From assembly GCF_011045215.1 (NCBI RefSeq), contig NZ_CP049201.1: DNA of 64,000 nucleotides. One strand, 5' to 3'. This document shows, one piece after another, positions 1 to 64,000 of the stretch. Numbering within the stretch: position 1 is the first letter of the stretch; the number at the start of each line of letters is the position of its first letter. This DNA comes from Escherichia coli. Its GTDB lineage: Bacteria; Pseudomonadota; Gammaproteobacteria; Enterobacterales; Enterobacteriaceae. Both the position numbers and the translations under genes were made by a program. The notes below the pieces were generated by a model. The model was not told the origin of the DNA and made no database searches. It saw only the letters and a list, made by a program, of their open reading frames with translations.

Positions 1-642
1 AGGACCCAGGAGTGGGTAACGCAGGGGCTTTCCGAAGCGGGTTATGTCATTGATGCCGTTTCTGATGGCAGAGATGGGCTTTATCTTGCGCTGAAGGATG
101 ATTATGCATTGATCATTCTGGATATTATGCTTCCGGGTATGGATGGCTGGCAGATCTTACAAACGTTAAGAACAGCAAAGCAAACCCCTGTTATTTGCCT
201 TACTGCAAGGGATTCTGTCGATGACAGAGTCAGAGGGCTGGATAGTGGAGCAAATGATTATCTGGTAAAACCTTTTTCATTTTCTGAGTTGCTGGCAAGG
301 GTTCGGGCACAATTAAGGCAACATCACGCTTTGAATTCAACATTAGAAATCAGTGGCTTAAGAATGGACTCTGTAAGTCAAAGTGTGAGCAGGGACAATA
401 TCAGTATTACACTGACGCGCAAGGAGTTTCAGTTACTTTGGCTACTGGCCTCCAGAGCTGGCGAAATTATACCCAGAACGGTTATTGCGAGTGAAATTTG
501 GGGAATCAACTTTGATAGTGATACCAATACGGTGGATGTCGCCATTCGCAGGCTCCGCGCAAAAGTTGATGATCCTTTTCCTGAAAAGCTAATCGCCACA
601 ATCCGGGGGATGGGCTATTCATTCGTAGCGGTAAAAAAATAA
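1..642 (+). CDS. hprR: Two-component response regulator HprR/YedW (OmpR family), 5'-partial at window edge
   Basis: Open frame runs from position 1; receiver domain and winged-helix C-terminus; directly followed by the sensor kinase gene with overlapping stop/start. Confidence 0.85.
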   Translation, partial: RTQEWVTQGLSEAGYVIDAVSDGRDGLYLALKDDYALIILDIMLPGMDGWQILQTLRTAKQTPVICLTARDSVDDRVRGLDSGANDYLVKPFSFSELLARVRAQLRQHHALNSTLEISGLRMDSVSQSVSRDNISITLTRKEFQLLWLLASRAGEIIPRTVIASEIWGINFDSDTNTVDVAIRRLRAKVDDPFPEKLIATIRGMGYSFVAVKK

Positions 643-2000
643 TGAAAAGATTATCTATAACCGTCCGTTTAACCTTGCTTTTTATATTGCTGCTGTCTGT
701 TGCTGGCGCTGGAATTGTCTGGACTCTCTATAATGGCCTGGCAAGTGAGTTGAAATGGCGCGATGATACAACACTCATTAACCGGACAGCACAGATCAAG
801 CAGTTGTTAATTGATGGGGTAAATCCAGATACGTTACCTGTATACTTTAACCGGATGATGGATGTTAGTCAGGATATCTTGATCATTCATGGTGATGGCA
901 TCAATAAAATTGTTAACCGGACAAATGTCAGTGATGACATGTTAAATAACATACCTGCTAGTGAGACAATCAGCGCAGCTGGCATTTACAGAAGCATTAT
1001 TAATGATACTGAGATTGATGCTTTACGAATTAATATTGATGAAGTTTCGCCATCATTAACGGTTACTGTGGCTAAATTGGCTTCAGCCAGACATAACATG
1101 CTTGAACAGTATAAAATTAATAGCATTATAATTTGCATTGTCGCCATTGTACTTTGCTCAGTATTAAGTCCGCTGTTAATCAGAACGGGATTACGAGAGA
1201 TCAAAAAGTTGAGTGGTGTAACGGAAGCGCTGAATTATAACGATAGCCGGGAGCCTGTTGAGGTTAGCGCATTACCGAGAGAACTAAAACCTCTTGGGCA
1301 GGCGTTGAATAAAATGCATCATGCTTTAGTCAAAGATTTTGAGCGTCTAAGTCAATTTGCTGACGATCTCGCTCATGAACTTAGAACGCCCATTAATGCA
1401 TTACTGGGTCAGAATCAGGTTACGCTCAGTCAAACCAGAAGTATCGCTGAATATCAAAAAACAATTGCCGGTAACATTGAAGAGCTGGAAAATATTTCGC
1501 GGTTAACAGAGAACATACTGTTTCTTGCCCGGGCAGATAAAAACAATGTTTTGGTGAAACTGGACTCGCTTTCTCTCAATAAGGAAGTCGAAAATTTGTT
1601 GGATTATCTTGAATACCTTTCAGACGAGAAAGAGATTTGCTTTAAGGTCGAGTGCAATCAGCAAATCTTTGCGGATAAAATTTTACTGCAACGAATGTTA
1701 TCGAATCTTATTGTTAATGCCATTAGATATTCACCAGAAAAATCGCGTATTCATATAACCAGTTTTCTTGATACCAACGGCTATCTTAATATTGATGTCG
1801 CCAGTCCTGGAACGAAAATTCATGAGCCTGAAAAACTCTTCCGTAGATTTTGGCGGGGAGATAATTCGCGTCATTCCGTAGGTCAGGGACTTGGTCTTTC
1901 TTTAGTCAAAGCGATTGCCGAATTACATGGGGGAAGTGCTACGTATCACTATCTCAATAAGCATAATGTGTTCCGGATTATGTTACCGCAAAGAAATTAA
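642..2000 (+). CDS. hprS: Sensor histidine kinase HprS/YedV
   Basis: 452 aa; N-terminal TM segments, H-box HELRTPINAL, HATPase motifs; coupled to upstream regulator. Confidence 0.88.
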   Translation: MKRLSITVRLTLLFILLLSVAGAGIVWTLYNGLASELKWRDDTTLINRTAQIKQLLIDGVNPDTLPVYFNRMMDVSQDILIIHGDGINKIVNRTNVSDDMLNNIPASETISAAGIYRSIINDTEIDALRINIDEVSPSLTVTVAKLASARHNMLEQYKINSIIICIVAIVLCSVLSPLLIRTGLREIKKLSGVTEALNYNDSREPVEVSALPRELKPLGQALNKMHHALVKDFERLSQFADDLAHELRTPINALLGQNQVTLSQTRSIAEYQKTIAGNIEELENISRLTENILFLARADKNNVLVKLDSLSLNKEVENLLDYLEYLSDEKEICFKVECNQQIFADKILLQRMLSNLIVNAIRYSPEKSRIHITSFLDTNGYLNIDVASPGTKIHEPEKLFRRFWRGDNSRHSVGQGLGLSLVKAIAELHGGSATYHYLNKHNVFRIMLPQRN

Positions 2001-2040
2001 CATAGGGCTTCAGTACGCCATAAATCAACCATGAAAAAAC

Positions 2041-2075
2041 GCAGCCACGTCGTGAGTATTAACGTGGCTGCGATT
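2041..2075. terminator. Hairpin between convergent hprS and hchA (gcagccacg...cgtggctgc)
   Basis: Inverted repeat directly after hprS stop in a convergent intergenic region. Confidence 0.5.
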
Positions 2076-2107
2076 GATTATGCGTTTACATTCAAACGTA
2101 ACAGGGA

Positions 2108-2959
2108 TTAATCCGCATAAGCTGCCAGCATTTCCTGCGCCGCCAGTTTACCCAACGCATTCGCTGCGAAAGGACTGTCGCCGGTGAGAACTTTACGGTC
2201 CTTATGTACTCGCCCGGTGATGTCGTCATTAATAATGTTCATGCCCATTTTCTTCAGCTCTTCGCCGAAGTACCAGGTGAGATGACCCGGCATATAGCCT
2301 ATCTCTGGCGTTTGTTTGTCTGCGGCGTCTGGGAATGCGCAAATGGAATAACCATTCAGTGGGTTATCGCCGTGGCGAAGCGCCAGAAAAGCCGCCGGGC
2401 CGTGGCAAAGGGAGATAACAAAACGGTCATTTTTGATTGCCCACTGCAAAGCAGCAGCTACGTCCTGGCTTTCTGGTAAACCAATAAGTGCGCCATGACC
2501 ACCAGGAACAAAGATTGCTGCATATTCGCTATCAGCGTTGAGGCTGGCGACAACATCCGCGAGTTTCTTCGGATTGCGGAACAACGATTTATGCTGCTCA
2601 AAGAATGGCATTACTTTTTCATCTTTGTGCGGCATAGCCCAGTATTCAAACTTGGTCATCAGACCGGAAATGGTCGCCACTTCGAATTCGAAACCTGCAG
2701 CATGGAGATGATACAACGGCAGCAACGTTTCAATCGGATGGTTACCGGTCGAGAACAGTTTTCCGTTATCGGTTGGCAAATAACGTTCGTCCGCGGCGAT
2801 CACCAGAATTTTATGCTTACCGCGATACGGTTTTGGATAGTCCACGCCATCAAGATCAGAGACGGGACTGGTATATTGGCTAAGCGAATATTCTGAAGGG
2901 AAGAATGCATTATCTTCAGCAATATCGACCTGCGGATTTTTACTTGTTTGAACAGTCAT
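2108..2959 (-). CDS. hchA: Hsp31 / glyoxalase III (DJ-1/PfpI family)
   Basis: 283 aa; MTVQTSKNPQVD N-terminus and DJ-1-type catalytic Cys context; conserved position. Confidence 0.93.
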   Translation of the reverse strand: MTVQTSKNPQVDIAEDNAFFPSEYSLSQYTSPVSDLDGVDYPKPYRGKHKILVIAADERYLPTDNGKLFSTGNHPIETLLPLYHLHAAGFEFEVATISGLMTKFEYWAMPHKDEKVMPFFEQHKSLFRNPKKLADVVASLNADSEYAAIFVPGGHGALIGLPESQDVAAALQWAIKNDRFVISLCHGPAAFLALRHGDNPLNGYSICAFPDAADKQTPEIGYMPGHLTWYFGEELKKMGMNIINDDITGRVHKDRKVLTGDSPFAANALGKLAAQEMLAAYAD

Positions 2960-3549
2960 AGTGTATTCCTTATTGTTGCTTAGTTAGGGTAGTCACTATA
3001 TTTGCGACTGAGCTGGTCGCTATTTTTAACCAGTCTGGAAAATTGAGTCAATATATCGAAAGCGGTAGTCGGCGGGTGTAAGTATGTAATGATGATGCTG
3101 CACTGGTGTTGAATATTATTCACGCCAAATTTTCCTTATTGAGCAACGTCGTCGCAAGTGGCCTCAATGATTTTAGACCATTATCAAAGGTACGGGGCGG
3201 CGGGGAGAGATTTAGTGCTGTGAAATATTGTGGTACTGATGAATATTTATATCGCGGATTGGTAGAGAAAAGATTATTTCATGCACTATTTTTGCAAATA
3301 TTTCTATATGGGAAGCGTGTTTGTTACGGATTAATTCATAAAGAAATGCATTTGGGTGTTGGTTTGAAGAGTCGCTGGTTGATGTTATTGTGCCAGGAGG
3401 GGCAGGGTAAGGTGCTGTATCGATATGCATTGGCAATTGCGTGTGCCGCAGATGGAGATGAAATGCCAATAAAAAAGCCTGAATTCGATGAGGGACGAAC
3501 TCAGGCTAGTGTTTAGTTTTACAGTAACACGCCGCAGCACGTTGGCTGA

Positions 3550-4713
3550 TTAGAACTGGTAGACTAAGCCCACACCAACAACGTCATCTGTTGCGATGCC
3601 ATTGTTGTCATAGAAATCGTCATCTTTATCCAACAAGTTTATTTTATAGTCAACATATGTTGAGAAGTTCTTATTGAAATAGTAGGTCGCTCCAATTTCA
3701 ACATAGTTGACCAGATCCTGATCAACATACTCTTGATGACCATTGTTGTTATAGTCGTTACCGCCGAGGTCTTTGCCTTTTGAATAAACATATGCAAGAG
3801 ATGGGCGCAGACCAAAATCGAACTGATACTGTGCTACAGCTTCAACGTTCTGGGTTTTATTTGCGATACCCACATTACCATATGGTGTCATATTGCGGGT
3901 TTCAGCATACATCATTGCAAGATAAACATTGTTGGCGTCGTATTTTGCACCAAATGTCCATGCTTCAGCTGTATCACCACCAGCAAATTTGCTGTATTCA
4001 TTGTAGTGATACCCGCCAAGAGCTACTTGAGAATTGGTACGGTCAGAGTTTGAGTAAGCGGCACCTAAGCTCAAACCGAAGTCAAAGTCATATGAAGTGG
4101 AAAGACCAAAACCATCACCGTTCTGGAAGCGAACGTCTTCGTGACCATTTTTAGTACCTTCTTGATCTTCTCCTGCATTGCTGCCTTCGTTGTTACCTTG
4201 ATACTGCAATGCAAAGTTCAGACCTTCCACCAGACCGAAGAAATCACTATTGCGGTAAGTAGCTACCCCATTTGCACGGCCTGCCATGAAGTTATCAGTC
4301 CAGGTATAGGAGTCGCCGCCGAATACAGGAAGCATATCTGTCCAGGCTTCAACGTCGTAAATCACACCATAGTTACGACCATAGTCAAAGGAGCCCATCT
4401 CGCCGAACTTCAGACCTGCAAAAGCAAGTTTGACATAAGTATTATCAGAACCTTCAGTGTCGCTAGCCTTTGTTTTGGTCAGTGCTTGACCATAACCAGT
4501 TAACTGATCTGTAATTTGGGTCTCACCTTTGAAGCCTAACTCGATGATAGTTTCATCGCCGTCATCGCCAGGGTTATCGGAAAAAGTATGACGAGCATCA
4601 ACTTTTCCGTACAGATCCAGTTTATTGCCATTTTTATTATAAATTTCAGCCGCATTTGCTGCGCCAGCAACTAATAACGCCGGGACCAGCATTGCCAGAA
4701 CTTTTCTTTTCAT
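3550..4713 (-). CDS. OmpC/OmpF-family outer membrane porin (yedS-like), apparently intact
   Basis: Start taken at internal ATG 4713 ([21 protein letters not shown] signal peptide); 387 aa; C-terminal ...VGLVYQF; AT-rich promoter region upstream. Confidence 0.85.
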
Positions 4714-5279
4714 TATGTATTCCCTTGTGATTATAATCTTCATGAATATATCAATAAGTGCCGTTATCCAAAAAAAAAGCACATTTGGATACTATTCTAT
4801 GAAGTTCATTTTATTTTAAAGATTACATGTAACAAATGTATTTAAAAGATTTCAAAATGCTTCTAATCTATTTAATATAATTCAGAATTATGAATTCTAA
4901 ATATAAACATTCATGAAAATTATAAATGTATATCAATATATTATGAGTTGAATGGAAAGATAGGGAGTATCAATGATTGTTGCGCCAAACGGCAGGCGTG
5001 ATCACGCGCACATTAATGAAGGTATAAAAAAAGCCGGCATCATGCCGGCCCAAAAAATATAAACAAGACGATAAAAGGCTAATAACGGGGTTATCATGAC
5101 ACAGAAATCAAAAAAGGTATAATTGTATTCAGTGCTAATATATTGTTTGGGTGAATTAATAAAACTATTACCAAGGATATAAATAAATCTTTATTGCTGT
5201 TTTTCCAGTAATTATTGCCGTTGCGCAAAATTTATCTATTTGTTCAAAAAATGATTGAGTCTCGACTGGCTCATCCAAT

Positions 5280-5645
5280 GTGGAAAAATGTGACTTTTAT
5301 CACATAATAGTACTAAGTCTGAATTTTCCGGGTTATCTCAAAATGGAATACGGTTCGACAAAGATGGAAGAGAGACTCTCTCGCAGCCCTGGCGGCAAAT
5401 TGGCTTTGTGGGCTTTCTATACATGGTGTGGCTATTTCGTCTGGGCAATGGCGCGTTACATCTGGGTGATGAGCCGGATCCCCGATGCCCCCGTGTCGGG
5501 ATTTGAAAGCGATTTAGGCTCTACCGCGGGAAAGTGGTTAGGGGCACTGGTCGGATTTTTATTTATGGCTCTGGTCGGGGCATTGTTAGGCAGCATTGCC
5601 TGGTACACCCGACCTCGTCCCGCACGTAGCAGACGCTATGAATAA
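5280..5645 (+). CDS. yedR: Small inner membrane protein (YedR-like)
   Basis: 121 aa ORF with two hydrophobic segments in the conserved position before yedJ; start codon uncertain. Confidence 0.6.
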   Translation: MEKCDFYHIIVLSLNFPGYLKMEYGSTKMEERLSRSPGGKLALWAFYTWCGYFVWAMARYIWVMSRIPDAPVSGFESDLGSTAGKWLGALVGFLFMALVGALLGSIAWYTRPRPARSRRYE

Positions 5646-5684
5646 AAACTGCTAAGGTGGCGACTCTTTGGCAACGGAGCGCGT

Positions 5685-6380
5685 ATGGACTTACAACACT
5701 GGCAGGCACAGTTCGAAAACTGGTTGAAAAACCATCATCAGCACCAGGACGCGGCCCATGACGTGTGTCATTTTCGCCGCGTCTGGGCTACGGCACAGAA
5801 GCTGGCGGCAGATGACGATGTCGATATGCTGGTGATTTTAACCGCCTGTTATTTTCACGATATTGTGAGCCTGGCGAAAAATCATCCGCAAAGGCAGCGT
5901 TCTTCAATCCTGGCGGCAGAAGAGACGCGTCGCCTGCTCCGTGAAGAGTTCGAGCAATTTCCGGCGGAGAAAATCGAGGCCGTTTGTCATGCCATTGCCG
6001 CTCACAGTTTCAGCGCGCAAATCGCCCCCTTAACAACGGAAGCTAAAATCGTCCAGGATGCGGATCGGCTGGAAGCCCTGGGGGCGATTGGCCTGGCGCG
6101 CGTGTTTGCCGTTTCAGGGGCATTGGGCGTGGCGCTGTTTGATGGTGAAGATCCGTTCGCACAGCATCGCCCGCTTGATGATAAACGCTACGCGCTGGAT
6201 CATTTCCAGACTAAGTTGCTGAAGCTACCGCAAACCATGCAAACCGCAAGAGGCAAGCAGCTGGCGCAGCACAACGCGCATTTTTTAGTCGAGTTTATGG
6301 CGAAGCTCAGTGCCGAACTGGCGGGGGAGAATGAAGGTGTCGATCACAAGGTGATAGATGCGTTTTCACCCGCGGGATAA
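5685..6380 (+). CDS. yedJ: HD-domain phosphohydrolase YedJ
   Basis: 231 aa; HD motif (CYFHDI); conserved position upstream of dcm. Confidence 0.88.
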
Positions 6381-6446
6381 GCGCGTGGCCCTAAATGGCT
6401 GTAATTATGTTAACCTGTCGGCCATCTCAGATGGCCGGTTAAATCT

Positions 6447-7865
6447 ATGCAGGAAAATATATCAGTAACCGATTCATACAGCACCGGGAATGCCGCACAG
6501 GCAATGCTGGAGAAACTGCTGCAAATTTATGATGTTAAAACGCTGGTGGCGCAGCTTAATGGTGTGGGTGAGAATCACTGGAGCGCGGCAATTTTAAAAC
6601 GTGCGCTGGCGAATGACTCGGCATGGCACCGTTTAAGTGAGAAAGAGTTCGCCCATCTGCAAACGTTGTTACCCAAACCACCGGCACATCATCCGCATTA
6701 TGCGTTTCGCTTTATCGATCTATTTGCCGGAATTGGCGGCATCCGTCGCGGTTTTGAATCGATTGGCGGACAATGCGTGTTTACCAGCGAATGGAACAAA
6801 CATGCGGTACGCACTTATAAAGCCAACCATTATTGCGATCCGGCGACGCATCATTTTAATGAAGATATCCGCGATATCACCCTCAGCCATAAAGAAGGCG
6901 TGAGTGATGAGGCGGTGGCGGAACATATTCGTCAACACATTCCTGAACACGATGTTTTACTGGCCGGTTTCCCTTGTCAGCCATTTTCGCTGGCTGGCGT
7001 ATCGAAAAAGAACTCGCTCGGGCGGGCGCACGGTTTTGCCTGCGATACTCAGGGCACGCTGTTCTTTGATGTGGTGCGCATTATCGACGCGCGTCGTCCG
7101 GCGATGTTTGTGCTCGAAAACGTCAAAAACCTGAAAAGCCACGACCAGGGTAAAACGTTCCGCATCATCATGCAGACGCTGGACGAACTGGGCTATGACG
7201 TGGCTGATGCAGAAGATAACGGGCCGGACGATCCGAAAATCATCGATGGTAAACATTTTCTGCCGCAGCACCGTGAACGCATCGTGCTGGTGGGTTTTCG
7301 TCGCGATCTTAATCTGAAAGCCGATTTTACTCTGCGTGATATCAGCGAATGTTTCCCTGCACAGCGAGTGACGCTGGCGCAGCTGTTGGACCCGATGGTC
7401 GAGGCGAAATATATCCTGACGCCGGTGCTGTGGAAGTACCTCTATCGATATGCGAAAAAACATCAGGCGCGCGGTAACGGCTTCGGTTATGGAATGGTTT
7501 ATCCGAACAATCCGCAAAGCGTCACGCGTACGCTGTCTGCGCGTTATTACAAAGATGGCGCGGAAATTTTAATCGATCGCGGCTGGGATATGGCCAAAGG
7601 TGAGAAAGACTTTGACGATCCGCTGAATCAGCAACATCGTCCACGTCGGTTAACGCCTCGGGAATGCGCGCGCTTAATGGGTTTTGAAGCGCCGGGAGAA
7701 GCGAAATTCCGCATTCCGGTTTCGGACACTCAGGCCTATCGCCAGTTCGGTAACTCGGTGGTCGTGCCGGTCTTTGCCGCGGTGGCAAAACTGCTTGAGC
7801 CAAAAATCAAACAGGCGGTGGCGTTGCGTCAGCAAGAGGCACAACATGGCCGACGTTCACGATAA
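6447..7865 (+). CDS. dcm: DNA cytosine-5 methyltransferase Dcm (CCWGG)
   Basis: 472 aa; FAGIGG SAM motif, PCQ catalytic motif, ENV motif. Confidence 0.95.
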
Positions 7866-8316
7866 GGCCACTCGCAGCAAAAATATGCGCGCGATTGCCA
7901 CGCGTGATACGGCGATTGAGAAGCGCCTCGCCAGTCTGTTAACCGGGCAGGGCCTGGCGTTTCGCGTTCAGGACGCCAGTCTGCCCGGTCGCCCGGATTT
8001 TGTCGTTGATGAATATCGCTGCGTGATATTTACCCATGGCTGCTTCTGGCATCATCATCACTGCTATCTGTTTAAAGTGCCTGCGACTCGAACCGAGTTC
8101 TGGCTGGAGAAGATAGGTAAAAATGTTGAACGCGATCGCCGCGATATCAGTCGTTTGCAGGAACTCGGCTGGCGCGTACTGATTGTCTGGGAGTGTGCAT
8201 TACGTGGGCGCGAGAAGCTGACGGATGAAGCGCTTACCGAGCGTCTGGAAGAGTGGATCTGCGGCGAAGGTGCCAGCGCGCAGATCGACACGCAGGGGAT
8301 TCATTTACTCGCTTGA
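7846..8316 (+). CDS. vsr: Very-short-patch repair endonuclease Vsr
   Basis: Start at ATG 7846 ([17 protein letters not shown]...), 156 aa; overlaps the 3' end of dcm in another frame, the classical dcm-vsr arrangement. Confidence 0.93.
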
Positions 8317-9225
8317 TGCGTCCTGAATCACTGGCGCAACTACGGGTTTTGCCGGGAAGAGATATTTTCCCAACGTGACCAGTACCACCGCGAAGACAAT
8401 TACGCCGAGCGCCAGCCATTCAATCTTCGACAGCGTTTCTCCGCCCAGTCCCGTACCCAGCAAGACCGCGACCACCGGGTTAACGTAGGCGTAGCTGGTG
8501 GCGAGAGCCGGACTGACGTTGCGGATTAAATACATATAAGCGTTAATGGCGATAATCGAACCAAACAGCGCCAGATAGCCGACCGCAAGGAAGCCTGAAA
8601 GGGAAGGGAGTGCCGTCAGTTTTTCACCTGCAATCATCGACGCGATCATTAACACCACGCCTGCCGCCAGCATCTCAATCGCACCCGCCATCATCCCTAC
8701 AGGTAAGGTAATGCGCGAGCCATAAACCGAGCCAAACGCCCAGCTAATCGAGCCGATTAAAATCAGAATCGCGCCCCACGGATTGCCGCTTAAATTTCCA
8801 CCGCTATTGAGCATGATGATTCCGGCAAGCCCAATGGCGATACCCACCCATTCCAGTTTGCGCGTTTTAATGCCAAACAGGCGGCTGAAGCACAGGGTAA
8901 AGAGGGGCACGGTTGCAACCACAACGGCGGCGATGCCGGAAGGAACATTTTGATGCTCGGCAACCGTCACCATGCCATTACCGACAGCCAGCAATAACAG
9001 GCCAATCACCGCGGCATTGAGCAGCGGACGTAGCGGGGGGAGTTTGTGTCCGCGCAGTAGCAAAAATGCCAGCAATAAAATACCGGCTGCCAGGAATCGA
9101 ACGCCCGCCATCATTAACGGAGGCCAGCTTTCCACGCCAATCCGAATGACAAAATAGGTTGAGCCCCAAATGATATACAACGCAAACAGCGCGCCAAAAA
9201 GCGGTAACAACTGGCGGAAACGCAT
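8305..9225 (-). CDS. yedA: EamA/DMT-family inner membrane transporter YedA
   Basis: 306 aa, ~10 TM segments, duplicated EamA domains. Confidence 0.88.
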   Translation of the reverse strand: MRFRQLLPLFGALFALYIIWGSTYFVIRIGVESWPPLMMAGVRFLAAGILLLAFLLLRGHKLPPLRPLLNAAVIGLLLLAVGNGMVTVAEHQNVPSGIAAVVVATVPLFTLCFSRLFGIKTRKLEWVGIAIGLAGIIMLNSGGNLSGNPWGAILILIGSISWAFGSVYGSRITLPVGMMAGAIEMLAAGVVLMIASMIAGEKLTALPSLSGFLAVGYLALFGSIIAINAYMYLIRNVSPALATSYAYVNPVVAVLLGTGLGGETLSKIEWLALGVIVFAVVLVTLGKYLFPAKPVVAPVIQDASSE

Positions 9226-9397
9226 AATCCCTCACGGTGGAAATAAAAAGGTGGTTCATAGTAAACGTGAAAATCATTCTGCTGGCGAGAGATATAATTG
9301 CACTTGATTGTTAAAAAAATGTTGACCTGTGAAGCAAGTATCAGAGCTGCCGTTTTTGCTTCATACTTACACCCTTCAACAATAAAAATGAGAGGGA

Positions 9398-10315
9398 ATG
9401 CTTTTGGCCGGGAGTAGTTTACTGACGTTGCTCGATGATATCGCCACACTGCTGGACGATATCTCCGTGATGGGCAAACTGGCGGCGAAGAAAACCGCCG
9501 GTGTATTAGGGGATGACTTATCGCTCAATGCGCAACAAGTTTCAGGCGTGCGGGCCAACCGGGAACTTCCCGTGGTCTGGGGCGTGGCGAAAGGATCGCT
9601 GATTAATAAAGTGATTCTGGTGCCGCTGGCGCTGATCATCAGTGCGTTTATCCCGTGGGCGATTACGCCTCTGTTGATGATTGGTGGCGCGTTTCTCTGC
9701 TTTGAAGGAGTAGAGAAAGTGCTGCATATGCTGGAGGCGCGTAAACATAAAGAAGATCCGGCGCAGAGCCAGCAGCGTCTGGAGAAGCTGGCGGCGCAGG
9801 ATCCGCTGAAGTTTGAAAAGGACAAAATAAAAGGGGCGATTCGTACCGATTTTATATTGTCTGCCGAAATCGTCGCCATCACGCTGGGGATTGTGGCCGA
9901 AGCGCCGTTGCTTAATCAGGTGCTGGTGCTTTCAGGCATCGCGCTGGTAGTGACCGTGGGCGTCTACGGTCTGGTAGGGGTTATCGTTAAGATTGATGAC
10001 CTGGGGTATTGGCTGGCGGAAAAATCCAGCGCGCTGATGCAGGCATTAGGTAAAGGGTTATTGATCATTGCGCCCTGGCTGATGAAAGCGTTATCGATTG
10101 TCGGCACGCTGGCGATGTTCCTCGTCGGCGGTGGGATTGTGGTACATGGAATTGCGCCGCTGCATCACGCCATTGAACATTTCGCCGGGCAGCAAAGTGC
10201 AGTGGTGGCGATGATATTACCGACTGTTTTAAATCTGATTCTTGGATTTATCATCGGCGGCATCGTGGTGCTGGGAGTGAAAGCCGTAGCGAAAATACGC
10301 GGTCAGGCACATTAA
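9398..10315 (+). CDS. yedI: DUF808 inner membrane protein YedI
   Basis: 305 aa polytopic membrane protein in conserved position. Confidence 0.85.
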
Positions 10316-10393
10316 TACTCGCACAGGCTATTATGCAAAATTCGCCATCTTCAACTAAGGTGAACAAGTTTCACTCGAAAAAAGGAGGCGAGT

Positions 10394-10576
10394 ATGAGCT
10401 TTATGGTTAGCGAGGAAGTTACGGTTAAAGAGGGCGGCCCGCGGATGATTGTCACTGGATACTCCAGCGGTATGGTTGAGTGTCGTTGGTATGACGGTTA
10501 CGGGGTCAAGCGGGAAGCTTTTCATGAAACCGAGCTTGTTCCGGGGGAGGGGAGTCGTTCTGCGGAAGAAGTTTGA
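10394..10576 (+). CDS. yodC: Small protein YodC
   Basis: 60 aa; GGAGG RBS upstream; palindromic hairpin downstream (10596-10628). Confidence 0.8.
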   Translation: MSFMVSEEVTVKEGGPRMIVTGYSSGMVECRWYDGYGVKREAFHETELVPGEGSRSAEEV

Positions 10577-10746
10577 AAGGGTATCATTAACACCAGGCCG
10601 GATCACATCCGGCCTGGTGTGCCAATGCCTGCAATGAATGATAGTCGCGTCTTATCATGCCACCATTATAAAATTATCGCTGTTTTGCGGTACGCTATCG
10701 CCAGGTTATGCCAGAATCATAAAAAAGCAGGTTGGGAGTCGTCAGG

Positions 10747-13261
<2,515 letters not shown>

Positions 13262-13440
13262 TTACCAGGATGATTCTCAAAACAGCACAAATAATCAAAG
13301 ATGATTTTTTCGGGAGCGATCCCGTTGACGCCAGAGCCACCAAGGGGTGACGCACGTCACATTTCTATTCATAAGTAGCGTTAATCATTCATATCGCGAA
13401 TATTTTCTTGTCAGCGAAAAAAATTGCGGATAAGGTGATG

Positions 13441-13527
13441 AACACATCAGATTTCCTGGTGTAACGAATTTTTTAAGTGCTTCTTGCTTAAGCAAGTTTC
13501 ATCCCGCCCCCCTCAGGGTCGGGATTT
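13441..13527 (+). ncRNA. dsrA: DsrA small regulatory RNA (Hfq-dependent; rpoS activator / hns repressor)
   Basis: Sequence AACACATCAGATTTCCTGGTGTAACGAATTTTTTAAGTGCTTCTTGCTTAAGCAAGTTTC... matches DsrA as I recall it; ends in GC-rich hairpin plus T-run; lies between yedP and yodD. Confidence 0.85.
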
Positions 13528-13540
13528 TTTTATTGTGCAT

Positions 13541-13771
13541 TCAACGATTCACTTCAGAGACGCTGAAGTCATGAATATCCAGTTCGAAGGCATCCGCCAA
13601 TTCACGCCATGTATGATATTCACGTCCATCGACGCTAACGTGTTCAGAATCGTTCTGGCTGCGATGAACTATTTCATTGATCGCCGCCAGCAGGGCATCG
13701 ACATCGACGCTGACCTCACGTTTTGCGGTATCGCTGTACTCTTTTGCGGTTTTCATCATCTTTCCTCGCAA
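13541..13771 (-). CDS. yodD: Stress-induced small protein YodD
   Basis: 76 aa ORF in conserved position; true start may be an internal Met. Confidence 0.75.
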   Translation of the reverse strand: MRGKMMKTAKEYSDTAKREVSVDVDALLAAINEIVHRSQNDSEHVSVDGREYHTWRELADAFELDIHDFSVSEVNR

Positions 13772-13828
13772 CCGTTACTCTGTTGTTGCCGCCAGTCGTT
13801 AAGTCCGCCTGGCATCTCTTAAGTATAG

Positions 13829-14107
<279 letters not shown>

Positions 14108-14150
14108 TCTTATTCAGCCTGACTGGTGGGAAACCACCAGTCAGAATGTG

Positions 14151-14774
14151 TTAGCGCATGTTGACAAAAATACCATTAGTCACATTATCCGTCAGTCGGA
14201 CGACATGGTAGATAACCTGTTTATTATGCGTTTTGATCTTACGTTTAATATTACCTTTATGCGATGAAACGGTCTTGGCTTTGATATTCATTTGGTCAGA
14301 GATTTGAATGGTTCCCTGACCTGCCATCCACATTCGCAACATACTCGATTCGGTTCGGCTCAATGATAACGTCGGCATATTTAAAAAAGAGGTTATCGTT
14401 GTCTCTTTTTTCAGAATATCGCCAAGGATATCGTCGAGAGATTCCGGTTTAATCGATTTAGAACTTATCAATAAATTTTTTCTGACCAATAGATATTCAT
14501 CAAAATGAACATTGGCAATTGCCATAAAAACGATAAATAACGTATTGGGATGTTGATTAATGATGTGCTTGATGTGCTGACTGTTAGAAGCATCATGGAT
14601 GAAACAGTCCTCATTAATAAACACCACTGAAGGGCGCTGTGAATCACAAGCTATGGCAAGGTCATCAACGGTTTCAATGTCGTTGATTTCTCTTTTTTTA
14701 ACCCCTCTACTCAACAGATACCCGGTTAAACCTAGTCGGGTGTAACTACATAAATCCATAATAATCGTTGACAT
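14151..14774 (-). CDS. rcsA: Capsule synthesis co-activator RcsA (LuxR-type HTH)
   Basis: 207 aa with C-terminal LuxR/FixJ HTH; AT-rich upstream region. Confidence 0.92.
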
Positions 14775-15063
14775 GGCATACCCTCACTCAATGCGTAACG
14801 ATAATTCCCCTTACCTGAATATTTCATCATGACTAAACGGAACAACATGGGTCACCTAATGCGCCACTCTCGCGATTTTTCAGGCGGACTTACTATCCCG
14901 TAAAGTGTTGTATAATTTGCCTGGAATTGTCTTAAAGTAAAGTAAATGTTGCGATATGTGAGTGAGCTTAAAACAAATATTTCGCCACAGGAGTACCCTG
15001 GAAGATGTTCGCAGGTATTATTTTTCGGATAATCCTTAGGATAACATGATAAACGTTACGGAA

Positions 15064-15849
15064 TTATATTAATGGCAATTCACTAATAATATCAGCCAGC
15101 AAATTAAAAATTTCACTGAATAAATGTTCGCAAAAAGGCGCAATTAACGGCATTAATGCCGCCATTAAAGAGATACCGACAGTCAGAGTTAATGGAAATC
15201 CAATAACAAAAATGGATAATTGCGGGGCCATACGATTCAGTAAACCTAATGCCAGATTCAGGGTCAGCAGCAGAGTAATGAGCGGTAACGCCAGCATCAG
15301 CCCGTTAAGGAAAATCAAACTCCCCGCTTTGGTGAGTGCCAGAAACGCATTGCTGTTCAACGGTTTGCCACCAATTGGCAGGGTGTGAAAGGTATCGACC
15401 AGCAGTGAAATCAACCATAAATGACCGTTAAATGTCAGGAACAGCAGTAACGCCAGCATATCCATGATACGCGCTAAAACGGGCATATTGAGATGGCTGG
15501 CTGGATCGACAAAAGTCGCAAATGACAGCCCCATTTGCAGACCGATAATTTCGCCAGCGGTTCGCACAGCGGCAAAGGCAAATTGCATGGTAAAACCAAG
15601 CGCAACGCCGATCAGGATCTGCTGCACGGCCAGCCACAGAGCAAAGAACGAAAAAACAGGAACATCGTTGGCAGGTAATGATGGGGCAATAGCGAACGTG
15701 ATCATCATTGCCAGACCCAGTTTTACCCGTTTCGGCACGCTGCGTTCGCTCAGAATTGGCGCGGTAGAAATGAGCGCCAGCACGCGCAGTAACGGCCAGA
15801 AGTAGAGGCTTAACCAGGAAAGCCATTGATCGCTTGTCACCTGCATCAT
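15064..15849 (-). CDS. fliR: Flagellar export apparatus protein FliR
   Basis: 261 aa polytopic membrane protein, last gene of fliL operon. Confidence 0.93.
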
Positions 15850-15857
15850 TGTACGGG

Positions 15858-16127
15858 CTACCCGATGATATACGGCAGGTTAGTGAACAAGGTGCGGACG
15901 TAATCCAGCAACAGATTGAGCATCCACGGTCCGGCAATAATAATGGCAATAAATACGGCGATGATTTTTGGTATAAACGACAGCGTCATTTCGTTGATCT
16001 GTGTGGCGGCCTGCAAAATACTGATGATAAGGCCCGTGACCAGCGCCACCAGCAACAGCGGGGCAGCTAGTGCCAGCGCGACTTTCATCGCTTCAGTCCC
16101 CATCATCATGACCGATTCAGGTGTCAT
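15858..16127 (-). CDS. fliQ: Flagellar export apparatus protein FliQ
   Basis: 89 aa, two TM segments. Confidence 0.93.
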
Positions 16128-16136
16128 TTTGCCTCT

Positions 16137-16874
16137 CTAGCTGTAAAAGCTCTGCGCCAGCGAACCGACCAGCAATTGCCAACCATCCACCAGTACAAAC
16201 AGCATCAGTTTAAAGGGCAGAGCAATGGTGGCGGGGGGGACCATCATCATCCCCAATGCCATCAACACGCTGGCAATCACCAGGTCGATAATCAAAAAAG
16301 GGATGAAAATCGTGAAGCCTATCTGAAATGCAGTTTTCAACTCGCTGGTCACGTAGGCCGGGAGCAAAATGCGCATCGGCACGGCTTCAGGTCCCTGCAA
16401 CGGGCCGGTATTCGCCAGTCTGGCAAACAACCCTAAATCCGCCTCACGGGTCTGACGCAGCATAAACTCACGCAGCGGCTGCGCCCCTTTTTCCAGCGCC
16501 TCCTGCATTGATATTTTCTCTTCGCTGAATGGCTGGTACGCATCGACATAAATTTTATCGATCACCGGCGACATAATAAAAAAGGTCAAAAACAGCGCCA
16601 GTCCCAGCAATACCTGGTTAGGTGGCGCGGAGGGCGTTCCCAGCGCGTTACGCAATAAACCAAAAACAATAATGATGCGGGTGAAACTGGTCATCATTAG
16701 TAAAATTGCCGGAATAAACGTCAACGAGGTGATGAACACCAGCGTCTGCACCGGGAGCGACCAGCTTTGTCCACCGCCAGGCAGCGGCTGGCTGGTGATA
16801 CCCGGCAGTTGCGCGAAGGCGAGGGGCGTAACCAGACAGAGAAGGACAGGTGCGACAGACAACAAACGACGCAT
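16137..16874 (-). CDS. fliP: Flagellar export apparatus protein FliP
   Basis: 245 aa with signal peptide and conserved FliP core. Confidence 0.93.
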
Positions 16875-17242
16875 CAGGATCTCCCGCTACGCTTAAGCAA
16901 GTTTTTCATGACCGACTGAAAATCGGTCTGCGGTATCTCTTCCGTTGGTGCTGAAGGGGGAAGTTTATGCAGCAGATTGATTTGCCCTGCGGTAACGCCG
17001 AGCACCAGCCGTGCATCTTCCACATCGACCACCACGACCCGTTCACGCGCGCCCAGCGAAGTACTGGCACTAATTTTCAGACCGTTAACGCCAGTGCGTT
17101 TAGGGGCAAATCCCAGCCGTTTTACCAGCCAGGCAGCAGCGAGGATCAGGGCAATAATGGCGATGAGTGCGCTGCTCACCTGCAGCAGTGGCGCAGCAGA
17201 AACCGGCGCGGAAGATTGCACAGTAGCGTGGTTATTCATCAC
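16874..17242 (-). CDS. fliO: Flagellar protein FliO
   Basis: 122 aa, single TM; between fliN and fliP. Confidence 0.88.
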
Positions 17243-17655
17243 TAACGGCTCAGGCGGCGCATTCGCTCAGACGGAGTAATGATATCGGTGATCCGCACGC
17301 CATATTTATCGGCAACGACCACCACTTCGCCCTGGGCAATTAAATAACCGTTGATCAGAATATCCAGTGGTTCGCCCGCCAGACCGTCCAGCGCCACGAC
17401 GGACCCTTGCGTCAGACGCAACAGCTCTTTGATGGTCATCCGCGTACGGCCCAGCTCGACGGTCAGCTTGACCGGAATATCCATTATCAGGTCGATATCC
17501 TGCAACGTTCCGCTGACATCACCACCGCCAAATTGCTGGAACACCGCGTCGGCAGCGCTTTTGCTGCTGGTTGATTTTTGTTCGCTCAACGCTTCAGCCC
17601 ACAGATCGTCCATTGCGCCGTTGTTGTCATCGGCCGGATTATTCATGTCACTCAT
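17242..17655 (-). CDS. fliN: Flagellar motor switch protein FliN
   Basis: 137 aa, SpoA domain. Confidence 0.93.
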   Translation of the reverse strand: MSDMNNPADDNNGAMDDLWAEALSEQKSTSSKSAADAVFQQFGGGDVSGTLQDIDLIMDIPVKLTVELGRTRMTIKELLRLTQGSVVALDGLAGEPLDILINGYLIAQGEVVVVADKYGVRITDIITPSERMRRLSR

Positions 17656-18656
17656 TTGGGCTGTTCCTCGTTCAGAGAATTTAAAATCGGGTTAATCAAA
17701 TGTTCTATCCGTAACGCATACTGACCGTTGAGAGTGCCGTACTGACTGGTCAGCACCGGGACGCCGTCAACATGGGCGATGATGCGATCGGGTTTTTCTA
17801 TCGGCAGGACGTCGCCGGGTTTCAGTTTTAAAATCTGCGACAGGCGTAGCGAGATATCGGCAAAGTTGGCGACCAGCTCCAGCTGTGAATGCTGCACCTG
17901 GCGCACCAGGTTATCGCGCCAGTTCTGATCTTCATTACGCGAGTTTTCCAGCGGCGGGTTAACCAACAATTCCCGTAGCGGCTCGATCATGCTGAATGGC
18001 AGACAGATATTAAATTCGCCGGTCAGGTTGCCAATCTCCACATGGAACGGCGTGTTAACCACAATGTCGTTCGGCGAGGTGGTGATATTGGTAAATTTCA
18101 CCTGCATTTCCGAACGCACGTACTCAACTTCCAGCGGATTAATCGCCTTCCAGGCGTCGCTATAGCCTTCAAGCGCCAGCTTTAACATGCGGTTGATGAC
18201 GCGCTGTTCGGTATGGGTAAACTCGCGACCTTCCACTTTGGTCGGGAAGCGTCCATCGCCGCCAAACAGGTTATCCACGGCGATAAACACCAGACTCGGT
18301 GAAAACACCACCAGCCCTGTGCCGCGCAGCGGTTTCAGATGGATAAGGTTCAGGTTGGTCGGCACCGGCAGGTTGCGGGCAAATTCATGGTACGGCTGAA
18401 TGCGGATGGCCCCGACGGTTATATCCGGGCTACGACGCAGCAGGTTGAACAGCCCCATACGAAAATGGCGGGCAAAGCGCTCATTAATGATTTCCAGCGC
18501 CTGCAAACGTTCGCGCACAACCCGTCGTTGGGTATTCGGATCGTACGGACGAATGTCACTTTCGCCGCTAACACTGGCTGTCGGTTCGTCTTTGACTTCG
18601 CTGTCACCATTCAACAGCGCATCAATTTCAGCTTGAGAAAGAATACTATCGCCCAT
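17652..18656 (-). CDS. fliM: Flagellar motor switch protein FliM
   Basis: Start at ATG 18656 (MGDSILSQAEIDALL), 334 aa; upstream extension in ORF track is not coding. Confidence 0.93.
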   Translation of the reverse strand: MGDSILSQAEIDALLNGDSEVKDEPTASVSGESDIRPYDPNTQRRVVRERLQALEIINERFARHFRMGLFNLLRRSPDITVGAIRIQPYHEFARNLPVPTNLNLIHLKPLRGTGLVVFSPSLVFIAVDNLFGGDGRFPTKVEGREFTHTEQRVINRMLKLALEGYSDAWKAINPLEVEYVRSEMQVKFTNITTSPNDIVVNTPFHVEIGNLTGEFNICLPFSMIEPLRELLVNPPLENSRNEDQNWRDNLVRQVQHSQLELVANFADISLRLSQILKLKPGDVLPIEKPDRIIAHVDGVPVLTSQYGTLNGQYALRIEHLINPILNSLNEEQPK

Positions 18657-18660
18657 GTCG

Positions 18661-19125
18661 TTATCGCAGAATAAAAGCGGTATACAGCACGTCGGTGACA
18701 TCCTGTTTCGGTTGCCCGGCAACAAGCGGGGTGGAAAGCGTGGTTTTAATCTCGGCAATCAGGTTTTTCTTGCCTTCTTCTGTCGCCAGTACGGCAGCAT
18801 CCTGACGCGAAAACAGTAACAGCAAACGGCTACGGACTTCCGGCAAATACTCACTCAGCCGCGAGCGGGTAGCTTCATCTTTCAGGCGCAGGGTTATGCC
18901 GATATAAAGTACGCGATCTGCATCGCCCAGATTGACCGTAAAGGTATCCAGCGCATAGAAGACCGGGGAGGGCACGACGCGTTGCTGCGCTTTGTCGTCA
19001 GCGGCAACCTGATGCGAATGCCAGTAGCTGTAACCTGCGCTGGCACAGGCCGCGAGGGTAATGAATACCAGAATCGGGATCCAAAGCGATCGCTTGCTTT
19101 TCTTGCTTATCGCGTAATCAGTCAT
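18661..19125 (-). CDS. fliL: Flagellar basal-body-associated protein FliL
   Basis: 154 aa, single TM. Confidence 0.92.
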
Positions 19126-19229
19126 GTGTTGCGGTCTTCCTGTGTCGCTACTGCTTATCGGCTAATTATCCTGCGTCTTGAGCGCAACAAAGCGGGGAAA
19201 AGACGCGGATTACGGTGCTACCTCTGACG

Positions 19230-20357
19230 TTAGGCGAAAATATCAACGCCGCTGTTGCCTGTTACGCGCCCTTGTATAGAGACGGGAACCGGAAGCGTAT
19301 CGTCGTCTTCCCCCGCCAGAGGTTCATGGTTTACTGTGCGTTGGCTTTGCTGTTGTTGGGAAGCGGCCTGCTGCTGACCACTAAAGCTTTCGCCACTGAT
19401 GTTGCTTTGCCCTAACTGAATGCCACTTTCGGCCAGCTGCGTACGCAGTACCGGAAGCGCTGCTTCCAGCGCGGCGCGTACATGCTGATGCGGTGAAACC
19501 ATCTGGATTTGTGCCTGGTTATCATCCACTTTGAGAGAGATTTGCACTTCACCTAAATCCTGCGGGTGCAGACGCAACTCTGCACTTTGTTGCCCCTGGC
19601 GGGTGAATAGCGAAATATGCTGGCTTAATGATTGTTGCCATTCGTGAGAACCCAGCGGTGCACTCAAAACAGGCGCGGCGACGGTGGGCAGTGGCTGTGT
19701 CTGGTGTGGAGTAATTAGCGGGCTGGCGGCAGCGGTCACCGGTGACGGTGTGCTGATGACTTCCGCTTTACTCTGGGCTTCTGCTACCAGCGGTGTTAAT
19801 GGCTGAGCTGGCGTGCCGGGGGCATCATCAGGCTGTGCTGTTGTGAGTTGCGCAGAAGTCAGTTTTGTGAAGAGCGTTGGTTTCTCTGCCGGTAACACGG
19901 TTGACGGCACATTAGTCACTTTGGGCGTATTGTCAAAACCCGGCAACATCGCAAAAAGGGCGCTCAGGCTTGCGGTGACGTCTTCATTCAGATCATCCGC
20001 TTTTTCGTCTTTTGTCGTATTTTTGTCAGCCACCGCAGCCAACGTCATCGTCTGAGCGGTGGTTAACGGTGTTGATGTGGATTGTTCGTCGTTGATGACA
20101 GGCAGTGTTTCATCCACGGGGATCAGTAAATCCGCTTGTTGCGCGTCGGCAAGAATATCGCTGATCAGCGGCTCGCCTTTTGTCGTGGGCTTATCTGTTG
20201 CCACCAGCAACTGGGGGGCCGCTTTGTCGGTAGTTGTCTCGCCTGCTAATGCTTCGCTCAACAACGCGAGAAAATCTTGTGCAGCATCGCTGGCTTTGCC
20301 GCCAGGCAATGTGGTGGTGTCAACGTCGGCGGTAATTAAGGGCGCTAAGCGAATCAT
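19230..20357 (-). CDS. fliK: Flagellar hook-length control protein FliK
   Basis: 375 aa, Pro/Gln/Thr-rich central region. Confidence 0.92.
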
Positions 20358-20797
20358 TCAGGTTTCCTCATGGCGGCGCGCTGGGCGAACTCATCCATCT
20401 TTTTCTGATCGAGGCGGTTTTCTGCAAGCAGTGCCGCCGTGGATTGCCGTTCCTGCAGTGTCTGCCAGGCCTGCAAACGTTGTTTCTTTTCTCGCCAGCT
20501 GTTCAGGGCAATGTCAACTTTCTGCGTCCACTGATTAAGTTGCTGGCGATGCTGAGTAATGGCTTTTTCCAGCGTCTGGATAAACTGCTGATAGTTGATC
20601 CAGCGGTTGCTGGTCATCCCGGCACTCATATCGCTGTTGAGGTTATTGCGATATTCATTCTGATAATCGATCAGCATTTTGAGCTGTTCTTCCGCCTGCT
20701 GACACCCGCGACGCATTTCACCCAGCTGGCGCGCGGCATCCTCTACCTCTTTTTCTGCCAGATCTTTCAGGGTCGCCAGCGCGCCATGTTCTGCCAT
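20354..20797 (-). CDS. fliJ: Flagellar export chaperone FliJ
   Basis: 147 aa coiled-coil protein. Confidence 0.92.
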
Positions 20798-20815
20798 CTG
20801 CCGTTATCTCCTGGG

Positions 20816-22188
20816 TTATGACACTGTCGGGAAAATACGCTCCAGCCCCTGGAGAGACGCTTCCCAGTCCGCGCGTTCAAAAATGCCTTGTTGCAAATAG
20901 CCCTCCAGCTGCGGCCACAGGGCGATGGCTTTGTCGAGCATCGGATCGCTGCCTTTGGCATACGCGCCGACGCTAACCAGATCGCGGTTACGCTGAAAAC
21001 TCGACAACAGCTGTTTGAAGGTGCGCACTCGCGCGTAATGTTGCTCACTGATCAACGCCGTCATTGCGCGGCTGATCGACGCTTCAATATCGATAGCCGG
21101 ATAGTGCCCGGCTTCCGCCAGTCGGCGAGACAGCACAATGTGACCGTCGAGGATTGCCCGCGCAGAGTCGGCAATGGGGTCCTGCTGGTCATCGCCTTCA
21201 GTGAGCACGGTATAAAATGCAGTAATCGATCCGCCGCCGCTAATGCCATTTCCGGCACGCTCGACCAGTGCCGGTAATTTGGCAAACACCGACGGGGGAT
21301 AACCTTTAGTGGCGGGTGGTTCGCCAATCGCCAGCGCAATTTCACGCTGGGCCATCGCGTAGCGGGTGAGGGAGTCCATAATCAGCAACACATGCTGACC
21401 ACGATCGCGAAAATCTTCGGCAATGCGCGTGGCATAGGCGGCACCCTGCATTCGCAGGAGAGGAGAAACATCCGCCGGAGCGGCAATCACCACGGAGCGT
21501 GCACGCCCTTCGGCACCGAGGATATTCTCAATAAAATCTTTTACTTCGCGTCCGCGTTCACCAATCAAACCCACGACAATGACATCGGCGCGGGTGTAAC
21601 GTGCCATCATCCCCAGCAGCACACTTTTACCAACGCCGGACCCGGCAAACAGTCCCATACGCTGCCCACGCCCAACGGTAAGCAGGGCATTGATTGGGCG
21701 CACGCCGGTGTCCAGCACATGTTCAATCGGTGTACGTTGCAACGGGTTAAATGGCGGGGTAATCAGCGCACCGGTTTCCGTCGTATCGGGGGAGGGCAGG
21801 CCATCGAGCGGCTTACCGCTGCCGTCCAGAACGCGACCTAATAACGCCGGACCGAGCGGCAACTGCTTGCCGCTTTGCAGTCCTTCAGCCGAAATGTTTT
21901 TGGCATAAACCCGCGCGCCGGGCAGGACACCTTCGACTTCCTCCAGCGGCATTAAAAACAGCCGTTGACCGTTAAAGCCAACGACTTCGCTTTCTACTTC
22001 GTGCGTTTCGCTGCCGTTCTGGCGTTCAATGACACAGGTTGCGCCGAGCGGCAATTGTAATCCGGTGGCTTCCAGCACCAGCCCGGTAGCGCGGGTTAAT
22101 CGCCCATAGCGACGTACCGCAGGCAACTGCGCCATTTTGGCTTCAAAGTTATCCAGCGTGGTTAGCCAGCGAGTCAGGCGCGTGGTCA

Positions 22189-22189
<1 letters not shown>
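20816..22189 (-). CDS. fliI: Flagellum-specific ATPase FliI
   Basis: 457 aa; Walker A GSGVGKS; F1-ATPase-like. Confidence 0.95.
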
Positions 22190-25514
<3,325 letters not shown>

Positions 25515-25728
25515 CGCGCACCTCGTGGCTGATTATGGACGGCGTTATTGGCAAAGTGGAACAAGACTCACTCCCGGGTCAGCAAACTCGAAAAATTGAC
25601 GCTCCCATTATTTGTGCTTTCGTTTTTTTCTATCCGCCAATAAACCCGTTTTTTTGTTGTTATTTAGCGCCTTTGTCTTATTGACTTACTGGTAGGCTTT
25701 GCTACCAGAAATTATCCGGGAGACGAGA

Positions 25729-26043
25729 ATGTCAGCGATACAGGGGATTGAAGGGGTTATCAGCCAGTTACAGGCTACGGCGATGAGTGCGCGTGCGCAG
25801 GAATCACTGCCGCAACCGACCATTAGTTTTGCCGGGCAGCTGCACGCCGCGCTCGATCGCATTAGTGATACACAAACAGCTGCCCGCACGCAGGCAGAAA
25901 AATTCACTCTCGGTGAACCCGGCGTGGCGTTAAACGATGTGATGACCGATATGCAAAAAGCCTCAGTTTCTATGCAAATGGGGATTCAGGTGCGTAATAA
26001 GCTGGTGGCGGCGTATCAGGAAGTGATGAGCATGCAGGTGTAG
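25729..26043 (+). CDS. fliE: Flagellar hook-basal body protein FliE
   Basis: Start at ATG 25729 ([10 protein letters not shown]), 104 aa; divergent from fliF. Confidence 0.93.
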
Positions 26044-26376
26044 GTTTTGTAACCTGTTGGTAATTACTTCCAATCTCACCGCTTGGGGCATGGATGGGGC
26101 AAACTCACTCAATTTCTGGTTTAAAATGGATACCTGATCCTGAACGTTTTCTGCCATCCACGATCCGTAAACGCGATAACATGTTTTGTCTTCGCTTTGC
26201 TCATAGGAAGAGTGAACTCTTTTGTTAGCCTGGGGTTCCTTCTGATCATTATTGTTCCTGCCTTTATCTCTTGCCACGCCAGAGCCCCCTGGATACACAT
26301 ACACCAGGATGAAAACGGTGAGTTGTGTTCAAACTGTAGTACAATTCTCTCCAGTATGAACAGGAAAGAATATGCT

Positions 26377-26709
26377 ATGAACCCTTATATTTATCTTGGT
26401 GGCGCAATACTTGCAGAGGTCATTGGTACAACCTTAATGAAGTTTTCAGAGGGGTTTACACGGTTATGGCCCTCTGTTGGCACAATTATTTGCTATTGTG
26501 CATCATTTTGGTTATTAGCTCAGACACTGGCTTATATACCTACAGGGATTGCTTATGCTATCTGGTCAGGAGTCGGTATCGTTCTGATTAGTTTGCTTTC
26601 CTGGGGATTTTTTGGCCAACGACTGGACCTGCCAGCCATCATAGGCATGATGTTGATTTGTGCCGGTGTGTTAGTCATTAACTTGTTGTCACGAAGCGCA
26701 CCGCATTAA
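26377..26709 (+). CDS. emrE: Small multidrug resistance (SMR) efflux protein EmrE
   Basis: 110 aa (MNPYIYLGGAILAEVIGTTLMKFSEGF...), conserved Glu14 context; AGGAAAG RBS; upstream part of ORF-track entry not coding. Confidence 0.9.
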   Translation: MNPYIYLGGAILAEVIGTTLMKFSEGFTRLWPSVGTIICYCASFWLLAQTLAYIPTGIAYAIWSGVGIVLISLLSWGFFGQRLDLPAIIGMMLICAGVLVINLLSRSAPH

Positions 26710-26877
26710 AAAATAATCATCCTTGAGATAACAGGAATCTGATTTGTGCATATTATGGCTAATGTTCGGGGCAACTTTATAATTATGATTGCATTTGCGC
26801 GATCATTGCGCCTTTATGCATAATGAGATCAATGCACATCAAATAAAATAACGATAGGTCACAACAAAGAGGTTTTT

Positions 26878-27429
26878 ATGAAAAAACTTATCGTTTCAAG
26901 TGTATTGGCATTCATAACATTTTCTGCGCAGGCCGCAGCATTTCAGGTCACTAGTAATGAAATAAAAACAGGAGAGCAACTTACAACGTCTCATGTATTT
27001 TCTGGATTTGGGTGTGAGGGGGGTAATACATCGCCCTCATTAACCTGGTCTGGTGCTCCAGAAGGCACCAAAAGCTTTGCCGTAACTGTGTATGATCCAG
27101 ATGCGCCTACAGGCAGCGGATGGTGGCACTGGACTGTTGCTAATATTCCAGCAACGGTAACATATTTGCCCGCTGATGCAGGAAGACGTGATGGTACAAA
27201 ACTTCCGACTGGTGCTGTCCAAGGCCGAAATGATTTTGGCTATGCGGGATTTGGTGGAGCATGTCCTCCCAAAGGAGATAAACCCCATCATTACCAGTTT
27301 AAAATATGGGCTCTAAAAACTGATAAGATTCCTGTGGATTCTAATTCCAGCGGAGCGTTAGTTGGTTATATGCTTAATGCCAATAAAATTGCAACCGCTG
27401 AGATAATACCCGTTTATGAGGTAAAGTAG
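26878..27429 (+). CDS. Periplasmic PEBP/YbhB-YbcL family protein (YbcL-like)
   Basis: 183 aa with signal peptide; PEBP-like motifs (DPDAP, HYQF); in K-12 the homolog sits in DLP12 next to emrE. Confidence 0.8.
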   Translation: MKKLIVSSVLAFITFSAQAAAFQVTSNEIKTGEQLTTSHVFSGFGCEGGNTSPSLTWSGAPEGTKSFAVTVYDPDAPTGSGWWHWTVANIPATVTYLPADAGRRDGTKLPTGAVQGRNDFGYAGFGGACPPKGDKPHHYQFKIWALKTDKIPVDSNSSGALVGYMLNANKIATAEIIPVYEVK

Positions 27430-27438
27430 GATAAGAGT

Positions 27439-28236
27439 ATGCTGGCAAAAGATAGGACTAACCTAAAGATTGAAGAAATACGGATGCATAAACATCATGA
27501 GATTCACAGGGTTAAGCCTCTTATGCCAGCTTTATGTCGTATCCGTCAGGGAAAAAAAGTTATCAATTGGGAGACGCATAGTCTAACTGTTGATAATAAT
27601 CAGATAATATTATTTCCCTGTGGATATGAATTTTATATTGCGAATTACCCAGAAGCAGGTCTTTATCTTGCAGAAATGCTTTATTATCCCATTGATCTAA
27701 TTGAAAAGTTCCAAAATCTTTATGCGATAACCGATCAAATTCGTAACACGACAGGTTTCTGCTTACCTCAGAATCCCGAGTTAATATATTGTTGGGAGCA
27801 ACTAAAAACATCTATTTCCCGAGGCTTCTCAACGCAAATTCAGGAACACTTAGCAATGGGCGTTCTACTTTCATTAGGAGCACATCATGTTAATTGTTTA
27901 CTTTTATCAGATAGTAAACAATCATTAACAAGTCGTTGTTATAACCTAATGCTATCCGAACCTGGAACAAAATGGACAGCAAACAAGGTAGCGAGATATC
28001 TCTACATTTCTGTTTCCACATTGCATCGCCGTCTGGCAAGCGAGGGAGTAAGTTTTCAAAGTATATTGGACGACGTGAGGTTAAATAATGCGTTGTCTGC
28101 TATACAAACGACAGTAAAACCCATCAGCGAGATTGCCAGGGAAAATGGTTACAAGTGTCCTTCTCGTTTTACTGAAAGGTTCCATAATCGTTTTAAGATA
28201 ACACCAAGAGAGCTAAGAAAAGCGTCCAGAGAGTAA
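27439..28236 (+). CDS. AraC-family transcriptional regulator (YbcM-like)
   Basis: C-terminal AraC-type HTH; true start may be internal ATG at 27484. Confidence 0.78.
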
Positions 28237-29363
28237 AAGTATTTTATGAAGGAGCAACAGCATCGATTTTTATTTTGGAAAATAAATACGGCATACTCAA
28301 CCTATTGGAGCCTGAACAATCCGGTGACTTCTGCGCTAATCGGGGACGTTTATAAGCACATATAATTGATACTATCTTCCTCCATCACAATTTCAGAAAT
28401 GCACGTGTGATTTTTTTGCATCCGGCGTTTGGACTATGTGGAGTTCAAGAGTGGGAAAGTTACAAGAGGTTGAGGGGATAATTAAAGGGATGCTTATGAC
28501 ATTAGATATCCGGATAGGTACGGATATCGTTGTTATTAAATCTAGTTTATACGTTAAGATGCAGCTACAGCAGAAATTGCCACTGTTAATTTTTTCATCG
28601 TGAGCCCTTTTATTTTAACTATTATTTAAAAATGATGTCACTGCACTACAAATATTCATCCAATCAATGAGATTATTTCAAGATGTAAGTTTTAGTTTCT
28701 CATTTAAATTGTGAAGTAGATCCCTATCTTTATCTGAACTGTTTCTATTGCACACAATGCATGACTATTTTGTGAACGAATATAAATTTGGTAGTTAAAT
28801 TATATTAAAGGTTGTTATTTATGATTGACTCATGATTTATTTATTTAATTTAAATAGCCTAGAAATAACCATGGAAATTATTTGCATGATGTTTGTTTAG
28901 ATTTATTAATGTAATTGAGGTGGTTTTATTTAATACGCAATATAGCGCCGCTTGATATTAGTTCTATTTTTTTTGCGTAAGATAGATGAGACAAACTGAG
29001 ACGCATAATGGTTTGCAAGGCTCTAATACTTTGATGTTGAGGATGTGATGGGGCATGTACGGGGCATAGTACAATGATGTCCATGCTGGTGTAGATAATC
29101 TCCAGGCTTATCCGGTGCGCCGTAAAACCCCGTCCTTCAGGGCAGGGATATAAGGCGCGGTTTTCCACCTAACCAGGTGTTTGCTGTTGTTCAATGTATT
29201 GGCGCACCTCCGCAGCTACTGGCAAAATAGCCAGCACTCCACAAAACGCCTTTGTAGTAATACCTGACTGCAATATCTGGTCGATCTCGTCGCAGTAACC
29301 TACCCGATACGCCTTTGAGGCTGTTTACCAGACTGGATATCGCCAGTTTGGGAGGATAGTTAA

Positions 29364-29579
29364 TTAACAAACGTGATCTGGTTCGCCATCCATTTCAACC
29401 AGTTCAGCTTCAAAATCAGCACATACCTTTGAAAAGTAAGTGCGTAGTTTTTCTGTCGCGTCATGGTCAAAAATCTGGCGTCGGTATCTGGTGACAAAGA
29501 CCAGGTGAACATGCATCAGGAAAACACAATGCCTTCCACGCCGGATATCGGTTTCTTTTTTCACAGACCAAAGTATCAT
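29364..29579 (-). pseudogene. tnpA: IS200/IS605 Y1 transposase TnpA fragment (3'-truncated just before the HuH motif)
   Basis: 71 aa: ...HVHLVFVTRYRRQ... ends ...GEPDHVC-stop where HuH (HVHLL) is expected; full TnpA is ~140-150 aa. Confidence 0.65.
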
Positions 29580-29586
29580 TTGGCCT

Positions 29587-30795
29587 GTGAAACGACTACA
29601 GGCATTTAAATTCCAGTTAAGACCCGGTGGTCAACAGGAGCGTGAAATGAGGCGCTTCGCAGGCGCATGTCGTTTCGTTTTCAATCGTGCTCTGGCACGT
29701 CAGAATGAGAATCATGAGGCCGGTAATAAATACATCCCTTACGGGAAAATGGCTTCCTGGCTGGTTGAGTGGAAAAATGCCACTGAAACGCAATGGCTTA
29801 AAGATGCCCCGTCACAGCCATTGCAACAGTCACTGAAAGACCTTGAGCGGGCTTACAAAAACTTCTTCCGGAAGCGGGCTGCTTTTCCCCGATTCAAAAA
29901 GCGGGGACAGAATGATGCATTCCGCTACCCGCAGGGCGTTAAGCTCGATCAGGAAAACAGTCGTATTTTTCTGCCGAAACTTGGCTGGATGCGCTACCGG
30001 AATAGCCGTCAGGTCACGGGTGTTGTGAAAAATGTCACTGTCAGCCAGTCCTGCGGTAAGTGGTACATCAGTATTCAGACTGAAAATGAAGTATCAACTC
30101 CGGTTCACCCTTCAGCATTAATGGTCGGACTGGATGCTGGCGTGGCTAAACTCGCCACGCTGTCAGATGGCACAGTCTTTGGGCCTGTAAACAGTTTTCA
30201 GAAAAACCAGAAGACGCTGGCGAGACTTCAGCGACAGTTAAGCCGCAAGGTCAAATTCAGCAACAACTGGCAGAAGCAGAAACGCAAAATACAGCGACTG
30301 CATTCCTGTATCGCAAATATCCGCAGGGACTACCTTCACAAAGTCACAACGACCGTCAGCAAAAACCACGCAATGATAGTCATTGAGGATTTGAAGGTCA
30401 GCAACATGTCAAAGTCAGCAGCGGGTACGGTCAGCCAGCCGGGGCGCAATGTCCGGGCAAAATCAGGTTTAAACCGTTCGATACTGGATCAGAGCTGGTA
30501 TGAAATGCGCCGCCAGCTTGAGTACAAGCAGCTCTGGCGTGGCGGTCAGGTGCTTGCTGTTCCGCCAGCGTACACAAGCCAGCGTTGCGCGTGCTGTGGT
30601 CATACAGCGAAAGAAAATCGCCTGTCACAAAGTAAATTCAGATGCCAGGCATGTGGATATACAGCGAACGCTGATGTAAATGGCGCTCGTAACATTTTAG
30701 CGGCGGGGCACGCCGTTCTTGCCTGTGGAGAGATGGTGCAGTCAGGCCGCCCGTTGAAGCAGGAACCCACCGAAATGATTCAGGCGACAGCCTGA
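29587..30795 (+). CDS. tnpB: TnpB (OrfB_IS605; RuvC-like RNA-guided endonuclease family)
   Basis: 402 aa; RuvC-I GLDAGV, Ruv[10 protein letters not shown], Zn-ribbon CxxC...CxxC (QRCACCGH...RCQACGY), Ruv[14 protein letters not shown]. Confidence 0.9.
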
Positions 30796-30846
30796 ACGTA
30801 GCAGGGATCCTCGTCCTTCAGAGCGTGGAGGATGTCAACAAACAGG

Positions 30847-31506
30847 TTAAATTAACTCCGCGCCCTGGTTTTTGACATTACCTACCGCGCGCGATACCGG
30901 GTGCCAGGTGAACTGGTTTGCTGGCACACATCCACTGGTAGCAATTTCTGAGGCTTCTTTACCGCCAACCTCTTGCCGCATCCATTCCCGTGCAGCTTCT
31001 GGCGACAGAACCAGCGGGCGGCGGTCATGAATATCTACCAGACCTTGATCTGCCGCCGCAGTGACGATCAAAAATCCTTCGGCTTCGTCACCACGCTCAA
31101 ATGGTGTGCTTCCTATCGCGGCCATAAAAACAGGTTTTCCGTCAGTACGATAGATAAAATAAGGCTGCTTTTTGTCGCCTTCTTTTTTCCACTCAAACCA
31201 GCCATCGGCAAAACAGATTGCCCGACCGTGTTGCCAGAGCGGTTTAAACATGCGACTGGTTGCGGCAGTTTCTACGCGGGCGTTAATCAGCGGCGGTTTA
31301 TCCCACCATCCGGGAGCATATCCCCAGAAAACCGGATCCAGATGAAGGTGTTCATCACGTTCACTGAGCAGAAGAACTTTGGTTCCCGGCGCGACGTTGT
31401 ATCTGCCAATGGGTTCGGGATCGTAGGGAATATCGCGTTCAATATCTTCCGCGAGAAGCGCAAGGTAATCTTCACGCGTTTGGGATTGGGCAAAGCGTCC
31501 ACACAT
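30847..31506 (-). CDS. yedK: SOS-response-associated peptidase (SRAP) YedK, abasic-site processing protein
   Basis: 219 aa starting MCGRFAQ (catalytic Cys2). Confidence 0.9.
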   Translation of the reverse strand: MCGRFAQSQTREDYLALLAEDIERDIPYDPEPIGRYNVAPGTKVLLLSERDEHLHLDPVFWGYAPGWWDKPPLINARVETAATSRMFKPLWQHGRAICFADGWFEWKKEGDKKQPYFIYRTDGKPVFMAAIGSTPFERGDEAEGFLIVTAAADQGLVDIHDRRPLVLSPEAAREWMRQEVGGKEASEIATSGCVPANQFTWHPVSRAVGNVKNQGAELI

Positions 31507-31612
31507 AGAAACCTCCTGAGATCATACTGAAAAGAATAGGAGAGGGGGCGGGTAAAATCTATGTGTCAGAGGCAACGATGTTCCCGCTGTGGGCCACAGC
31601 GGGAATGAGGGA

Positions 31613-31846
31613 TTACTTCTGAATTAAATAACGAATGGTCGGCCCGTCTTGCTGAATATCCAGCACCGTATAGCCGTGATTACGCGCATCCAGTGGAATA
31701 TTATTGATCGACTGTGGACAGTCGCTCACCACTTCCAGGATCTCACCTTTTTTTAACTGCGGCATCGCCTCAAGGGTTGCGACTGCCGGATAAGGGCAGG
31801 GTTCACCCACCATATCAAGACGGTAATCAGGAATGATATTTTTCAT
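31613..31846 (-). CDS. yedF: TusA-like sulfurtransferase YedF
   Basis: 77 aa with CPxP motif (EPCPYP). Confidence 0.9.
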   Translation of the reverse strand: MKNIIPDYRLDMVGEPCPYPAVATLEAMPQLKKGEILEVVSDCPQSINNIPLDARNHGYTVLDIQQDGPTIRYLIQK

Positions 31847-33048
31847 GCGATCTCCTTAGCAGTCTGCGGTGCCGCACGGCGGAAGAAGCGTTTTTCCCAG
31901 CCGATAATCAACATCAGCGCAGTAAACAACAGCAAATATGTCACCAGCAGGCCACCCATCGGGCCAAAGGTTTTCAGCAGGTTTATTTTGTCCCAGTCGG
32001 TGGCCAGCGCTGGAGCGAAATCATCCCAGTAATACGCCAGAATCGTTGAGCCGATCACATTGCCCAGACCGACCCACCAGTAGTGCACCTGGCCTTCTAC
32101 CGCGCGGTACATCCAGCCGGTTTCGCAGCCGCCAGCCAGCACGATGCCAAAACCAAACAGTAAACCACCAATTACCGCGTTTGGTCCCGCCCACATGATT
32201 TTGGGTTCAACGCCTAACTGTACGTAACTGAAGATCCCGATGGCACTCACCGCCATACCGATAATGATTGCTTTCGCCATATGAGTACGTCCGGTGATCC
32301 ACATATCGCGGAACGCCGAAGTAAAGCAGATTTGCGCACGTTCAATCAGTAAACCAAAGCCGACGCCAAACAGCATTGCCAGCCCCAGTTTGGGTTGGTT
32401 CATCGCCGTGAGCAGCGCCCAGCCCAGCATGCCGAAAAAGACCAGCATCCCGAGACGAAAACGACGTCGCGCCTGATCCGGTTTTTGCGTCAGCGGTGAG
32501 GCGGCAGAAACTTTCTGCATTTTCACGGGAATACGGAAGATGGGCAGCAGGGTAAAGCGCGCGCCAAACCATGAACCAATGGCAGTGGCGATGGCAAAGA
32601 ACCAGGCATGCAGCGAGAACTGAGGAATACCGGTAAAGAACGCCGCCAGGTTACAGCCCATTGCCAGACGCGCGCCAAAACCGGCGATAATGCCGCCAAT
32701 GATGGCCTGCATAATGCGGATACGGCTGCGCGGCATTCGCAGTTTGACATTGTTGGCCCACAGCGCTGCGGCAAAGCAGCCGCCAAACATACCGAGGATC
32801 ATCATCCCGTCGATGCGGGTTAATGGCGATCCTTCCAGATGGATAATTTTAAAGTAACCCCACTCTTCAGCATGGACGCCGAACAGTTGCAGGAGCTGGC
32901 CGCCCCAACGGGTAAATTCACCCGTGACAGCCCAAAAGGTGCCAGTAATGCCAAAATAGTAAGTGGAGAGAATACCCGCCGCGATGACCGCGGGGATGGG
33001 CGCCCAGAATTTAATCAACCAGGCGTGTTTGAATTGCTGCCATGACAT
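31843..33048 (-). CDS. yedE: YedE/YeeE-family inner membrane transporter (selenium/sulfur compound uptake)
   Basis: 401 aa polytopic membrane protein overlapping yedF start. Confidence 0.9.
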   Translation of the reverse strand: MSWQQFKHAWLIKFWAPIPAVIAAGILSTYYFGITGTFWAVTGEFTRWGGQLLQLFGVHAEEWGYFKIIHLEGSPLTRIDGMMILGMFGGCFAAALWANNVKLRMPRSRIRIMQAIIGGIIAGFGARLAMGCNLAAFFTGIPQFSLHAWFFAIATAIGSWFGARFTLLPIFRIPVKMQKVSAASPLTQKPDQARRRFRLGMLVFFGMLGWALLTAMNQPKLGLAMLFGVGFGLLIERAQICFTSAFRDMWITGRTHMAKAIIIGMAVSAIGIFSYVQLGVEPKIMWAGPNAVIGGLLFGFGIVLAGGCETGWMYRAVEGQVHYWWVGLGNVIGSTILAYYWDDFAPALATDWDKINLLKTFGPMGGLLVTYLLLFTALMLIIGWEKRFFRRAAPQTAKEIA

Positions 33049-33231
33049 GAATGTAGCCTCTGAACTCAGAAGGTTTGAAACAAGAGTCGCGAATCATACA
33101 CCATGCAAATTTATTTTCGGGGTAATAATTCACAAAAATAATAGTTAGATCAAATTTCTCTCTGAACCTGGAAAGGCTGGCGACATCAGGGCTTTAATGC
33201 CACAATCCTCTTTTCTTCTCATGCAGGACGA

Positions 33232-33648
33232 ATGATGAAAAAACTCGCAATTGCAGGCGCGCTCATGTTGCTGGCGGGCTGTGCCGAAGTCGAAAACTAT
33301 AACAATGTCGTGAAAACCCCCGCGCCGGACTGGCTGGCGGGCTACTGGCAGACCAAAGGGCCGCAACGTGCGCTGGTCAGCCCGGAAGCGATAGGCAGCC
33401 TGATTGTCACTAAAGAGGGCGATACCCTGGATTGCCGTCAGTGGCAGCGGGTGATTGCTGTGCCGGGCAAGTTGACATTGATGTCTGATGATCTCACTAA
33501 CGTTACCGTAAAACGTGAGCTGTACGAGGTTGAGCGTGACGGTAACACCATTGAGTACGATGGTATGACGATGGAGCGTGTGGATCGCCCGACGGCAGAG
33601 TGTGCCGCCGCGCTGGATAAAGCGCCGTTACCGACGCCACTGCCGTAA
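33232..33648 (+). CDS. yedD: Lipoprotein YedD
   Basis: 138 aa; lipobox LLAGC. Confidence 0.85.
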   Translation: MMKKLAIAGALMLLAGCAEVENYNNVVKTPAPDWLAGYWQTKGPQRALVSPEAIGSLIVTKEGDTLDCRQWQRVIAVPGKLTLMSDDLTNVTVKRELYEVERDGNTIEYDGMTMERVDRPTAECAAALDKAPLPTPLP

Positions 33649-33651
33649 TGA

Positions 33652-33672
33652 AATCTCCCCGGCTTGCTGCCG
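33652..33672. terminator. Hairpin between convergent yedD and amyA (ccccggc..gccgggg)
   Basis: Inverted repeat immediately after yedD stop. Confidence 0.45.
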
Positions 33673-33681
33673 GGGATGAAT

Positions 33682-35169
33682 TTAAATCACCTCTTCGATA
33701 ACCCACACGCTAACGCTGCCGCCGTTGCAAAAGAAGGTCGCTTCGCCGTTTTCGTCGGTTACTACACTCTCTTGCCGGTTCCCAAGAAAATCACGCCAGG
33801 TTTTATTGCCGTAATTCTCTCCCAGATGAATGGTTTTTTCGCCATCATCCCCGTTCGACATGACCACCACGCAGCCGGGATATTCGTCAGTGCCACTGCG
33901 GCTAAAGGCAATGCAGTTCGGATGGTCGAAAAATAACGTCTGTACACCGTGGGCGAAACGCTGACGGGCGAGAATTAACTCATCAAGCTGTTCGATTATT
34001 GGCATATCTATCGGATAGGTTTGCCCGTCACCACCGACATCTTCGTAATGCGCACCGTAGAGGTCCGGATAGAATACCGAAGGAACGCCATTTTCCCGCA
34101 ACAAAATTAAGGCGTACGCCAGCGGTTTAAACCACGGTTCGACCGGCGCTTCGAGGGCTTGCAACGGTTGGGTGTCATGGTTGGCAACGAGGGTTACGGC
34201 GTGAAAAGGATCGGCTTCCACCAGCGTCCCAGTGAAAATCTGCGTCATGTCGTAGTCGCGTCCCATGCGCGATGCTTCATGGAATTTCATCTGCAGCGGC
34301 GCATCAAACAGCATGGTTTTGCCTTCCACCTGATCAATATACGTTTGCAGTTTATCGACTTCATGCGACCAGTACTCTGCCACAATAAACAGCGGCTTTG
34401 GCGCAACTTCCTGTACGTGTTCGATCCACTCTTTATAAAACCACGCCGGAATATGTTTGACCGCATCAAGACGAAAACCGTCGCATTGTGTTTGTTCCAT
34501 CACCCAGCGCGCCCAGTATTTAATCTCTTCCGTCACGGCATGATTGCGGAAATCGATATTCTCACCCATCAGATAATCGAAATTACCTAATTCATCATCA
34601 ACCTGATCGTTCCAGCCTTCGCCGGTGTAGTCGTTAACAATTTTAAATATGCCATCTTCATCAGGGTTTTCGATATGGTCGATACCGCTAAAACATTTGA
34701 AATCCCAGATAAACTGTGAGTATTGCCCGGCACGGGCGGGGAAGGTGTAACGCGTCCAGCCTTCGCACTCAATGATTTCTTCATCAATTTGCGTACGGTC
34801 GTCAGCATTTACACGCTGCACGCGAATAGCTTCTTTTTCATCCGCGCCCATTTTGTGGTTGACTACCACGTCCAACAGCACCGCAATGTCATTACGTTTC
34901 AGGGCGTCAATGGCGGCCAGCAGTTGTACTTTATCGCCATATTTAGTAGGGATGCTGCCTTTCTGATCAAACTCACCTAAATCAAATAAATCATAGGAGT
35001 CGTAGCCGACCGAATACCCGCCCGATGCGCCTTTATAGGCGGGCGGCAACCAGACCATATTGATACCAATATCATTAAAACCGTCGGCGCGCTCGGCCAG
35101 TTCAGGCCAGAGCTTACCGCCTTCCGGGTAATACCAGTGAAAACATTGTAACAGCGTGGGATTACGCAT
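33682..35169 (-). CDS. amyA: Cytoplasmic alpha-amylase AmyA (GH13)
   Basis: 495 aa; GH13 conserved regions ([12 protein letters not shown]). Confidence 0.93.
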
Positions 35170-35246
35170 TCTTCGACTCCATTCAAGGGGAACATTAGAA
35201 GCGTAGCCGTAATCGGATTATTCGCGAGCCATCGACTCATTCAGAT

Positions 35247-35612
35247 TCAAAAGAGGTTATCCTGCGGAGCCAGCACAAAGCCGCCCTGATCGCCATAGGC
35301 ACTTAACACCGATTTTTGCACCGATGACTGACCGACCAGTTTCGCCAGTTCATCCATCCGAATCTGTAATAACTGCTTTACCTTGCTTTCGTTGTCGAGA
35401 ATCAGGCGCAGCATCGGGCGGAGCTGCTCCTGCATCGTGGTGGACGGGTCTATTTCTTCAGTCAGATGTGCAATCTCCTGCACCGCATTCACATACGCCA
35501 TTTCGCTGGCGATGAGTTCGTCCCATTGTTCTTCCGTTGCCAGGCGTAACATGAGCTGGCTTTTTTCGACGAGTTGTTGCCAGGCGAAATACAAATGCGG
35601 TGCATGGTTCAT
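35247..35612 (-). CDS. fliT: Flagellar chaperone / FlhDC anti-activator FliT
   Basis: 121 aa, last gene of fliDST. Confidence 0.9.
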
Positions 35613-36022
35613 CAGACTGGGTCCTGAATCAAAGAAGGGGAGAGTAACGACTCTTTCCAGGCATCGGCAATATTGCGCATTAATGCTTCCACTTCTTCGA
35701 CTGCGGAGACATCGTTGCGTAAATTGGCTTGCAGCAAGCGCCTGACCATATAGCTATAAAGAGCAATCAAGTTTTGGGTTAATTCGTCTTTGCTCTCTTC
35801 ATCAAGACTCACCCGCAGTCCGTTCTCAATGATGTTGATCGCTTTTGACAAAGAGACGCCTTTGCCTTGCTGATTGTTGTCCTGCATAAACAGGCGCGCT
35901 CTAACCAGTGCGCTCAGCACTCCATCAAATAGCATGGTGACCAGCTGCTGCTGGCTGGCGCTCATTACGGCGCTTTCGACGCCAATTTGTGCATAGGCCT
36001 GGGTGCCTTTTGCCGCGTACAT
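35612..36022 (-). CDS. fliS: Flagellin-specific chaperone FliS
   Basis: 136 aa. Confidence 0.92.
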
Positions 36023-36046
36023 GACCTGTCTCCCGATGAATAATGA

Positions 36047-37453
36047 TTACTTGGAATTACTGTTGTTTTCGAACTGCTGCGTTAAGTAGCTGCTTGTGCT
36101 GTTTAACGAGGTCATTAAAACGTCCAGTTGGGTAAATTGTTCTTTGTAGCGCGCGACCTGCGCATCAATGCGATCGCTGGCGGCGTTGTAGTCTTTAGTT
36201 AATTTATTCAGGGTCTTACTAACGCCATCGGTAGCGGCTTTAATAATGCCCGTTGTCGAAAGCCAACTGGTCAGGTTGCTGCCGATGGTGGTCGTGATGC
36301 CGGTTTTTTTACCATCGCCAACAATCAATGCACCTACGCCGCTGGCATCTTTTTTCAGTGCAGCGGTGAGTTTGTCGGCATCCAGTTCCAGTTTGCCATC
36401 GCTGGGATCGGTCGTGATATCAATCTGCGCCAACGTTTTATAGCTGGAAGAACTGACGGTATTACTCAGCATCGATTTCAACTGCGTCTGAATCGTCCGC
36501 AGCGTGGAGTCGCCGAGCAGTGCGCCATTGCTAGAACTCTGGCTATCAGCTCCTGCATCTACGGCGGTGTATTTGGTCAGGCTGCTGAAGGTATCTATTA
36601 GCGAGTTATAGGCATTCACCCAGTCTTTAATCGCCGTTTGCGCTTTGGAGGTGTCCTGAGTGATGGTCAGCGTCTGGTTGCCCGTGGTGACATCGTTCAG
36701 GTTCAGGGTGATGTTTTCCAGCGCGTCGCTGATGGTGTTGCTGCTGTTCTCAATGGCGACGTTGTTGACCGTCAGCTGCGCATTCTGGGCGGCGACCGAG
36801 ACTTCCATGCCGTTGCTGCTGGCACTGGCGTCATAGCCCATAAAACTTTGTAGCGCATCATCACCGCTGACCGAGAGTGTCATCGCATTGTCAAGGCCGG
36901 TGTCATTTGATGTGACTGACAGACGATATTCACCGTTACCCACGTTAATGATGCTCGCACTTACGCCCGCTTTTGCGTTGTTGATGGCATCACGGATCCC
37001 GCTTAACGACGAGTTAGCCGCGCTGATATCAATGGTAATCGGATCTTTGTCGCCGCCTTGTTGAATGGTGAGTTTACTGTCGCTGGTGGCGATCGCCGTT
37101 TTCGTCTCGTCTCTGGTGGTGCGCGTGGTCAGGGTTTGCGCCTGCGCCAGATGGGTGACGCTGATGGTGTATTTCCCGGCGATAGCGTTTCCCGCAGTGG
37201 TGGCACTGAACGCGGTGGTGCTGCTGGTGGTGCTGGTGGCGGAAAAAAGATCAGCTTTAGACAATGCAGTATTGGCGGTCTGGAAAGTCGTCAGCGCGCT
37301 TTTCAGCGTACCGTAGGCGCTAAGTTTAGCGGTAAACGACGATTGCTGATTTGATATAGGGGTTAGCGTCGCTTTTTGCGCGGCGGTGAGGCTATCGAGG
37401 ATTGAACTTAAATCCAGACCTGACCCGACTCCCAGCGATGAAATACTTGCCAT
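36047..37453 (-). CDS. fliD: Flagellar filament cap protein FliD
   Basis: 468 aa. Confidence 0.93.
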   Translation of the reverse strand: MASISSLGVGSGLDLSSILDSLTAAQKATLTPISNQQSSFTAKLSAYGTLKSALTTFQTANTALSKADLFSATSTTSSTTAFSATTAGNAIAGKYTISVTHLAQAQTLTTRTTRDETKTAIATSDSKLTIQQGGDKDPITIDISAANSSLSGIRDAINNAKAGVSASIINVGNGEYRLSVTSNDTGLDNAMTLSVSGDDALQSFMGYDASASSNGMEVSVAAQNAQLTVNNVAIENSSNTISDALENITLNLNDVTTGNQTLTITQDTSKAQTAIKDWVNAYNSLIDTFSSLTKYTAVDAGADSQSSSNGALLGDSTLRTIQTQLKSMLSNTVSSSSYKTLAQIDITTDPSDGKLELDADKLTAALKKDASGVGALIVGDGKKTGITTTIGSNLTSWLSTTGIIKAATDGVSKTLNKLTKDYNAASDRIDAQVARYKEQFTQLDVLMTSLNSTSSYLTQQFENNSNSK

Positions 37454-37486
37454 GCGATTTCCTTTTATCTTTCGACACGTAAAACG

Positions 37487-37514
37487 AATACCGGGGTTAT
37501 CGGCCTGAATTGCG
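37487..37514 (-). promoter_or_regulatory. Sigma-28 (FliA) class 3 promoter of fliD
   Basis: Minus-strand reads TAAACTTT-N11-GCCGATAA, matching sigma-28 consensus TAAAGTTT-N11-GCCGATAA. Confidence 0.75.
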
Positions 37515-37615
37515 CAAAGTTTACGTTTAATTGTTTTTTTTAATAGCGGGAATAAGGGGCAGAGAAAAGAGTATTTCGGCGACTAACAAAAAATGGCTGT
37601 TTGTGAAAAAAATTC

Positions 37616-37642
37616 TAAAGGTTGTTTTACGACAGACGATAA
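37616..37642 (+). promoter_or_regulatory. Sigma-28 (FliA) class 3 promoter of fliC
   Basis: TAAAGGTT-N11-GACGATAA upstream of fliC start. Confidence 0.7.
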
Positions 37643-37718
37643 CAGGGTTGACGGCGATTGAGCCGACGGGTGGAAACCCAATACGTAATCAACGACTTGC
37701 AATATAGGATAACGAATC

Positions 37719-39536
37719 ATGGCACAAGTCATTAATACCAACAGCCTCTCGCTGATCACTCAAAATAATATCAACAAGAACCAGTCTGCGCTGTCGAGTT
37801 CTATCGAGCGTCTGTCTTCTGGCTTGCGTATTAACAGCGCGAAGGATGACGCAGCGGGTCAGGCGATTGCTAACCGTTTCACCTCTAACATTAAAGGCCT
37901 GACTCAGGCTGCACGTAACGCTAACGATGGTATCTCTCTGGCGCAGACCACTGAAGGCGCACTGTCTGAGATTAACAACAACTTACAACGTGTGCGTGAG
38001 TTGACTGTACAGGCGACCACCGGTACTAACTCTGATTCTGACCTGGCTTCTATTCAGGACGAAATCAAATCCCGTTTGTCTGAAATTGACCGCGTATCCG
38101 GGCAGACCCAGTTCAACGGCGTGAACGTATTGTCTAAAGATGGCTCCCTGAAAATTCAGGTTGGCGCAAATGATGGTCAGACTATCTCTATCGACCTGAA
38201 GAAAATTGACTCTGATACTCTGGGTTTGAATGGTTTCAACGTTAATGGTTCTGGTACCATTGCAAACAAAGCGGCCACAATCAGTGACTTGACTGCTCAG
38301 AAAGCCGTTGACAACGGTAATGGTACTTATAAAGTTACAACTAGCAACGCTGCACTTACTGCATCTCAGGCATTAAGTAAGCTGAGTGATGGCGATACTG
38401 TAGATATTGCAACCTATGCTGGTGGTACAAGTTCAACAGTTAGTTATAAATACGACGCAGATGCAGGTAACTTCAGTTATAACAATACTGCAAACAAAAC
38501 AAGTGCTGCGGCTGGAACTCTGGCAGATACTCTTCTCCCGGCAGCTGGCCAGACTAAAACCGGTACTTACAAGGCTGCTACTGGTGATGTTAACTTTAAT
38601 GTTGACGCAACTGGTAATCTGACAATTGGCGGACAGCAAGCCTACCTGACTACTGATGGTAACCTTACAACAAACAACTCCGGTGGTGCGGCTACTGCAA
38701 CTCTTAAAGAGCTGTTTACTCTTGCTGGCGATGGTAAATCTCTGGGGAACGGCGGTACTGCTACCGTTACTCTGGATAATACTACGTATAATTTCAAAGC
38801 TGCTGCGGACGTTACTGATGGTGCTGGTGTCATCGCTGCTGCTGGTGTAACTTATACAGCCACTGTTTCTAAAGATGTCATTCTGGCACAACTGCAATCT
38901 GCAAGTCAGGCAGCAGCAACCGCTACCGACGGTGATACTGTCGCAACGATCAACTATAAATCTGGTGTCATGATCGGTTCCGCTACCTTTACCAATGGTA
39001 AAGGTACTGCCGATGGTATGACTTCTGGTACAACTCCAGTCGTAGCTACAGGTGCTAAAGCTGTATATGTTGATGGCAACAATGAACTGACTTCCACTGC
39101 ATCTTACGATACGACTTACTCTGTCAACGCAGATACAGGCGCAGTAAAAGTGGTATCAGGTACTGGTACTGGTAAATTTGAAGCTGTTGCTGGTGCGGAT
39201 GCTTATGTAAGCAAAGATGGCAAATTAACGACAGAAACCACCAGTGCAGGCACTGCAACCAAAGATCCTTTGGCTGCCCTGGATGCTGCTATCAGCTCCA
39301 TCGACAAATTCCGTTCCTCCCTGGGTGCTATCCAGAACCGTCTGGATTCCGCAGTCACCAACCTGAACAACACCACTACTAACCTGTCTGAAGCGCAGTC
39401 CCGTATTCAGGACGCCGACTATGCGACCGAAGTGTCCAATATGTCGAAAGCGCAGATCATCCAGCAGGCCGGTAACTCCGTGTTGGCAAAAGCTAACCAG
39501 GTACCGCAGCAGGTTCTGTCTCTGCTGCAGGGTTAA
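37719..39536 (+). CDS. fliC: Flagellin FliC (605 aa, long variable central domain)
   Basis: Conserved N-terminus MAQVINTNSLSLITQNNINKNQSALSSSIERLSSGLRINSAKDDAAGQAIANRF and C-terminus ...QVPQQVLSLLQG; Thr/Ala/Gly-rich central region. Confidence 0.95.
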   Translation: MAQVINTNSLSLITQNNINKNQSALSSSIERLSSGLRINSAKDDAAGQAIANRFTSNIKGLTQAARNANDGISLAQTTEGALSEINNNLQRVRELTVQATTGTNSDSDLASIQDEIKSRLSEIDRVSGQTQFNGVNVLSKDGSLKIQVGANDGQTISIDLKKIDSDTLGLNGFNVNGSGTIANKAATISDLTAQKAVDNGNGTYKVTTSNAALTASQALSKLSDGDTVDIATYAGGTSSTVSYKYDADAGNFSYNNTANKTSAAAGTLADTLLPAAGQTKTGTYKAATGDVNFNVDATGNLTIGGQQAYLTTDGNLTTNNSGGAATATLKELFTLAGDGKSLGNGGTATVTLDNTTYNFKAAADVTDGAGVIAAAGVTYTATVSKDVILAQLQSASQAAATATDGDTVATINYKSGVMIGSATFTNGKGTADGMTSGTTPVVATGAKAVYVDGNNELTSTASYDTTYSVNADTGAVKVVSGTGTGKFEAVAGADAYVSKDGKLTTETTSAGTATKDPLAALDAAISSIDKFRSSLGAIQNRLDSAVTNLNNTTTNLSEAQSRIQDADYATEVSNMSKAQIIQQAGNSVLAKANQVPQQVLSLLQG

Positions 39537-39580
39537 TCGTTGTAACCTGATTAACTGAGACTGACGGCAACGCCAAATTG

Positions 39581-39678
<98 letters not shown>

Positions 39679-39710
39679 AACATGAATGGTAATTTGTCAG
39701 CAACGTGCTT

Positions 39711-39735
39711 CCCCGCCACCGGCGGGGTTTTTTCT
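39711..39735 (+). terminator. Rho-independent terminator downstream of fliC
   Basis: ccccgccaccggcgggg hairpin followed by T-run. Confidence 0.6.
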
Positions 39736-39855
39736 GCCTGGAATTTACCGGTAACCCCCAAATAACCCCTCATTTCACCCACTAATCGTCCGATTAAAAA
39801 CCCTGCAGAAACGGATAATCATGCCGATAACTCATATAACGCAGGGCTGTTTATC

Positions 39856-40575
39856 GTGAATTCACTCTATACCGCTGAAGGTGTAATGGATAAACACTCG
39901 CTGTGGCAGCGTTATGTCCCGCTGGTGCGTCACGAAGCATTGCGCCTGCAGGTTCGACTGCCCGCGAGCGTGGAACTTGACGATCTGCTACAGGCGGGCG
40001 GCATTGGGTTACTTAATGCCGTCGAACGCTATGACGCCCTACAAGGAACGGCATTTACAACTTACGCAGTGCAGCGTATCCGTGGCGCTATGCTGGATGA
40101 ACTTCGCAGCCGTGACTGGGTGCCGCGCAGCGTGCGACGCAACGCGCGTGAAGTGGCACAGGCAATAGGGCAACTGGAGCAGGAACTTGGCCGCAACGCC
40201 ACGGAAACTGAGGTAGCGGAACGTTTAGGGATCGATATTGCCGATTATCGCCAAATGTTGCTCGACACCAATAACAGCCAGCTCTTCTCCTACGATGAGT
40301 GGCGCGAAGAGCACGGCGATAGCATCGAACTGGTTACTGATGATCATCAGCGAGAAAACCCGCTACAACAACTGCTGGACAGTAATCTGCGCCAGCGGGT
40401 GATGGAAGCTATCGAAACGTTGCCGGAGCGCGAAAAACTGGTATTAACCCTCTATTACCAGGAAGAGCTGAATCTCAAAGAGATTGGTGCAGTGCTGGAG
40501 GTCGGGGAATCGCGGGTCAGTCAGTTACACAGCCAGGCTATTAAACGGTTACGCACTAAACTGGGTAAGTTATAA
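39856..40575 (+). CDS. fliA: Flagellar sigma factor sigma-28 FliA
   Basis: 239 aa; sigma-70 regions 2 and 4. Confidence 0.95.
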   Translation: MNSLYTAEGVMDKHSLWQRYVPLVRHEALRLQVRLPASVELDDLLQAGGIGLLNAVERYDALQGTAFTTYAVQRIRGAMLDELRSRDWVPRSVRRNAREVAQAIGQLEQELGRNATETEVAERLGIDIADYRQMLLDTNNSQLFSYDEWREEHGDSIELVTDDHQRENPLQQLLDSNLRQRVMEAIETLPEREKLVLTLYYQEELNLKEIGAVLEVGESRVSQLHSQAIKRLRTKLGKL

Positions 40576-40620
40576 CGTCAGTAAATGCCGCACTTTAACT
40601 TTGACTACCAGGAGTTCTTA

Positions 40621-41172
40621 ATGATGGTGCAGCACCTGAAAAGACGGCCATTAAGCCGCTATCTTAAAGACTTTAAACACAGCCAGACCCATTGCGCGCA
40701 TTGCCGTAAATTACTCGATCGCATTACCTTAGTTCGCGACGGCAAAATAGTGAATAAAATCGAGATTTCCCGCCTGGACACGCTGCTTGATGAAAATGGC
40801 TGGCAAACGGAACAAAAATCATGGGCGGCATTGTGCCGATTTTGCGGTGATTTACATTGCAAAACGCAGAGTGATTTTTTCGATATTATCGGCTTTAAGC
40901 AATTTCTTTTTGAGCAAACTGAAATGAGCCCAGGTACGGTGCGTGAATATGTCGTTCGTCTGCGCCGTTTGGGGAATCATCTACACGAGCAAAATATTTC
41001 CCTCGATCAGCTGCAGGACGGTTTCCTTGATGAAATCCTCGCCCCGTGGCTGCCCACCACCAGCACCAACAATTACCGCATCGCATTACGGAAGTATCAA
41101 CACTATCAGCGCCAAACCTGTACCGGACTTGTGCAGAAATCCTCCAGCCAGCCTGCTTCTGATATATATTAA
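40621..41172 (+). CDS. fliZ: Regulator FliZ
   Basis: Start at ATG 40621 (MMVQHLKRRPLSRYLKDF), 183 aa. Confidence 0.9.
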   Translation: MMVQHLKRRPLSRYLKDFKHSQTHCAHCRKLLDRITLVRDGKIVNKIEISRLDTLLDENGWQTEQKSWAALCRFCGDLHCKTQSDFFDIIGFKQFLFEQTEMSPGTVREYVVRLRRLGNHLHEQNISLDQLQDGFLDEILAPWLPTTSTNNYRIALRKYQHYQRQTCTGLVQKSSSQPASDIY

Positions 41173-41259
41173 ATAAGAATAAGATGTAGCGGAGTTGTTT
41201 TTGTGTTTACAAACAATGGCTCTACACTGCAAACAGACATAACAACATTCGGGGTGAAT

Positions 41260-43151
<1,892 letters not shown>

Positions 43152-43165
43152 CTCCGGGAACGCTC

Positions 43166-43834
43166 ATGCAAGAAAGTATACAACTGGTTATTGATTCCTT
43201 GCCGTTCCTGCTGAAAGGGGCTGGGTATACGCTGCAACTCAGTATCGGCGGCATGTTTTTTGGCTTACTGCTCGGGTTTATTCTCGCGCTGATGCGCCTG
43301 TCGCCAATCTGGCCCGTGCGCTGGCTGGCGCGTTTTTATATCTCTATTTTTCGTGGTACACCGCTCATCGCACAACTGTTTATGATCTATTACGGCCTGC
43401 CGCAGTTTGGTATCGAATTAGATCCCATTCCGTCAGCAATGATTGGTCTGTCGCTCAACACTGCCGCCTATGCCGCCGAAACACTGCGCGCCGCCATTTC
43501 TTCTATTGATAAAGGTCAGTGGGAAGCAGCTGCCAGTATTGGTATGACGCCGTGGCAGACCATGCGTCGCGCGATTTTGCCACAGGCGGCGCGGGTGGCG
43601 TTGCCGCCGCTGTCGAACAGCTTTATCAGCCTGGTAAAAGATACGTCGCTGGCCGCGACAATCCAGGTGCCGGAGCTGTTCCGTCAGGCGCAGTTGATTA
43701 CCTCGCGCACGCTAGAGGTGTTCACCATGTACCTGGCGGCTTCGCTCATCTACTGGATCATGGCGACAGTATTATCGACGTTGCAGAACCATTTTGAGAA
43801 TCAACTTAATCGCCAGGAGAGAGAACCAAAATGA
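43166..43834 (+). CDS. tcyL: Cystine ABC transporter permease TcyL (YecS)
   Basis: 222 aa; polar amino-acid ABC permease. Confidence 0.9.
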   Translation: MQESIQLVIDSLPFLLKGAGYTLQLSIGGMFFGLLLGFILALMRLSPIWPVRWLARFYISIFRGTPLIAQLFMIYYGLPQFGIELDPIPSAMIGLSLNTAAYAAETLRAAISSIDKGQWEAAASIGMTPWQTMRRAILPQAARVALPPLSNSFISLVKDTSLAATIQVPELFRQAQLITSRTLEVFTMYLAASLIYWIMATVLSTLQNHFENQLNRQEREPK

Positions 43835-44583
43835 GTGCCATTGAAGTTAAGAACCTGGTGAAAAAATTTCACGGTCAGACGGTGCTGCACGGTATCGACC
43901 TTGAGGTAAAGCCTGGCGAAGTGGTGGCAATTATCGGTCCGAGTGGTTCCGGCAAAACCACGTTGCTACGCAGCATAAATCTGCTGGAACAACCCGAAGC
44001 GGGAACGATCACCGTTGGCGATATCACTATTGATACTGCACGTTCATTAAGTCAGCAAAAATCGCTGATTCGCCAGTTGCGTCAGCACGTCGGGTTTGTC
44101 TTCCAGAACTTTAATTTGTTTCCGCATCGTACGGTGCTGGAAAACATTATTGAAGGGCCGGTGATCGTCAAAGGCGAACCGAAAGAAGAGGCCACGGCGC
44201 GCGCTCGCGAGCTACTGGCGAAAGTTGGGCTGGCCGGTAAAGAAACCAGCTATCCACGTCGTTTGTCTGGCGGTCAACAGCAACGTGTTGCGATTGCACG
44301 TGCGCTGGCAATGCGTCCTGAGGTGATTTTGTTTGACGAGCCAACGTCGGCGCTGGATCCAGAGCTGGTGGGCGAAGTCCTGAACACCATCCGTCAGCTG
44401 GCGCAGGAAAAGCGCACGATGGTGATTGTGACGCACGAAATGAGCTTTGCCCGGGATGTTGCGGACCGGGCGATCTTTATGGACCAGGGGCGGATAGTCG
44501 AGCAGGGGGCCGCAAAAGCGTTATTTGCCGATCCCGAGCAGCCTCGCACCCGCCAGTTCCTCGAGAAGTTTCTGCTGCAATAA
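43831..44583 (+). CDS. tcyN: Cystine ABC transporter ATP-binding protein TcyN (YecC)
   Basis: 250 aa; Walker A GPSGSGKTT, signature LSGGQQQRVAIARAL, Walker B ILFDEPTSALD. Confidence 0.93.
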   Translation: MSAIEVKNLVKKFHGQTVLHGIDLEVKPGEVVAIIGPSGSGKTTLLRSINLLEQPEAGTITVGDITIDTARSLSQQKSLIRQLRQHVGFVFQNFNLFPHRTVLENIIEGPVIVKGEPKEEATARARELLAKVGLAGKETSYPRRLSGGQQQRVAIARALAMRPEVILFDEPTSALDPELVGEVLNTIRQLAQEKRTMVIVTHEMSFARDVADRAIFMDQGRIVEQGAAKALFADPEQPRTRQFLEKFLLQ

Positions 44584-44589
44584 TAAGAA

Positions 44590-44626
44590 AAAATCAGCCC
44601 CGACGATTCGACAGTCGGGGCGGAAC
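44590..44626 (+). terminator. Rho-independent terminator after tcyN
   Basis: ccccgacgattcgacagtcgggg hairpin. Confidence 0.55.
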
Positions 44627-44812
44627 GCCATTTCAAGCCTGATAAAACTGCTTAACAAATCAGCATAACTCATTAATAACATAAGAGAATGTGATGGCTT
44701 GCAAAAGTAATTCATTGCCTGAATAATATAAATTATATATAAATCTTATTTATGTGATAGTTTGAATTATCATTATAAATGATACTCACTCTCAGGGGCG
44801 TTGCGGTTTACT

Positions 44813-45535
44813 ATGCAGGATACGGATTTTTTCAGCTGGCGTCGCACGATGCTGTTGCGTTTTCAGAGGATGGAGGCCGCAGAAGAGGTCTACCATGAAA
44901 TAGAGCTTCAGGCTCAGCTGCTGGAGTACGATTACTATTCGTTATGTGTTCGCCACCCGGTACCATTCACTCGACCTAAAGTGGCTTTCTACACCAATTA
45001 CCCTGAGGCGTGGGTTAGTTATTATCAGGCAAAAAACTTTCTCGCAATTGATCCGGTACTGAACCCTGAAAACTTTAGTCAGGGCCATCTAATGTGGAAT
45101 GATGACTTATTCAACGAAGCACAGCCGTTATGGGAAGCCGCGCGCGCACATGGTTTACGCCGCGGTGTCACTCAGTATTTAATGCTGCCAAACCGGGCGC
45201 TGGGCTTTTTGTCCTTTTCCCGTTGCAGCGCGCGCGAAATACCCATTCTTAGTGATGAACTGCAATTAAAAATGCAGTTACTGGTGCGCGAAAGTCTGAT
45301 GGCTCTGATGCGTTTAAATGATGAAATAGTGATGACGCCAGAGATGAATTTCAGCAAGCGCGAAAAAGAAATTCTGAGGTGGACGGCGGAAGGGAAGACA
45401 TCAGCAGAGATAGCGATGATTTTGTCAATCTCTGAGAATACGGTCAATTTCCACCAGAAAAACATGCAGAAAAAAATTAATGCACCAAATAAGACCCAGG
45501 TTGCCTGTTACGCGGCCGCTACTGGCTTAATTTGA
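44813..45535 (+). CDS. sdiA: LuxR-family quorum-sensing regulator SdiA
   Basis: Start at ATG 44813 (MQDTDFFSWRRTMLLRFQRM), 240 aa; C-terminal LuxR HTH. Confidence 0.93.
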   Translation: MQDTDFFSWRRTMLLRFQRMEAAEEVYHEIELQAQLLEYDYYSLCVRHPVPFTRPKVAFYTNYPEAWVSYYQAKNFLAIDPVLNPENFSQGHLMWNDDLFNEAQPLWEAARAHGLRRGVTQYLMLPNRALGFLSFSRCSAREIPILSDELQLKMQLLVRESLMALMRLNDEIVMTPEMNFSKREKEILRWTAEGKTSAEIAMILSISENTVNFHQKNMQKKINAPNKTQVACYAAATGLI

Positions 45536-45564
45536 TCTCTTTTCTGTCCTGCGTGCCAGATGCA

Positions 45565-45600
45565 AAAACCGGCTGAAAGGCACGCTATCAGCCGGTTTTA
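45565..45600. terminator. Bidirectional hairpin terminator between sdiA and yecF
   Basis: aaaaccggctga...tcagccggtttt palindrome between convergent genes. Confidence 0.65.
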
Positions 45601-45602
45601 TA

Positions 45603-45827
45603 TTACTGACGGTAGGCTTGTTTAATTTGCTTAACCGTTTTGGAAAATACTGCAGCCTGGGTTTCGTCTTCGATCAGCGCAAGCTGTTTTTCCATCTTTA
45701 ACATCACGCGGCCCGCGTCAGCTTGTCCCATCGCCTGCAGCATCAGCGTCAGCATCGCTTTCAGGCAGGAGACTTCATTTGCCAGTTCTTGATTATTCTC
45801 GGCAGTAGAAAAATCAGGCGTACTCAT
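45603..45827 (-). CDS. yecF: Small protein YecF
   Basis: 74 aa; conserved position. Confidence 0.85.
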
Positions 45828-46285
45828 TTATTTTCCTCGTCATGTTGCAATGAAAATTTGCGGTGAAAAATGTTAAGGCGGCGGAGTATACCATAAGCTT
45901 TGCTAAAAATAGCAGTGGTTGTTTTTTGAGCGTGTCGTCAACGGTGCTATTAAATGCGTTAATATAATGACCAATAAATATTTTTATCATGAATGTTTTT
46001 TGCCCGTATTGTTCGGGTTAATTAATGTTACATATTCAGCGGGCTGATTTTCATTTTTGCTGAATAAAGGTAATTTTTGTCACATTTCGTCGCAGGGCTT
46101 ACTGTGAAACGATCCGGTAAGCCGTTGGTGACGGGCGTGACCATAACTGTGGACAATCGAATTGACAAAAACGAGAGAAAAATCGAATACCCACCATTTT
46201 TAACGTTTCAAAGTTGCAATAAAAACCGCTAATATACGAATGACTAACTATCAGTAGCGTTATCCCTATTTCTGGAGATATTCCT

Positions 46286-46942
46286 TTGATCAACGTTCTA
46301 CTTGTTGATGACCACGAACTGGTGCGCGCAGGGATACGACGCATTCTGGAAGATATAAAGGGTATAAAAGTCGTCGGTGAGGCATCGTGCGGTGAAGACG
46401 CCGTTAAGTGGTGCCGGGCAAATGCCGTTGACGTGGTGCTAATGGACATGAGTATGCCGGGCATTGGCGGTCTTGAGGCGACGCGTAAAATCGCGCGTTC
46501 CACAGCTGATGTAAAAATCATCATGCTTACCGTCCATACAGAAAACCCTTTACCAGCGAAAGTCATGCAGGCCGGTGCTGCGGGCTACCTCAGCAAAGGC
46601 GCGGCTCCGCAGGAAGTCGTGAGTGCGATCCGTTCTGTCTATTCTGGGCAGCGTTACATTGCTTCTGACATCGCTCAACAAATGGCATTAAGCCAGATCG
46701 AACCAGAAAAAACAGAAAGCCCATTTGCCAGTTTGTCTGAACGTGAATTGCAGATTATGCTGATGATCACCAAGGGCCAGAAGGTCAATGAGATCTCAGA
46801 ACAGCTCAATCTCAGTCCGAAAACGGTGAACAGCTACCGCTATCGTATGTTCAGCAAACTAAACATTCATGGCGATGTTGAGCTGACTCACCTGGCAATT
46901 CGCCATGGTCTGTGTAATGCGGAGACATTATCAAGTCAGTGA
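46286..46942 (+). CDS. uvrY: Response regulator UvrY (BarA partner; LuxR/FixJ family)
   Basis: 218 aa ([19 protein letters not shown]...); apparent TTG start preceded by GGAGAT. Confidence 0.92.
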
Positions 46943-48771
46943 GTGATCAGTTTGACGCAAAAGCGTTTTTAAAAACCGTAACCAGCCAGCCTGGCGTTTA
47001 TCGCATGTACGATGCTGGTGGTACGGTTATCTATGTCGGCAAAGCGAAAGACCTGAAAAAACGGCTTTCCAGCTATTTCCGTAGCAACCTCGCTTCGCGC
47101 AAAACCGAAGCGCTGGTCGCCCAGATCCAGCAAATTGATGTAACGGTTACTCATACAGAAACCGAAGCGCTGTTGCTGGAACACAACTACATCAAACTCT
47201 ATCAGCCGCGTTACAACGTTTTGCTACGCGATGATAAATCATATCCTTTTATCTTCCTGAGTGGCGATACCCACCCGCGTCTGGCGATGCATCGTGGTGC
47301 AAAGCATGCCAAAGGTGAATATTTCGGCCCGTTCCCGAATGGCTATGCCGTACGTGAAACACTGGCGCTACTGCAAAAGATTTTCCCCATTCGCCAGTGC
47401 GAAAATAGTGTTTATCGCAATCGCTCGCGTCCATGTCTGCAATATCAGATAGGGCGCTGTCTGGGACCGTGCGTTGAAGGACTGGTGAGTGAAGAAGAAT
47501 ACGCTCAGCAGGTCGAGTATGTGCGCCTGTTTTTGTCTGGCAAAGATGATCAGGTGCTTACGCAACTGATTAGCCGTATGGAAACTGCCAGTCAGAATCT
47601 GGAGTTTGAAGAAGCGGCACGTATTCGCGACCAAATTCAGGCGGTGCGACGCGTCACCGAAAAACAGTTTGTTTCCAATACCGGCGACGACCTTGACGTT
47701 ATTGGTGTGGCGTTCGATGCGGGCATGGCTTGTGTCCACGTATTGTTCATTCGTCAGGGCAAAGTGCTTGGCAGCCGCAGCTATTTCCCGAAAGTGCCTG
47801 GCGGTACGGAACTGAGCGAGGTGGTGGAAACCTTCGTAGGACAGTTCTATTTACAAGGCAGCCAGATGCGCACCTTACCGGGTGAGATCCTGCTCGATTT
47901 TAATCTTAGCGATAAAACGCTGCTCGCCGATTCCCTTTCAGAACTGGCGGGACGCAAGATTAATGTTCAAACCAAACCTCGCGGCGATAGGGCGCGTTAT
48001 CTGAAACTCGCGCGCACCAATGCGGCGACGGCCTTAACCAGCAAACTTTCGCAGCAATCTACCGTTCACCAGCGGCTTACAGCACTTGCCAGCGTGTTGA
48101 AATTGCCGGAAGTGAAGCGGATGGAGTGCTTTGACATCAGCCATACCATGGGTGAACAAACCGTCGCTTCCTGTGTGGTGTTTGATGCTAACGGCCCGCT
48201 GCGTGCGGAGTATCGGCGCTATAACATTACTGGCATCACGCCGGGCGATGATTATGCGGCGATGAATCAGGTGCTGCGTCGGCGTTATGGTAAAGCCATC
48301 GACGACAGTAAGATCCCGGATGTGATACTTATCGACGGCGGCAAAGGCCAGCTTGTGCAGGCGAAAAATGTCTTCGCCGAACTGGATGTCTCATGGGATA
48401 AAAATCATCCGCTGCTACTTGGCGTTGCCAAAGGAGCAGATCGTAAGGCTGGGCTGGAAACGCTGTTCTTTGAGCCGGAAGGTGAGGGATTCAGTTTGCC
48501 GCCAGATTCTCCCGCGCTGCATGTTATCCAGCATATTCGCGATGAATCACATGATCACGCGATTGGCGGGCACCGTAAAAAACGGGCGAAGGTCAAAAAT
48601 ACCAGTTCCCTGGAAACCATTGAAGGCGTCGGGCCAAAACGCCGGCAAATGTTGTTGAAATATATGGGCGGTTTGCAAGGTTTACGTAACGCCAGCGTCG
48701 AGGAAATTGCAAAAGTGCCGGGTATTTCGCAAGGTCTGGCAGAAAAGATCTTCTGGTCGTTGAAACATTGA
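46939..48771 (+). CDS. uvrC: Excinuclease ABC subunit C UvrC
   Basis: 610 aa; GIY-YIG N-terminal domain, C-terminal HhH; start overlaps uvrY stop. Confidence 0.95.
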
Positions 48772-48827
48772 TGTCTCTGTAGCAACATAGGGGTAATCTT
48801 ACTGACAACAGATAGTTACCCGTCATT

Positions 48828-49376
48828 ATGCAATTTAATATCCCTACGTTGCTTACACTGTTCCGTGTCATCCTTATCCCATTCTTTGTATTGGTCTTTT
48901 ATCTGCCTGTCACCTGGTCGCCGTTTGCCGCCGCGCTCATTTTCTGCGTCGCGGCGGTGACTGACTGGTTCGATGGTTTTCTGGCACGCCGCTGGAACCA
49001 GAGTACCCGGTTTGGTGCTTTCCTTGACCCTGTAGCAGATAAAGTTCTCGTGGCTATCGCCATGGTGCTGGTAACCGAGCATTACCACAGCTGGTGGGTG
49101 ACCTTACCGGCGGCAACGATGATCGCCCGTGAAATTATTATTTCTGCGCTACGCGAATGGATGGCGGAGTTGGGTAAACGCAGTAGCGTGGCTGTCTCCT
49201 GGATTGGGAAAGTGAAAACCACTGCCCAGATGGTGGCGTTGGCATGGCTGCTGTGGCGTCCGAACATTTGGGTTGAGTACGCCGGTATTGCACTTTTCTT
49301 TGTGGCTGCGGTACTGACTCTGTGGTCAATGTTGCAATATTTGAGCGCTGCGCGTGCAGATTTGCTTGATCAGTGA
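48828..49376 (+). CDS. pgsA: CDP-diacylglycerol--glycerol-3-phosphate 3-phosphatidyltransferase PgsA
   Basis: 182 aa; CDP-alcohol phosphatidyltransferase motif (DWFDGFLAR...). Confidence 0.93.
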
Positions 49377-49527
49377 TCGTTTCGGCGCAATTTTCAGCAA
49401 ACGATCAAAAGTGGTGAAAAATATCGTTGACTCATCGCGCCAGGTAAGTAGAATGCAACGCATCGAACGGCGGCACTGATTGCCAGACGATAATAAAATC
49501 AAGTGATTAACTGATTGCTTGATGAAT

Positions 49528-49603
<76 letters not shown>

Positions 49604-49656
49604 GTTTAAAAGGCATCGGCGTCAGCGGATGTCTGGCTGAAAGGCCTGAAGAATTT

Positions 49657-49730
49657 GGCGCGTTAACAAAGCGGTTATGTAGCGGATTGCAAATCCGTCT
49701 AGTCCGGTTCGACTCCGGAACGCGCCTCCA
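49657..49730 (+). tRNA. cysT: tRNA-Cys (anticodon GCA)
   Basis: GGCGCGTTAACAAAGCGG...GATTGCAAATCC...CGCGCCTCCA. Confidence 0.92.
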
Positions 49731-49742
49731 CTTTCTTCCCGA

Positions 49743-49829
49743 GCCCGGATGGTGGAATCGGTAGACACAAGGGATTTAAAATCCCTCGGCGTTCGCGCTG
49801 TGCGGGTTCAAGTCCCGCTCCGGGTACCA
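49743..49829 (+). tRNA. leuZ: tRNA-Leu (anticodon TAA), long variable arm
   Basis: GCCCGGATGGTGGAATCGGTAGACACAAGGGATTTAAAATCCC...CCGGGTACCA. Confidence 0.92.
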
Positions 49830-49865
49830 TGGGAAAGATAAGAATAAAATCAAAGCAATAAGCAG

Positions 49866-49897
49866 TGTCGTGAAACCACCTTCGGGTGGTTTTTTTG
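49866..49897 (+). terminator. Rho-independent terminator of the tRNA operon
   Basis: aaaccaccttcgggtggttttttt. Confidence 0.7.
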
Positions 49898-49998
49898 TAT
49901 TTGTATTTTGAGCAATGGCGGTAGAGTGGCGGTGGTGTGGCGATATGCAGAAACAACAATGGTAGTGCACGTGCTGTTTAAGCTCTAAGGATGAAGCA

Positions 49999-50190
49999 GA
50001 ATTCTCCTGCAGCTCCTCCGTATTTCGCATAGTGAACCAAGACTTCGGTTAAACAAAATTTTTCTGGGATTTTTCCACTCGACTTCATTTTTCCTCCAGT
50101 CATCCACCAAAGGTACCTGCGCTAATCTATCTTTTTTAATCTGACAACATCCTGAGAAAAGGCAAATTCGTCAGATTTACTGTTTTTTCT
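49999..50190 (-). repeat. Degenerate hok/sok-like element lacking the hok ORF (paralogous to 50860-51230)
   Basis: Direct, ~70-75% similar blocks (ctccgtatttcgcatagtgaacc / cttcggttaaaca / ccaaaggtacctgcgctaatctatc / aggcaaattcgtcagatt) shared with the hok locus flanks; the ~120 bp carrying the hok CDS is absent. Confidence 0.55.
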
Positions 50191-50370
50191 ACTGCTTCGA
50201 ATGCCGATGTCTGCAGTACTGATAAGAGCTCTATCTCTTTGATATAGATCTTTTATTTGATGAATTGCTCGACATATTATCGTTATGACACCTTCTTGTT
50301 AAAGGTGTTGTACTCCACATCTCGATTTTATGATGTGGGTTATGATTGGTTAGTAATAGAGTGTATCGGT

Positions 50371-50652
50371 ATGCGATGTGGTTTATTAATGGCAATCTGC
50401 TTTTGTTTGGTATCTTTTAGTGGGTATGCAGCAACAGGAAAGTCTGATGTTCAGATCAAGAAAGAAATAATTAAAGAATCCATTGAATCATATCCAGGCA
50501 ATTGTGCGTGTCCTTATAATCATGCAAGGAATGGTAGTAGGTGTGGTGGACGCAGTGCATATAGCCGTACTGGAGGGTATGATGTGGTATGTTATGAGAG
50601 TGATGTTACTGATGAAATGATCCGGCAATGGAAGCAGGAGAATGCTGATTAA
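50371..50652 (+). CDS. Hypothetical small secreted Cys-rich protein
   Basis: ORF 50257..50652; likely start at ATG 50371 (MRCGLLMAICFCLVSFSGYAA signal-like N-terminus), ~70-aa mature part with four Cys; AT-rich; strong terminator downstream; family not recognised. Confidence 0.5.
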   Translation: MRCGLLMAICFCLVSFSGYAATGKSDVQIKKEIIKESIESYPGNCACPYNHARNGSRCGGRSAYSRTGGYDVVCYESDVTDEMIRQWKQENAD

Positions 50653-50730
50653 TTACTTTTGACTGGTTTGTTTTGCGAGCATTATGTGTGTTGTTAACGG
50701 TACCCTAGCTAAGTGAGAGTTCCAAAATAA

Positions 50731-50762
50731 AACCCGCAGTTTTTACGCTGCGGGTTTTATTG
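50731..50762 (+). terminator. Rho-independent terminator
   Basis: aaaacccgcagtttttacgctgcgggttttattgttt. Confidence 0.75.
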
Positions 50763-50843
50763 TTTCTGTCGATGGGATAGGGTGCCACTTCGGCCAGCCT
50801 TGGCAACCGATTGACGGGGGATTACTCCCCCGTCGCGGTTTCC

Positions 50844-50984
50844 TTACTGCTTACACTGTAAGAACGCCGCAAACTCCGCTCCCCAGAAGCTCATCCGTAT
50901 TTCACACAGCGAACCGTGCAGCATCCAGATGATGAGGATTACCGTCACGCAGAACGTGATGGCCGTAAGCGATTTTTGCGACAT
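50844..50984 (-). CDS. hok: Hok/Gef-family type I toxin (46 aa), below the ORF-track length cutoff
   Basis: Minus-strand translation MSQKSLTAITFCVTVILIIWMLHGSLCEIRMSFWGAEFAAFLQCKQ: single TM helix plus the Hok signature SLCEIR and AAFL tail (HokA-like). Confidence 0.8.
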   Translation of the reverse strand: MSQKSLTAITFCVTVILIIWMLHGSLCEIRMSFWGAEFAAFLQCKQ

Positions 50985-51165
50985 AGCGCTTGCTCCTTTT
51001 TAGGGGAGGCGCTAACCTATCACTTGCTAAGGTTAGATGGTTAGGGCCTCGGTTAAACAGGGATGTTTTCCGGGGCCTTTCCACATCTGGCCTTCGGGCA
51101 TACCCTCCGACCATCAGCCGAAAGGCACCCGCGCGTAATCTATCGTTTTTTTGTTGCTTCGGCAA
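50902..51165 (-). other. mok-like overlapping reading frame / hok mRNA leader; sok antisense RNA expected on + strand within ~51040-51120
   Basis: 87-codon frame overlapping the hok start in another frame, the arrangement of mok in hok/sok loci; sok position inferred, not demonstrated. Confidence 0.45.
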
Positions 51166-51174
51166 TTCTGCTCG

Positions 51175-51435
51175 TTAATTCTGAGGTAAAGGCAAACTCA
51201 TCTGATTGTTTCCCCTGTGTGACGTTGGCAGTTCATGCCACGGGATACCTTCTGAAGATCGAACGCCTGAGGTGTGTTTCGATGTGAATTTATGGAAAGC
51301 TTCCAGTGTTGAGAAGCATACGCCGCATTCCAGGTTGTTACACTGGTAATACTTTTGTCGGACGGTGTTTGAATCATTTTCCGGACGACTTGTGCGGATA
51401 CGGGCAGATGCGCCACAAAGCGGACAACGGAACAT
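51175..51435 (-). CDS. ogr: Ogr/Delta-family zinc-finger late transcription activator
   Basis: MFRCPLCG...ARIRTSR...YYQCNNLECG Cys4 pattern typical of P2 Ogr; AGGGAGG RBS. Confidence 0.85.
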   Translation of the reverse strand: MFRCPLCGASARIRTSRPENDSNTVRQKYYQCNNLECGVCFSTLEAFHKFTSKHTSGVRSSEGIPWHELPTSHRGNNQMSLPLPQN

Positions 51436-51611
51436 AGCAACCTCCCTTTAGGTGGTGCTATTCTAAATTTCATCAATGCAGATTCCAACTCCTTCCCACT
51501 TTAAGCGAAGGATGGTGATAAAGTCAGAAGATGTTAGATGAAATCTAAACGGGCGATAAGTTTTCCAATATTTGAATAACAACGTGGCAGGATTTTTGTT
51601 TATCAATTATC

Positions 51612-51629
51612 TTACACTTTTAAGTGTAA
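51612..51629. promoter_or_regulatory. Perfect palindrome TTACACTTTTAAGTGTAA (candidate operator) upstream of the cargo gene
   Basis: 8-bp inverted arms around a 2-bp centre, ~25-40 bp upstream of the cargo ORF start. Confidence 0.4.
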
Positions 51630-51654
51630 TAAATTTGTTAGTGATGACAATATT

Positions 51655-53077
51655 GTGAGAGGAGATTATCAATTGAAGATGGCAAAAAATAACAATGATA
51701 AAATGCGGGCAAAGTATAGGCCGTTCATAAATATATGGGAACATCTTCCTTCTGAGTTCAATGAACTCATCAAGACGTTAATGGTGCTGATACGGCAAGG
51801 GGAAAATGTGGGAGCTCAGCAAAGGGAGCTTGATTCCATCGAAAACTTCAAACACCTGTTAAGTGGATGGAAGCGGGCGCAAAGGATCATAGCTGATGAA
51901 CTCATTATCAGGCTTTCTCAAATCAAGGATCTGGAGTTAGAAAAGAATTGTGCCCATTCAAAAAAGGACTATGAAACAAAGAAGAAGTGTATACGCAATA
52001 TTGAAAGGACTAGACTAGAAATTAGGATTTTACGTAGGTGCATTGATTCAATTGTATGGGCGATATTCCGCAATGAACACTCGTCTATAAGACGTTTACC
52101 TATAAATAGAAATACTGACAATCTGACAATATTTAATATACATGATTCAATGGTGGTAGCAGATGAAATCAATGCTGATCCGATGGCTATAGCTGTTATC
52201 ACTGATATTACTACGTTTGTACATACTGGTGATTTACTTGCGTTAATACCTCAGCAAGGCATAACTTTAATTGAAATAAAAAGTGGTAAGAAAAATATAG
52301 AGTTTTCAAAGGCGGCTATGTTCTCAGTGCAAAGTAAATGTCTTCATTTTGATGAGATTTATAGAAAAGACCTTGATAAAAATGACTTGAAACACTATGA
52401 CAGAGCTAAGCGTCAACTTAAAAGAGCTCAAAATGTGATAGATGTCATTGAGACTGGTAAGGGATTTGATAACTTTTTTCAGTCTCAAGTAACAATTCAT
52501 GACAGAGATTTTTGTCCCGATTTTTATACAGATAAGATTATTGAGCTTTGGTATGAGATATATAACGGTAAAACTTGGGCGATTACTGACATTAATGATT
52601 GTTTATTCCTTGGGGCATATATTAATTCTAATATGGGTTTTTGCGGTTTTAATGGATGGATGGAGGTATCTAGAATATCGGGGAGAGTGGTTTAATATTC
52701 TTGATAGCTTTTCAGATGCTTTATCACGTCCATTTTTTAGTTTGAACCTACCTGATAAATTGCTTCTGGATATCATTAATGGCAATCTAATTGTTGTGCT
52801 GTGTTTCGATCATCGTCGTTTCGTAGAAAGAGCAAATAAAAAATACCCCGGGATTTATGAGTTATTGGATTTTCCATCTCCGAAGATTAATCCTATGAGT
52901 ATGCTTTCCATCAATGGGAAGGGGGTAGTTTCTAGTGTTGATGGACAGAGTGTTTTTATTGGAAATGGTTACGAAACTCGGATTATTTTTGATCAGCAAT
53001 ATCCAGATAGTCTGATTAAGTGGTCATACCATATGAGTGATCTCAAAAAAATATTGATAAAAAAAAGCGTAAAATGA
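51655..53077 (+). pseudogene. AT-rich prophage cargo gene of unknown family, apparently frameshifted (~470 aa if merged); PD-(D/E)xK-like motif
   Basis: ORFs 51655..52695 (frame 1) and 52499..53077 (frame 2) overlap; both have protein-like sequence outside the overlap; frame switch needed near the G-run at 52678-52690; motif VITDI...TGDLLAL...LIEIKSGKK. Confidence 0.55.
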
Positions 53078-53272
53078 AAAAGGAAACGCAAAGAAAAATA
53101 AAAGAGAAAAGAAAACGTAGCAGAAAACAATGCTTAAACTAACACATCTAATGCTTTAATTTGCTTTACTGTTACAATGTCCGCTTACTGGTACAGGGCG
53201 GACTGCCATATTAGATTTGGTTCTATCTCGTAAGAGTGGCCGTTCAGGTCTGCACTAATACATCTGAATGGT

Positions 53273-54382
53273 TCACTCTGTTTCTGCTATCCATTCCGGG
53301 ATTTTTGCTTCAAGCTCAAGCTGCGTGGTAAAGCCGCTGTTATCAATGGTGTGCTCGGCTTTTGCAATAATCCAGTCCTGATTATCAATCTCGCTTTTAA
53401 ATCCTGTTACCGTGCCATGCATTTCGGGGTAGAGTTCTGCGCGTCCGCGTGCCAGTGTGATGGAGAATGATGCGGCTCCGCGTTGTAGTTGTTGCCACTT
53501 TGCCGCCGCTGCGCGTCTTGCTGCCTGCTCGTTCTGATAAGTCTTGCGTAACACAAACACATTGCCTTCCGCGCCTTCCATATAATCACCTTCACGGCTG
53601 CTGCTTTTCTCTTTTTTCGGTTTTGGCGGTTTGCGGCGTTTCACGCTGACTTTTTTCTTTTTCCCGTAATTAAGATCAAGCCAGTAAGCGCGTACCCCCG
53701 TATACGCCTCGCGGTCAGCAATGCGGAACTGATGGCGATCGCCGCTGCTGCGTGTGATGGCGAACGAGGGCAACGGCTGGCCCTGTGCGTTCACGCCACC
53801 GCCGGGCATGATGAATAACAGATTACCGCTTTTTACCGTGGTGATTGCGCCCAGCATTTCCGCCATGCGCGTAAGGAAGGACATGTCACTTTCTTCGGTC
53901 TGGTCGGCGTGGTCGATTTCGATATCCATCAGCATTTCGCTGATTTGCGGTTTCAGACCGTACCGATGAGCGATGGCGGATACCACACGCTCAACGGTCA
54001 CATCATGCCAGGACATCTCACGTTTAACGTTAAATTCATCCCGAAAATCTGCGCTTCTGGCTGAAACAGTCAGCCTGTCCGGCGGTCCTTCGTGTGCGAT
54101 TTCATCAACAATGTAAGAGCCTTTTTCTGTCAGCGGTTCGCCTTTCCAGCCAATGAGAACCGTCAGGCGCGCGCCCCGTGGCGGTAGCCGCAACTGACCA
54201 TCCGCATCATCCAGCGTGATGGTGAGCTGGTCTGCCTCAAATCCCCGGTTGTCGGTCAGCGACAGGCTCATCAGGCGCTCTGCCACGCCGGACAGCGTTT
54301 TACCCTCCGCGAGAATATCAAAATCCGGCATTTTTACGGGGTCTGTGCCCTGACTGAGCAATTGCATGGTGGTGTCGGTCAT
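53273..54382 (-). CDS. P2 gpD-like tail protein (late control gene D homolog)
   Basis: Start at ATG 54382 (MTDTTMQLLSQ...) with GGGAGGG RBS; 369 aa; gpD-like. Confidence 0.8.
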   Translation of the reverse strand: MTDTTMQLLSQGTDPVKMPDFDILAEGKTLSGVAERLMSLSLTDNRGFEADQLTITLDDADGQLRLPPRGARLTVLIGWKGEPLTEKGSYIVDEIAHEGPPDRLTVSARSADFRDEFNVKREMSWHDVTVERVVSAIAHRYGLKPQISEMLMDIEIDHADQTEESDMSFLTRMAEMLGAITTVKSGNLLFIMPGGGVNAQGQPLPSFAITRSSGDRHQFRIADREAYTGVRAYWLDLNYGKKKKVSVKRRKPPKPKKEKSSSREGDYMEGAEGNVFVLRKTYQNEQAARRAAAAKWQQLQRGAASFSITLARGRAELYPEMHGTVTGFKSEIDNQDWIIAKAEHTIDNSGFTTQLELEAKIPEWIAETE

Positions 54383-54539
54383 CTGTTCCCTCCCTGTGCG
54401 GCATGGTCGCATGTGCGTGCGGAGGGGGTTACTGCTTTTTGTTGTCGCCGGGTCGGGAGAACGGCGCAGGGGTGAGATTACGCGCGTGGTGGGTGATGAT
54501 TGTTGCCGAATCATTTAACGGATACAAGGGGCTGAAGCT

Positions 54540-55724
54540 ATGAGTGAAACTCGTTTTCATGGTGCCCGTGTTACGGAAAATACCGACCTGGTAACAGCGA
54601 TTAACGATGTTGATTCCAGCGTTATCGGTATCGTGGCAACGGCGGATGATGCGGACGCGAAGCTGTTCCCGCTGAACAAGCCCACACTGCTGACCCGCGT
54701 CAATGACGTGCTGGGAAAATGCGGGACAACGGGGACGCTTTATCGTGCGCTTAAGGCCATCGCAGACCAGGTGAGCACAAAGGTGATCGTCGTTCGCGTG
54801 GCTGAACACAAAGAAGAAGACGGAAAAACGCAGGATCAACTGGTTATCGGTGGTTCTGAATCTGACGGCAGCTATACGGGGATGTATGCGCTGCTTGTTG
54901 CAGAGCAGGATGAAAGCATCGGATACCGTCCGCGTATTCTGGCCGCGCCGGAGCTGGACACGGAGGCGGTAACAAAATCCCTGTGCGTGATTGCGGGTAA
55001 ACTGCGCGCGTTTGTGTATGCCTCATGTCACGGCTGTAACACGATGGCTGAGGCGATTACCTACCGCCAGAAATTCAACGAACGTGAGGTGATGCTCTTA
55101 TGGCCGGACTTCATCGCCTACAACCCGAAAAGTGGCAAAAACGAAACGTTCCCCGCGCCTGCCTATGCGTGCGGCCTTCGTGCGTACATTGACCATGAGC
55201 AGGGATGGCACAAATCACTGTCCAACGTTCCGGTTAAAAATGTGCTGGGGATGTCGAGGCATGTGTTCTGGTCGTTGCAGGCCGAAGACAGCGATGCCAA
55301 CAGCCTCAACAACAAAGAAATCACGACCATTATTCGTCGCAACGGGTTCCGCTTCTGGGGCAACCGCACACCGGAAACGAACGCCTACATCTTTGAGGTG
55401 TATACCCGAACCGCACAGGTGCTGGCTGATTCAATTGCGGAAGCGCAGTTTGAAACCATCGACAGTCCATTAACACCCGCGAACGTGAAGGATGTTATCA
55501 GTGCCATCAGGGCAAAACTGGATTCGCTGGTTACTGCCGGGAAACTGATAGGCGCGGAGTGCTGGTATGACGTGGTGGATAACAGCACCACGGATTTACG
55601 TCAGGGACGTGTGCGTATTCGCTACAAATATACGCCCGTTCCGCCACTGGAAGACATGGAGCTTTACCAGACGTTTACTGATGAATACTTTGAACCCGCA
55701 TTTGCGGTGCTGGGAGGTGCCTGA
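54540..55724 (+). CDS. P2 FI-like contractile tail sheath protein
   Basis: 394 aa; blocks shared with P2 FI (FPLNKP, LRAF, WPDF, EQGWHK.LSNV, IRRNGFRFWGNRT, YTPVPPLE). Confidence 0.9.
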   Translation: MSETRFHGARVTENTDLVTAINDVDSSVIGIVATADDADAKLFPLNKPTLLTRVNDVLGKCGTTGTLYRALKAIADQVSTKVIVVRVAEHKEEDGKTQDQLVIGGSESDGSYTGMYALLVAEQDESIGYRPRILAAPELDTEAVTKSLCVIAGKLRAFVYASCHGCNTMAEAITYRQKFNEREVMLLWPDFIAYNPKSGKNETFPAPAYACGLRAYIDHEQGWHKSLSNVPVKNVLGMSRHVFWSLQAEDSDANSLNNKEITTIIRRNGFRFWGNRTPETNAYIFEVYTRTAQVLADSIAEAQFETIDSPLTPANVKDVISAIRAKLDSLVTAGKLIGAECWYDVVDNSTTDLRQGRVRIRYKYTPVPPLEDMELYQTFTDEYFEPAFAVLGGA

Positions 55725-56236
55725 TGGCTGTGCCAAAACATCTTCGCTTTTTTACGCTGTTTGTGGATGGTGAAAACGAAGTGGGTAAGGTGACGTCCGT
55801 CACTCTGCCTAAGCTGACGCGCAAAACCGACAGCTACCGGGGTGGCGGCATGATGGGTGCGGTAAGTATTGATCTCGGTCTGGACGACTCCGCGCTTGAT
55901 GCGAGCTTTGTCATGGGGGGCGCAGTTCGTGAGCTGTTCCTTAAGTATGGCGGCACGATTGACGGCACGCTGCTGCGTTTTGCGGGTGAATACTACACCG
56001 ATGCAGAAAGCGACCTGTATGAAGTCGAAATGCGCGGACGTGTGACGGAAATTGATATGGGGGAAGCCAAACAGGGCGAAGCCACATCACACACTTACGC
56101 CATTAAAAACACCTACTACAAGCTGAGTGTTAACGATCGCCCGTTGTGGGAGATTGACCTGCTGAACTTCATTTACCGGAAGGACGGCAAGGACATTGTG
56201 CCCGATCGCATCCGTTCCGCGCTTGGGCTTGGCTGA
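55724..56236 (+). CDS. P2 FII-like tail tube protein
   Basis: 170 aa directly after sheath gene. Confidence 0.85.
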   Translation: MAVPKHLRFFTLFVDGENEVGKVTSVTLPKLTRKTDSYRGGGMMGAVSIDLGLDDSALDASFVMGGAVRELFLKYGGTIDGTLLRFAGEYYTDAESDLYEVEMRGRVTEIDMGEAKQGEATSHTYAIKNTYYKLSVNDRPLWEIDLLNFIYRKDGKDIVPDRIRSALGLG

Positions 56237-56290
56237 TAAGTAATATGCAGGCGGCGCAGTGCGTCGCCTCTGACTGAAAGGAGTTTCCTG

Positions 56291-56656
56291 ATGAAAGAGA
56301 CGAAAAACATCGATACCGAAAACACGGTAGTTACTGACACTGTGAAAGAAACCAGTGAGCGTGGCGTAAAACTTACCCAACCAATTGAGCGAGGCGGCGA
56401 AAAAATCACGTATGTGGAGATCACCGGGGCTATTGAGCAGGCTGGATCTCTGCGAGATTTGTCGCTGTCTGATGTGCTGAATCTGAAAGCGGAATCCATG
56501 TTTACGCTGCTGTCACGCGTGACATCACCGCGACTGGATGAAGTGACGATCAAAAAAATGGCATCCCGTGACTTTATTCAGTTATGTGTGGTTGCCGTAA
56601 ATTTTTTGAGCGGTGCGGACTCTGGCGGGAAGAACGAACAGGCGACGGAAGCCTGA
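56291..56656 (+). CDS. P2 gpE-like tail assembly chaperone (E; E+E' by -1 frameshift)
   Basis: 121 aa; followed by overlapping E' frame 56584..56820. Confidence 0.8.
   Translation: MKETKNIDTENTVVTDTVKETSERGVKLTQPIERGGEKITYVEITGAIEQAGSLRDLSLSDVLNLKAESMFTLLSRVTSPRLDEVTIKKMASRDFIQLCVVAVNFLSGADSGGKNEQATEA
56602..56608 (+). promoter_or_regulatory. Programmed -1 ribosomal frameshift slippery site (T TTT TTG) for E+E' fusion
   Basis: Heptamer TTTTTTG inside gpE where the E' frame (56584..56820) opens; conserved recoding in P2-like tail chaperones. Confidence 0.7.
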
Positions 56657-56770
56657 TCACGGTTGTGTGCTTTGAGCACATAGAAGACTTTGTGGCGGAT
56701 ATTGCCGCCATTTTTAACTGGTCGCCCGCCGAAATCTTCATGATGACGCCCGGCGAAGTGGTTAGCTGGC

Positions 56771-59614
56771 GTGAGCGGGCGGCACTTCGCAGCGGGAATG
56801 CAGACAATGAAGACTCTTGATATCCGGGTCGCTTTCAGCGCCGTTGACAGGCTGACCCGGCCTGCCGAAAACGCCCGCCGCCTGATGGGGCAGTTTGGTG
56901 ACTCCATCCAGCGAACGCAGGGGGCGATCAAAAATCTCGAGCGTCAGGCGCGTTCATTTGAGCGCGCCCGTGACGCTGTCAGTAAAGCGGATGCTGGCAT
57001 ATTGAAAGCACGACGCCAGCTTAACGCCCTTAATCAGTTACAACGCACGGGTACAGTGCTCAGCGAAAAACAACAAAAGCTGATGCAGCAGTTAAGCACC
57101 CGGCTTGAACGCCTGAATGAATCGCGCACACGTGAAATTCAGAAAATGCGGGAGCTTGGCGGAGAGCTGAAACGCCACGGCATTTCCCTGACAGGCAGCG
57201 ATAACACCATCCAGCAGGCCATCAGACGCACCGAACAGTACAACAACCAGCTTGAACGCGAACGGCAGGCGCTTGCGCGTGTAACGCGGGCGCGTGAGCG
57301 GTATTCGCGCGCGCAGGAAACCGCGGGAAAACTGAAAACAGGTGGTGCGCTGGCAATTGGTGCGGCAGCGGCTGGCGGCTATGCTGCCGGGCGTTTTTTG
57401 CAGCCTGCGATCGGGTTCGGCAAAGAGATGTCCCGCGTTCAGGCACTGACGCGAATCGACAAAAACAGCCCGCAGTTTAAGGCGCTGCGTGAGCAGGCGT
57501 TAAAACTTGGCTCTGAAACACAGTTTACTGCGAGTGATGCCGCCAGTGGGCAGAGCTTTCTGGCAATGGCTGGTTTTACTCCGCAGTCCATTCAGGCCGC
57601 ATTGCCCGGTGTTCTTAATATGGCGCTGGCAGGTGGCGTCGAACTCGGCGAGACGGCTGATATAGGCTCCAATATCCTCACACAGTTCAACCTGACAGCC
57701 GATCAAATGGGCCGTGTTGGCGATACGCTGACAGCAGCATTCACCCGGACCAATACTGATTTACGCGCGCTGGGCGAAACCATGAAGTATACCGGTCCGG
57801 TTGCCGCAAAACTTGGTATCAGTCTTGAAGAAGCGGCAGCCATGGCCGGGATGCTTGCCAATAATGGTCTTCGTGGAAGCGATGCTGGTACGGCCATTCG
57901 CGCAAGTCTGTCCCGCCTTGCATCACCGCCAAAAGCTGCGGCTGATGCGCTGAAAGAGCTGGGGGTGTCAGTTGCTGACGCCAGAGGCAAAATGCGCCCG
58001 ATGGAGGATGTGCAGCTTGATCTCTACAAGGCGACACAAAAATACGCACAGGTGGACCAGGTTTCCTTCTTCAAGGACATCGCCGGAGAAGAGGCGTTCG
58101 TTGGTTTGCAGACGCTTGTTGCGGCGTCTGGTTCAGGAGAGCTGCAAAAACTGACCAGAGAATTGCAGGGGGCAAGGGGAGAGGCCGATCGCGTTGCAAA
58201 AGTAATGGCCGATAATCTTGATGGGGACCTGAAAAATCTCGACAGCGCATGGGAAGGTCTTCGTATTCGCATCAGTGATCTGGTTGACGGTCCGCTGCGT
58301 TCTGTCACGCAGTGGCTCACGCGGGGGCTTGAAAAAATCACCTCGCTGGCGCAGGCCCATCCGGTACTGACGCGCCAGCTACTGATAGCAGGCGGTGCGT
58401 TGCTGGCAATGACTGTAACGATTGGCTCGTTGTCGCTGGTTATTGGGGGGCTTTACGGGAAGCTGGCTACCTTGCGTCTTGGTTTTGACATTCTTACCCG
58501 GTCAATGAATGTCGTCAGGGTGTTGCCTGCGCTGTGGGGAATGGTGACGGGTTCCGTTTCTTTACTGGGAGGCGCTATCGGGGCGCTGTTCAGTCCGGTT
58601 GGTCTTATCGTGGCTGCGCTTGCCGGAGCTGCCGTTCTTATCTGGAAATACTGGGATCCCATCAGGGCATTTTTTGCAGGGGTGTTCAGCGGGATTATGG
58701 AAAGGCTGACCCCGTTGCGCGAAACCTTTGAACGGTTTGGTCCTGTTTTTGACGCAATCGGAAGCGGGATCAGCCAGGTGTTTAACTGGTTTAAATTGCT
58801 GCTGTCACCGATGGAGTCCAGCAAGGAAACGCTGGATAAATGCACCAGTGCTGGCGAGGTATTCGGTAACGTTCTTGGTGGCGCGTTACAGCTTGTTCTG
58901 ACGCCTGCAAAAATGCTGCTGGATACGCTGGCGTGGATACTTGAAAAACTCGGTGTGCTTCCGGATGAGGCGGAAAGGGCGCGTAAGAAAATCGAAGACG
59001 CACAGCGTGCGGCCATTCTTCAGGACAAGGTTGCCTTGCTTCAGGGGGATCTGGCGAAAATCAATCCGCCGAAGCCTGTGGAAAATGGCAATGGCACCGG
59101 AGGTGATAAACCCAAAGACAACAAACCGCTCACAGACAGCAATACCGGGACGCTACGCAGACTCAGCAAAATTGCTGATAACACAGGTAAGCTGGTTGAT
59201 GAGACGAAAAAACGCATTGGCCCCGGCGATATTGTCTTTAAGAACCTGCCCCGCGCACTTGCTGTTCGTGGGGAGTGGCAGGAGCGGAAGATTGCGCAGG
59301 TCAGTAAGCCTGCCCCCGCAATTAATATCACACCTGTGGTCCCGGCTCCGCTGCCTCCGACGCTGGTCCCTGTTGTTGCGGCCAGCTCCCGCCCGGTGGC
59401 GGAGTCCATACGATCTCCAGTGGCATCAGTTCCTGCAACTTCCCGTAACCGGGAGCCTGTTGCCTCCGGATTTGGCGGTGAAATTCATGTTCATCTGCAT
59501 AACGTTGTTACGCAGAATCCCCGCGAACTGGCGAAACTGGTCGGCGAAATGGTCAGTGCAGAAATGGAACGGCGCGCCCGTGCCAGGCGTGGCAGTTTTT
59601 ACGATAAAGATTGA
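56771..59614 (+). CDS. P2 gpT-like tail tape measure protein
   Basis: 947 aa, coiled-coil N-terminal part and hydrophobic Gly-rich central segments. Confidence 0.88.
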   Translation: MSGRHFAAGMQTMKTLDIRVAFSAVDRLTRPAENARRLMGQFGDSIQRTQGAIKNLERQARSFERARDAVSKADAGILKARRQLNALNQLQRTGTVLSEKQQKLMQQLSTRLERLNESRTREIQKMRELGGELKRHGISLTGSDNTIQQAIRRTEQYNNQLERERQALARVTRARERYSRAQETAGKLKTGGALAIGAAAAGGYAAGRFLQPAIGFGKEMSRVQALTRIDKNSPQFKALREQALKLGSETQFTASDAASGQSFLAMAGFTPQSIQAALPGVLNMALAGGVELGETADIGSNILTQFNLTADQMGRVGDTLTAAFTRTNTDLRALGETMKYTGPVAAKLGISLEEAAAMAGMLANNGLRGSDAGTAIRASLSRLASPPKAAADALKELGVSVADARGKMRPMEDVQLDLYKATQKYAQVDQVSFFKDIAGEEAFVGLQTLVAASGSGELQKLTRELQGARGEADRVAKVMADNLDGDLKNLDSAWEGLRIRISDLVDGPLRSVTQWLTRGLEKITSLAQAHPVLTRQLLIAGGALLAMTVTIGSLSLVIGGLYGKLATLRLGFDILTRSMNVVRVLPALWGMVTGSVSLLGGAIGALFSPVGLIVAALAGAAVLIWKYWDPIRAFFAGVFSGIMERLTPLRETFERFGPVFDAIGSGISQVFNWFKLLLSPMESSKETLDKCTSAGEVFGNVLGGALQLVLTPAKMLLDTLAWILEKLGVLPDEAERARKKIEDAQRAAILQDKVALLQGDLAKINPPKPVENGNGTGGDKPKDNKPLTDSNTGTLRRLSKIADNTGKLVDETKKRIGPGDIVFKNLPRALAVRGEWQERKIAQVSKPAPAINITPVVPAPLPPTLVPVVAASSRPVAESIRSPVASVPATSRNREPVASGFGGEIHVHLHNVVTQNPRELAKLVGEMVSAEMERRARARRGSFYDKD

Positions 59615-59620
59615 GGAGTC

Positions 59621-60115
59621 ATGGCCATGATGATGATCTATGGCATGTTTGTTTTTGAGCTGCGCACACTGCCACATCAGCAGTTACAGCAAAACAAAAG
59701 CTGGCGGCATGTGAAAAATGAACGCGTTAACCGTTCAGCAAGCTGGCAGTATATCGGTGCAGGTGATGATCGCATCGTTCTTTCCGGCGTGCTTTATCCT
59801 GAAATTACAGGTGGTGAAGTGTCGCTGTCGCTGCTGACCACGCAGGCATATACAGGGCGGCCCTGGCCTCTGATTGATGGTGTCGGGCAGATTTACGGCA
59901 TGTATGTCCTGACCGGAACGAATACGACCCGCTCCGAGTTTGATCGCTACGGTAAGGCGAAAAAAATAGAATTTTCACTGACCCTTGAACGCTGTGATGA
60001 GGATTTGCGGGAGCGCCTGCAATCCTCATCGTTCAGCGATATGCTGTCCGGCTTCAAAGATAAGGTGACATCATCCCTTAACAGCGCGGCCAGTTCAGTT
60101 AAAGGACTGTTCTGA
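59621..60115 (+). CDS. P2 gpU-like tail protein
   Basis: 164 aa directly after tape measure gene. Confidence 0.8.
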   Translation: MAMMMIYGMFVFELRTLPHQQLQQNKSWRHVKNERVNRSASWQYIGAGDDRIVLSGVLYPEITGGEVSLSLLTTQAYTGRPWPLIDGVGQIYGMYVLTGTNTTRSEFDRYGKAKKIEFSLTLERCDEDLRERLQSSSFSDMLSGFKDKVTSSLNSAASSVKGLF

Positions 60116-60211
60116 TTTTACATTGCCGCCGATACCCTCATATTGGGTAATGGGCGGCTTGTTGTTATATAATATATCGTAGGTCCTGATAAAACTGTTG
60201 AGGTTTCTACT

Positions 60212-61450
60212 TTATAAAGAATTGCTACTTTCTAATTCTGGGTTTCTGGATCTATTTTTACAACCTAAATCCGAGTGGTAATTCGGTATATCGTTTGTCA
60301 AATCTTGTTTGATAGCATTAATTAAGATCATTATGTCGAATTTATGCATATCGTCGCCCCCTTCAGACCTTAGATGTTCGGATGTGGTGAGTTGAGTCGC
60401 TAATTTGCTGTTTGGCCCCCACACAATATTGTTTTCGAATTTTCCTTCATGCATTCTGTTATTATATATACAGTATTGTCTAATGTTTAATCCACTGGCT
60501 AAATGTACAATAGCAGTATCTACAGTTATAACAAAATCAGCATGGCGAACCAATGCAAATGAACATCCGGCATCAGAAAATGGAGATAGAGACACATTAT
60601 CCAATCCATTGTGATTAATCTGTTCTCCCATATTAAAAACTATTGTGTGATATCCCTTAAGGTTATTAAGGTAAGCTAGTACTTTGTTTATCTGTTCATC
60701 AGATAATGTTCTGCTATTCTGAGAACCATAAGGGTTAAATATAACTAATTTTTTGTTTTTCTTCCTGAATTCATTTGCAACAATATTTGCTGGTTCATAT
60801 ATTTTGTTGTCAAAATTAAGCGCTGCAGCATAATTATTATTTTTTATCTTTAGTAAAGATAAAACTTTTTTCATTCTTTCAGATGTGTGAATGGAACGAT
60901 TATCGATTATATTTGTATCAAAAATAGTTACGGCAGGATGATTAAAACAGATAGAGTGTTTAGGTCTAAGTAAATGTAGTGTTTGCAATCTGGTTATCGC
61001 TGTGTTATCAAAATTTGAGAAGTCAACAACAAGATCTACATTCAGTTTTTTTATCTTTGCTTTTAGTTCGTTAAATTTATTTTTCTCGTAAGATATAAAG
61101 GCATCCACGCCAACAATATCAGTAAAGAGGAATGATACTCTTGAAGGTGCTATCACATATACCACCATACCGGATTTTTGAAGTTGTTTAATAAACCCTG
61201 AGGTAACGATGCCGTCACCAATGGCTTGCATGTGCATGAAAATGCACACTGTTTTATAACTATCCGGCTGTAATGATGTTTTCCTTCTGTATCGCATTTT
61301 TAGAAATGCCAGTCTGGCCTTCGTCTTTATCTTTTTTGTTTTAATATTTCGCTCTCTGTTAAGCTGTTTTAATGATGAAATAACATTCATAATGGTACCC
61401 TGAAAATCCAAATCACACATGTCATCCGAAATGAGCAGGATACTATACAA
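60212..61450 (-). CDS. Glycosyltransferase family 9 (ADP-heptose:LPS heptosyltransferase-like) cargo gene, AT-rich
   Basis: 412 aa; GT9-like N-terminal motif CIFMHMQAIGDGIVTSGFIKQL and C-terminal HADFVITVDTAIVHLASGLNIRQYCIY; sits between tail-fibre-assembly G and tail genes (Z/fun position); start may be internal. Confidence 0.7.
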   Translation of the reverse strand: MYSILLISDDMCDLDFQGTIMNVISSLKQLNRERNIKTKKIKTKARLAFLKMRYRRKTSLQPDSYKTVCIFMHMQAIGDGIVTSGFIKQLQKSGMVVYVIAPSRVSFLFTDIVGVDAFISYEKNKFNELKAKIKKLNVDLVVDFSNFDNTAITRLQTLHLLRPKHSICFNHPAVTIFDTNIIDNRSIHTSERMKKVLSLLKIKNNNYAAALNFDNKIYEPANIVANEFRKKNKKLVIFNPYGSQNSRTLSDEQINKVLAYLNNLKGYHTIVFNMGEQINHNGLDNVSLSPFSDAGCSFALVRHADFVITVDTAIVHLASGLNIRQYCIYNNRMHEGKFENNIVWGPNSKLATQLTTSEHLRSEGGDDMHKFDIMILINAIKQDLTNDIPNYHSDLGCKNRSRNPELESSNSL

Positions 61451-61484
61451 AAAACTGGACTACAATGGTTTGAAATGAAAGCCT

Positions 61485-62084
61485 TTATGCTTGTTTACTC
61501 CTTGATTCCACTGGGGAAGCAGGCCACTCAATATCCGGTGCTCTTGATGTATCAACACGGTTCAGCAGCACTCGATACTTCTTCCATGCCACCAGTAACG
61601 ATGTTTCTTCCTCTGTTGCAATATTCAAATCTACGGCATCTTGAAGTGGCGAAATATGCTCACTGGCTACCTGCATGAGGCTGTTTTTTGTTTCTTCCGC
61701 CTCCCGTATCCGGAACACTTTTTCTGCTTCTGCATCTTTCACCCACGTTGTGCCGTTCCACTTCTGAAACTCCCCTTCCGGGGATAACCAGGTGACATTT
61801 TCCGGTAATGGACCGAGTTCAGAAATAAATAACGCGCCCCCTGATGCCACGTCATAAACCGTTTTACCACGATGATCTTCAACGAGATGCCAGGACGTCT
61901 TATCACTGTTGAAAATAGCCACGAAGCCAGCTGGAATATCTGGCGGAGAAATATCAGTACTATTTGCAGGTAGACCTGTATGAGGTGGAATGTATGCATC
62001 ACCTTCACCAATAAATTCATTGGTTCCGACCAGCAGATTATAAATTTTTATGGTTCGTGGTTGTTCACTCATTCTGAATGCCAT
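61485..62084 (-). CDS. Tail fibre assembly protein (P2 gpG/Tfa-like)
   Basis: 199 aa; start overlaps stop of tail fibre gene. Confidence 0.85.
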
Positions 62085-63259
62085 TATGCAAGCCTCACAA
62101 TATAGTTAAATGCGATGTTTTTTACGGTGTTTTCCGCGTTGCCATAAGCGGCAATGGTAATGGTGTGTGTGTGCGAACCAATAGCGAGCGTATGTGTATG
62201 CGCACCTATTGCTACTGTGTGAGTATGAGCTCCTGCGCTTAATACGCGATTACTTGCTGTCTTGCTTGTGTTAGTTGCATGCATTCCACCACCGGTACCG
62301 GGAGTTTCTGCGTATGCTGAAGTATTGTTGTAAGCAAAGTTGTGTGTATGTGCTCCGGTGTTATTTGTGGATTTAGTTCCGTAATCAAACGACGATGTGG
62401 TTTTCGTCCCCAAATCCGTACTGGATGCGCTGGCGCTGTGGGTGTGCGATTTAATGCCGTCCTGTTCCTGAGACAATACGGCTCGACCACTGGCTGGTTT
62501 GCCCTTAATCGTCCAGCCACGCATATCAGGGATCACGCCTGACGGATAAGCGGCTGCAAGTTTCGGGTATGCAGATTTGTCAAAAGTCTGCCCCTGCATC
62601 AGGGCATAACCAGACGGAACGGTATCTGATGGCCACGGGATTGGTGCGCCAGGCGGATAAAACTGCTCTGATGGCGTATAGAGTGAATAAACTGTACCGT
62701 CCGTTAACCCTTCCGGCTTATTAGCAGAATATGCTGGTGACGTATGAATCGTCACGCTGGCATTACTGGTATAATCCCATTGAATATTTACACCAGTCGC
62801 ATAATTTCCGATTGCAACGTAAATATCGTAAGTATCACCAGATGTATTGACCCAGGCAAAATTTGTAAACCCTGTCGATGTGCGCTGCCATAAAGCACCA
62901 GTAATCCCCTTCGGATTACCATTACCTGCACGCAAAACAAGTTCAGATATACCTGCCTGTTGAGGTGAACCGACGTTATATCCAGCCCCACCAATCAACG
63001 TAATTGAAACAACAGAACTCGCCTGCGGCATGGTTACCGTTGCTAATTTGAACCAACCAGCACCACCGCTAAATGACATAGTTGTTGAGTTAAGCGTACC
63101 AATATCTTTCGGTGTCAGTGTTATATCCGCTGAAAGCGCCTTACCATTCACCTTACGGGCAGAAGGTACGGTCTGGCAAGAGCCGCCCGGCAAACGTCCT
63201 GGCATCAGTCTGCGCTTTACTTTAAGCGCAATGTATTGCTCGGTTGCTACATCCCGCAC
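62084..63259 (-). CDS. Tail fibre protein, C-terminal part of gpH-like protein (5'-truncated, fused at a deletion junction)
   Basis: C-terminal repeats [30 protein letters not shown] typical of enterobacterial phage tail fibres; N-terminal ~35 aa of the ORF is antisense read-through of the portal fragment. Confidence 0.7.
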
Positions 63260-64000
63260 CCGCTGCTTTCCCGGCAGGATTTCTCGGCGCTGGCGCTGGA
63301 CTGGTTTGTGTTCGGTAACGCATTCCTTGAGCTTCGGAGCAATATGCTCGGCGAACCACTTAAATTACGGCACGCACTGGCGAAATACATGCGACGCGGA
63401 AGCGATCTTGAATCATGGTGGTATGTGCAGGATGGCAAGGACGCGTTTCAGTTTCGCCCTGGCAAAGTGTGCCACCTGATGAATCCGGACATTAACCAGG
63501 AAATTTACGGCATGCCGGAATATCTTGGAGCATTACTCTCGGCCAGCCTGTCTCATTCGGCGGACATGTTCAGAAAACTGTATTACGACAACGGATCCCA
63601 CGCCGGGTGCATCATCTACATCGGTGCAGCGCAGGTAAACCGCGAAAGCATGGACTCCCTGAAAGAAACGTTACAGGGTGCGCGTGGTGGTGGTGCGTTT
63701 AAAAACGTGCTCATCCACGCGCCCAACGGGGGCAAAGAGGGGGTGCAAATTTTGCCGTTCCAGCAGATCACCGCAAAGGATGAGTTCATGAATGTTAAGG
63801 CGGCATCCCGTGATGATGTGCTGGCTGCGCACCGCGTTCCGCCGCAACTGATGGGGGCGATGCCGGGCGAAAAAAGTGCGTTTGGTGATGTGGAGAAGGC
63901 CGCGCGGGTTTACGCAATTAACGAGCTGATGCCCGTCATGGAGGCTATGAAGCACATCAATGACTGGCTTGGCGAAGAGGTGATCCGCTTTAACCCTTAC
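63248..64000 (+). pseudogene. Portal protein (P2 gpQ-like) fragment, 5'-truncated, runs off window end
   Basis: Frame-2 translation open to window end: ...[15 protein letters not shown]...FMNVKAASRDDVLAAHRVPPQLMGAMPGEKSAFGDVEKAARVYAINELMPVMEAM...; portal-like RVPPQLMG motif; not in ORF track because it has no stop in window. Confidence 0.65.

Follow-up and report, generated by a model that had tools for sequence, protein, structure and literature searches.

In Escherichia coli K-12 the gene yedS is broken. The stretch of E. coli DNA analysed here (the window; 64,000 nucleotides of contig NZ_CP049201.1) carries a complete porin gene at the same place, which raises the question whether this gene is an undamaged yedS, a well-characterised porin at an unusual location or a porin of another lineage, and whether it is likely to be functional. 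When a Gram-negative cell loses its major porins OmpC and OmpF, as is usual on the way to carbapenem and cephalosporin resistance, alternative porins decide what can still enter; YedS has been implicated in this very setting. Across E. coli strains the yedS locus encodes very different proteins, or none, which bears on the interpretation of porin-loss genotypes.

The list of open reading frames contained a single unbroken ORF at 3550..4782 on the minus strand (410 aa from an upstream GTG). Within it, AAGGGA is followed after 8 nt by an in-frame ATG (4713), a Shine–Dalgarno layout as in ompF and ompC, and translation from this ATG yields a 387-aa porin ending in ...VGLVYQF. Neither an internal stop nor a frameshift was seen when the sequence was read through from 3550 to 4713, and RefSeq annotates an identical 1164-bp CDS in strain KL53 (WP_000824375.1). 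The features of the coding region are:

3550..4713, minus strand: porin CDS, the 'type I' allele of the yedS locus, 387 aa plus stop (ORF, identical KL53 CDS, family matches, 16-strand model)
4651..4713, minus strand: signal peptide of 21 aa, cleavage before AEIYNK (alignment with the OmpC, OmpF and OmpN precursors)
3553..4600, minus strand: divergence island, mature-porin segment (100-bp identity profile against 7 loci)
3476..3507, minus strand: terminator-like hairpin, 12-bp stem and T-run, 43 nt past the porin stop (consensus scan; putative function)

The protein matched Pfam Porin_1 (PF00267) over profile positions 1–337 of 337 with 451.7 bits (cutoff 23.7). PDB matches extended over the full length, the best being OmpK37 (6V78; E=6e-152, 509 bits), whereas structures of OmpC and OmpK36 scored about 409–425 bits. 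The mature PDB chains begin at residue 22 of the window porin. Its signal peptide is 86% identical to that of OmpC over 21 residues and is the same in every E. coli allele type at the yedS locus. An AF2 model of medium confidence (mean pLDDT 75) contains 16 strands; the protein thus combines the traits of the family, namely a signal peptide, a predicted 16-stranded β-barrel and a C-terminal Phe (...VYQF). The uninterrupted ORF and the Porin_1 match bear out the initial annotation, which had described a complete 387-aa porin with signal peptide and C-terminal Phe, and the Pfam, NCBIfam and PDB matches do the same for its placement in the OmpC/OmpF family. The porin gene is intact and very probably functional. 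The ORF at 3106–3516 on the plus strand had no family match in profile searches and was not counted as part of the porin system.

The neighbours of the gene are hprRS, hchA (2108–2959, minus strand), drpB/yedR (plus strand), yedJ, dcm, vsr and yedA, an arrangement as in K-12. Its position between rseX–drpB and hchA is therefore that of YedS, and the gene order in the window, in KL53 and in K-12 agrees with the location between hchA and yedR (drpB) given earlier. The assertion that K-12 holds a broken yedS at the matching site was also correct: the K-12-lineage copy is a pseudogene, interrupted by a stop near codon 162 and by the loss of 1 nt around nt 657. This pseudogene is b4496, formerly b1964–b1966. 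The O157:H7 allele is likewise frameshifted, and in further genomes the locus has been hit by IS elements or deletions. By itself, finding yedS intact outside K-12 is ordinary, and an intact alternative porin at this site is already known, since functional YedS in natural isolates has been published and the protein has already been annotated.

Is the gene then related to K-12 yedS by vertical descent, undamaged here but lost in K-12 by two point lesions, with ordinary strain variation concentrated in the surface loops? Position, signal peptide, 5′ UTR and neighbours are shared, and the external loops are indeed the most variable parts (23–46% identity). However, the intact K-12-type YedS of TW10690 (393 aa) is only 72% identical to the window porin, and even the barrel strands reach no more than 78%. 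Synonymous sites are saturated between the window allele and every other E. coli allele, whereas dS between TW10690 and E. albertii is just 0.48. In addition, a neighbour-joining tree placed the window allele inside a clade of Enterobacter-group porins with a bootstrap of 97 (support figures 97 and 94). Identity, tree and dS contradict vertical orthology, which we regard as very improbable. Hence the initial annotation was right in placing an intact porin at the position of K-12 yedS, but this porin gene is not the unbroken form of K-12 yedS; positionally it is YedS, while its sequence assigns it to a different porin lineage. A misplaced OmpC, OmpF, PhoE or OmpN deserves hardly any credence. 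PGAP names the protein 'porin OmpC', and its score of 518 bits passes the cutoff of the NCBIfam OmpC model (484), but this is a 'subfamily' and not an equivalog model, and the equivalog cutoffs for PhoE and OmpF were missed. Identity to the K-12 proteins is 63% for OmpC, 61% for OmpF, 61% for PhoE and 70% for OmpN, and the locus is hchA/drpB rather than micF/rcsD. OmpC proper, the ortholog of b2215, was rejected on the grounds of identity, locus and the subfamily status of the model. The alignment with OmpC, OmpF, PhoE and OmpN that had been proposed as a check thus returned no match to a well-characterised porin at its usual locus. Identity to OmpN, the tree and the locus also place the protein outside the OmpN/OmpK37 quiescent porins.

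The divergence is confined to the island listed above, which shows 50–82% nucleotide identity to other E. coli alleles, compared with 95–100% in the flanks. At the protein level, the window porin is 59–64% identical to two other allele families of the yedS locus (59–72% among proteins at the site overall), and outside E. coli it comes closest to the porins that occupy this position in the Enterobacter group (79–82%). The type I allele occurs in 367 of 5,426 complete E. coli genomes (~7%), always with at least 99% identity; the other allele frequencies in this set are 1657, 1141 and 1529. A contig scan anchored on YedJ yielded 22 loci covering Escherichia species, with no Salmonella, Citrobacter or Enterobacter locus among them. 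Five loci carry the K-12-type lineage (E. albertii, E. whittamii, Escherichia sp. E1V33, sp. MOD1-EC7003 and a record titled E. coli strain E69). In the tree, OmpN joins the type II alleles and not the window allele. When a type II allele was used as query, the best 120 protein matches were all from Escherichia or Shigella, and Salmonella OmpS1 was not among the matches listed. Judged by these comparisons, a single E. coli site harbours at least three porin lineages that split long ago, the window allele representing one of them. This pattern of allele replacement and the altered constriction described below are modestly interesting.

Upstream of the gene, the 498 bp at 4783–5280 have a GC content of 29.3% against 49.2% for the window; of all stretches of 498 bp, only the lowest 0.5% are in this range. 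These values uphold the earlier description of about 500 very AT-rich base pairs, and such AT-richness is that of an H-NS-silenced locus of the xenogeneic type. As a plain porin upstream region, however, the stretch was misread: the sRNA gene rseX had been overlooked, and the region also includes CRP-type sites, the terminator of rseX and the control region of drpB. From the rseX terminator to the porin ATG there are only about 312 bp (4714–5025). The upstream features are:

4714..4900, minus strand: conserved 5′ UTR and putative promoter region of the porin, including the Shine–Dalgarno sequence AAGGGA (cross-allele conservation)
4997..5012, no strand assigned: CRP-type palindrome TGTGC-N6-TCACG between the rseX terminator and the porin (read from the sequence)
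5026..5115, minus strand: rseX sRNA gene, directly upstream of the porin and in the same orientation (Rfam RF01401, full-length)
5116..5363, no strand assigned: divergent rseX/drpB control region with a perfect CRP-type site at 5289–5304 and a two-haplotype block at about 5150–5216

The rseX gene scored 97.8 bits with RF01401 (gathering threshold 50; model positions 1–94 of 94), and a terminator scan located its terminator hairpin at 5031–5051. The order drpB, rseX, yedS is also that of the K-12 annotation, and rseX was found in all Escherichia loci checked, whichever porin allele they carry. In K-12, RseX binds Hfq and represses ompA and ompC. In K-12, mutation of hns, alone or together with stpA, de-represses RseX and its surroundings (PMC8313858), and K-12 RseX lies inside H-NS-type extended protein-occupancy domains in seven of eight conditions (bioRxiv 2024.06.20.599902). 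Of the earlier proposal that the upstream region is H-NS-regulated, the part concerning the rseX intergenic region is supported by these published K-12 data; for the porin of the present strain we infer H-NS control by analogy. Between 4700 and 5100 the window and K-12 DNA are 92–99% identical.

The segment 4714..4900 hardly varies across the whole set of E. coli allele types or in E. albertii and E. whittamii, and the last ~190 bp before the porin ATG are more conserved across Escherichia species than the adjacent intergenic DNA. A consensus scan detected the promoter-like hexamers TTGTTA (4835–4830) and TAAAAT (4813–4808) in this segment. The scan returned six hexamers compared with 6.8 expected from shuffled sequence, and because such hexamers are no commoner than chance in AT-rich DNA, the assigned porin promoter is putative. 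An OmpR-box-like sequence (GCATTTTGAAAT..., TTTGTTACATG) upstream of the porin, picked out by eye in comparison with the ompC and ompF boxes, may serve as a lead, as may control by OmpR and LeuO, which is extrapolated from Salmonella ompS1. In the CRP-type palindrome at 4997..5012 one half-site reads TCACG where K-12 has TCACA; the K-12 site, at 2033766, gave a CRP footprint in vitro (PMC12871828).

Whole-length sRNA–mRNA duplex energies were underpowered, the known MicF–ompF pair reaching only a z of −1.6, and seed regions were used instead. Seed-restricted pairing recovered the positive controls, and the 5′ part of RseX paired with the ompC start region (z −2.0). In the same seed-restricted assay, the start region of the window porin showed no pairing with RseX (z +0.7) or with MicC, and its complementarity to MicF was not above chance (z +0.8). 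Warner and co-workers are said to have described MicF-dependent control of YedS.

In the canonical eyelet of OmpF, a basic cluster of K16, R42, R82 and R132 faces D113 and E117 of loop L3, in the motif PEFGG. The constriction of the window porin, read from the alignment to OmpF numbering and the medium-confidence model (pLDDT 75), departs from this arrangement. K16, R132, D113 and D121 are kept, whereas R42 is replaced by E58, R82 by K95, E117 by V130, E62 by L78 and R168 by F196 (OmpF residue, then window residue), and PEFGG reads PVFGG. Two canonical charges, those of R42 and E117, are thereby lost. These substitutions make the eyelet a variant of the family type and give no ground to exclude the protein from the fold. 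If the modelled arrangement is correct, the changes should weaken the transverse field and shift selectivity for charged solutes, including β-lactams. The window porin may plausibly affect phage receptor availability and permeability to antibiotics. Rare and foreign-looking, the type I allele has an unusual pore lining. The variability of the locus together with this non-standard lining matters for phage host range, for vaccines or serology based on outer membrane proteins and for the interpretation of porin-loss resistance.

Most probably, the intact yedS-locus porin of the window is quiescent, and its mature part was imported by homologous replacement. The protein would be exported via its OmpC-type signal peptide and assemble into a trimeric general-diffusion channel with 16-stranded barrels. 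As a 'quiescent' alternative porin it would probably stay off in ordinary growth: H-NS, with StpA as backup, would silence the AT-rich DNA shared with the co-oriented rseX, and the porin would be made only once this silencing is relieved. The same relief would free RseX and lower OmpC and OmpA, in which case the module may swap porins and not just add one. The mature part would stem from a lineage that, among those sampled, is nearest to porins found at this position in Enterobacter, Pseudocitrobacter and Trabulsiella, and the Escherichia signal-peptide end, 5′ UTR, rseX and flanks would have been retained during the replacement. Because the nearest sampled relative still differs by about 18%, the actual donor lies outside the sampled genomes.

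A gene of this kind might be intact yet inert, a recent import carried as a permanently H-NS-silenced passenger and drifting towards a pseudogene as the K-12 and O157 alleles have done. The frameshifts in these two alleles, the IS insertions and deletions elsewhere and the fact that the adjacent RseX is undetectable in wild-type K-12 (PMC8313858) all fit such a fate. Moreover, every one of 379 type I copies in E. coli is at least 99% identical, which fits too little time to decay, and intactness could therefore reflect recent arrival and not selection within E. coli. On the other hand, the control region is conserved above neighbouring intergenic DNA across Escherichia species, and the long-term dN/dS of the lineage is low where computable (~0.04–0.27), although most values are not computable because dS is saturated, which makes them informative on age and not on selection. 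Furthermore, YedS is reported to be functional in a carbapenem-resistant clinical isolate, with a role in carbapenem entry and susceptibility (Warner et al., 2013; PMID 23318808). On balance, we consider an inert passenger unlikely and prefer the functional, quiescent porin.

Beyond this functional, imported porin, we tentatively suggest, as a possibility that is open to considerable doubt, that the locus acts as a 'cassette', in which at least three porin lineages behind one H-NS-silenced, rseX-linked control region are exchanged by recombination and maintained by selection, type I being an import. The lineages may differ from one another as OmpC does from OmpF or PhoE, with saturated synonymous sites, and the breakpoints of recombination may fall in the two ends of the coding sequence, where it is conserved. 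Type I may have come from outside Escherichia with its charge-depleted eyelet (PVFGG, R42E), and selection by phages, colicins, immunity or antibiotics may maintain the polymorphism and provide strain-specific 'emergency' porins. A literature search of partial coverage found nothing relevant on allelic diversity at yedS or next to hchA, this idea included.

Among known systems, K-12 YedS shares the chromosomal position (rseX/drpB, porin, hchA), signal peptide, 5′ UTR, flanks and family with the window porin; it differs in a mature protein that is about 72% identical and belongs to another clade, and the eyelet of the window porin is non-canonical. The same-position porins of the Enterobacter cloacae complex, Pseudocitrobacter, Trabulsiella and Lelliottia share PVFGG and the loss of the R42 equivalent. 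At the Enterobacter loci L016/L017, and likewise at L018 (assembly GCA_031981745.1), the porin adjoins yedJ–dcm–vsr–yedA. Unlike the window, the Enterobacter-group loci examined are without drpB or hchA as neighbours, and the two that were scanned (L016 and L018) contained no rseX at the Rfam gathering threshold. The porins of this group are uncharacterised and annotated as 'porin OmpC' or 'outer membrane protein N'.

Klebsiella pneumoniae OmpK37, the best match of solved structure, shares the long loops L4, L5 and L7 with the window porin and belongs to the OmpN/OmpS2 group of quiescent porins. OmpK37, OmpN and OmpC, however, keep PEFGG, and OmpN and OmpC keep the set R42, E62 and R82, which the window porin does not. 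Salmonella OmpS1 is a quiescent, OmpR-dependent porin whose gene is repressed by H-NS and StpA and de-repressed by LeuO; this picture of an AT-rich, H-NS-silenced porin gene resembles the window locus, the likeness being one of regulation and name. A K-12 gene table lists 'yedS (ompS1)', and a type II protein of E. coli has the source name 'outer membrane protein S1'. Finally, ompN adjoins micC, unlike the window porin, but micF–ompC and micC–ompN resemble the present locus in that a gene for a porin-repressing Hfq-dependent sRNA adjoins a non-target porin gene, as rseX does here. Whereas micF and micC are divergent from their porin neighbours, rseX stands in tandem, upstream and on the strand of the porin.

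Within the six-frame ORF list, the porin is encoded by a single ORF without interruption (3550..4782, minus strand); an upstream GTG start would give 410 aa, and the in-frame ATG at 4713 gives a 387-aa porin with the C-terminus VGLVYQF. This ATG is preceded by AAGGGA at a spacing equal to that of the ompF and ompC ribosome-binding sites. The locus of strain KL53 is 99.9% identical, and exactly the same 1164-bp CDS is annotated there by RefSeq (WP_000824375.1); the protein belongs to a cluster that counts 1,297 sequences. Pfam Porin_1 matched the protein end to end (451.7 bits), and the NCBIfam 'porin OmpC' subfamily model was passed (518 bits versus a cutoff of 484); the PhoE and OmpF equivalog cutoffs of NCBIfam were not attained. 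All solved enterobacterial porins could be aligned along the whole mature protein, the best score being that of OmpK37 (6V78; 509 bits), and an AlphaFold2 model built from an alignment of 28 sequences showed 16 strands (mean pLDDT 75). The gene order is hprR, hprS, hchA, porin, drpB (yedR), yedJ, dcm, vsr, yedA. Because the ORF, the KL53 annotation, the profile and structure matches and the neighbours agree, the complete 387-aa porin between hchA and yedR proposed in the initial annotation is confirmed. The 590-bp spacer between porin and hchA is conserved. It holds a 136-aa ORF (3106-3516, plus strand), listed in some RefSeq genomes as hypothetical protein WP_001325374.1, that had no match in Pfam or NCBIfam. 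Its DNA is conserved at 89-99% across E. coli with a strongly positive GC skew (0.43-0.51 at 3200-3500), and it is probably not a gene.

K-12 yedS has long been annotated as a pseudogene. At the position of the window porin, the MG1655 annotation has drpB, then the sRNA gene rseX, then the yedS pseudogene, and in a RefSeq record derived from K-12 the gene carries the flag 'frameshifted; internal stop'. Aligned to the intact gene of the same type from TW10690 (393 aa), it shows a stop around codon 162 and the loss of one nucleotide near nt 657. The O157:H7 allele has independently lost one nucleotide near nt 600. In O157:H7 RIMD 0509939 (locus L011, positions 1207-3324), frameshifts are annotated in drpB as well as in the type II porin gene, an independent decay of two adjacent genes. 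IS insertions or deletions occur at the locus in some E. coli genomes: TUM2820 (L014) has an ISKpn26 copy separating the porin from a truncated hchA, and an IS3-family element takes the place of rseX and porin in S1-CAM-01-C (L015).

The locus was compared by megablast with 5,426 complete E. coli genomes. K-12-like loci were only about 81% identical to that of the window, and many loci aligned over just 47% of the query. Proteins encoded between rseX/drpB and hchA in representative genomes showed 59-72% identity to the window protein, in the same range as OmpC, OmpF, PhoE and OmpN among themselves (63-69%).

Allele families at the yedS locus: carriers; length; identity to the window protein; genomes with matches covering at least 80% of the variable part
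Type I: window, KL53; 387 aa; 100%; 367 of 5,426 (379 of 379 matches at 99% identity or more)
Type II: TW10690, and K-12 and O157 as pseudogenes; 393 aa; 72%; 1,657 of 5,426 (83-100% identity)
Type IIIa: GPEC1201 / HCM-27C-1; 357 / 371 aa; 64% / 62%; 1,529 of 5,426
Type IIIb: Nissle, TUM2820; 352 aa; 59%; 1,141 of 5,426

A 100-bp identity profile restricted the divergence to about 3550-4600 (approximately codon 38 to the stop); in the signal-peptide end, the upstream DNA and the 3′ flank, identity between alleles is 95-100%.

In a search of 5.8 billion proteins, the E. coli copies (99%) were followed by full-length matches of 82% or less, the one higher match being a 357-aa fragment (P0068; 97% identity over 81% of the query). 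The next-best porins (76-82%) belong to the Enterobacter cloacae complex, Trabulsiella, Pseudocitrobacter, Lelliottia and Huaxiibacter. The Enterobacter porin gene adjoins yedJ-dcm-vsr-yedA and so occupies the same chromosomal position on that side. In a neighbour-joining tree of 336 columns, from which the shared first 37 residues were left out, the window protein was nested within the Enterobacter-group clade (bootstrap 97), where E. kobei, Pseudocitrobacter and the Enterobacter-group locus L018 (GCA_031981745.1) share its subclade (bootstrap 94). Type II grouped with OmpN, and type III formed a separate deep branch. Synonymous divergence from the window allele had reached saturation in all other lineages, nearest relatives included; for type II, E. 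coli versus E. albertii gave a dS of 0.48 and a dN/dS of 0.06. A repaired or unbroken K-12 yedS is contradicted by the 72% identity to type II, the divergence of the mature part, the different clade and this saturation. Type II was also found in five other Escherichia loci (E. albertii, E. whittamii, sp. E1V33, sp. MOD1-EC7003 and 'E. coli strain E69'); a record titled E. coli SCPM-O-B-8794 carries a Nissle-type porin. All Escherichia loci checked have rseX upstream, whichever porin allele follows; a scan of two Enterobacter-group loci (L016 and L018) gave no rseX match reaching the Rfam gathering threshold. Most simply read, type II would be the resident lineage of Escherichia and type I the product of one fairly recent event that brought in a foreign segment of the mature porin, in line with the uniformity of type I (at least 99%); the route would be homologous replacement between the conserved coding ends. 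The alternative to import is an ancient trans-species polymorphism.

Between alleles, identity is 23-46% in the external loops, 60-78% in the barrel and 61-82% in L3. The constriction residues of OmpF are well studied and were transferred to the window protein through the alignment. K16, D113, D121 and R132 are retained; the others differ as follows.

OmpF constriction residues and their counterparts in the window protein
R42: Glu58
W61/E62: Ala77/Leu78
R82: Lys95
E117: Val130
R168: Phe196

Owing to Val130, PEFGG reads PVFGG. Val130 and the missing Arg at position 58 are common to the whole Enterobacter-group clade, and the set Glu58, Leu78 and Lys95 marks the subclade to which the window allele belongs. 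The canonical residues are kept in the remaining E. coli alleles of the locus and in OmpC, OmpF, PhoE and OmpN. By homology, the window pore would have a weaker transverse field and altered selectivity.

At 29.3%, the GC content of 4783-5280 is among the lowest 0.5% of all 498-bp windows (the window as a whole has 49.2%); the region is as AT-rich as the initial annotation described. It is not merely a promoter, since it also holds rseX.

Elements upstream of the porin
5289-5304: CRP-type palindrome (K-12 counterpart labelled yedR), unchanged relative to K-12
5026-5115, minus strand (that of the porin): rseX, full length, Rfam 97.8 bits (gathering threshold 50)
5031-5051: rseX terminator
4997-5012: CRP-type palindrome nearer the porin (K-12 counterpart labelled yedS), half-site TCACG versus TCACA in K-12

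RseX, an sRNA that depends on Hfq, lowers OmpA and OmpC. The K-12 sRNA can be detected only once hns has been removed, and better when stpA is removed as well (PMC8313858), and rseX lies within H-NS-type extended occupancy domains in seven of eight conditions (bioRxiv 2024.06.20.599902). Because these results come from near-identical DNA (92-99% identity to the window upstream DNA), they support the proposed H-NS control, by extrapolation to the strain of the window. Overall, the initial annotation is confirmed in what it observed and supported in part in how it interpreted this. Counterparts of both CRP-type sites have been footprinted in vitro in K-12 (PMC12871828). Immediately before the porin ATG, ~190 bp hardly vary among all E. 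coli allele types, E. albertii and E. whittamii, which argues for a constrained control region; DNA farther upstream is more variable. As matches in a consensus promoter scan of the upstream region were no more frequent than chance, no promoter is named.

Two forms of rseX were seen, differing at the 5′ end (window UUUUUUGAUUUC versus K-12 UUUUUAUUAUUUC) and in the first hairpin loop (AACCCC versus GCUUCC). TW10690, HCM-27C-1, E. albertii and E. whittamii have the same form as the window or a close one, and K-12, O157, Nissle and GPEC1201 share the other, without linkage to porin type. Just upstream of the rseX promoter (~5150-5216) there are two haplotypes, about 72% identical: one in the window, KL53 and TW10690 (HCM-27C-1 is close, 92% in the block), the other in K-12, O157, Nissle and GPEC1201. 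These are likewise unlinked to porin type, suggesting separate recombination events in the intergenic region. The start of drpB (5280-5645, plus strand) is annotated inconsistently, the ORF beginning at GTG 5280 and PGAP records at 5364. According to the DrpB paper, translation occurs mainly from the ATG annotated as codon 22 (5343 in the window), with which the 303-bp MG1655 CDS agrees. Other AT-rich islands (498-bp windows below 33% GC) lie at ~28325-29139, ~52042-52773 and ~60359-61311, with a minimum of 27.7% near 28477.

Pairing on sRNA seed regions (300 shuffles) recovered the positive controls MicF-ompF (z -4.9), MicC-ompC (z -4.5) and RseX(1-34)-ompC (z -2.0), and gave no above-chance complementarity of MicF, MicC or RseX to the translation-initiation region of the window porin. 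This would be compatible with RseX lowering OmpC yet sparing the adjacent porin. Control of YedS is reportedly MicF-dependent (so Warner et al.), which the pairing test did not reproduce; MicF may act elsewhere or indirectly.

An intact yedS-locus porin, as first reported, is already known, because functional YedS has been published and the window protein is in RefSeq. As later papers describe it, a functional YedS affects carbapenem susceptibility in a clinical isolate (PMID 23318808), and the yedS-yedR intergenic region serves as a host-informative marker. The literature searched, to which access was limited, contained no account of several porin lineages at this site or of the PVFGG eyelet. 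The evidence is best accounted for by an alternative porin of the yedS locus that is intact, probably silenced by H-NS and linked to rseX, and that the strain carries as a rare, imported allele whose constriction departs from the canonical one. A possible wider reading is that the site holds exchangeable allele cassettes. In one K-12 gene table the gene appears as 'yedS (ompS1)', and an NCBI record gives a type II protein the name 'outer membrane protein S1'. Salmonella ompS1, the standard example of a quiescent porin, is repressed by H-NS and StpA, with LeuO as antagonist.

Follow-up and report, generated by a model that had tools for sequence, protein, structure and literature searches.

A rare natural allele of the small RNA gene dsrA in Escherichia coli with a predicted weaker terminator hairpin

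DsrA is a core small RNA (sRNA) of E. coli and Shigella (PMC3318445). In a stretch of 64,000 nucleotides of E. coli DNA (contig NZ_CP049201.1 of assembly GCF_011045215.1), which we refer to as the window in the following, the dsrA gene carries an unusual base, a C at position 13507, within the stem of its terminator hairpin. An initial annotation, made from the sequence alone, proposed that this base weakens the terminator and could thereby change the formation of the DsrA 3' end, the stability of the RNA and its binding to Hfq, and, as a consequence, the regulation of RpoS and H-NS. The locus therefore raises two questions, namely whether a DsrA with such a hairpin would still terminate and function, and how the C came to stand at this position.

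The RNA itself matches the Rfam family RF00014 at 13441–13527 on the plus strand, covering the full model (positions 1–85 of 85) with 97.7 bits (gathering score 60, E = 2e-17), in agreement with the initial annotation, which had found DsrA recognizable in full. In the cmscan alignment, one pair of the terminator stem is marked as non-standard. Aligned with dsrA of K-12 MG1655 (b1954), the complete window RNA shows a single difference, which is at 13507 (RNA position 67): the window has C, whereas K-12 has A, just as the initial annotation had stated, and the C breaks an A–U pair of the terminator stem. Everything else that we compared, i.e. the locus, the length of the RNA, its first two stem-loops, the promoter-proximal region and the T-tract, is common to K-12 and the window. 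A second difference between the two sequences is found upstream of dsrA, at 13396 (about −45; C in the window, G in K-12), and from 13397 to +1 they are again identical. This identical segment (13397–13440, +) comprises the putative promoter region. The dsrA promoter was not called by a simple sigma-70 scan; following the dsrA promoter literature, its putative −35 and −10 hexamers are TTGTCA at 13408–13413 and TAAGGT at 13431–13436, which are separated by a 17-nt spacer.

The gene order around dsrA is the canonical one (dgcQ, yedP, dsrA, yodD, dsrB, rcsA), with the annotated neighbours in RM10042 and K-12 matching the open reading frames of the window, and the upstream neighbour yedP (12428–13243, −) confirms the locus. 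The dsrA of the window is an ordinary chromosomal gene at its usual place, with a rare natural allele. As a side observation, dsrA is annotated as an ncRNA in K-12 MG1655 only, and no such feature is present in the 24 other RefSeq annotations that we fetched or in the listed matches to the K-12 dsrA sequence, which renders dsrA variation invisible to annotation-based comparisons.

The minimum-free-energy fold of the window RNA recovers the three stem-loops SL1, SL2 and SL3. SL1 (13444–13462, +), which carries the rpoS-pairing region, and SL2 (13466–13499, +), which includes the hns-pairing region, have the same sequence as in K-12, and their folds are unaffected by the C allele. SL3 (13501–13525, +) is the Rho-independent terminator hairpin, in which the predicted folds pair the 5' arm ATCCCGCCC(C) with the 3' arm (G)GGTCGGGAT. 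It runs into a tract of seven T residues (13525–13531, +), unchanged from K-12, which gives rise to the poly(U) tail and thus to the Hfq proximal-face site. While the initial annotation had placed the variant base correctly, its coordinates for the opposite arm were off by one: GGGTCGGG occupies 13516–13523 instead of 13517–13524, and the opposing T is at 13519 instead of 13520. In the reference allele, this T (U in the RNA) is the partner of A13507; here, it is predicted to be either bulged or part of a C·U 1×1 internal loop.

The variant base lies outside every coding sequence. A location within yodD, the convergent downstream neighbour of dsrA, was ruled out, as the yodD coding sequence spans 13541–13756 on the minus strand and its stop codon lies 10 nt beyond the T-tract; given this convergent arrangement, any read-through of the dsrA terminator would be antisense to yodD. 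A contig of the Logan assembly of run SRR11014969 (L108 in the following) is 100% identical to the window from 10541 to 16756 (6,216 nt), the C included. This identity over 6.2 kb shows that the window stems from a real strain with the base unaltered, and rules out a planted or synthetic base change. Gene conversion from a second copy is likewise unsupported, as no other part of the window matches the hairpin even with three mismatches, and nearly all complete E. coli genomes have one dsrA place. The best matches to the window among the complete E. coli genomes in RefSeq are at most 99.5% identical over 23 kb (3000–26000) and at most 99.4% identical over 4 kb.

What the substitution does to the terminator can be gauged from predicted folds. 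The predicted energy of the hairpin changes from −19.1 kcal/mol for the A allele of K-12 to −14.4 kcal/mol for the C allele, a loss of approximately 4.7 kcal/mol or about a quarter, and in this respect the proposed weakening of the terminator is borne out. The A allele is predicted to form a perfect hairpin of 10 pairs with a 5-nt loop, whereas the C allele keeps 9 pairs, together with one bulge or mismatch. At the same time, the substitution lengthens the adjacent C-run from five to six residues (G-A-CCCCC to G-CCCCCC), so that the upper stem can slip by one register, whereby three G–C pairs are re-formed and U13519 is bulged. The slipped conformer (−14.4 kcal/mol) and the original register with its 1×1 C·U internal loop (−14.0 kcal/mol) are nearly equal in energy, and in the full-length C-allele RNA their predicted probabilities are ~0.65 and ~0.33, respectively. 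The initial annotation had held that an equally stable alternative terminator would speak against its concern; such an alternative does exist in the slipped register, but it is less stable than the A-allele hairpin. The base of the stem is predicted to be the same in both alleles, with pairing probabilities of 0.96–1.0 in the lower stem and unchanged values for the six lower SL3 pairs, and in the C allele, the four lower G–C pairs, which abut the U-tract, pair with a probability of ~1.

Other measures describe the same imperfect hairpin. A consensus terminator scan that allows no bulges did not call it in the C allele, which reflects its imperfection rather than a loss of structure. The terminator d-score, which is indicative only, is 35 for the C allele and 53 for the A allele, and thus positive for both. 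The predicted stability of the C hairpin at 25 °C, which is within the temperature range of DsrA action, equals that of the A hairpin at 42 °C (−17.6 kcal/mol each). On the minus strand, the same hairpin folds with about −17 (C) or −19 (A) kcal/mol; no U-tract follows it there, and we rejected it as a canonical terminator of yodD.

Compared to the terminators of other sRNAs, a hairpin of this strength is not out of the ordinary. Functional sRNA terminators need a T-run of at least seven residues and a hairpin of only ‘moderate strength’, over-stabilised hairpins even shorten the poly(U) tail and abolish sRNA function, and the terminator hairpin appears to have no direct role in Hfq binding (PMC5558911). 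In the window, seven T residues (13525–13531) directly follow the hairpin, which is GC-rich, abuts the U-tract and, at −14.4 kcal/mol, is predicted to be of at least moderate stability. SgrS and RyhB, like DsrA, have a moderately stable GC-rich hairpin with at least seven U residues after it and a U-rich stretch before it (PMC5558911, PMC4509938); their terminators, with hairpin energies of −11.3 (SgrS) and −10.7 kcal/mol (RyhB), are functional at a read-through of roughly 50% and 20%, respectively (PMC4509938). The reference DsrA hairpin is stronger than either, and the C allele shifts DsrA towards their range, not below it.

A similar picture emerges from the DsrA orthologs. An exact-pattern scan over one genome per species yielded 77 DsrA loci, all of them in Enterobacteriaceae. 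The predicted terminator energies of 75 species representatives have a median of −15.6 kcal/mol and extend from −9.4 to −21.1 kcal/mol, and 20% of these terminators are as weak as that of the window or weaker. The stem position that corresponds to 13507/13519 is occupied by G–C in 46, A–U in 17, A·C in 12 and A·G in one of 76 orthologs, and is therefore non-pairing in 13 of the 76. These 13 orthologs look like a persistent intermediate between A–U and G–C. Among the A·C orthologs are those of Escherichia whittamii, of several Citrobacter species, such as C. braakii and C. youngae, and of Salmonella enterica subsp. arizonae and diarizonae. As in the window, their SL3 is imperfect at this very position; the predicted energies of their hairpins lie between −9.4 and −14.3 kcal/mol, and both the CCCG/CGGG base and the T7 tract are intact. 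In these species, however, the change is found on the 3' arm (U to C) and is species-fixed, whereas in the window it is found on the 5' arm (A to C) and represents a rare within-species allele. In the compared sequences, the position is thus the soft spot of the stem, where non-pairing has become fixed in whole species. None of the 76 orthologs has a C on the 5' side or a C·U opposition at this position; the mismatch tolerated elsewhere is A·C, and C·U may behave differently.

Given these data, we consider it probable that the C allele is a near-neutral or slightly deleterious dsrA polymorphism, with a hairpin that is weaker yet working, and that it is repeatedly generated by slippage. In this reading, the A-to-C transversion at 13507 exchanges an A–U pair in the middle of SL3 for a C·U opposition, and the lengthened C-run allows the upper stem to shift by one base, so that the three G–C pairs can re-form with U13519 bulged. 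Termination and the 3' poly(U) end would then still form, with read-through being at most modestly raised, and any such rise would be expected to be smaller in the cold, where DsrA acts, than at 37–42 °C. The regulation of RpoS and H-NS would be essentially preserved, and the allele would most likely be re-created time and again by slippage at the G-A-CCCCC run, without ever becoming common.

The foremost alternative is an attenuated DsrA, which we regard as unlikely. Here, a large share of the transcripts would read into yodD in antisense direction and thus lack the 3'-terminal poly(U), Hfq binding would fail, the RNA would be unstable, and both the low-temperature induction of RpoS and the anti-H-NS activity would be reduced. 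Such an attenuation is consistent with the predicted loss of 4.7 kcal/mol, with the hairpin being missed by the no-bulge scan and with the rarity of the allele described below. It would also agree with the observation that 3'-extended read-through sRNAs do not bind Hfq (PMC4509938), and with DsrA mutants in which substitutions that destabilise the terminator stem caused read-through and were isolated as loss-of-function (Sledjeski and Gottesman 1995, as cited in PMC4509938 and PMC6582626). As far as these citing papers describe them, the mutants resemble the window allele in that a substitution lowers the stability of SL3; they came, however, from a laboratory selection for loss of function and showed marked read-through, whereas the natural C allele is predicted to keep 9 pairs. 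DsrA termination is, according to the same two papers, more efficient at low temperature (Sledjeski et al. 1996, cited therein).

Several features of the window allele render a loss of function unlikely: its lower stem and T7 tract are intact, a rescue register is available, and its predicted energy lies within the natural DsrA range and is stronger than that of the working SgrS and RyhB terminators (PMC4509938). Further points against an attenuated DsrA are the species-fixed non-pairing at the same position elsewhere and the predicted stability of the C hairpin at 25 °C, which matches that of the wild type at 42 °C. The functional concern voiced in the initial annotation thus persists in a milder form, in that the hairpin is predicted to be weaker and a mild effect is possible. 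Most likely, DsrA would terminate normally or with slightly more leakage, and the control of RpoS and H-NS would not be grossly altered.

We now turn to the origin of the allele. Of the 5,320 complete E. coli genomes in which this region is present, 33 (0.6%) have the exact 76-nt stretch 13472–13547 with the C, with all others differing from it by at least one base, and A is found at this site in K-12 and ~99% of E. coli. The initial annotation had named the presence of C in reference alleles as a reason to drop its concern; C is indeed present in other genomes, but in just this small fraction. The 91-nt K-12 dsrA sequence, including the T-tract, is found exactly in 4,972 of 5,338 genomes, so that dsrA hardly varies, and ~9% of the 366 genomes that deviate from this sequence do so through the C allele. 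In metagenomes, a scan with N at the variant site returned 112 contigs, all with A and none with C, which fits the rarity of the allele. The known carriers come from cattle, pig, goat, rat, mouse gut contents, opossum, humans, water and cheese, with no visible niche pattern among them. A literature search on natural dsrA variation returned no description of the C allele; the RNA is already known, and the allele is already contained in 33 public genomes.

To describe the backgrounds on which the C occurs, 6 kb around dsrA were aligned for 17 C-allele genomes, 8 A-allele genomes and the window (5,975 ungapped columns, 316 variable sites). A single clade of C carriers is rejected at the local level, as the 18 C-allele sequences represent at least nine local haplotypes that are 15–138 sites apart in these 6 kb. 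Some of them have close relatives with A: strain 9 (C) is three sites away from an O18:H1 strain (A), one of these being the SNP, and 15 sites separate strain 210205630 (C) from O104:H4 (A). No marker changes near the SNP accompany the C allele in the 6-kb alignment. Within tight groups, the C is consistent. A14 and NCTC9041, for instance, have a common rare haplotype, whose next relative is just 99.5% identical, and both have C, and the same holds true for the close pair H3 and TW10690. This consistency points to real inheritance and argues against a random assembly error. The RM10042-type haplotype comprises seven C genomes, but is frequently found with A as well (exact over 871 nt in at least 45 genomes), which means that the true number of C origins could be even higher.

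The A-to-C change thus recurs on unrelated backgrounds at the level of local haplotypes, and the C allele has probably arisen repeatedly, with repeated mutation being the simplest reading. Through the substitution, a base next to a C5 homopolymer run becomes a further C, which is the classic signature of slippage-mediated (‘dislocation’) substitution. This context suggests a run-extension slippage hotspot at G-A-CCCCC behind the recurrence, with selection being less likely, while an import of the C by very short recombination tracts is possible as an alternative to repeated mutation. The rarity of the allele (0.6%) despite its recurrence suggests weak purifying selection, and thus some cost.

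A parallel adaptation, in which A-to-C would have been selected repeatedly because slightly less DsrA output leads to less RpoS and thereby to an advantage in some niches, appears very unlikely to us. Recurrent attenuation of rpoS is well known in natural and laboratory E. coli and provides an analogy, and the occurrence of the identical change on at least nine unrelated local haplotypes, several of which have A-allele relatives that are nearly identical to them, would be in keeping with such selection. The allele, however, never reaches an appreciable frequency, be it in genomes (0.6%) or in metagenomic contigs (0 of 112), its carriers show no visible niche pattern, and the position of the base next to the C5 run offers a simple mutational explanation. 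For the broader notion that the DsrA terminator stem serves as a recurrent evolutionary dial on the RpoS general stress response, where the change would be retained because more read-through at higher temperature lowers the output of DsrA, we see an equally slim chance.

Least probable of all is that the C is an artefact of sequencing or assembly in an error-prone context, with GGGGG-T on the minus strand being read as GGGGG-G in an inverted repeat: G-run and inverted-repeat contexts such as the motif at 13507 are known for systematic Illumina errors, the C is scattered over unrelated haplotypes and the same haplotype is common with A, but the C is found in both A14 and NCTC9041, which share a rare haplotype and come from different submitters, likewise in H3 and TW10690, in the independent and 100% identical public contig L108, and in several carriers which we take to be NCTC and other long-read assemblies.

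With a weaker yet working hairpin, recurrently generated by slippage, as the preferred reading, the allele is of little importance as it stands, as DsrA is among the best-studied bacterial sRNAs and imperfect terminator stems are common in its orthologs. Its recurrence across backgrounds is its sole slightly unusual feature, and makes it a convenient natural test case for telling apart a slippage hotspot and selection that acts on the RpoS network. Should termination be measurably changed, the allele would provide a natural example of sRNA tuning through the terminator, in line with the attention that sRNA terminators now receive as regulated elements (PMC6582626, PMC9765468).

Further observations concern the neighbouring genes. 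Downstream of dsrA, yodD (13541–13756, −) has a 12-nt in-frame deletion at 13670/13671 (plus strand TCGCTTTCGCTA), which removes the residues SESE from INEI[SESE]VHR and leaves a protein of 71 residues; these 12 nt are present in all 25 compared E. coli genomes. The same 71-residue protein is recorded in 17 public contigs, of which we fetched six. Five of these are ~1–2% diverged from the window and carry the dsrA A allele, which indicates that the deletion in the yodD tandem repeat is itself recurrent.

Upstream, dgcQ (10747–12431, +), which encodes a diguanylate cyclase that regulates cellulose synthesis, is a pseudogene in the window: owing to the T at 11095, codon 116 is followed by a premature stop codon (11095–11097), and a 10-nt deletion (GTGCCGGATT) is found after 11281. 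The dgcQ of TUM12355 also has the T at 11095 and is annotated with an internal stop, whereas the 10-nt deletion is, among PSJ-22, 18AR0366, TUM12355 and L108, common to L108 only. dgcQ is annotated as broken in O104:H4 C227-11, 210205630 and Ceylon31, too, and no association between the dsrA C allele and the loss of dgcQ is visible in the set of 26 sequences. Derived changes are thus found in three adjacent stress- or biofilm-related genes, dgcQ, dsrA and yodD, within 3 kb (10747–13756).

The other Rfam matches in the window lie at 5026–5115 (−), 61543–61741 (−), 49528–49826 (+) and 39601–39642 (−). They comprise three tRNAs, IS009 (187.7 bits), rseX (97.8 bits), which compared to the consensus has small gaps before its terminator, and a borderline match to ES036/CssrF (38.1 versus 37.6 bits).

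Follow-up and report, generated by a model that had tools for sequence, protein, structure and literature searches.

The emrE, ybcL and ybcM genes beside fliE in Escherichia coli are very probably surviving cargo of a decayed DLP12-like prophage

In the window, a 64,000-nucleotide stretch of Escherichia coli contig NZ_CP049201.1, we found a relic of 3.05 kb between the genes fliE and yedK, with an insertion sequence on its yedK side (Table 1). The initial annotation had reported emrE, ybcL and ybcM, of moderately low G+C, downstream of fliE together with an IS remnant, and all of this holds: the three genes are intact, their G+C content is 40.4%, and the IS is an IS609-like element. The G+C content of the interval 26044-29094 as a whole is 38.9%, against 53.9% in fliF-fliE and 53.2% in yedK-yedE. 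A scan of the island for promoters and terminators returned sites no more numerous than in shuffled sequence. SMR transporters are proteins of about 110 residues with four transmembrane helices and an essential Glu14; judged by its sequence, EmrE would be one of them, since the predicted protein starts MNPYIYLGGAILAEV and has Glu at position 14. YbcL has a PEBP domain and a hydrophobic N-terminus (MKKLIVSSVLAFITFSAQAAA), in keeping with the N-terminal signal peptide of PEBP/RKIP-like proteins, and YbcM is a putative AraC-family regulator, whose PF12833 domain, at residues 185-261, corresponds to the C-terminal double helix-turn-helix of that family. In K-12, ybcLM forms an autoregulated operon of its own and YbcM binds upstream of it, the DNA binding having been shown for the K-12 protein only (PMC8464067).

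Table 1. Features of the fliE-yedK interval and its borders, in window coordinates.
Feature	Position	Strand	Details
fliE	25729-26043	+	left chromosomal neighbour of the relic
attL core	26023-26043	+	last 21 bases of fliE including stop codon (GTGATGAGCATGCAGGTGTAG)
Tyrosine integrase remnant, C-terminal piece	26062-26196	-	residues 387-431 of a 434-aa integrase; stop codon lost
Tyrosine integrase remnant, middle piece	26175-26285	-	about residues 239-277
Last ~9 bases of ren and ren-emrE intergenic region	26301-26376	+	blastn against DLP12
emrE	26377-26709	+	110 aa, intact; Pfam PF00893 Multi_Drug_Res, E 2e-35
ybcL upstream region	26723-26877	+	in blastn block with DLP12
ybcL	26878-27429	+	183 aa, periplasmic PEBP/RKIP-like, intact; Pfam PF01161 PBP/PEBP, E 1e-41
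ybcM	27439-28236	+	265 aa, putative AraC-family regulator, intact; Pfam PF12833 HTH_18/AraC, E 1e-16
ybcM downstream region and ylcH stub	28237-28443	+	within the 89.3% DLP12 blastn block
Late antiterminator Q (quuD-like), 3' fragment	28453-28551	+	last 30 codons; blastn and tblastn
Phage porin (nmpC/lc-like), 5' fragment	28557-28936	-	first 14 codons and upstream region; remaining porin deleted
P-arm (phage-side) DNA adjoining attR	28937-29073	.	conserved with porin-bearing form
attR core	29074-29094	+	second copy of the fliE 3' end (ATGATGTCCATGCTGGTGTAG)
IS609-like (IS200/IS605 family) element	29113-30838	+	boundaries by comparison with IS-free locus L002
tnpA of IS609-like element	29191-29579	-	frameshifted; Pfam Y1_Tnp in two halves
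tnpB of IS609-like element	29587-30795	+	402 aa, intact; OrfB_IS605 and Cas12f1-like_TNB
yedK (SRAP)	30847-31506	-	right boundary gene; Pfam PF02586, E 3e-52

As the initial annotation stated, K-12 carries the three genes in the prophage DLP12, and its fliE-yedK interval holds yedL, yedN and intG instead. Compared with the K-12 proteins, EmrE differs at 2 of 110 residues (98% identical) and is identical to the copy of E. coli 536, YbcL differs at 9 of 183 (95%) and YbcM at 23 of 265 (91%). The codon differences from the DLP12 copies are mostly synonymous, with 22 synonymous and 2 non-synonymous in emrE, 26 and 9 in ybcL, and 43 and 23 in ybcM. Nucleotide divergence from DLP12 amounts to 6-9% within the three genes and to 7.5-10.7% in the blastn blocks; the divergence within the genes indicates that the fliE copy is old and did not jump recently from that locus.

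The homology to DLP12 (L005 in our comparison) also covers DNA on both sides of the cargo. By blastn, window 26301-26711 aligned with L005:5240-5650 at 92.5% and 26723-28443 with L005:7739-9459 at 89.3%, and on the K-12 map of DLP12 the last base of renD is L005:5248 and the first of emrE is 5316. The ylcJ-ybcK segment of DLP12 is missing between emrE and ybcL of the relic, in which no protein match to Ren, YbcK or YbcN was found. Positions 28352-28411 match YlcH residues 1-20, and beyond this stub the relic has lost the nin region (ybcN-ninE-ybcO-rusA-ylcG) and the greater part of Q. What is left of Q is 82% identical to L005:11242-11342, the end of quuD (blastn), with residues 98-127 placed at 28457-28546 (tblastn, E 1e-8). 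Next to it, porin residues 1-14 are encoded at 28598-28557 with 100% identity, window 28558-28936 is 81% identical to the nmpC 5' end and its upstream region (blastn), and the junction of the porin deletion lies at 28557/28558. The full porin is kept in E. coli GN02350 and 536, and window 28558-29112 aligned with the porin-bearing locus L002:7092-7647 at 97.8% (blastn); positions 28937-29073 had no match in DLP12.

Taken in order, the relic thus consists of two int pieces, the emrE upstream region with the ren/emrE junction, emrE, ybcL, ybcM, the ylcH stub, the end of Q and the start of the Q-adjacent porin, which is the order of DLP12 and of viable lambdoid phages. DLP12, at the argU locus of K-12, shows the same order and orientation (int on the minus strand, emrE, ybcL, ybcM, ylcH, Q, porin on the minus strand) at 81-92% nucleotide identity, and both prophages are defective. 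DLP12, however, is about 21 kb long, has ylcJ and ybcK, and uses argU with intD, whereas the relic has no lysis, nin or tail genes and lies at the fliE 3' end with an integrase that looks unrelated. The absence of lysis and structural genes is what is expected after deletion. Moreover, PhiR34_1, PhiR68_2 and PhiR70_1, which are complete inducible phages with the DLP12-type allele including ybcK, have emrE, ybcL and ybcM between ren and the nin region and a porin after Q, and their module is ~91% identical to that of the window.

The initial annotation had suggested that the spacer 26044-26376 may keep an integrase or att remnant, and it contains the two integrase pieces, starting 19 bp after fliE, while fliE itself ends in attL. 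The C-terminal piece is 78% identical (tblastn, E 4e-18) to the integrases of phage IdasGreatGrand and E. coli UTAK-1, and 75% to a 431-aa integrase of Citrobacter amalonaticus that itself lies 27 bp after fliE. The middle piece is 59% identical to the same C. amalonaticus protein (tblastn, E 1.5e-9), its residues LAWQEIKAGTIMIRRNPRLTKEFTLP aligning to LAWEDIDLKAGTMIIRRNHTLTKEFTLP. An internal deletion of ~109 codons joins the two pieces, whose frames differ, and together with a 5' truncation it destroyed the gene. The integrase remnant stands at one end of the relic and reads on the minus strand toward the attachment site, as is usual for an int gene adjoining attL in lambdoid prophages. Because int is destroyed, and with xis absent, the relic is predicted to be immobile, and its emrE copy would be chromosomally fixed. 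A DLP12-type integrase was rejected as the source of the remnant: DLP12 IntD showed no significant similarity to the fliE-emrE spacer, and the tblastn search against phages matched a different integrase family.

A 21-bp direct repeat bounds the relic, with the last bases of fliE as attL and a second copy as attR, and these were the sole two matches in 16 kb at up to 4 mismatches on both strands. The query of this search was the common fliE allele, since the window's own fliE end departs from it, with AGC in place of TCC; the attR core agrees with the common allele at 19 of 21 bases and has 4 mismatches to the window's own fliE end, and an earlier scan for attR with that end, allowing up to 2 mismatches per 16-mer, found no match. 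A gap of 18 bp separates the attR core from the yedK stop codon, and the core occupies the same place in the compared loci L001, L002 and L089; the same repeat search found it missing from K-12, E2348/69 and an IS-deleted form of the locus (L003). The core at both ends is therefore that of the target sequence. Furthermore, the attP of IdasGreatGrand, directly after its int, reads ATGATGTCCATGCAGGTGTAG and then GTTTTGTAACCTGTTG, that is, the fliE end followed by the phage arm of the window's attL. In Citrobacter and Enterobacter, the fliE end is GGTTTAG at occupied sites versus GGTGTAG in 9 of the 10 empty sites listed.

We therefore consider it very probable that emrE, ybcL and ybcM at fliE are the surviving cargo inside a decayed DLP12-like lambdoid prophage that integrated at the fliE 3' end. 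The initial annotation placed the module here "instead of in a lambdoid prophage", which does not hold, as the genes still lie within an att-flanked relic colinear with DLP12. In the history that we propose, the final 21 bases of fliE would have served as the attB with which the tyrosine integrase of a lambdoid phage recombined attP, so that the fliE 3' end was restored at attL and a second copy remained at attR. The accessory ("moron") genes of the prophage, emrE and, separately, the ybcL-ybcM operon, would have been located between ren and the nin region, and a porin gene would have lain downstream of Q. Deletions may then have removed most of int, the whole stretch between and including xis and ren, the nin region along with the bulk of Q, and all lysis and structural genes, with the porin additionally lost in the lineage of the window. 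The intact cargo genes would now be ordinary chromosomal genes, passed on by vertical inheritance or homologous recombination, and the IS609-like element would be a later arrival that hit the yedK stop codon, beyond the limits of the relic. The order of the deletions and a single ancient integration are what we infer from the remains, and the cargo genes are presumably expressed and useful.

Of the 5426 complete E. coli genomes, 2619 (48%) have the fliE-emrE junction, and the fliE-type copy is the commonest form, with 2630 E. coli genomes against 1065 that have a phage-type copy only. A relic found in about half of the complete genomes is real but ordinary. The initial annotation had weighed its reading against a conserved arrangement with no sign of mobility; the locus is indeed widespread, but its scars of mobility are clear. 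In 454 E. coli genomes the porin is kept and the IS is absent, a less decayed form of the relic, and 766 have a minimal form in which only an integrase remnant separates fliE from yedK. A synthetic empty site (fliE end, 18 bp and yedK) had no one-piece match in the 5426 E. coli genomes, so the pre-integration state is a reconstruction. Full-length integrases were found in eight E. coli genomes. In E. coli UTAK-1, a lambdoid prophage that appears to be complete begins 17 bp downstream of fliE and comprises int, xis, N, repressor, replication genes, nin region, rusA, Q, lysis genes and terminase, the sequence covered ending in the terminase gene and the far end with attR lying beyond it.

Outside E. 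coli, 17 of 80 species representatives of the enterobacteria have an integrase homologue at a distance of 30-51 bp from the end of fliE; they come from Citrobacter, Enterobacter, Kosakonia, Leclercia, Buttiauxella, Pseudenterobacter and Escherichia clades. Full-length integrase genes follow fliE in C. amalonaticus and others, and in 16 of the 80 fliE directly abuts yedF, an unoccupied site. The fliE-proximal hotspot proposed from the window is thus borne out as a recurrent insertion site, the attB of a tyrosine-integrase family in several enterobacterial genera. IdasGreatGrand and the UTAK-1 prophage share the integrase family and an att core that is the same as the fliE 3' end; the parts of them examined had no emrE, ybcL or ybcM, and IdasGreatGrand is outside the 12 phage records that hold module genes. 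No intact prophage at fliE with the fliE-type emrE-ybcL-ybcM was found among the genomes examined, and the link between integrase and cargo is therefore drawn from the relic itself. Our literature search found no description of this locus, of fliE as attB, or of emrE, ybcL and ybcM in this context. We tentatively propose, with rather less than even confidence, that the fliE 3' end is an undescribed attB of one lambdoid tyrosine-integrase family across several genera and that the E. coli relic is a domesticated cargo island whose genes selection has kept intact in roughly half of the species. What the locus offers is a phage attachment site defined to the base, overlapping the end of a flagellar gene and in use today in E. 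coli and related genera, although nothing here should surprise a specialist on E. coli prophages.

The alternative that survives best concerns the number of integrations, and holds that related phages integrated at one attB independently, two or more times, to give the islands with the module and the K-12-type islands with yedL, yedN and intG, instead of one ancestral prophage decaying in different ways. In K-12 the "cryptic prophage PR-G" occupies the same position with the same integrase C-terminal fragment, intG, and is 99% identical at the nucleotide level through fliE to 26180, beyond which the K-12 locus has yedL and a yedN pseudogene, not emrE-ybcL-ybcM. K-12-type loci have the integrase C-terminal piece in common with the window, as well as the 18-bp flank on the yedK side, and keep a longer integrase stretch than the window, yet they have no attR core, which is not simply explained by a single integration. 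Recurrent arrival would also agree with the present-day use of the site and with the differences among B2 strains, 536 having the module and E2348/69 having yedL. Against it, a fliE-proximal integrase segment of 137 bp is common to all E. coli forms at 92-99% identity, with one breakpoint at 26179/26180, and we regard independent integrations as somewhat improbable, though a serious contender. Whether there was one integration or several is a sub-question that leaves the main explanation unaffected.

The direction of transfer could also be reversed, with emrE-ybcL-ybcM ancestral at fliE and captured from there by lambdoid phages such as DLP12 through recombination or imprecise excision, and the fliE copy is indeed the more compact one, without ylcJ and ybcK, and the commonest in E. 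coli. This is very unlikely: the genes are enclosed in an att-bounded segment and hold a central place in the phage map, with ren on one side and nin on the other and no att site beside them, whereas imprecise excision would take DNA adjacent to att; the outgroup loci do not have the genes, many of them with fliE abutting yedF; and the G+C content is low.

Still less credible, to the point of being exceedingly unlikely, is an autonomous three-gene cassette that moved from a DLP12-type prophage to the fliE hotspot independently of a phage, close to the initial annotation's view of a drug-efflux module that travels as a unit. It is true that emrE, ybcL and ybcM form an uninterrupted run here and are neighbours in DLP12 and the three PhiR phages, and that the locus varies across strains, but the supposed cassette has no ends of its own: phage homology continues upstream of emrE and, on the other side, into the remnants of ylcH, Q and porin, and the island ends at the phage att repeats. 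The divergence from DLP12 given above argues against it as well, and so does the composition of the phages, since 9 of the 12 phage records have emrE without ybcL-ybcM, as does Lambda_4C10, with ybcLM being a separate operon. Plasmids account for just 1 of the 4861 places where the module occurs, every module context seen is lambdoid, and a single IS outside the island does not make a composite transposon or mobile resistance cassette. The module arrived as phage cargo, and where strains differ in the position of emrE, ybcL and ybcM, the difference goes back to two distinct decayed prophages rather than to a resistance cassette on the move.

Delivery of the module by the IS609-like element, or by IS-mediated recombination, is scarcely credible at all: an IS200/IS605 element with an intact tnpB does lie 877 bp from ybcM and recurs at many other chromosomal sites, but it is a single copy, hence without composite structure, elements of this family move as single-strand circles that contain nothing but the element, and its position outside attR and absence from the porin-bearing form of the island indicate that it did not bring the module. 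The IS200/IS605 family is recognized by a Y1 transposase (TnpA) with TnpB, by subterminal hairpins and by the lack of terminal inverted repeats. The element agrees with this in its Y1_Tnp domain, split over two ORFs by a frameshift, its TnpB and its subterminal repeats at 29128-29148 and 30809-30829, and it is annotated as IS609 family in other genomes; it is probably unable to move by itself. The insertion splits the yedK stop codon and is later than the relic, and yedK is 3 codons short from a CAA>TAA change, as seen when its C-terminus is compared with K-12 and GN02350.

A practical consequence of the prophage origin is that comparing K-12 with clinical strains for "the" ybcL or emrE may pit paralogous copies against each other. 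The ybcL of uropathogenic strain 536 sits in the fliE relic and that of K-12 in DLP12, and position 99 of the YbcL precursor is Thr in 536 versus Val in K-12, with Ala in the window. A functional difference in YbcL between UPEC and K-12 has reportedly been described; if position 99 is the residue reported to decide it, that difference would lie between two paralogous prophage loci and not between alleles of one gene.

The emrE-ybcL-ybcM module beside fliE is cargo surviving from a decayed lambdoid prophage, which is an ordinary explanation for its position. Every gene assignment from fliF to yedE had a strong Pfam score (see table), and the G+C content of 26044-29094 was 38.9%, compared with 53.9% in fliF-fliE and 53.2% in yedK-yedE, so that the initial annotation was right to see three low-G+C genes here. 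It was also right that in K-12 all three lie in the cryptic lambdoid prophage DLP12, where the K-12 annotation puts ylcJ and ybcK after emrE and before ybcL, and that the K-12 fliE-yedK interval differs, holding yedL, a yedN pseudogene and an intG pseudogene labelled 'cryptic prophage PR-G'. Its view that the module sits here instead of in a lambdoid prophage did not hold, since phage homology runs on both sides of the module and the whole interval is colinear with DLP12: blastn gave four blocks in the same order and orientation. Protein searches located fragments of YlcH, the antiterminator Q and the porin, and returned zero matches in the relic for Ren, YbcK and YbcN. The full porin gene is kept in the same island of E. 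coli GN02350 and 536, and in comparison with these 1.2 kb is deleted from the window at 28557/28558.

Features of the fliF-yedE interval, with blocks of DLP12 homology (blastn identity) and protein fragments
Feature	Coordinates	Strand	Remarks
fliF	23856-25514	-	Pfam-confirmed
fliE	25729-26043	+	Pfam-confirmed
attL core	26023-26043	+	last 21 bases of fliE (GTGATGAGCATGCAGGTGTAG)
Integrase C-terminal piece	26196-26062	-	residues 387-431
Integrase middle piece	26285-26175	-	about residues 239-277
DLP12 block	26301-26711		last bases of ren, intergenic region, emrE; 92.5%
emrE	26377-26709	+	Pfam-confirmed
DLP12 block	26723-28443		ybcL upstream region, ybcL, ybcM, ylcH start; 89.3%
ybcL	26878-27429	+	Pfam-confirmed
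ybcM	27439-28236	+	Pfam-confirmed
YlcH fragment	28352-28411		residues 1-20
DLP12 block	28453-28551		3' end of antiterminator quuD; 82%
Q fragment	28457-28546		residues 98-127
DLP12 block	28558-28936		5' end of porin nmpC and upstream region; 81%
Porin fragment	28598-28557	-	residues 1-14
attR core	29074-29094	+	ATGATGTCCATGCTGGTGTAG; direct repeat of fliE end, 18 bp from yedK stop codon
IS609-like element	29113-30838		subterminal repeats at both ends; bounds from IS-free loci
IS200/IS605 tnpA	29191-29579	-	frameshifted; Pfam-confirmed
tnpB	29587-30795	+	intact; Pfam-confirmed
yedK, yedF, yedE	after tnpB	-	Pfam-confirmed

Within 16 kb, on either strand, the attachment core had only two matches at four or fewer mismatches. 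The attR core differs from the common fliE allele at 2 of its 21 bases; we estimate the probability of a 19/21 match arising by chance in both strands of about 6 kb to be of the order of 1e-6. The core is found at the corresponding position in MB06233, GN02350 and 536. Directly after int, Escherichia phage IdasGreatGrand carries ATGATGTCCATGCAGGTGTAG and then GTTTTGTAACCTGTTG, which match the fliE end and the window sequence just beyond it, decisive support for these att sites. In Citrobacter and Enterobacter genomes with an integrase after fliE, the gene ends in GGTTTAG; of 10 unoccupied sites displayed, 9 have GGTGTAG, as should be the case if the last bases of fliE come from the phage. The repeat, the phage core and this switch together bound the relic at 26023 and 29094, leaving yedK outside.

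An integrase remnant, guessed by the initial annotation to lie in the fliE-emrE spacer, was found there by comparing the minus-strand translation with phage genomes. The best match was the IdasGreatGrand integrase (78% identity, E 9e-16), and Citrobacter amalonaticus has a full-length homologue of 431 aa located 27 bp after fliE. Given the residues present, the remnant is in two pieces, between which about 109 codons have been deleted; the N-terminal half is missing. By direct comparison, DLP12's own integrase is unrelated to it. Lambdoid phages are typically mosaic in this way, with different integration modules attached to early and late regions that resemble each other.

The suggestion of a fliE-proximal hotspot holds in one specific respect, that the site is a conserved attB: the fliE end is a genuine phage attachment site that is still used. 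FliE was used to retrieve 80 species representatives, of which 17 carry an integrase homologue that lies 30-51 bp beyond fliE (in genera including Citrobacter, Enterobacter, Kosakonia, Leclercia, Pseudenterobacter and Buttiauxella, and in Escherichia clades), and 16 have yedF within 150 bp of fliE with nothing between; emrE, ybcL and ybcM were absent within 10 kb of these fliE loci. Eight complete E. coli genomes carry a full-length integrase beside fliE. In one of these, UTAK-1 (L093:20038-41342), an apparently complete lambdoid prophage starts 17 bp after fliE, with int, xis, N, repressor, cro/cII-like, replication, nin-region, rusA, Q, tRNA, holin, lysozyme and terminase genes; it was read to a point inside the terminase gene, the attR side lying beyond the sequence retrieved. 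Two tRNA genes follow Q in this prophage. The whole fliE-yedF interval, yedK included, varies between species. In E. whittamii (L011:12261-12665) and Escherichia sp. E1V33 (L012:14124-14528) a 134-aa ORF adjoins yedF, together with other unrelated ORFs, and yedK was not detected between fliE and yedF; in E. cloacae DSM 26481 (L056) yedK lies 3.9 kb after an integrase stub. The module genes are routinely annotated and the K-12 integrase stub already bears a cryptic-prophage label; among the papers searched, none described this relic or fliE as attB.

Across 5426 complete E. coli genomes, the fliE-integrase-remnant-emrE junction occurs in 2619 (48%), nearly the same count as the contiguous module of the 95-100% identity class (2630 genomes); 1065 have only a DLP12/phage-type copy (90-95%) and 1699 have none. 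The window's own arrangement, the full IS609-bearing form, was found in 1072 genomes, a porin-bearing form in 454, yedL in 1287 and a minimal locus (fliE, integrase remnant, yedK) in 766, while an unoccupied fliE-yedK junction was found in none of the 5426. Plasmids account for just 1 of the 4861 module places. The two haplotypes do not simply follow phylogroups, since B2 strains are split between 536, with the module, and E2348/69, with yedL. Separate integrations of the yedL/yedN and module contents are favoured by the lack of the attR core in K-12-type loci and by the current use of the site; descent of both from one ancestral prophage is favoured by the integrase stub common to all forms, whose fliE-proximal 137 bp every E. 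coli locus form shares and whose break point against module-type sequence is always 26179/26180. K-12-type and minimal loci (L004:4490-4549, L090:1980-2036) share with the window an 18-bp yedK-side flank (ATAATCTCCAGGCTTATC-like), beside which they lack the attR core; yedL and yedN lie between this flank and the integrase stub.

Nucleotide divergence from DLP12 is 7.5% for emrE, 6.3% for ybcL and 9.0% for ybcM, with synonymous to non-synonymous codon differences of 22:2, 26:9 and 43:23. The divergence is far above the normal within-species level and mostly silent, and the two sets of copies are phage alleles that separated long ago and have been subject to purifying selection. In the window none of the three genes is disrupted; in MB06233, the nearest genome (99.3% identical), emrE is annotated as frameshifted (L001:3678-4027). 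Movement of the three genes as a unit, as initially proposed, is not borne out: three genomes of the phage collection have emrE-ylcJ-ybcK-ybcL-ybcM, nine have emrE without ybcL-ybcM, and Lambda_4C10 has emrE-ybcK followed by an alpha/beta hydrolase in place of ybcL-ybcM. In K-12, moreover, ybcLM is a separate operon, which YbcM autoregulates by binding to its upstream region (PMC8464067). Hence emrE and ybcLM are distinct accessory insertions that lie side by side in the ren-nin region of lambdoid phages. With int in pieces and xis missing, the relic is predicted to be unable to excise. A simple promoter scan of it was not informative; since the phage DNA upstream of emrE is still there, and so is the region before ybcLM to which YbcM binds in K-12, emrE and ybcLM are most likely now chromosomal units that are expressed independently of each other. 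The first would provide EmrE as a proton-coupled small multidrug exporter and the second, by analogy with K-12, a periplasmic PEBP protein autoregulated by YbcM. At YbcL precursor residue 99 (27172-27174) the window has Ala, the K-12 DLP12 copy Val and the fliE-relic copy of UPEC 536 Thr; with a signal peptide of 21 residues, this would be mature residue 78, which is reported to determine whether the protein suppresses neutrophil migration.

The IS609-like element lies outside attR and splits the original yedK stop codon, and is a later and unrelated event. As it sits exactly in that stop, YedK would end in ...PVC were it not for a CAA>TAA change three codons earlier (30839-30849), by which the last residues QPV are lost. 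Being common to 1072 genomes, the insertion seems to be a fixed copy, non-autonomous but with tnpB still open (402 aa; an RNA-guided nuclease family). Other junction-bearing genomes, such as strain EC22, show IS-associated truncations. In 2017.06.04CC (L007:3791-5578), what is left of the IS609 tnpA adjoins an ISKpn26-like element of the IS5 family; on that side neither the fli genes nor any of the relic survives, and dsrB/yodD is joined to yedK, so here the locus has undergone an IS-associated deletion or rearrangement.

Follow-up and report, generated by a model that had tools for sequence, protein, structure and literature searches.

Genomic context and segment map

We analyzed a 64,000-nucleotide stretch of the Escherichia coli chromosome (hereafter the window). 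It covers fliE–yedK, a variable site occupied by a small prophage remnant of the DLP12/PA-2 type (emrE–ybcL–ybcM…). The neighbouring genes in near-identical genomes are fliE, emrE, ybcL, ybcM, tnpA (pseudogene), tnpB, and yedK. Homology to the K-12 chromosome stops at 26180 and restarts at 29095. The region under study, 28240–29363, follows ybcM and had been described in an earlier, sequence-only reading as about 1.1 kb of strongly AT-rich non-coding DNA. We found that it resolves entirely into known kinds of piece, namely prophage relics, a backbone scrap, and the left end of IS609, with DNA homology explaining almost every base except about 160 bp at 28937–29094. The features are as follows.

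27439–28236, plus strand: ybcM, an intact AraC-type regulator of 265 aa (Pfam HTH_18, E = 1e-16; annotated ybcM in ET745, ST866, and CFT073), left border
28237–28452, plus strand: DLP12-like DNA 3′ of ybcM, with a dead ylcH homologue (about 28353–28443) and a non-conserved 39-aa ORF (homology to K-12 DLP12)
28453–28557, plus strand: 3′ remnant of a quuD-like Q antiterminator gene, last ~33 codons (28453–28551 against the K-12 quuD end, 82%)
28527–28546, plus strand: 20-bp unit TCGTTGTTATTAAATCTAGT, a VNTR in other strains, in single copy in the window (alignment A4)
28557–28558, no strand: deletion junction, at which 1,222 bp present in CFT073 are missing (window against CFT073 locus L004)
28554–28598, minus strand: porin stub, ATG and 13 signal-peptide codons (MKKLTVAISAVAAS), then a TAA that arises at the deletion junction
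28599–29094: orphaned porin upstream regulatory region as a whole, 98% identical to CFT073
28599–28797, minus strand: candidate porin promoter and 5′UTR, equivalent to nmpC −1 to −199 (homology to CFT073, K-12, and PA-2)
28798–29094, no strand: distal porin upstream region and island end, AT-rich to about 29000 (PA-2/DLP12 homology ends at about 28927–28936)
29095–29112, no strand: 18-bp backbone scrap that belongs 3′ of yedK and has the IS609 target TTATC at its end (100% to K-12 L014 5989–6006, directly after yedK)
29113–29168, plus strand: non-coding left end of IS609 with the subterminal imperfect hairpin CCCCGTCCTTCAGGGCAGGG (CFT073 empty site; homology)
29169–29579, minus strand: IS609 tnpA pseudogene, of which 29169–29363 lies inside the studied stretch (alignment A3 against the intact 143-aa IS609 tnpA)
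29587–30839, plus strand: remainder of IS609, comprising an intact 402-aa tnpB (29587–30795, annotated RNA-guided endonuclease InsQ/TnpB) and the right end

The GC content was 37.5% across 28240–29363 against 49.2% for the window. By segment, it was 38.9% at 28237–28452, which is not below the 35–41% profile of the adjoining ybcM, 35.2% at 28453–28557, 26.9% at 28599–28999, 45.1% at 29000–29112, and 51.0% at 29113–29363 (IS609 left end and second half of tnpA). The true AT-rich core is 28599–28999, the sole strongly AT-rich part, and the lowest-GC 400-bp window in all 64 kb begins at 28533 (26%). The sequence-only reading was therefore right that very AT-rich DNA is present and that no convincing gene lies between ybcM and the IS, but the strongly AT-rich DNA amounts to about 450–500 bp rather than 1.1 kb.

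Prophage relics and loss of the porin gene

The possibility that the stretch is decayed phage DNA had been raised together with a proposed alignment to DLP12 downstream of ybcM; this alignment resolved the region and bore the possibility out. Window positions 26723–28443 aligned with K-12 DLP12 ybcL–ybcM–ylcH at 89%, and the start codon of the ylcH homologue is mutated from ATG to ATA. The ORF that had been singled out as an example at 28245–28364 exists, one base further on (28246–28365, the 39-aa ORF), but has no Pfam match and is not conserved in K-12, where its ATG reads AAG in the DLP12 homologue and the frame is lost to a 1-bp indel. Farther right, the Q stub peptide GKLQEVEGIIKGMLMTLDIRIGTDIVV aligns to QuuD GKRLQKAEGIIEGMLMALDIRLEMDIVV. 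The Q stop codon is mutated from TGA to TTA, and the 55-aa ORF at 28436–28603 is therefore a chimeric read-through. The 20-bp unit TCGTTGTTATTAAATCTAGT within the stub occurs once in the window and in CFT073, twice in strain 89-3156, three times in ST866, and six times in 20KM0223N.

The surviving pieces keep the order and orientation of the Q–S interval of lc/nmpC lambdoid phages (PA-2; DLP12 quuD–nmpC–essD; 434B; PhiR29_1, Kati, and ev243). The layout of these phages is Q, a porin on the minus strand, an AT-rich spacer, and then S, R, and Rz, and the window retains the sequence of Q 3′ end, opposite-strand porin start, and AT-rich porin upstream region. It differs from them in keeping only about 100 nt of Q, with the rest of the gene missing, and 41 nt of the porin, and in lacking the nin genes (ybcN, ninE, ybcO, rusA, and ylcG) and the lysis genes S/R/Rz. 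No holin, endolysin, or spanin gene follows the spacer; the island stops at about 29094 and is succeeded by backbone, IS609, and yedK. DLP12 itself was rejected as the identity of the island, which is located at fliE–yedK rather than at the DLP12 site, is flanked by fliE and yedK, and lacks ybcK/ylcJ and the nin region. The distal ~160 bp of the island have no phage match. A literature search on the ybcL/ybcM/emrE/fliE island found nothing useful.

The fliE–yedK island of UPEC CFT073/UTI89 (emrE–ybcL–ybcM–porin c2348, "nmpC precursor") proved to be the same island at the same site. Window positions 25500–28557 correspond to CFT073 L004 3710–6778 and 28558–29112 to L004 8001–8555, with 97.5–98% identity on either side of the deletion and the ylcH′–Q stub fusion present in both. 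CFT073 keeps the 1,083-nt (360-aa) porin and its terminator and is without IS609, whereas the window lacks 1,222 bp and carries an additional 1,727 bp of IS609. The deletion took the porin CDS except for 41 nt, along with 180 bp 3′ of it and a hairpin that resembles a terminator (GGGGCGTTGAAACGCCCC), leaving a junction that reads ACGTTAA on its left and GATGCAGC on its right. Of the lc/nmpC-type porin expected on the opposite strand, 14 codons are left, the same as the first 14 in the lc/nmpC lambdoid phages; the residues they encode are those with which the CFT073 porin begins, and they also agree with the beginnings of PA-2 lc and K-12 nmpC. The IpeX sRNA of DLP12 is reported to have been placed by Castillo-Keller et al. 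in 2006 at the nmpC 3′ end/nmpC–quuD spacer. If this position is right, the equivalent DNA by alignment (CFT073 L004 6779–6958 and the porin 3′ end) would fall wholly within the 1,222-bp deletion.

IS609 insertion and decay of its transposase gene

Comparison with CFT073, which is without the IS, set the limits of IS609 at 29113 and 30839, each to within 1 bp. The CFT073 empty site reads GGCTTATC followed by AAACAGG, and the insertion is precise after TTATC, without target duplication. The window copy is 94–95% identical to copies annotated IS609, and its left and right ends both carry CGTCCTTCAG(G/A)GC. It shares the traits of IS609 (IS200/IS605 family; K-12 insQ-type TnpB), including divergent tnpA/tnpB, subterminal hairpins, the absence of terminal inverted repeats, and a position directly 3′ of TTAT(C); the TnpB ORF, the conserved ends, and an insertion that duplicated no target were all found. 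Unlike intact IS609, the window copy has a dead tnpA, in which the HUH motif is lost and a 17-bp deletion is present, alongside the intact 402-aa tnpB. A weak RAGATH-18 match was seen at the right end of the IS (30722–30765; 25.4 bits, below the gathering score).

Two lesions were located in tnpA: a 4-bp deletion at 29371/29372, which takes TCCA out of the HVH/HUH motif, and the 17-bp deletion at 29200/29201. The former shifts the frame and leads to a stop at 29364–29366, while tnpA sequence runs on to 29169 and the IS to 29113. The two halves of tnpA match Y1_Tnp positions 1–53 and 55–111 in different frames (E ~ 1e-14 each), the second half being the ORF at 29191–29370 on the minus strand (Pfam, E = 8e-14). 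The annotations of ET745 and ST866 list tnpA as a pseudogene.

The sequence-only reading had taken 28240–29363 as a single non-IS spacer, with tnpA cut short by a deletion whose edge is 29364. The ORF for the N-terminal part of tnpA does stop there, but the stop results from the 4-bp frameshift, and the only lesions are the two small deletions. With IS609 homology extending to 29113 and the empty site placing the boundary at 29112/29113, a right boundary at 29363 had to be given up, since 29113–29363 is IS609 DNA that includes half of tnpA. A single spacer bounded by a truncating deletion is almost certainly wrong.

Distribution of alleles across E. coli

We estimated allele frequencies from BLAST coverage thresholds over 5,426 E. 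coli genomes, so that the following are counts rather than a phylogeny. The window allele (junction 28557/28558, IS609 present) was found in about 1,070 of the 5,426 genomes (about 1,072 by the count of the junction) and the porin-intact allele in about 430. Another 1,108 genomes carry a further 651-bp deletion, in which 28583–29211 is lost and the junction 28557/28558 is retained; this deletion lies between 8-bp repeats GCAGCTAC. Relative to CFT073, the non-coding pieces diverge by 0.9–2.5%, compared with 1.4–2.4% for ybcM and ybcL. As judged from these comparisons, the stretch evolves like its surroundings and is dispensable, because 1,108 genomes have lost the AT-rich part.

The AT-rich core as an orphaned porin upstream region

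The suggestion that the stretch might be a regulatory region turned out to be true of the AT-rich core, which is the upstream DNA of the deleted porin (nmpC/lc/CFT073 c2348). By homology, this core is the porin gene's promoter, 5′UTR, and regulator-binding region, orphaned by the loss of the CDS. Positions 28558–28936 aligned at 81–82.5% with 36 lambdoid phages, over the 5′ end of lc/nmpC and the DNA upstream of it, and the identity of 28599–28797 was 98.0% to CFT073, 82.5% to K-12, and 81.5% to PA-2. On the minus strand, we recognized the RBS AAGGG at 28609–28605, a candidate −10 GAATAT (28657–28652), and a candidate −35 TTGAAA (28681–28676), the placement of −35, −10, and TSS being a reading of alignment A2 and not a mapped TSS in this strain. 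A CRP-like site, TGTGAAGTAGATC (8/10 to consensus), is located at 28710–28725, homologous to one of the CAP sites annotated in the PA-2 record, so the core has both the AT-rich composition and the Crp/CAP site of an lc/nmpC-type porin upstream region. An alternative promoter, GTGACA-18-TAAAAT (28641–28612, minus strand), was rejected, as it needs a strain-specific substitution and is too near the RBS. Promoter-like sites in a consensus scan were rarer than in shuffles. In the distal part, 28937–29110 had no match in the phage database, and nothing outside the island matched its final ~160 bp (28937–29094); the tandem-repeat scan returned a single result, an 11-bp tandem duplication at 29050–29072.

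The K-12 promoter PnmpC lies inside −199 to −1, was detected by 5′RACE, and is active and Crp-activated, with Crp, OmpR, IHF, and MprA as regulators (PMC11677980). Among the blocks that the window shares with PnmpC (82.5% over 199 bp) are both candidate hexamers, TTGAAA and GAATAT, and the counterpart of the Crp site. In K-12, nmpC::IS5 and the IS5 transposase are expressed from this promoter (PMC11677980), whereas its counterpart in the window has a 14-codon stub and faces ybcM in antisense. The orphan promoter probably still fires, because it is 98% like the DNA upstream of CFT073 c2348, which is strongly expressed at 37 °C (PMC12890032), and is homologous to the Crp-activated PnmpC. Its transcript would carry the 14-codon stub ORF and run leftward, antisense to the Q stub, towards ybcM. 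Scanning the minus strand from 28598 to 26000 revealed nothing that resembles a terminator; with no intrinsic terminator ahead of it, the transcript would probably be ended by Rho.

Such a transcript could in principle have been co-opted, lowering ybcM (perhaps also ybcL/emrE) in antisense under the control of cAMP-Crp, temperature, or osmolarity. The near-identity of the promoter region to that of an expressed porin, the position of the porin terminator hairpin within the deleted segment, and the clear path as far as 26000 are in line with this scenario. However, an RNA untranslated beyond 14 codons is a typical Rho substrate, the hypothetical RNA is structurally ordinary (folding z = −0.08), the region shows no sign of extra conservation, and the 1,108 genomes that have lost the stretch carry ybcM. 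We therefore regard co-option as improbable. More improbable still is the broader proposal that the orphan promoter, 5′UTR, and 14-codon stub are still transcribed in response to Crp or temperature and are regulatory, acting as a ybcM antisense RNA or as a decoy for RybB/RyhB-type sRNAs that pair with the nmpC leader. If this were true, about 20% of E. coli would possess a new regulatory RNA derived from the leader of a deleted gene.

The composition of the core also bears on whether it is a silent, H-NS-bound patch that is kept to insulate or silence the island or IS609. Its 27% GC over 400 bp is the lowest in the window, and H-NS targets typically have such a composition. For this, PMC5811629 cites Navarre 2006 and Lang 2007. 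Against such a role, the homologous promoter of K-12 is active and is not reported as H-NS-silenced (PMC11677980), and at 37 °C CFT073 strongly expresses the porin that follows the 98%-identical region (PMC12890032). A literature search for H-NS at nmpC found no direct statement. The stretch is dispensable in 1,108 genomes, and passive binding, if any, would not be a selected function, which makes a maintained silencing patch very unlikely. An orphaned porin upstream region remains the preferred reading of the core.

Search for small RNAs and small proteins

The sequence-only reading had further suggested small RNA or small-protein genes and an Rfam scan to look for them. The Rfam 15 covariance scan of 26000–31000 (E ≤ 1) gave no match within 28240–29363; its sole match was the RAGATH-18 one at the right end of the IS. 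Folding z-scores of the AT-rich core were +0.60 and +0.75 for the two strands, and neither these nor the value for the hypothetical orphan transcript pointed to unusual structure. ORFs of at least 25 aa in 28600–29168 were limited to 25, 36, and 80 aa, the last starting inside the IS. The 39-, 55-, and 80-aa ORFs had no Pfam match, and each proved either to lack conservation or to be a chimera spanning the Q stub/porin junction or the IS boundary.

Long AT-rich non-coding DNA in prophages sometimes harbours such genes, and 37–49-aa "hypothetical proteins" have been called in the homologous spacer of some phages. The positions of these phage ORFs are nevertheless inconsistent between records, and the K-12 MG1655 record, which lists proteins down to YlcH (33 aa), has nothing annotated in the homologous nmpC–essD spacer. 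Together with the absence of Rfam and Pfam matches, the folding scores, and the loss of the stretch in 1,108 genomes, these observations make a hidden small RNA or small-protein gene extremely unlikely, and this part of the earlier description was not upheld.

Origin and meaning of the stretch

The kinds of sequence found in 28240–29363 are already known, and the comparisons make it very likely that the stretch is a mosaic of relics without demonstrable function of its own, produced by ordinary genome decay and not a new element. The ancestral island would have run from fliE to yedK as emrE – ybcL – ybcM – ylcH′ – ′Q – porin (minus strand) – porin upstream region. In the proposed course of events, the 1,222-bp deletion would have removed the porin ORF and terminator, bringing the Q stub against the first 14 porin codons. 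IS609 would have entered the yedK stop codon, just to the right of the island, and the 4-bp and 17-bp deletions would later have killed its tnpA.

We consider this a clean negative: an AT-rich "gene desert" beside an IS is accounted for by a prophage remnant, the loss of its porin ORF by deletion, and the insertion of an IS609 whose transposase gene then decayed, and the stretch opens no new question. The annotation is corrected in two respects: the first base of IS609 is 29113, and tnpA carries a frameshift instead of a truncation. The three-step allele series at fliE–yedK (porin intact; porin lost and IS609 gained; AT-rich stretch lost) could serve to mark lineages of E. coli.

Composition and make-up of the stretch between ybcM and IS609

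The stretch at 28240-29363 has a GC content of 37.5% overall, against 49.2% for the window, and its composition is uneven. The sequence-only reading had described about 1.1 kb of strongly AT-rich DNA; the AT-rich core is real, but it is about 450-500 bp long and the right quarter of the stretch is not AT-rich. AT content in the left segment does not exceed that of the adjoining ybcM, and the lowest-GC 400-bp window in all 64 kb begins at 28533 (26%). Other 400-bp windows below 30% GC lie at ~4544-5260 and ~60524-61200. Judged by alignment, almost every base can be assigned to known kinds of sequence, namely the lambdoid prophage Q-porin-lysis module, the CFT073-type fliE-yedK island and IS609, the exception being ~160 bp (28937-29094) found only in this island.

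Features and GC content of the stretch
28237-28452: ybcM downstream region, matches DLP12
28453-28557: 3' end of the Q antiterminator gene (Q stub), 82% identical to the quuD end
28557/28558: deletion junction, 1,222 bp gone relative to CFT073
28599-29094: porin upstream region, matches lc/nmpC upstream DNA to 28936
29095-29112: chromosomal backbone, 18 bp, the sequence after yedK in K-12
29113-29168: IS609 left end, 56 bp, inside the stretch
29169-29363: second half of tnpA, inside the stretch
GC by segment: 28237-28452, 38.9%; 28453-28557, 35.2%; 28599-28999, 26.9%; 29000-29112, 45.1%; 29113-29363, 51.0%

A DLP12-like island between fliE and yedK

The 1.2 kb surrounding the stretch is matched across 80% or more of its length by 1,029 complete E. 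coli genomes, the highest identity being 99.3%. Because the annotated neighbours in these genomes are fliF, fliE, emrE, ybcL, ybcM, tnpA (as a pseudogene), tnpB, yedK, yedF and yedE, that is, genes of the fliE and yedK sides, we rejected the K-12 DLP12 prophage itself as the identity of the locus, which is a small DLP12-like island within the variable fliE-yedK interval. K-12 backbone homology ends at 26180 on the fliE side, returns for 18 bp at 29095-29112 and resumes from 30839 in yedK; K-12 has yedL, yedN and intG instead of the island, and its intG bears the annotation "cryptic prophage PR-G". Between emrE and ybcL the island is without the DLP12 genes ylcJ and ybcK (a recombinase gene), and at 26711-26723 the homology skips from 1150 to 3239 of the K-12 DLP12 locus (L003).

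Alignment to DLP12 downstream of ybcM, which the sequence-only reading had proposed, proved the right test. Window 26723-28443 matched ybcL, ybcM and the start of ylcH at 89% aligned identity, and the quuD end followed at 82%. Both "decayed phage DNA" and "regulatory region" were correct suggestions, corresponding to the DLP12/Q remnant and the porin upstream region, respectively. The ylcH homologue is dead (start ATG to ATA), and the Q-stub peptide, GKLQEVEGIIKGMLMTLDIRIGTDIVV, parallels the C-terminus of QuuD. Since CFT073 has the same ylcH'-'Q fusion, the fusion is older than the porin deletion and the IS609 insertion. The Q stop codon has mutated from TGA to TTA, so that a 55-aa ORF appears at 28436..28603; it was rejected as a gene, being chimeric and reading across the porin-deletion junction. 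At the end of the Q stub (28527-28546), the 20-bp unit TCGTTGTTATTAAATCTAGT is a variable-number tandem repeat among the strains compared (the window and loci L002, L011 and L012), with one copy in the window and in CFT073, two in 89-3156, three in ST866 and six in 20KM0223N.

Loss of the porin gene

In uropathogenic CFT073 the same island has no IS and includes an intact porin of 360 aa, encoded on the minus strand; the porin is annotated "ompC" in the record and named c2348 or "nmpC precursor" in the literature. Window 25500-28557 corresponds to 3710-6778 of the CFT073 locus (L004; 97.5%) and 28558-29112 to 8001-8555 (98.0%). The 1,222 bp lost between them take in all of the porin CDS beyond nucleotide 41, together with 180 bp of 3' flank and the hairpin GGGGCGTTGAAACGCCCC. 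What remains is a minus-strand stub, the ATG at 28598 and 13 further codons (MKKLTVAISAVAAS), closed by a TAA made by the junction.

The AT-rich core as a porin upstream region

Positions 28558-28936 match the 5' end and upstream DNA of lc/nmpC in 36 lambdoid phages (PA-2, 434B, PhiR29_1, Kati, ev243 and others) at 81-82.5%, as well as K-12 nmpC, and over the 199 bp upstream of the porin ATG identity is 98.0% to CFT073, 82.5% to K-12 and 81.5% to PA-2. Functional lambdoid phages have the order Q, porin (minus strand), AT-rich spacer and S, R, Rz, whereas the remnant here lacks most of the features that mark membership of this module. The last ~160 bp match only other copies of the island; within this distal part, 29050-29072 holds an 11-12-bp tandem duplication, GGGGCAT(G/A)TAC x2.

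The CAP site annotated in the PA-2 record 109-129 nt upstream of the lc ATG has a homologue, TGTGAAGTAGATCCCT, at 28710-28725 (8/10 consensus positions). Candidate promoter elements TTGAAA (28681-28676) and GAATAT (28657-28652) and a putative RBS, AAGGG (28609-28605), are conserved in the alignment of this upstream region. The best sigma-70-like match, GTGACA-18-TAAAAT (10/12; 28612-28641, minus strand), was made by a strain-specific change from TCAAAT in CFT073 to TAAAAT; lying only ~14 nt upstream of the porin ATG, it is probably fortuitous. In K-12, PnmpC lies within -199..-1 of the nmpC start codon, with its start site mapped by 5'RACE; it is strong enough to drive the IS5 transposase located within nmpC, and the paper describes activation by Crp through two sites, repression by OmpR, IHF and MprA, and an sRNA-controlled leader (PMC11677980). 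The CFT073 porin c2348, at the same locus, is strongly induced at 37 °C as RNA and protein (PMC12890032). The AT-rich core is most likely a promoter region without its gene.

Given the 98% identity between this region of the window and its CFT073 counterpart, the orphan promoter may still initiate transcription; weighing in possible H-NS effects and lost context, we put the chances at about even. Silencing of the core by H-NS, also suggested earlier, is not favoured by the literature on homologues. After a 14-codon ORF, an orphan transcript would continue in the direction of ybcM, antisense to the Q stub, along a path in which no intrinsic terminator was found; Rho normally terminates untranslated RNA of this type. 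Such transcription, as proposed, is no evidence of function.

Search for hidden RNA or small-protein genes

The suggestion that the stretch holds sRNA or small-protein genes found no support. An Rfam scan of 26000-31000 (E<=1) returned nothing within it, and its sole match was a sub-threshold RAGATH-18 at the right end of the IS. Compared with shuffled sequence, folding showed no excess of structure in the AT-rich core (plus strand, z = +0.60; minus strand, z = +0.75) or in the hypothetical orphan transcript (z = -0.08). The core has few ORFs that reach 25 aa, and these are short or chimeric. The 39-aa ORF offered as an example (28246..28365) is not conserved, K-12 having AAG for its ATG and a 1-bp frame-shifting indel, and has no Pfam match. 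Small "hypothetical proteins" in the homologous phage spacer vary between records, and the K-12 MG1655 record, which lists proteins down to the 33-aa YlcH, has no annotation between nmpC and essD.

IS609 at the right edge

From the empty site in CFT073, GGCTTATC/AAACAGG, IS609 extends over 29113-30839 (1,727 bp, with 1 bp of ambiguity), inserted after TTAT(C) within the yedK stop codon (TC/A in CFT073). The copy is 94-95% identical to annotated IS609 copies. Its left end and the second half of tnpA fall within the stretch, so the right boundary of the supposed non-coding DNA was misplaced, and 29364, read as the end of a deletion truncating tnpA, is a frameshift-induced stop rather than the gene end. 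Relative to the intact 143-aa tnpA, a 4-bp deletion (TCCA) at 29371/29372 abolishes the HVH (HUH) motif and brings in the stop at 29364-29366, and a second deletion removes 17 bp at 29200/29201; two ORF pieces in different frames match Pfam Y1_Tnp 1-53 and 55-111. Despite the dead tnpA, tnpB (29587-30795, 402 aa) is intact. The RAGATH-18 match, near the tnpB 3' end (30722-30765), is weak (25.4 bits against a gathering score of 44.9, E=0.16) and lies at a position in which TnpB guide (omega) RNAs are encoded.

In the window, yedK (30847-31506, minus strand) ends three codons early through CAA to TAA (219 aa vs 222). The flanks left of two independent IS609 insertions are alike, CCTGGTTTATC in O157:H7 MB9-1 (L008, 1778-1800) and CCAGGCTTATC at 29095-29112, a hint that the preferred target extends beyond TTAT.

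Alleles across E. coli

A 180-bp probe over the 28557/28558 junction was at least 80% covered in 1,072 of 5,426 genomes, and the IS609 left junction was covered in 1,096. The porin-deletion junction is identical in all carriers examined, and only the copy number of the 20-bp unit varies (1, 2, 3 or 6). The AT-rich stretch is present at coverage of at least 80% in 1,501 genomes, and the porin-intact CFT073-type allele in about 430, a count by subtraction. In what is a small sample, the non-coding pieces differ from CFT073 to much the same degree (0.9-2.5%) as ybcM/ybcL (1.4-2.4%).

A third allele, found in 1,108 genomes (e.g., strain LAU-OXA, L013 2426-2950), has the same porin-deletion junction and lacks 28583-29211, lost in a deletion of 651 bp with the 8-bp repeats GCAGCTAC (28561 and 29212) as its breakpoints, so that the entire AT-rich stretch is gone. 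The 3' part of tnpA is fused to the porin stub, and the annotation calls the fusion an "intact" IS200/IS605 transposase of 174 aa; tnpB and yedK are truncated. The simplest order of events would lead from an intact porin, through porin deletion and IS609 insertion, to deletion of the AT-rich stretch. Because these 1,108 genomes do without it, the AT-rich stretch is dispensable.

Follow-up and report, generated by a model that had tools for sequence, protein, structure and literature searches.

A non-autonomous copy of IS609 on the yedK stop codon of Escherichia coli whose TnpB and predicted omega-RNA would probably cut the vacant site

The insertion sequence IS609, its InsQ/TnpB protein and the mechanism by which TnpB acts with an omega-RNA are already known. 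Of the related elements, IS608 of Helicobacter pylori (target TTAC) and ISDra2 of Deinococcus radiodurans (target TTGAT) have a Y1 HuH TnpA transposase and subterminal hairpins, insert 3' of a tetra- or pentanucleotide without target duplication, and have a right end (RE) that finishes in TCAA; the TnpB protein of ISDra2 has a D-E-D triad and its omega-RNA overlaps the 3' end of tnpB and the RE. The TnpB mechanism reportedly goes back to work by Karvelis and by Altae-Tran in 2021. By cutting the donor joint, or vacant site, TnpB of the IS605 family retains or spreads the element (Meers et al., doi 10.1101/2023.03.14.532601; PMC10690162). An IS609-type TnpB has been purified and, among the nine orthologues compared, SfaTnpB showed the highest trans-cleavage (PMC12781874); the section on this comparison gives no separate result for the IS609 protein. 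In E. coli K-12 MG1655 the feature 'insertion sequence:IS609' is 1748 bp long (1503161-1504908) and holds the yncK (tnpA) pseudogene together with insQ. A literature search for IS609 or insQ with TnpB found no study of a native E. coli omega-RNA.

The locus described here lies in a 64-kb stretch of E. coli DNA (the window). On the evidence of its ends, which equal those of the K-12 feature, the element is IS609, a member of the IS200/IS605 family, and a copy that has already been catalogued: RefSeq annotates the locus as a tnpA pseudogene and an 'RNA-guided endonuclease InsQ/TnpB family protein', labels that are both already present in thousands of genomes, and it lists a neighbouring copy as 'IS609 family transposase'. 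The family assignment had been made in an earlier note on this DNA and is borne out by the homology of tnpA and tnpB, by the ends and by the target. The copy has a homologous but inactivated Y1 HuH tnpA, no terminal inverted repeats, subterminal imperfect palindromes that are direct at both ends, and a target without duplication. The palindromes at the left end (LE, 29128-29148) and at the RE (30809-30829) form a direct repeat with 81% identity, as expected for the family, and both are kept across the insertions aligned. IS609 differs from IS608 and ISDra2 in having divergent tnpA and tnpB genes, and from ISDra2 in using TTAT or TTAC as its target, although its relatives in the Burkholderiales use TTGAT. 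With K-12 IS609 the copy shares ends that run from TTAT followed by CCGGTGCGCC to GGAGGATGTCAA, the divergent gene pair, a GTG-start tnpB of 1209 nt (26 of the 1209 nucleotides differ, with 97% identity in TnpB) and a pseudogene in place of tnpA. The K-12 element sits at ydcL/ydcO, and the window copy on the yedK stop codon. The window copy is free of the TGA by which tnpA is inactivated in K-12 and in the other yedK-locus copies compared, carries the frameshift of the copy at ytfA and has two mismatches in its RE hairpin.

Both limits of the element are fixed to the nucleotide by independent insertions and natural empty sites, the end-mapping alignments covering five independent insertions. 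A plasmid search with positions 28950-30950 as the query returned matches to 29108-30838 only. In the four independent plasmid insertions that were aligned (E. coli, Klebsiella, Tatumella and E. albertii) homology opens with TTAT or TTAC and then CCGGTGCGCCG, it closes with GGAGGATGTCAA, and the sequences beyond are unrelated. IS609 at yedK thus occupies 29112-30838 and has the 3' terminus GGATGTCAA (Table 1). Its length is 1727 bp instead of the 1748 bp of the full-length form because of deletions of 4 bp and 17 bp. All the independent enterobacterial insertions examined lie behind TTAT or TTAC, most related loci among those retrieved keep the terminal GGAGGATGTCAA, and there is no second IS609 end in the 64-kb window. 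The earlier note had placed the element at 29364-30846 and called it a remnant with a right end of 51 bp. The plasmid copies and empty sites give the longer span; 'remnant' overstates the decay, since LE and RE are both present; and the 51 bp consist of 43 bp of RE and 8 bp that formerly belonged to yedK (30839-30846). A hairpin that had been read in the RE as atcctc...gaggat does exist, but in another register: covariation favours 30808-30816 paired with 30821-30829. In the window copy two of the nine base pairs are mismatched, and as single-stranded DNA the hairpin folds no better than shuffled sequences (-3.7 kcal/mol, z +0.4), compared with -7.7 kcal/mol (z -2.0) for the RE of K-12 IS609.

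Table 1. Features of the yedK-locus IS609 copy and its surroundings, numbered from the first nucleotide of the window
Feature	Position	Strand	Remarks
TTAT target site, predicted TAM	29108-29111	+	directly 5' of the left end; from independent insertions and empty sites
Left end (LE) of IS609	29112-29168	+	from alignment of independent insertions
LE subterminal hairpin	29128-29147		one mismatch, GGGCAGGG against consensus GGGCGGGG; from alignment, LE/RE repeat and fold
tnpA pseudogene (Y1 HuH transposase)	29169-29579	-	two frameshift deletions
Minimum gene-conversion tract, from the paralogous ytfA-locus IS609	29297-30672	.	from site-by-site comparison
tnpB (insQ-type RNA-guided endonuclease)	29587-30795	+	402 aa, GTG start, intact
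Possible extra 5' helix, uncertain	30669-30685		wobble changes only
Predicted omega-RNA scaffold	30692-30838	+	last ~104 nt of tnpB and 43-nt RE; ~150 nt
Closing helix	30692-30695/30832-30835		
Helix	30700-05/30711-16		
RAGATH-18-like helix	30722-26/30759-63		
Helix	30730-32/30750-52		
Helix	30735-37/30746-48		
Helix	30770-71/30804-05		
Helix	30775-77/30797-99		
Right end (RE), non-coding part	30796-30838	+	43 bp after the tnpB stop, ending in GGAGGATGTCAA
RE hairpin	30808-30816/30821-30829		U.U and C.A mismatches in the window copy
TCAA cleavage motif, RE terminus	30835-30838	+	
Predicted omega-RNA guide	30839-30858	+	CAAACAGGTTAAATTAACTC; first bases past the RE terminus
yedK (SRAP/SOS-response-associated peptidase)	30847-31506	-	219 aa in the window

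The insertion is scarless and lies exactly on the original stop codon of yedK, as the empty junctions of K-12 and UPEC 536 make clear. In both strains the empty site reads TTAT followed by CAAACAGG; the K-12 junction joins ataatctccaggcTTAT to caaacaggttgaattaactcc, and in UPEC 536 an identical junction stands next to the left flank that the window also has. Target duplication is absent. The earlier note, which had the right end abutting the yedK stop, missed this exact position, and it missed the identity of the element as the catalogued IS609 that is so common at the site; the flank at 30839-30846 lies between the RE and the present yedK stop. In K-12, which has no element at this position, YedK ends in QPV followed by TGA, a stop whose TG belongs to the right flank and whose A is contributed by the complement of TTAT. 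In most E. coli that carry IS609 here the protein ends in QPVC followed by TGA, and this stop comes from the TCAA at the RE terminus. In the window, a C-to-T change at 30849 (yedK strand), which is also present in strain MB06233, has turned CAA into TAA and moved the stop four codons earlier. The case of yedK illustrates that an insertion sequence can provide the stop codon of a host gene.

The yedK-locus insertion is common yet polymorphic in E. coli. At least 80% of a 2.1-kb query consisting of flank, IS609 and yedK is covered in 4310 of 5426 complete genomes (~79%), so that on the question of fixation raised earlier most related strains are occupied but others have empty alleles. The empty junction with the same flank occurs in 456 genomes, and further genomes, K-12-like in this respect, are empty with a different left flank. 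Other IS609 loci in E. coli chromosomes are ydcL/ydcO (in K-12) and ytfA, and plasmid copies with an intact tnpA occur in E. coli, Klebsiella and Salmonella, pEC1266-mcr being one such plasmid.

The tnpA gene of the window copy had been described as truncated to 71 aa. It is instead a full-length frameshift pseudogene: the divergent 71-aa ORF (29364-29579, minus strand), which ends in GEPDHVC and a stop, is continued in another frame, as far as 29191, by a 59-aa ORF (29191-29370, minus strand) that encodes LINYPPKLAISSLVNSLKGVSGRLLRRDRPDIAVRYYYKGVLWSAGYFASSCGGAPI, the portion of an IS200-type transposase that follows. The two fragments map consecutively, to positions 2-59 and 61-116 of 126, on the NCBIfam model transpos_IS200 (NF033573), and it is this that distinguishes a frameshift from a truncation; a tnpA that is full length in another frame is the outcome that the earlier note had itself set against its claim. 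By alignment with orthologous and paralogous copies we mapped a 4-bp deletion at ~29370/29371, where the HuH codons GAT CAC GTC CAT TTG (D-H-V-H-L) have lost CCAT, and another of 17 bp at ~29196/29197, ahead of the helix with the catalytic Tyr (RQYIEQQ); the original stop codon is at 29169-29171. The 4-bp deletion was considered as a strain-specific lesion and rejected as such, because the ytfA-locus copy has it too. A pseudogene occupies the place of tnpA at all three chromosomal loci inspected (yedK, ydcL/ydcO in K-12, and ytfA), and the list of ORFs contains no intact tnpA in the 64-kb window. Across copies tnpA carries several independent lesions, while tnpB is open in every orthologue and paralogue retrieved.

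The TnpB protein of the window has the Pfam domains HTH_OrfB_IS605 (PF12323), OrfB_IS605 (PF01385) and Cas12f1-like_TNB (PF07282), scores 385 bits against NCBIfam guided_TnpB (NF040570; cut-off 100) and aligns with ISDra2 TnpB (8H1J/8BF8) over residues 3-376 (E=3e-54). In that alignment D183, E267 and D363 fall on GVDVG, GTEHL and DRDEN, the catalytic motifs of ISDra2, and two CxxC pairs (C334/C337 and C353/C356) make up the zinc ribbon. The 402-aa protein with complete RuvC-I/II/III motifs and zinc ribbon that had been described is thus confirmed, and its catalytic residues, whose disruption would have told against that description, are intact relative to ISDra2. The exact protein is WP_164475647.1, known from two GenBank accessions and one 5.4-Mb contig, and it is not on record in the genomic-context lookup; the common TnpB allele is found on at least 1000 contigs. 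By analogy with its relatives the window TnpB would be an active nuclease, with three features as doubts: the GTG start, the want of a recognisable promoter, and a private G303S substitution at a position that is Gly in the other seven copies compared and in ISDra2. A promoter scan of the plus strand found nothing sigma-70-like ahead of either tnpB or the scaffold, and in the same scan terminator-like hits were no better than ~2x the shuffle expectation, with none after the guide.

A cognate omega-RNA scaffold that overlaps the 3' end of tnpB and the RE is predicted. The earlier note had proposed an omega-RNA region here, and the proposal gains from a structure that covaries over 39 loci. No Rfam omega-RNA family reached threshold and gathering mode returned nothing near the locus, so we tested the structure directly by covariation. 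Relatives were drawn from 80 loci, one genome per species from Enterobacterales to Burkholderiales, with TnpBs 57-94% identical; most of these loci end in G[AG]GGA[ATC]G[TC]CAA, and for 39 of them the terminal 230 nt were aligned for structure. RNAalifold predicted nine helices on the 39 loci. Scaffold cells were paired in 96.8% of cases, as against 36-52% when partners were slid by 1-3 columns, and compensatory double changes were seen in 21 of 40 pairs, a level that none of 500 shuffles attained. They include GC-to-CG swaps in 16 sequences in the helix 30703-30704/30712-30713, within the coding region. The fold of the single sequence has a z of -2.8 to -3.1. In the window copy 37 of the 40 scaffold pairs are intact and three are broken, two of them in the RE hairpin; covariation in that stem may owe something to the hairpin that TnpA binds in single-stranded DNA, and not to the RNA alone.

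The Rfam search that the earlier note had recommended gave a sub-threshold match to RAGATH-18 (RF03064), and it was the direct alignment that gave strong covariation. RAGATH-18 is the scaffold core of the guide RNAs (reRNAs) of IS607 TnpB (PMC11061315). At 30722-30765 the closing helix and the loop sequences CCUGUGGAG and CGUUGAAGCAGGAA match its consensus, and this helix is invariant over the 39 IS609-like loci. The match scores 25.4 bits (E=0.13), short of the gathering threshold of 44.9, and the locus does not qualify as a member of that family. The internal stem is 17 nt long in IS609 and 44 in RAGATH-18, and the reRNAs of IS607 are entirely non-coding, whereas the IS609 match lies inside the tnpB ORF.

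The predicted guide is antisense to the stop codon and last codons of yedK, in keeping with an earlier suggestion that any guide would come from the flank at the 3' end of yedK, given that the RE ends at 30838. Behind TTAT in the empty alleles of K-12 and UPEC 536 it matches at 19 of 20 positions, the difference being at position 11, where those alleles have G, and the guide of the common E. coli allele matches the same empty alleles at 20 of 20. Natural populations are polymorphic for perfectly matching empty alleles flanked by TTAT, the presumptive TAM. Where the element is in place, TCAA instead of the TAM stands in front of the sequence that the guide matches, and self-cleavage is for that reason not expected. 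The 64-kb window contains no other combination of TAM and guide target; the sole near-match is the occupied site, with TCAA replacing TTAT.

These observations suggest that the locus is very probably a non-autonomous IS609 copy whose TnpB and omega-RNA would cut the vacant site and so bring about retention or homing. Production and processing of the omega-RNA and cleavage by TnpB are modelled here on the established mechanism of the TnpB family. IS609 would have inserted by 'peel-and-paste' 3' of the TTAT that overlaps the yedK stop codon, and the tnpB transcript would be processed to an omega-RNA with a guide of ~16-20 nt from 30839 on. TnpB with this RNA would then cut any vacant site flanked by TTAT, whether it arose by excision or by recombination, and the cut would force repair from the occupied copy, whose own guide match, behind TCAA and without a TAM, would be spared. 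As a mobile element the copy is effectively a fixed, non-autonomous fossil, given its lack of self-mobility and its slightly decayed end hairpins. With tnpA dead here and in two other chromosomal copies, excision may never occur and TnpB may be idle.

How far the open tnpB frame can be read as a sign of function depends on the history of the copy. Relative to its closest orthologue, in strain MB06233, the flanks and element ends are identical and tnpB has 14 'private' substitutions, which might be taken for accelerated evolution. We rejected that explanation because 13 of the 14 are alleles of the ytfA-locus copy. Searched by itself, tnpB was 99.8% identical to that of IS609 elements lying in a gene of the TetR family, with yjfZ and ytfB on either side; in these ytfA-locus copies, too, tnpA is frameshifted and tnpB intact. 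Over at least 1.38 kb, a tract that takes in the larger part of tnpB as well as the 4-bp HuH deletion, the window has the alleles of the ytfA-locus copy at almost every informative position. Outside the tract (29108-29196 and 30811-30858) it has the alleles of the yedK locus, namely the 17-bp deletion, a G-to-A change in LE and a T in RE. Going by this pattern of alleles, the interior of the window IS609 has been overwritten by conversion from the ytfA-locus copy, and the similarity of tnpB to other copies is kept up partly by gene conversion.

This history lends some substance to the idea that the copy is an inert fossil, in which tnpB and the omega-RNA are non-functional and the ORF is open owing to a young insertion or to repair by conversion. 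Gene conversion with the ytfA-locus copy is demonstrated, the RE and LE hairpins are decayed, tnpA is dead at the three chromosomal loci inspected, and private nonsynonymous changes such as G303S are present. In O111 strains, moreover, tnpB is interrupted by IS1203 with no obvious consequence, which implies that tnpB is not essential to the host. We nevertheless consider an inert fossil a rather doubtful interpretation, because the 402-aa ORF is intact in every copy retrieved while tnpA gathered independent lesions, the common allele is so widespread, and nearly all of the scaffold pairs survive. The dN/dS of tnpB is 0.08-0.15 for distant copies and 0.19-0.28 for close ones; the latter figure rests on small counts, 8 synonymous and 8 nonsynonymous changes, in which the synonymous class is over-represented because synonymous sites are only ~22% of sites. 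This excess, too, speaks against an inert ORF, although gene conversion means that a low dN/dS at one locus is not plain selection at that locus.

If an intact IS609 TnpA encoded elsewhere, for example on a plasmid, were to excise the copy, TnpB would take part in the canonical retention cycle. The plasmid elements with intact tnpA noted above could be such a source, both ends and the TTAT and TCAA cleavage contexts are present, and the same-flank empty sites in 456 genomes could be precise excisions. These empty sites may equally be ancestral, no intact tnpA lies within the 64-kb window, and the mismatches in the hairpins, two in RE and one in LE, set this copy apart from functional-looking ones. 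On balance, mobilisation in trans is unlikely. More tentatively still, and at a probability that we would call low, the TnpA-less copies at yedK, ydcL/ydcO and ytfA, whose TnpB and omega-RNA are intact and constrained, may be maintained as modules of allele drive or addiction that act autonomously. In that case TnpB would cut incoming or recombinant empty alleles, or would home when an occupied allele enters an empty strain, and the occupancy of ~79% would be explained without any transposition.

The proteins known as TldRs (PMC10705468) resemble the present case in that a TnpB-family protein without a working transposase is found at a fixed chromosomal locus and its guide is complementary to a host gene next to it, but they have lost the RuvC residues and the ends, both of which IS609 keeps. 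Control of yedK by a domesticated TnpB with its omega-RNA, or by an antisense read-through transcript from tnpB, could be imagined by analogy from the antisense orientation of guide and read-through relative to the yedK 3' end, the retention of the insertion in ~79% of E. coli genomes and the provision of the yedK stop by the IS terminus in most strains; it is highly improbable, and TldR-like domestication is rejected on the intact catalytic triad and on the genomic match that lacks a TAM, to which may be added the many strains with an empty site and an intact yedK, the disruption of tnpB in O111 strains and the presence of the same element at the unrelated loci ydcL/ydcO and ytfA.

As annotation, the locus matters little. 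Its value is as a clean natural example in which ends, TAM, guide and matching vacant allele can all be read from population data. It also shows that fossil IS copies swap sequence by gene conversion, which complicates the inference of selection on tnpB. Since some E. coli strains have the element at yedK and others lack it, the species offers a native test bed, in host and components alike, for the retention or homing model that is preferred here.

The copy of IS609 beside yedK combines alleles from two sources. Its two ends carry the alleles of the yedK locus, while the segment between window positions 29297 and 30672, which takes in the frameshift of tnpA and the greater part of tnpB, consists of the alleles of a paralogous IS609, the copy at the yjfZ-ytfB locus of E. 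coli XH990 (L090). The mosaic is thus the product of gene conversion between fossil copies of the IS.

Decay of tnpA was found at all three of the chromosomal IS609 loci inspected (K-12 ydcL/ydcO, L008; ytfA, L090; yedK, L001/L002), but tnpB was full-length (402 aa) at each of them. The tnpA lesions differ across the three loci (a TGA stop, a -4 frameshift and a -17 deletion), and the same TGA is common to the K-12 copy and two copies from the yedK locus. At the yedK locus, an insertion of the IS3 family (IS1203) interrupts tnpB in O111 and in certain other strains.

The stop codon of yedK (window 30847-30849) is the exact point of IS609 insertion, as seen by comparison with position 4957 of L001, the commoner allele at this locus, and about position 5490 of L007. 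In most E. coli with an occupied site the terminus of the IS609 right end (RE) provides the TGA stop of yedK, and YedK is extended by a C-terminal Cys. A CAA-to-TAA change at 30849 in the window gives a YedK of 219 aa, four codons shorter.

In the lineage of the window, the stretch from fliE to yedK holds emrE-ybcL-ybcM (window 26878-28236; the context also of L001 and L089), which are DLP12-prophage genes in K-12. K-12 has yedL-yedN-intG in place of this arrangement, and in UPEC 536 ybcM is separated from yedK by an extra gene, for an ompC/nmpC-like porin. Homology among the arrangements restarts just 17 nt upstream of the TTAT target.

Rfam matches at gathering level elsewhere in the window
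Feature	Window position	Strand	Basis
rseX	5026-5115	-	Rfam
DsrA	13441-13527	+	Rfam
ES036	39601-39642	-	Rfam, score just over threshold
Three tRNAs	49528-49826	+	Rfam
IS009 RNA	61543-61741	-	Rfam

The relatives of IS609 in the Burkholderiales (L044, L054, L061, L062, L072, L083 and L086) are preceded by TTGAT, a target of the ISDra2 type, and not by TTAT or TTAC. Several have an RE hairpin loop enlarged by 25-35 nt, and several have a 24-nt additional stem within the RAGATH-18-like helix; loci with such changes include L038, L046 and L054. An enterobacterial-type IS609-like tnpB (82% identity) on a contig of just 2057 bp (L017, NZ_BMTT01000064.1) in a 'Streptomyces mutabilis' assembly is probably contamination.

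Homologues of the tnpB 3' end and RE, about 300 nt or 140 nt long and about 80% identical, occur on many Klebsiella and E. coli plasmids, where they underlie 'hypothetical protein' or antitoxin annotations. Stand-alone omega-RNA/RE remnants are one possible reading of these stretches, and PATE-like elements are another.

Follow-up and report, generated by a model that had tools for sequence, protein, structure and literature searches.

Positions 37719–39536 of the window (the whole 64-kb stretch of E. coli DNA that was analyzed) hold, on the plus strand, an intact ORF in the ORF listing that begins with ATG and encodes 605 aa. We identified this gene as the chromosomal fliC of E. coli, encoding flagellin of the known H51 antigen type in a variant with aspartate at residue 364 (D364), and we place the probability of this reading at about 0.93. 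The minus-strand neighbors are amyA, fliT, fliS and fliD, and the plus-strand neighbors are fliA, fliZ, tcyJ and dcyD. The resulting order, amyA-fliT-fliS-fliD on one side and fliC-fliA-fliZ on the other, is canonical and matches annotated E. coli chromosomes, with the gene divergent from fliDST and upstream of fliAZ, as expected of chromosomal fliC. Since the gene occupies the fliC locus and a second flagellin ORF was not found within the 64-kb window, both a flagellin at a non-fliC locus and an additional flagellin were rejected. To locate candidate promoters, the sigma-28 consensus TAAAGTTT-N11-GCCGATAA was scanned across the 64-kb window with up to three mismatches. This yielded two matches only, both in the intergenic region between fliD and fliC and one facing each gene. 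The features of the locus are as follows.

36047–37453, minus strand: fliD (filament cap), the divergent neighbor (ORF; annotated at the equivalent position in three compared loci)
37497–37523, minus strand: predicted sigma-28 type promoter for fliD-fliS-fliT, the divergent operon, TAAACTTT-N11-GCCGATAA (consensus scan, 1 mismatch)
37616–37642, plus strand: predicted sigma-28 (FliA) type promoter of fliC, TAAAGGTT-N11-GACGATAA (consensus scan, 2 mismatches)
37706–37709, plus strand: Shine-Dalgarno-like AGGA, 9 nt before the ATG (read from the sequence)
37719–39536, plus strand: fliC coding sequence (H51 allele, D364 variant), 605 aa plus stop (ORF, Pfam and NCBIfam families, nucleotide identity to typed H51 strains)
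39575–39680, no strand assigned: REP/BIME-like palindromes downstream of fliC (our own reading of the palindromes, not tool output)
39711–39737, plus strand: intrinsic terminator-like hairpin with seven G-C pairs, followed by a T run
39856–40575, plus strand: fliA (sigma-28), the downstream neighbor (ORF; annotated at the equivalent position in three compared loci)

Going 3' from the fliC stop, the palindromes come first, then the terminator-like hairpin and then the region upstream of fliA. Inside the palindromes there is a borderline match to the Rfam family ES036 (CssrF) at 39601–39642 on the minus strand, which reaches 38.1 bits where the gathering score is 37.6.

The protein is a member of the FliC/FljB family, as every defining feature of the family that is open to computation was found. 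NF005953 (FliC/FljB family flagellin) spans residues 1–605 with 768.9 bits against a cut-off of 619 (NCBIfam). Pfam places Flagellin_N (PF00669) at residues 5–140 (E 3.9e-46, 157 bits against a cut-off of 26.6), Flagellin_C (PF00700) at residues 519–603 (E 5.3e-31, 107.2 bits against a cut-off of 23), and the enterobacterial FliC central family at residues 338–509. The 605-aa chain contains no Cys, Trp or His. The first-pass annotation, made from the DNA letters, had described a long flagellin of 605 aa at 37719–39536, and both the ORF listing and the Pfam and NCBIfam families agree with this. It had also called the protein much longer than the 498-aa K-12 flagellin, which holds, as the K-12 chain in 8cxm has 498 aa. 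An internal duplication was considered as the source of the extra length and rejected, as there are no meaningful repeats in the flagellin.

The limits of the outer region were transferred from the constructs of the Nissle 1917 flagellin, for which D0 is defined as residues 1–47 and 555–595 and D1 as residues 48–175 and 499–554 (bioRxiv 10.64898/2026.03.27.714778), by way of a 41-sequence alignment. This divides the coding sequence into three parts, listed here with two shorter features of the outer region.

37719–38243, plus strand: N-terminal conserved part, residues 1–175, D0 and D1 helices of the filament core (Flagellin_N, 95–98% amino-acid identity to other E. coli and Kluyvera flagellins, transferred boundaries)
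38244–39242, plus strand: outer hypervariable region, residues 176–508, predicted D2-D3-D4, H51 specificity (composition, AlphaFold2 model, fold matches)
38658–38678, plus strand: GNLTTNN, residues 314–320, aligned to the D4 dimer-interface segment of H7 (translation and alignment to H7)
38808–38810, plus strand: codon 364, GAT (Asp) here and AAT (Asn) in the common ST155 allele, the sole amino-acid difference from that allele
39243–39533, plus strand: C-terminal conserved part, residues 509–605, D1 and D0 helices (Flagellin_C, 95–98% amino-acid identity to other flagellins)

The conserved D0/D1 termini named by the first-pass annotation are thus borne out, by both terminal families and by the 95–98% amino-acid identity of the terminal parts to their relatives. 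Its central region of ~350 aa, rich in Thr, Ala and Gly, is right in composition and somewhat long in extent: by boundary transfer the outer region has 333 aa, with 17.7% T, 16.8% A and 12.3% G, for a total of 46.8% compared with 23.4% in residues 1–175. Judging from the families, residues 1–175 and 509–605 would form the D0/D1 core of the filament, including the D1 surface recognized by TLR5. The TLR5-facing D1 segment, LQRVRELTVQ, lies at residues 89–98, in conserved sequence; L89, Q90, R91, R93, E94, L95, V97 and Q98 are among the columns that do not vary in the 41-sequence alignment. The suggestion of the first-pass annotation that flagellotropic phage or immune recognition may target this flagellin is a generic one.

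We assigned the H type by comparison with typed strains. By megablast, the full-length gene was present in 35/5,426 complete E. coli genomes, 33 of them at 99.8–99.9% identity and the other two at 99.2% and 98.7%; in the remaining complete genomes the match was limited to the conserved ends, at no more than 90.4%, the value reached by alleles of the 568-aa type. The central 981 nt were recovered by sensitive blastn from the same 35 of the 5,426 genomes and from none of the other 5,391. As the central sequence is confined to these 35 genomes, the central domain is specific to the H51 type, which fits the earlier description of the central domain as extended and variable and as the part by which the H serotype is defined. 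The window gene is 99.9% identical to that of E19025, E18005 and NCTC11129 and 99.8% identical to that of JS01 (CP148986), and each of these four genomes has one match to fliC. E18005 and E19025 were typed as O78:H51 and NCTC11129 as O8,O60:H51, all of them ST155 (PMC10740950 Table 3), while JS01 is O177:H51, ST155, typed with SerotypeFinder (PMC11969786). Two of the matching genome records also carry O78:H51 in their titles. Because there is a single fliC match per typed genome, their H51 call must rest on that gene. Being near-identical to the sole fliC of four strains typed as H51 in two independent papers, the window gene can be assigned as fliC-H51, an assignment that rests on others' genome-based typing of near-identical alleles. 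The first-pass annotation had left the H type open, and the source strain can now carry the H51 label. Compared with the common ST155 allele, 1816/1818 nt are identical, and the differences are G1090A (D364N) and the synonymous C1761T. Public databases already contain the exact 605-aa protein (for example, AVE94140.1), on 155 contigs. With the exact protein on record, and with architecture and recombination behavior documented for related types, we regard the gene as already known rather than new. The H51 type itself was defined decades ago.

The identity to the ST155 H51 genomes extends beyond the gene on both sides and then stops.

36669–40244, no strand assigned: block near-identical to the ST155 H51 genomes, from inside fliD to inside fliA (4 mismatches in ~3.6 kb)

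Outside this block there are 10–18 mismatches per 500 nt on both sides relative to the same genomes (~2–3% divergent). Four other contigs encode the same protein in different contexts; in these, 38262–39269 is identical to the window, and the conserved ends carry scattered differences that have no effect on the protein. Of the two complete-genome alleles that diverge more, one is 99.2% identical to the window gene overall and 99.9% in its central part, the other 98.7% and 99.6%. The palindromic stretch downstream of the gene (39541–39710) is missing from two of four other H51 backgrounds. An identical H51 center in several backgrounds, with flanks that are 2–3% divergent, has the footprint of homologous recombination, and 36669–40244 marks a recombination tract of the well-known H-antigen cassette kind. 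Homologous recombination has carried the H51 cassette from one E. coli lineage to another, and its breakpoints fall within the conserved ends of fliC or next to them. For the flanks, no complete genome matched above ~99%, and over the left 25 kb the identity to ordinary E. coli is 99.6%. As this left part is ordinary E. coli, the low identities of the flanks reflect local mosaicism, and a background from a divergent lineage (cryptic clade) was rejected on the same grounds. For a specialist this is one more clean case of H-antigen cassettes moving between E. coli lineages, and not an unexpected one. It is also a reminder, useful for reading serotype-based epidemiology, that equal H type does not imply equal lineage.

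To characterize the central region, we compared the protein with known structures. In a phmmer search against PDB sequences, it aligned end to end with the flagellin of EHEC O157:H7 (7sn4, 585 aa; E 2.5e-192), followed in the ranking by the flagellins of EPEC H6, Azotobacter and Achromobacter. An AlphaFold2 monomer model built on the 41-sequence alignment had a mean pLDDT of 73.7, with values of 85–95 across most of residues 180–350, 380–430 and 450–510 and low-confidence loops at 364–373 (pLDDT <50) and 434–445. With this model as the query, Foldseek ranked 7sn4 best (E 6e-46), then 9n59, 7sqd and 7sn7; E-values ranged from 1e-46 to 1e-29 for the sheath-forming flagellins, compared with ~1e-15 for Salmonella FliC. 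Superposition of the full-length model on 7sn4 gave a TM score of 0.42 and an rmsd of ~37 Å, presumably due to different domain orientations in the monomer model. Taken together, the model, the fold matches and the 7sn4 alignment predict the D2-D3-D4 arrangement of the sheath-forming flagellins, and the central region would be more than the merely variable stretch of the first-pass annotation, namely a predicted three-domain D2-D3-D4 module of the H7/H1 class. The flagellins of H7, H6 and Achromobacter have three outer domains, D2–D4, that dimerize or tetramerize into an outer-domain sheath (Kreutzberger et al, 2022, PMC8931119), and 7sn4, 7sqd and 7sn7 are described as such sheath formers with three outer domains (PMC8931119). 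The sequence of the D4 interface is conserved among them, and mutation of N319/N323 in H7 disrupts the sheath and strongly cuts motility in soft agar (PMC8931119). A layer-line spacing of ~30 Å has been reported for H7. In the window protein, N315 and N319 align to H7 N319 and N323, and both lie inside GNLTTNN, which is identical in the two proteins, so the D4 dimer-interface segment of the sheath flagellins is present with both of its asparagines. Across the 41 aligned sequences, L316, T318 and N319 are invariant and G314 is nearly so.

From the predicted three-domain fold and the GNLTTNN segment shared with H7, we consider it likely that H51 forms sheath-type filaments, provided that the gene is expressed, although this call draws on a monomer model and a seven-residue motif and is weaker than that of the H51 type. 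Residues 176–508 would then fold as D2, D3 and D4, as in the H7, H6 and H1 flagellins, and the outer domains would pair via the conserved D4 interface, GNLTTNN, to build a sheath around the core. The H51 epitopes would sit on this sheath, which would also modulate waveform and tumbling, as in H7. The alternative that survives best is that H51 has three outer domains that do not dimerize into a sheath and instead decorate the filament in the canonical, helically equivalent manner of Salmonella FliC or K-12 H48. In its favor, a sheath has been demonstrated for H7, H6 and Achromobacter only (PMC8931119), the structural model of H51 is that of a monomer, and the H51 central region is just 40.5% identical to H7, with extra loops at ~404–410 and 427–445. 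However, H51 shares with H7 the D4 interface segment, both asparagines included, this segment is conserved over the 41 relatives, and the fold matches put the sheath-forming flagellins far above Salmonella FliC, so we regard an unsheathed filament as unlikely. Within the sheath-type reading, contacts other than that of D4 (the D2 dimers) may differ from those of H7, given that the center is only 40.5% identical to H7 and ~55% identical to the 595-aa E. coli type.

The origin of the allele was approached by searching the outer region alone against 5.8 billion proteins. The closest relative was a 597-aa flagellin on a metagenome-derived contig (65% identity), whose conserved ends have ~79% DNA identity to the window gene. 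Next came Kluyvera flagellins of 595–597 aa at 56–59% and E. coli flagellins of 595 aa at ~55%. Unexpectedly, over its 5' 525 nt the H51 gene shares 92.0% identity with K. ascorbata fliC, compared with 88.2–89.7% with three other E. coli alleles, which are 94–98% alike among themselves over the same 5' 525 nt. Over the 3' 294 nt, Kluyvera and the other E. coli alleles lie at much the same distance from the H51 gene (91.5–93.2%). Part of the H51 allele may therefore have an inter-genus history, a suggestion drawn from pairwise identities among few alleles. A bolder version is that the whole gene was imported from a Kluyvera-like enterobacterium and then passed, as a recombination cassette, through several phylogroups of E. 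coli, with the extra loops at ~404–410 and 427–445 perhaps giving a sheath geometry unlike that of H7. We hold this to be quite doubtful.

Turning to expression, the intact ORF, the sigma-28 promoter, the ribosome-binding site and the terminator together make this look like a fully functional gene, judged by its sequence signals. From what is known of the flagellar regulon, FliA-RNA polymerase would transcribe fliC as a class III flagellar gene. By analogy with the families involved, the flagellin would be exported via the flagellar type III system with FliS as its chaperone and would polymerize beneath the FliD cap. Two mobile elements lie in the vicinity. First, a P2-like prophage lies 10 kb downstream of fliC and carries a frameshifted orphan cargo gene. 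Second, a full-length IS605-family TnpB is encoded at 29587–30795, 7 kb upstream of fliC, where it adjoins yedK at a site common to many E. coli.

These elements have a bearing on the possibility that fliC is cryptic or repressed here, with the H antigen coming from an flkA, fllA or flmA type locus or from a phage-encoded flagellin. In Enterobacteriaceae, phages are known to encode RNA-guided repressors that act on host fliC, and both the P2-like prophage downstream and the IS605-type TnpB upstream count toward such a scenario. Against it, the ORF, promoter, ribosome-binding site and terminator of fliC are all intact, the 64-kb window holds no second flagellin ORF, no TnpB/TldR-like gene was found in the prophage portion that the window covers, and the upstream TnpB is a full-length IS605-family protein beside yedK, as in many E. 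coli. We consider a silent fliC very improbable. Phage-mediated remodeling of the flagellum (by a TldR together with a phage flagellin) was rejected as a specific case, since neither a TnpB-like gene nor a flagellin was found in the part of the prophage within the 64-kb window.

Likewise very improbable is a new or untypeable H type that resembles H51 (an antigenic variant by way of N364D or mosaic ends): the allele is not 100% identical to any in the 5,426 complete genomes, the best being 2 nt off including D364N, and residue 364 probably sits in an exposed loop of the outer region (364–373, modeled at pLDDT <50), but this is one substitution in 605 residues, the central 333 aa are otherwise the same as in the typed H51 strains, and the D364 protein is itself common (155 contigs, several backgrounds). 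Genome-based H typing, moreover, uses identity thresholds far under 99.8%, which counts against a new type.

The reading that we retain, a chromosomal fliC of type H51 in its D364 variant, can be compared with several known systems. The closest is the ST155 H51 allele itself (NCTC11129, APEC E19025/E18005 and JS01; WP_001724634.1), which has the same 605-aa length and the same locus and a center that is identical bar residue 364. The window differs in having D364 for N364 and in its background, which is ~2–3% different outside 36669–40244. EHEC H7 (7sn4, 585 aa) is 62% identical overall (BLASTP), with termini at 95–96%, the same predicted D2-D3-D4 layout and the same GNLTTNN. It is of another antigen type, however, and relative to it the H51 protein has a center of 40.5% identity, is 20 aa longer, has the extra segments at ~404–410 and 427–445, and is without an H7 segment near 250–265.

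The E. coli flagellins of 595 aa, which we take to be H1/H12, are laid out as D0-D1-linker-D2-D3-D4 like H51 and, with a center that is ~55% identical, are the closest E. coli relatives found. They are 10 aa shorter than H51, with another central sequence and another H type. A D1–D4 crystal structure has been reported for one of this length, that of Nissle 1917 (595 aa; bioRxiv 10.64898/2026.03.27.714778). FliC of Kluyvera ascorbata and K. cryocrescens (595–597 aa) has a center that is 56–59% identical and termini that are ~98% identical in protein, but it belongs to another genus, its central domain is clearly distinct, and its flanking genes reach 81% identity for fliA and 77% for fliD.

The K-12 flagellin H48 (498 aa, 8cxm) and Salmonella FliC (1ucu, 3a5x) are of the same family and share the D0/D1 core of H51. 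They differ from it in having shorter outer regions, and their Foldseek E-values are 1e-12 to 1e-15, compared with 1e-46 for H7. The outer region of the K-12 and Salmonella flagellins consists of D2-D3 only, without D4. Their filaments are canonical and have no sheath (PMC8931119). H51, by comparison, can be counted among the E. coli flagellins for which an outer-domain sheath is predicted, a property that in H7 is tied to tumbling and motility.

The 5' end of fliC, which here carries an intact H51 allele (37719-39536, plus strand), was compared with the corresponding part of loci L007, L008, L010, L012 and L014, among them three other E. coli alleles and Kluyvera. Three features lie in or near the gene:

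37719-38243, conserved block at the 5' end of fliC
29587-30795, plus strand, full-length TnpB of the IS200/IS605 family, about 7 kb upstream of fliC
39541-39710, REP/BIME-like palindromic stretch separating the fliC stop codon from the fliC terminator

Over these 525 nt, the H51 allele is 92.0% identical to fliC of Kluyvera ascorbata but just 88–90% identical to the other three E. coli alleles. Among themselves, those three share 94–98% identity in this block. Elsewhere the two genera are only 81% (fliA) and 77% (fliD) identical. Considering these identities, part of the H51 allele may have an inter-genus origin.

Judging by database matches, the surroundings of fliC are a local mosaic. The best match in a complete E. 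coli genome is 98.7% for the upstream flank (28500-36500) and 99.1% for the downstream flank (40500-48500), while matches to the leftmost 25 kb of the window reach 99.6%; such a pattern is consistent with recombination hitch-hiking about the H-antigen gene. The palindromic stretch is found in the window and in most backgrounds but is missing from L003 and L005, two other H51-carrying contigs. Within it (39601-39642, minus strand) lies a borderline match to the Rfam sRNA ES036/CssrF, scoring 38.1 bits where the gathering score is 37.6.

The upstream TnpB, which adjoins yedK (30847-31506, minus strand), contains HTH_OrfB_IS605, OrfB_IS605 and Cas12f1-like TNB domains and occurs at the identical site in many E. 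coli. In the sole annotated example (L008, a locus of RefSeq record NZ_CP026085.1), it is flanked by a partial tnpA. This record is titled 'DH5alpha', yet it encodes a 564-aa flagellin (16281-17975), as compared to 498 aa in K-12; the record is probably either not a K-12 derivative or mislabelled.

Further downstream, a P2-like prophage adjoins a tRNA-Gly/Cys/Leu cluster (tRNA-Leu, 49743-49829), and about 82% of the prophage stretch is common to 18 complete genomes at 97% identity. The features are:

49830-64000, P2-like contractile-tail prophage, reaching the window end
51175-51435, minus strand, ogr
51655-53077, low-GC cargo gene between ogr and gpD
53273-54514, minus strand, gpD
54540-55724, sheath
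55724-56236, tube
56771-59614, tape measure
59621-60115, gpU
60212-61450, minus strand, 411-aa ORF flanked by gpU and the gene for tail-fibre assembly
61485-62084, minus strand, tail-fibre assembly
62084-63259, minus strand, tail fibre

Two of these genes lie between recognizable phage functions. First, the 411-aa ORF has a weak match to Glyco_transf_9 (E = 7.7e-05) and a strong one to PHROG 36326, whose function is unknown, and the gene at the same position in strain A17 is annotated as 'transferase'. Its product could be a phage-encoded surface-modifying enzyme. Second, the cargo gene is split into overlapping ORFs of 346 and 192 aa, and it is frameshifted in the window, as the two jointly match a single hypothetical protein of 487 aa in strain A17 (100% and 92%). 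Pfam, PHROG and PADLOC returned no family for it. In P2-like phages, the position between ogr and gpD commonly holds anti-phage defence cargo.
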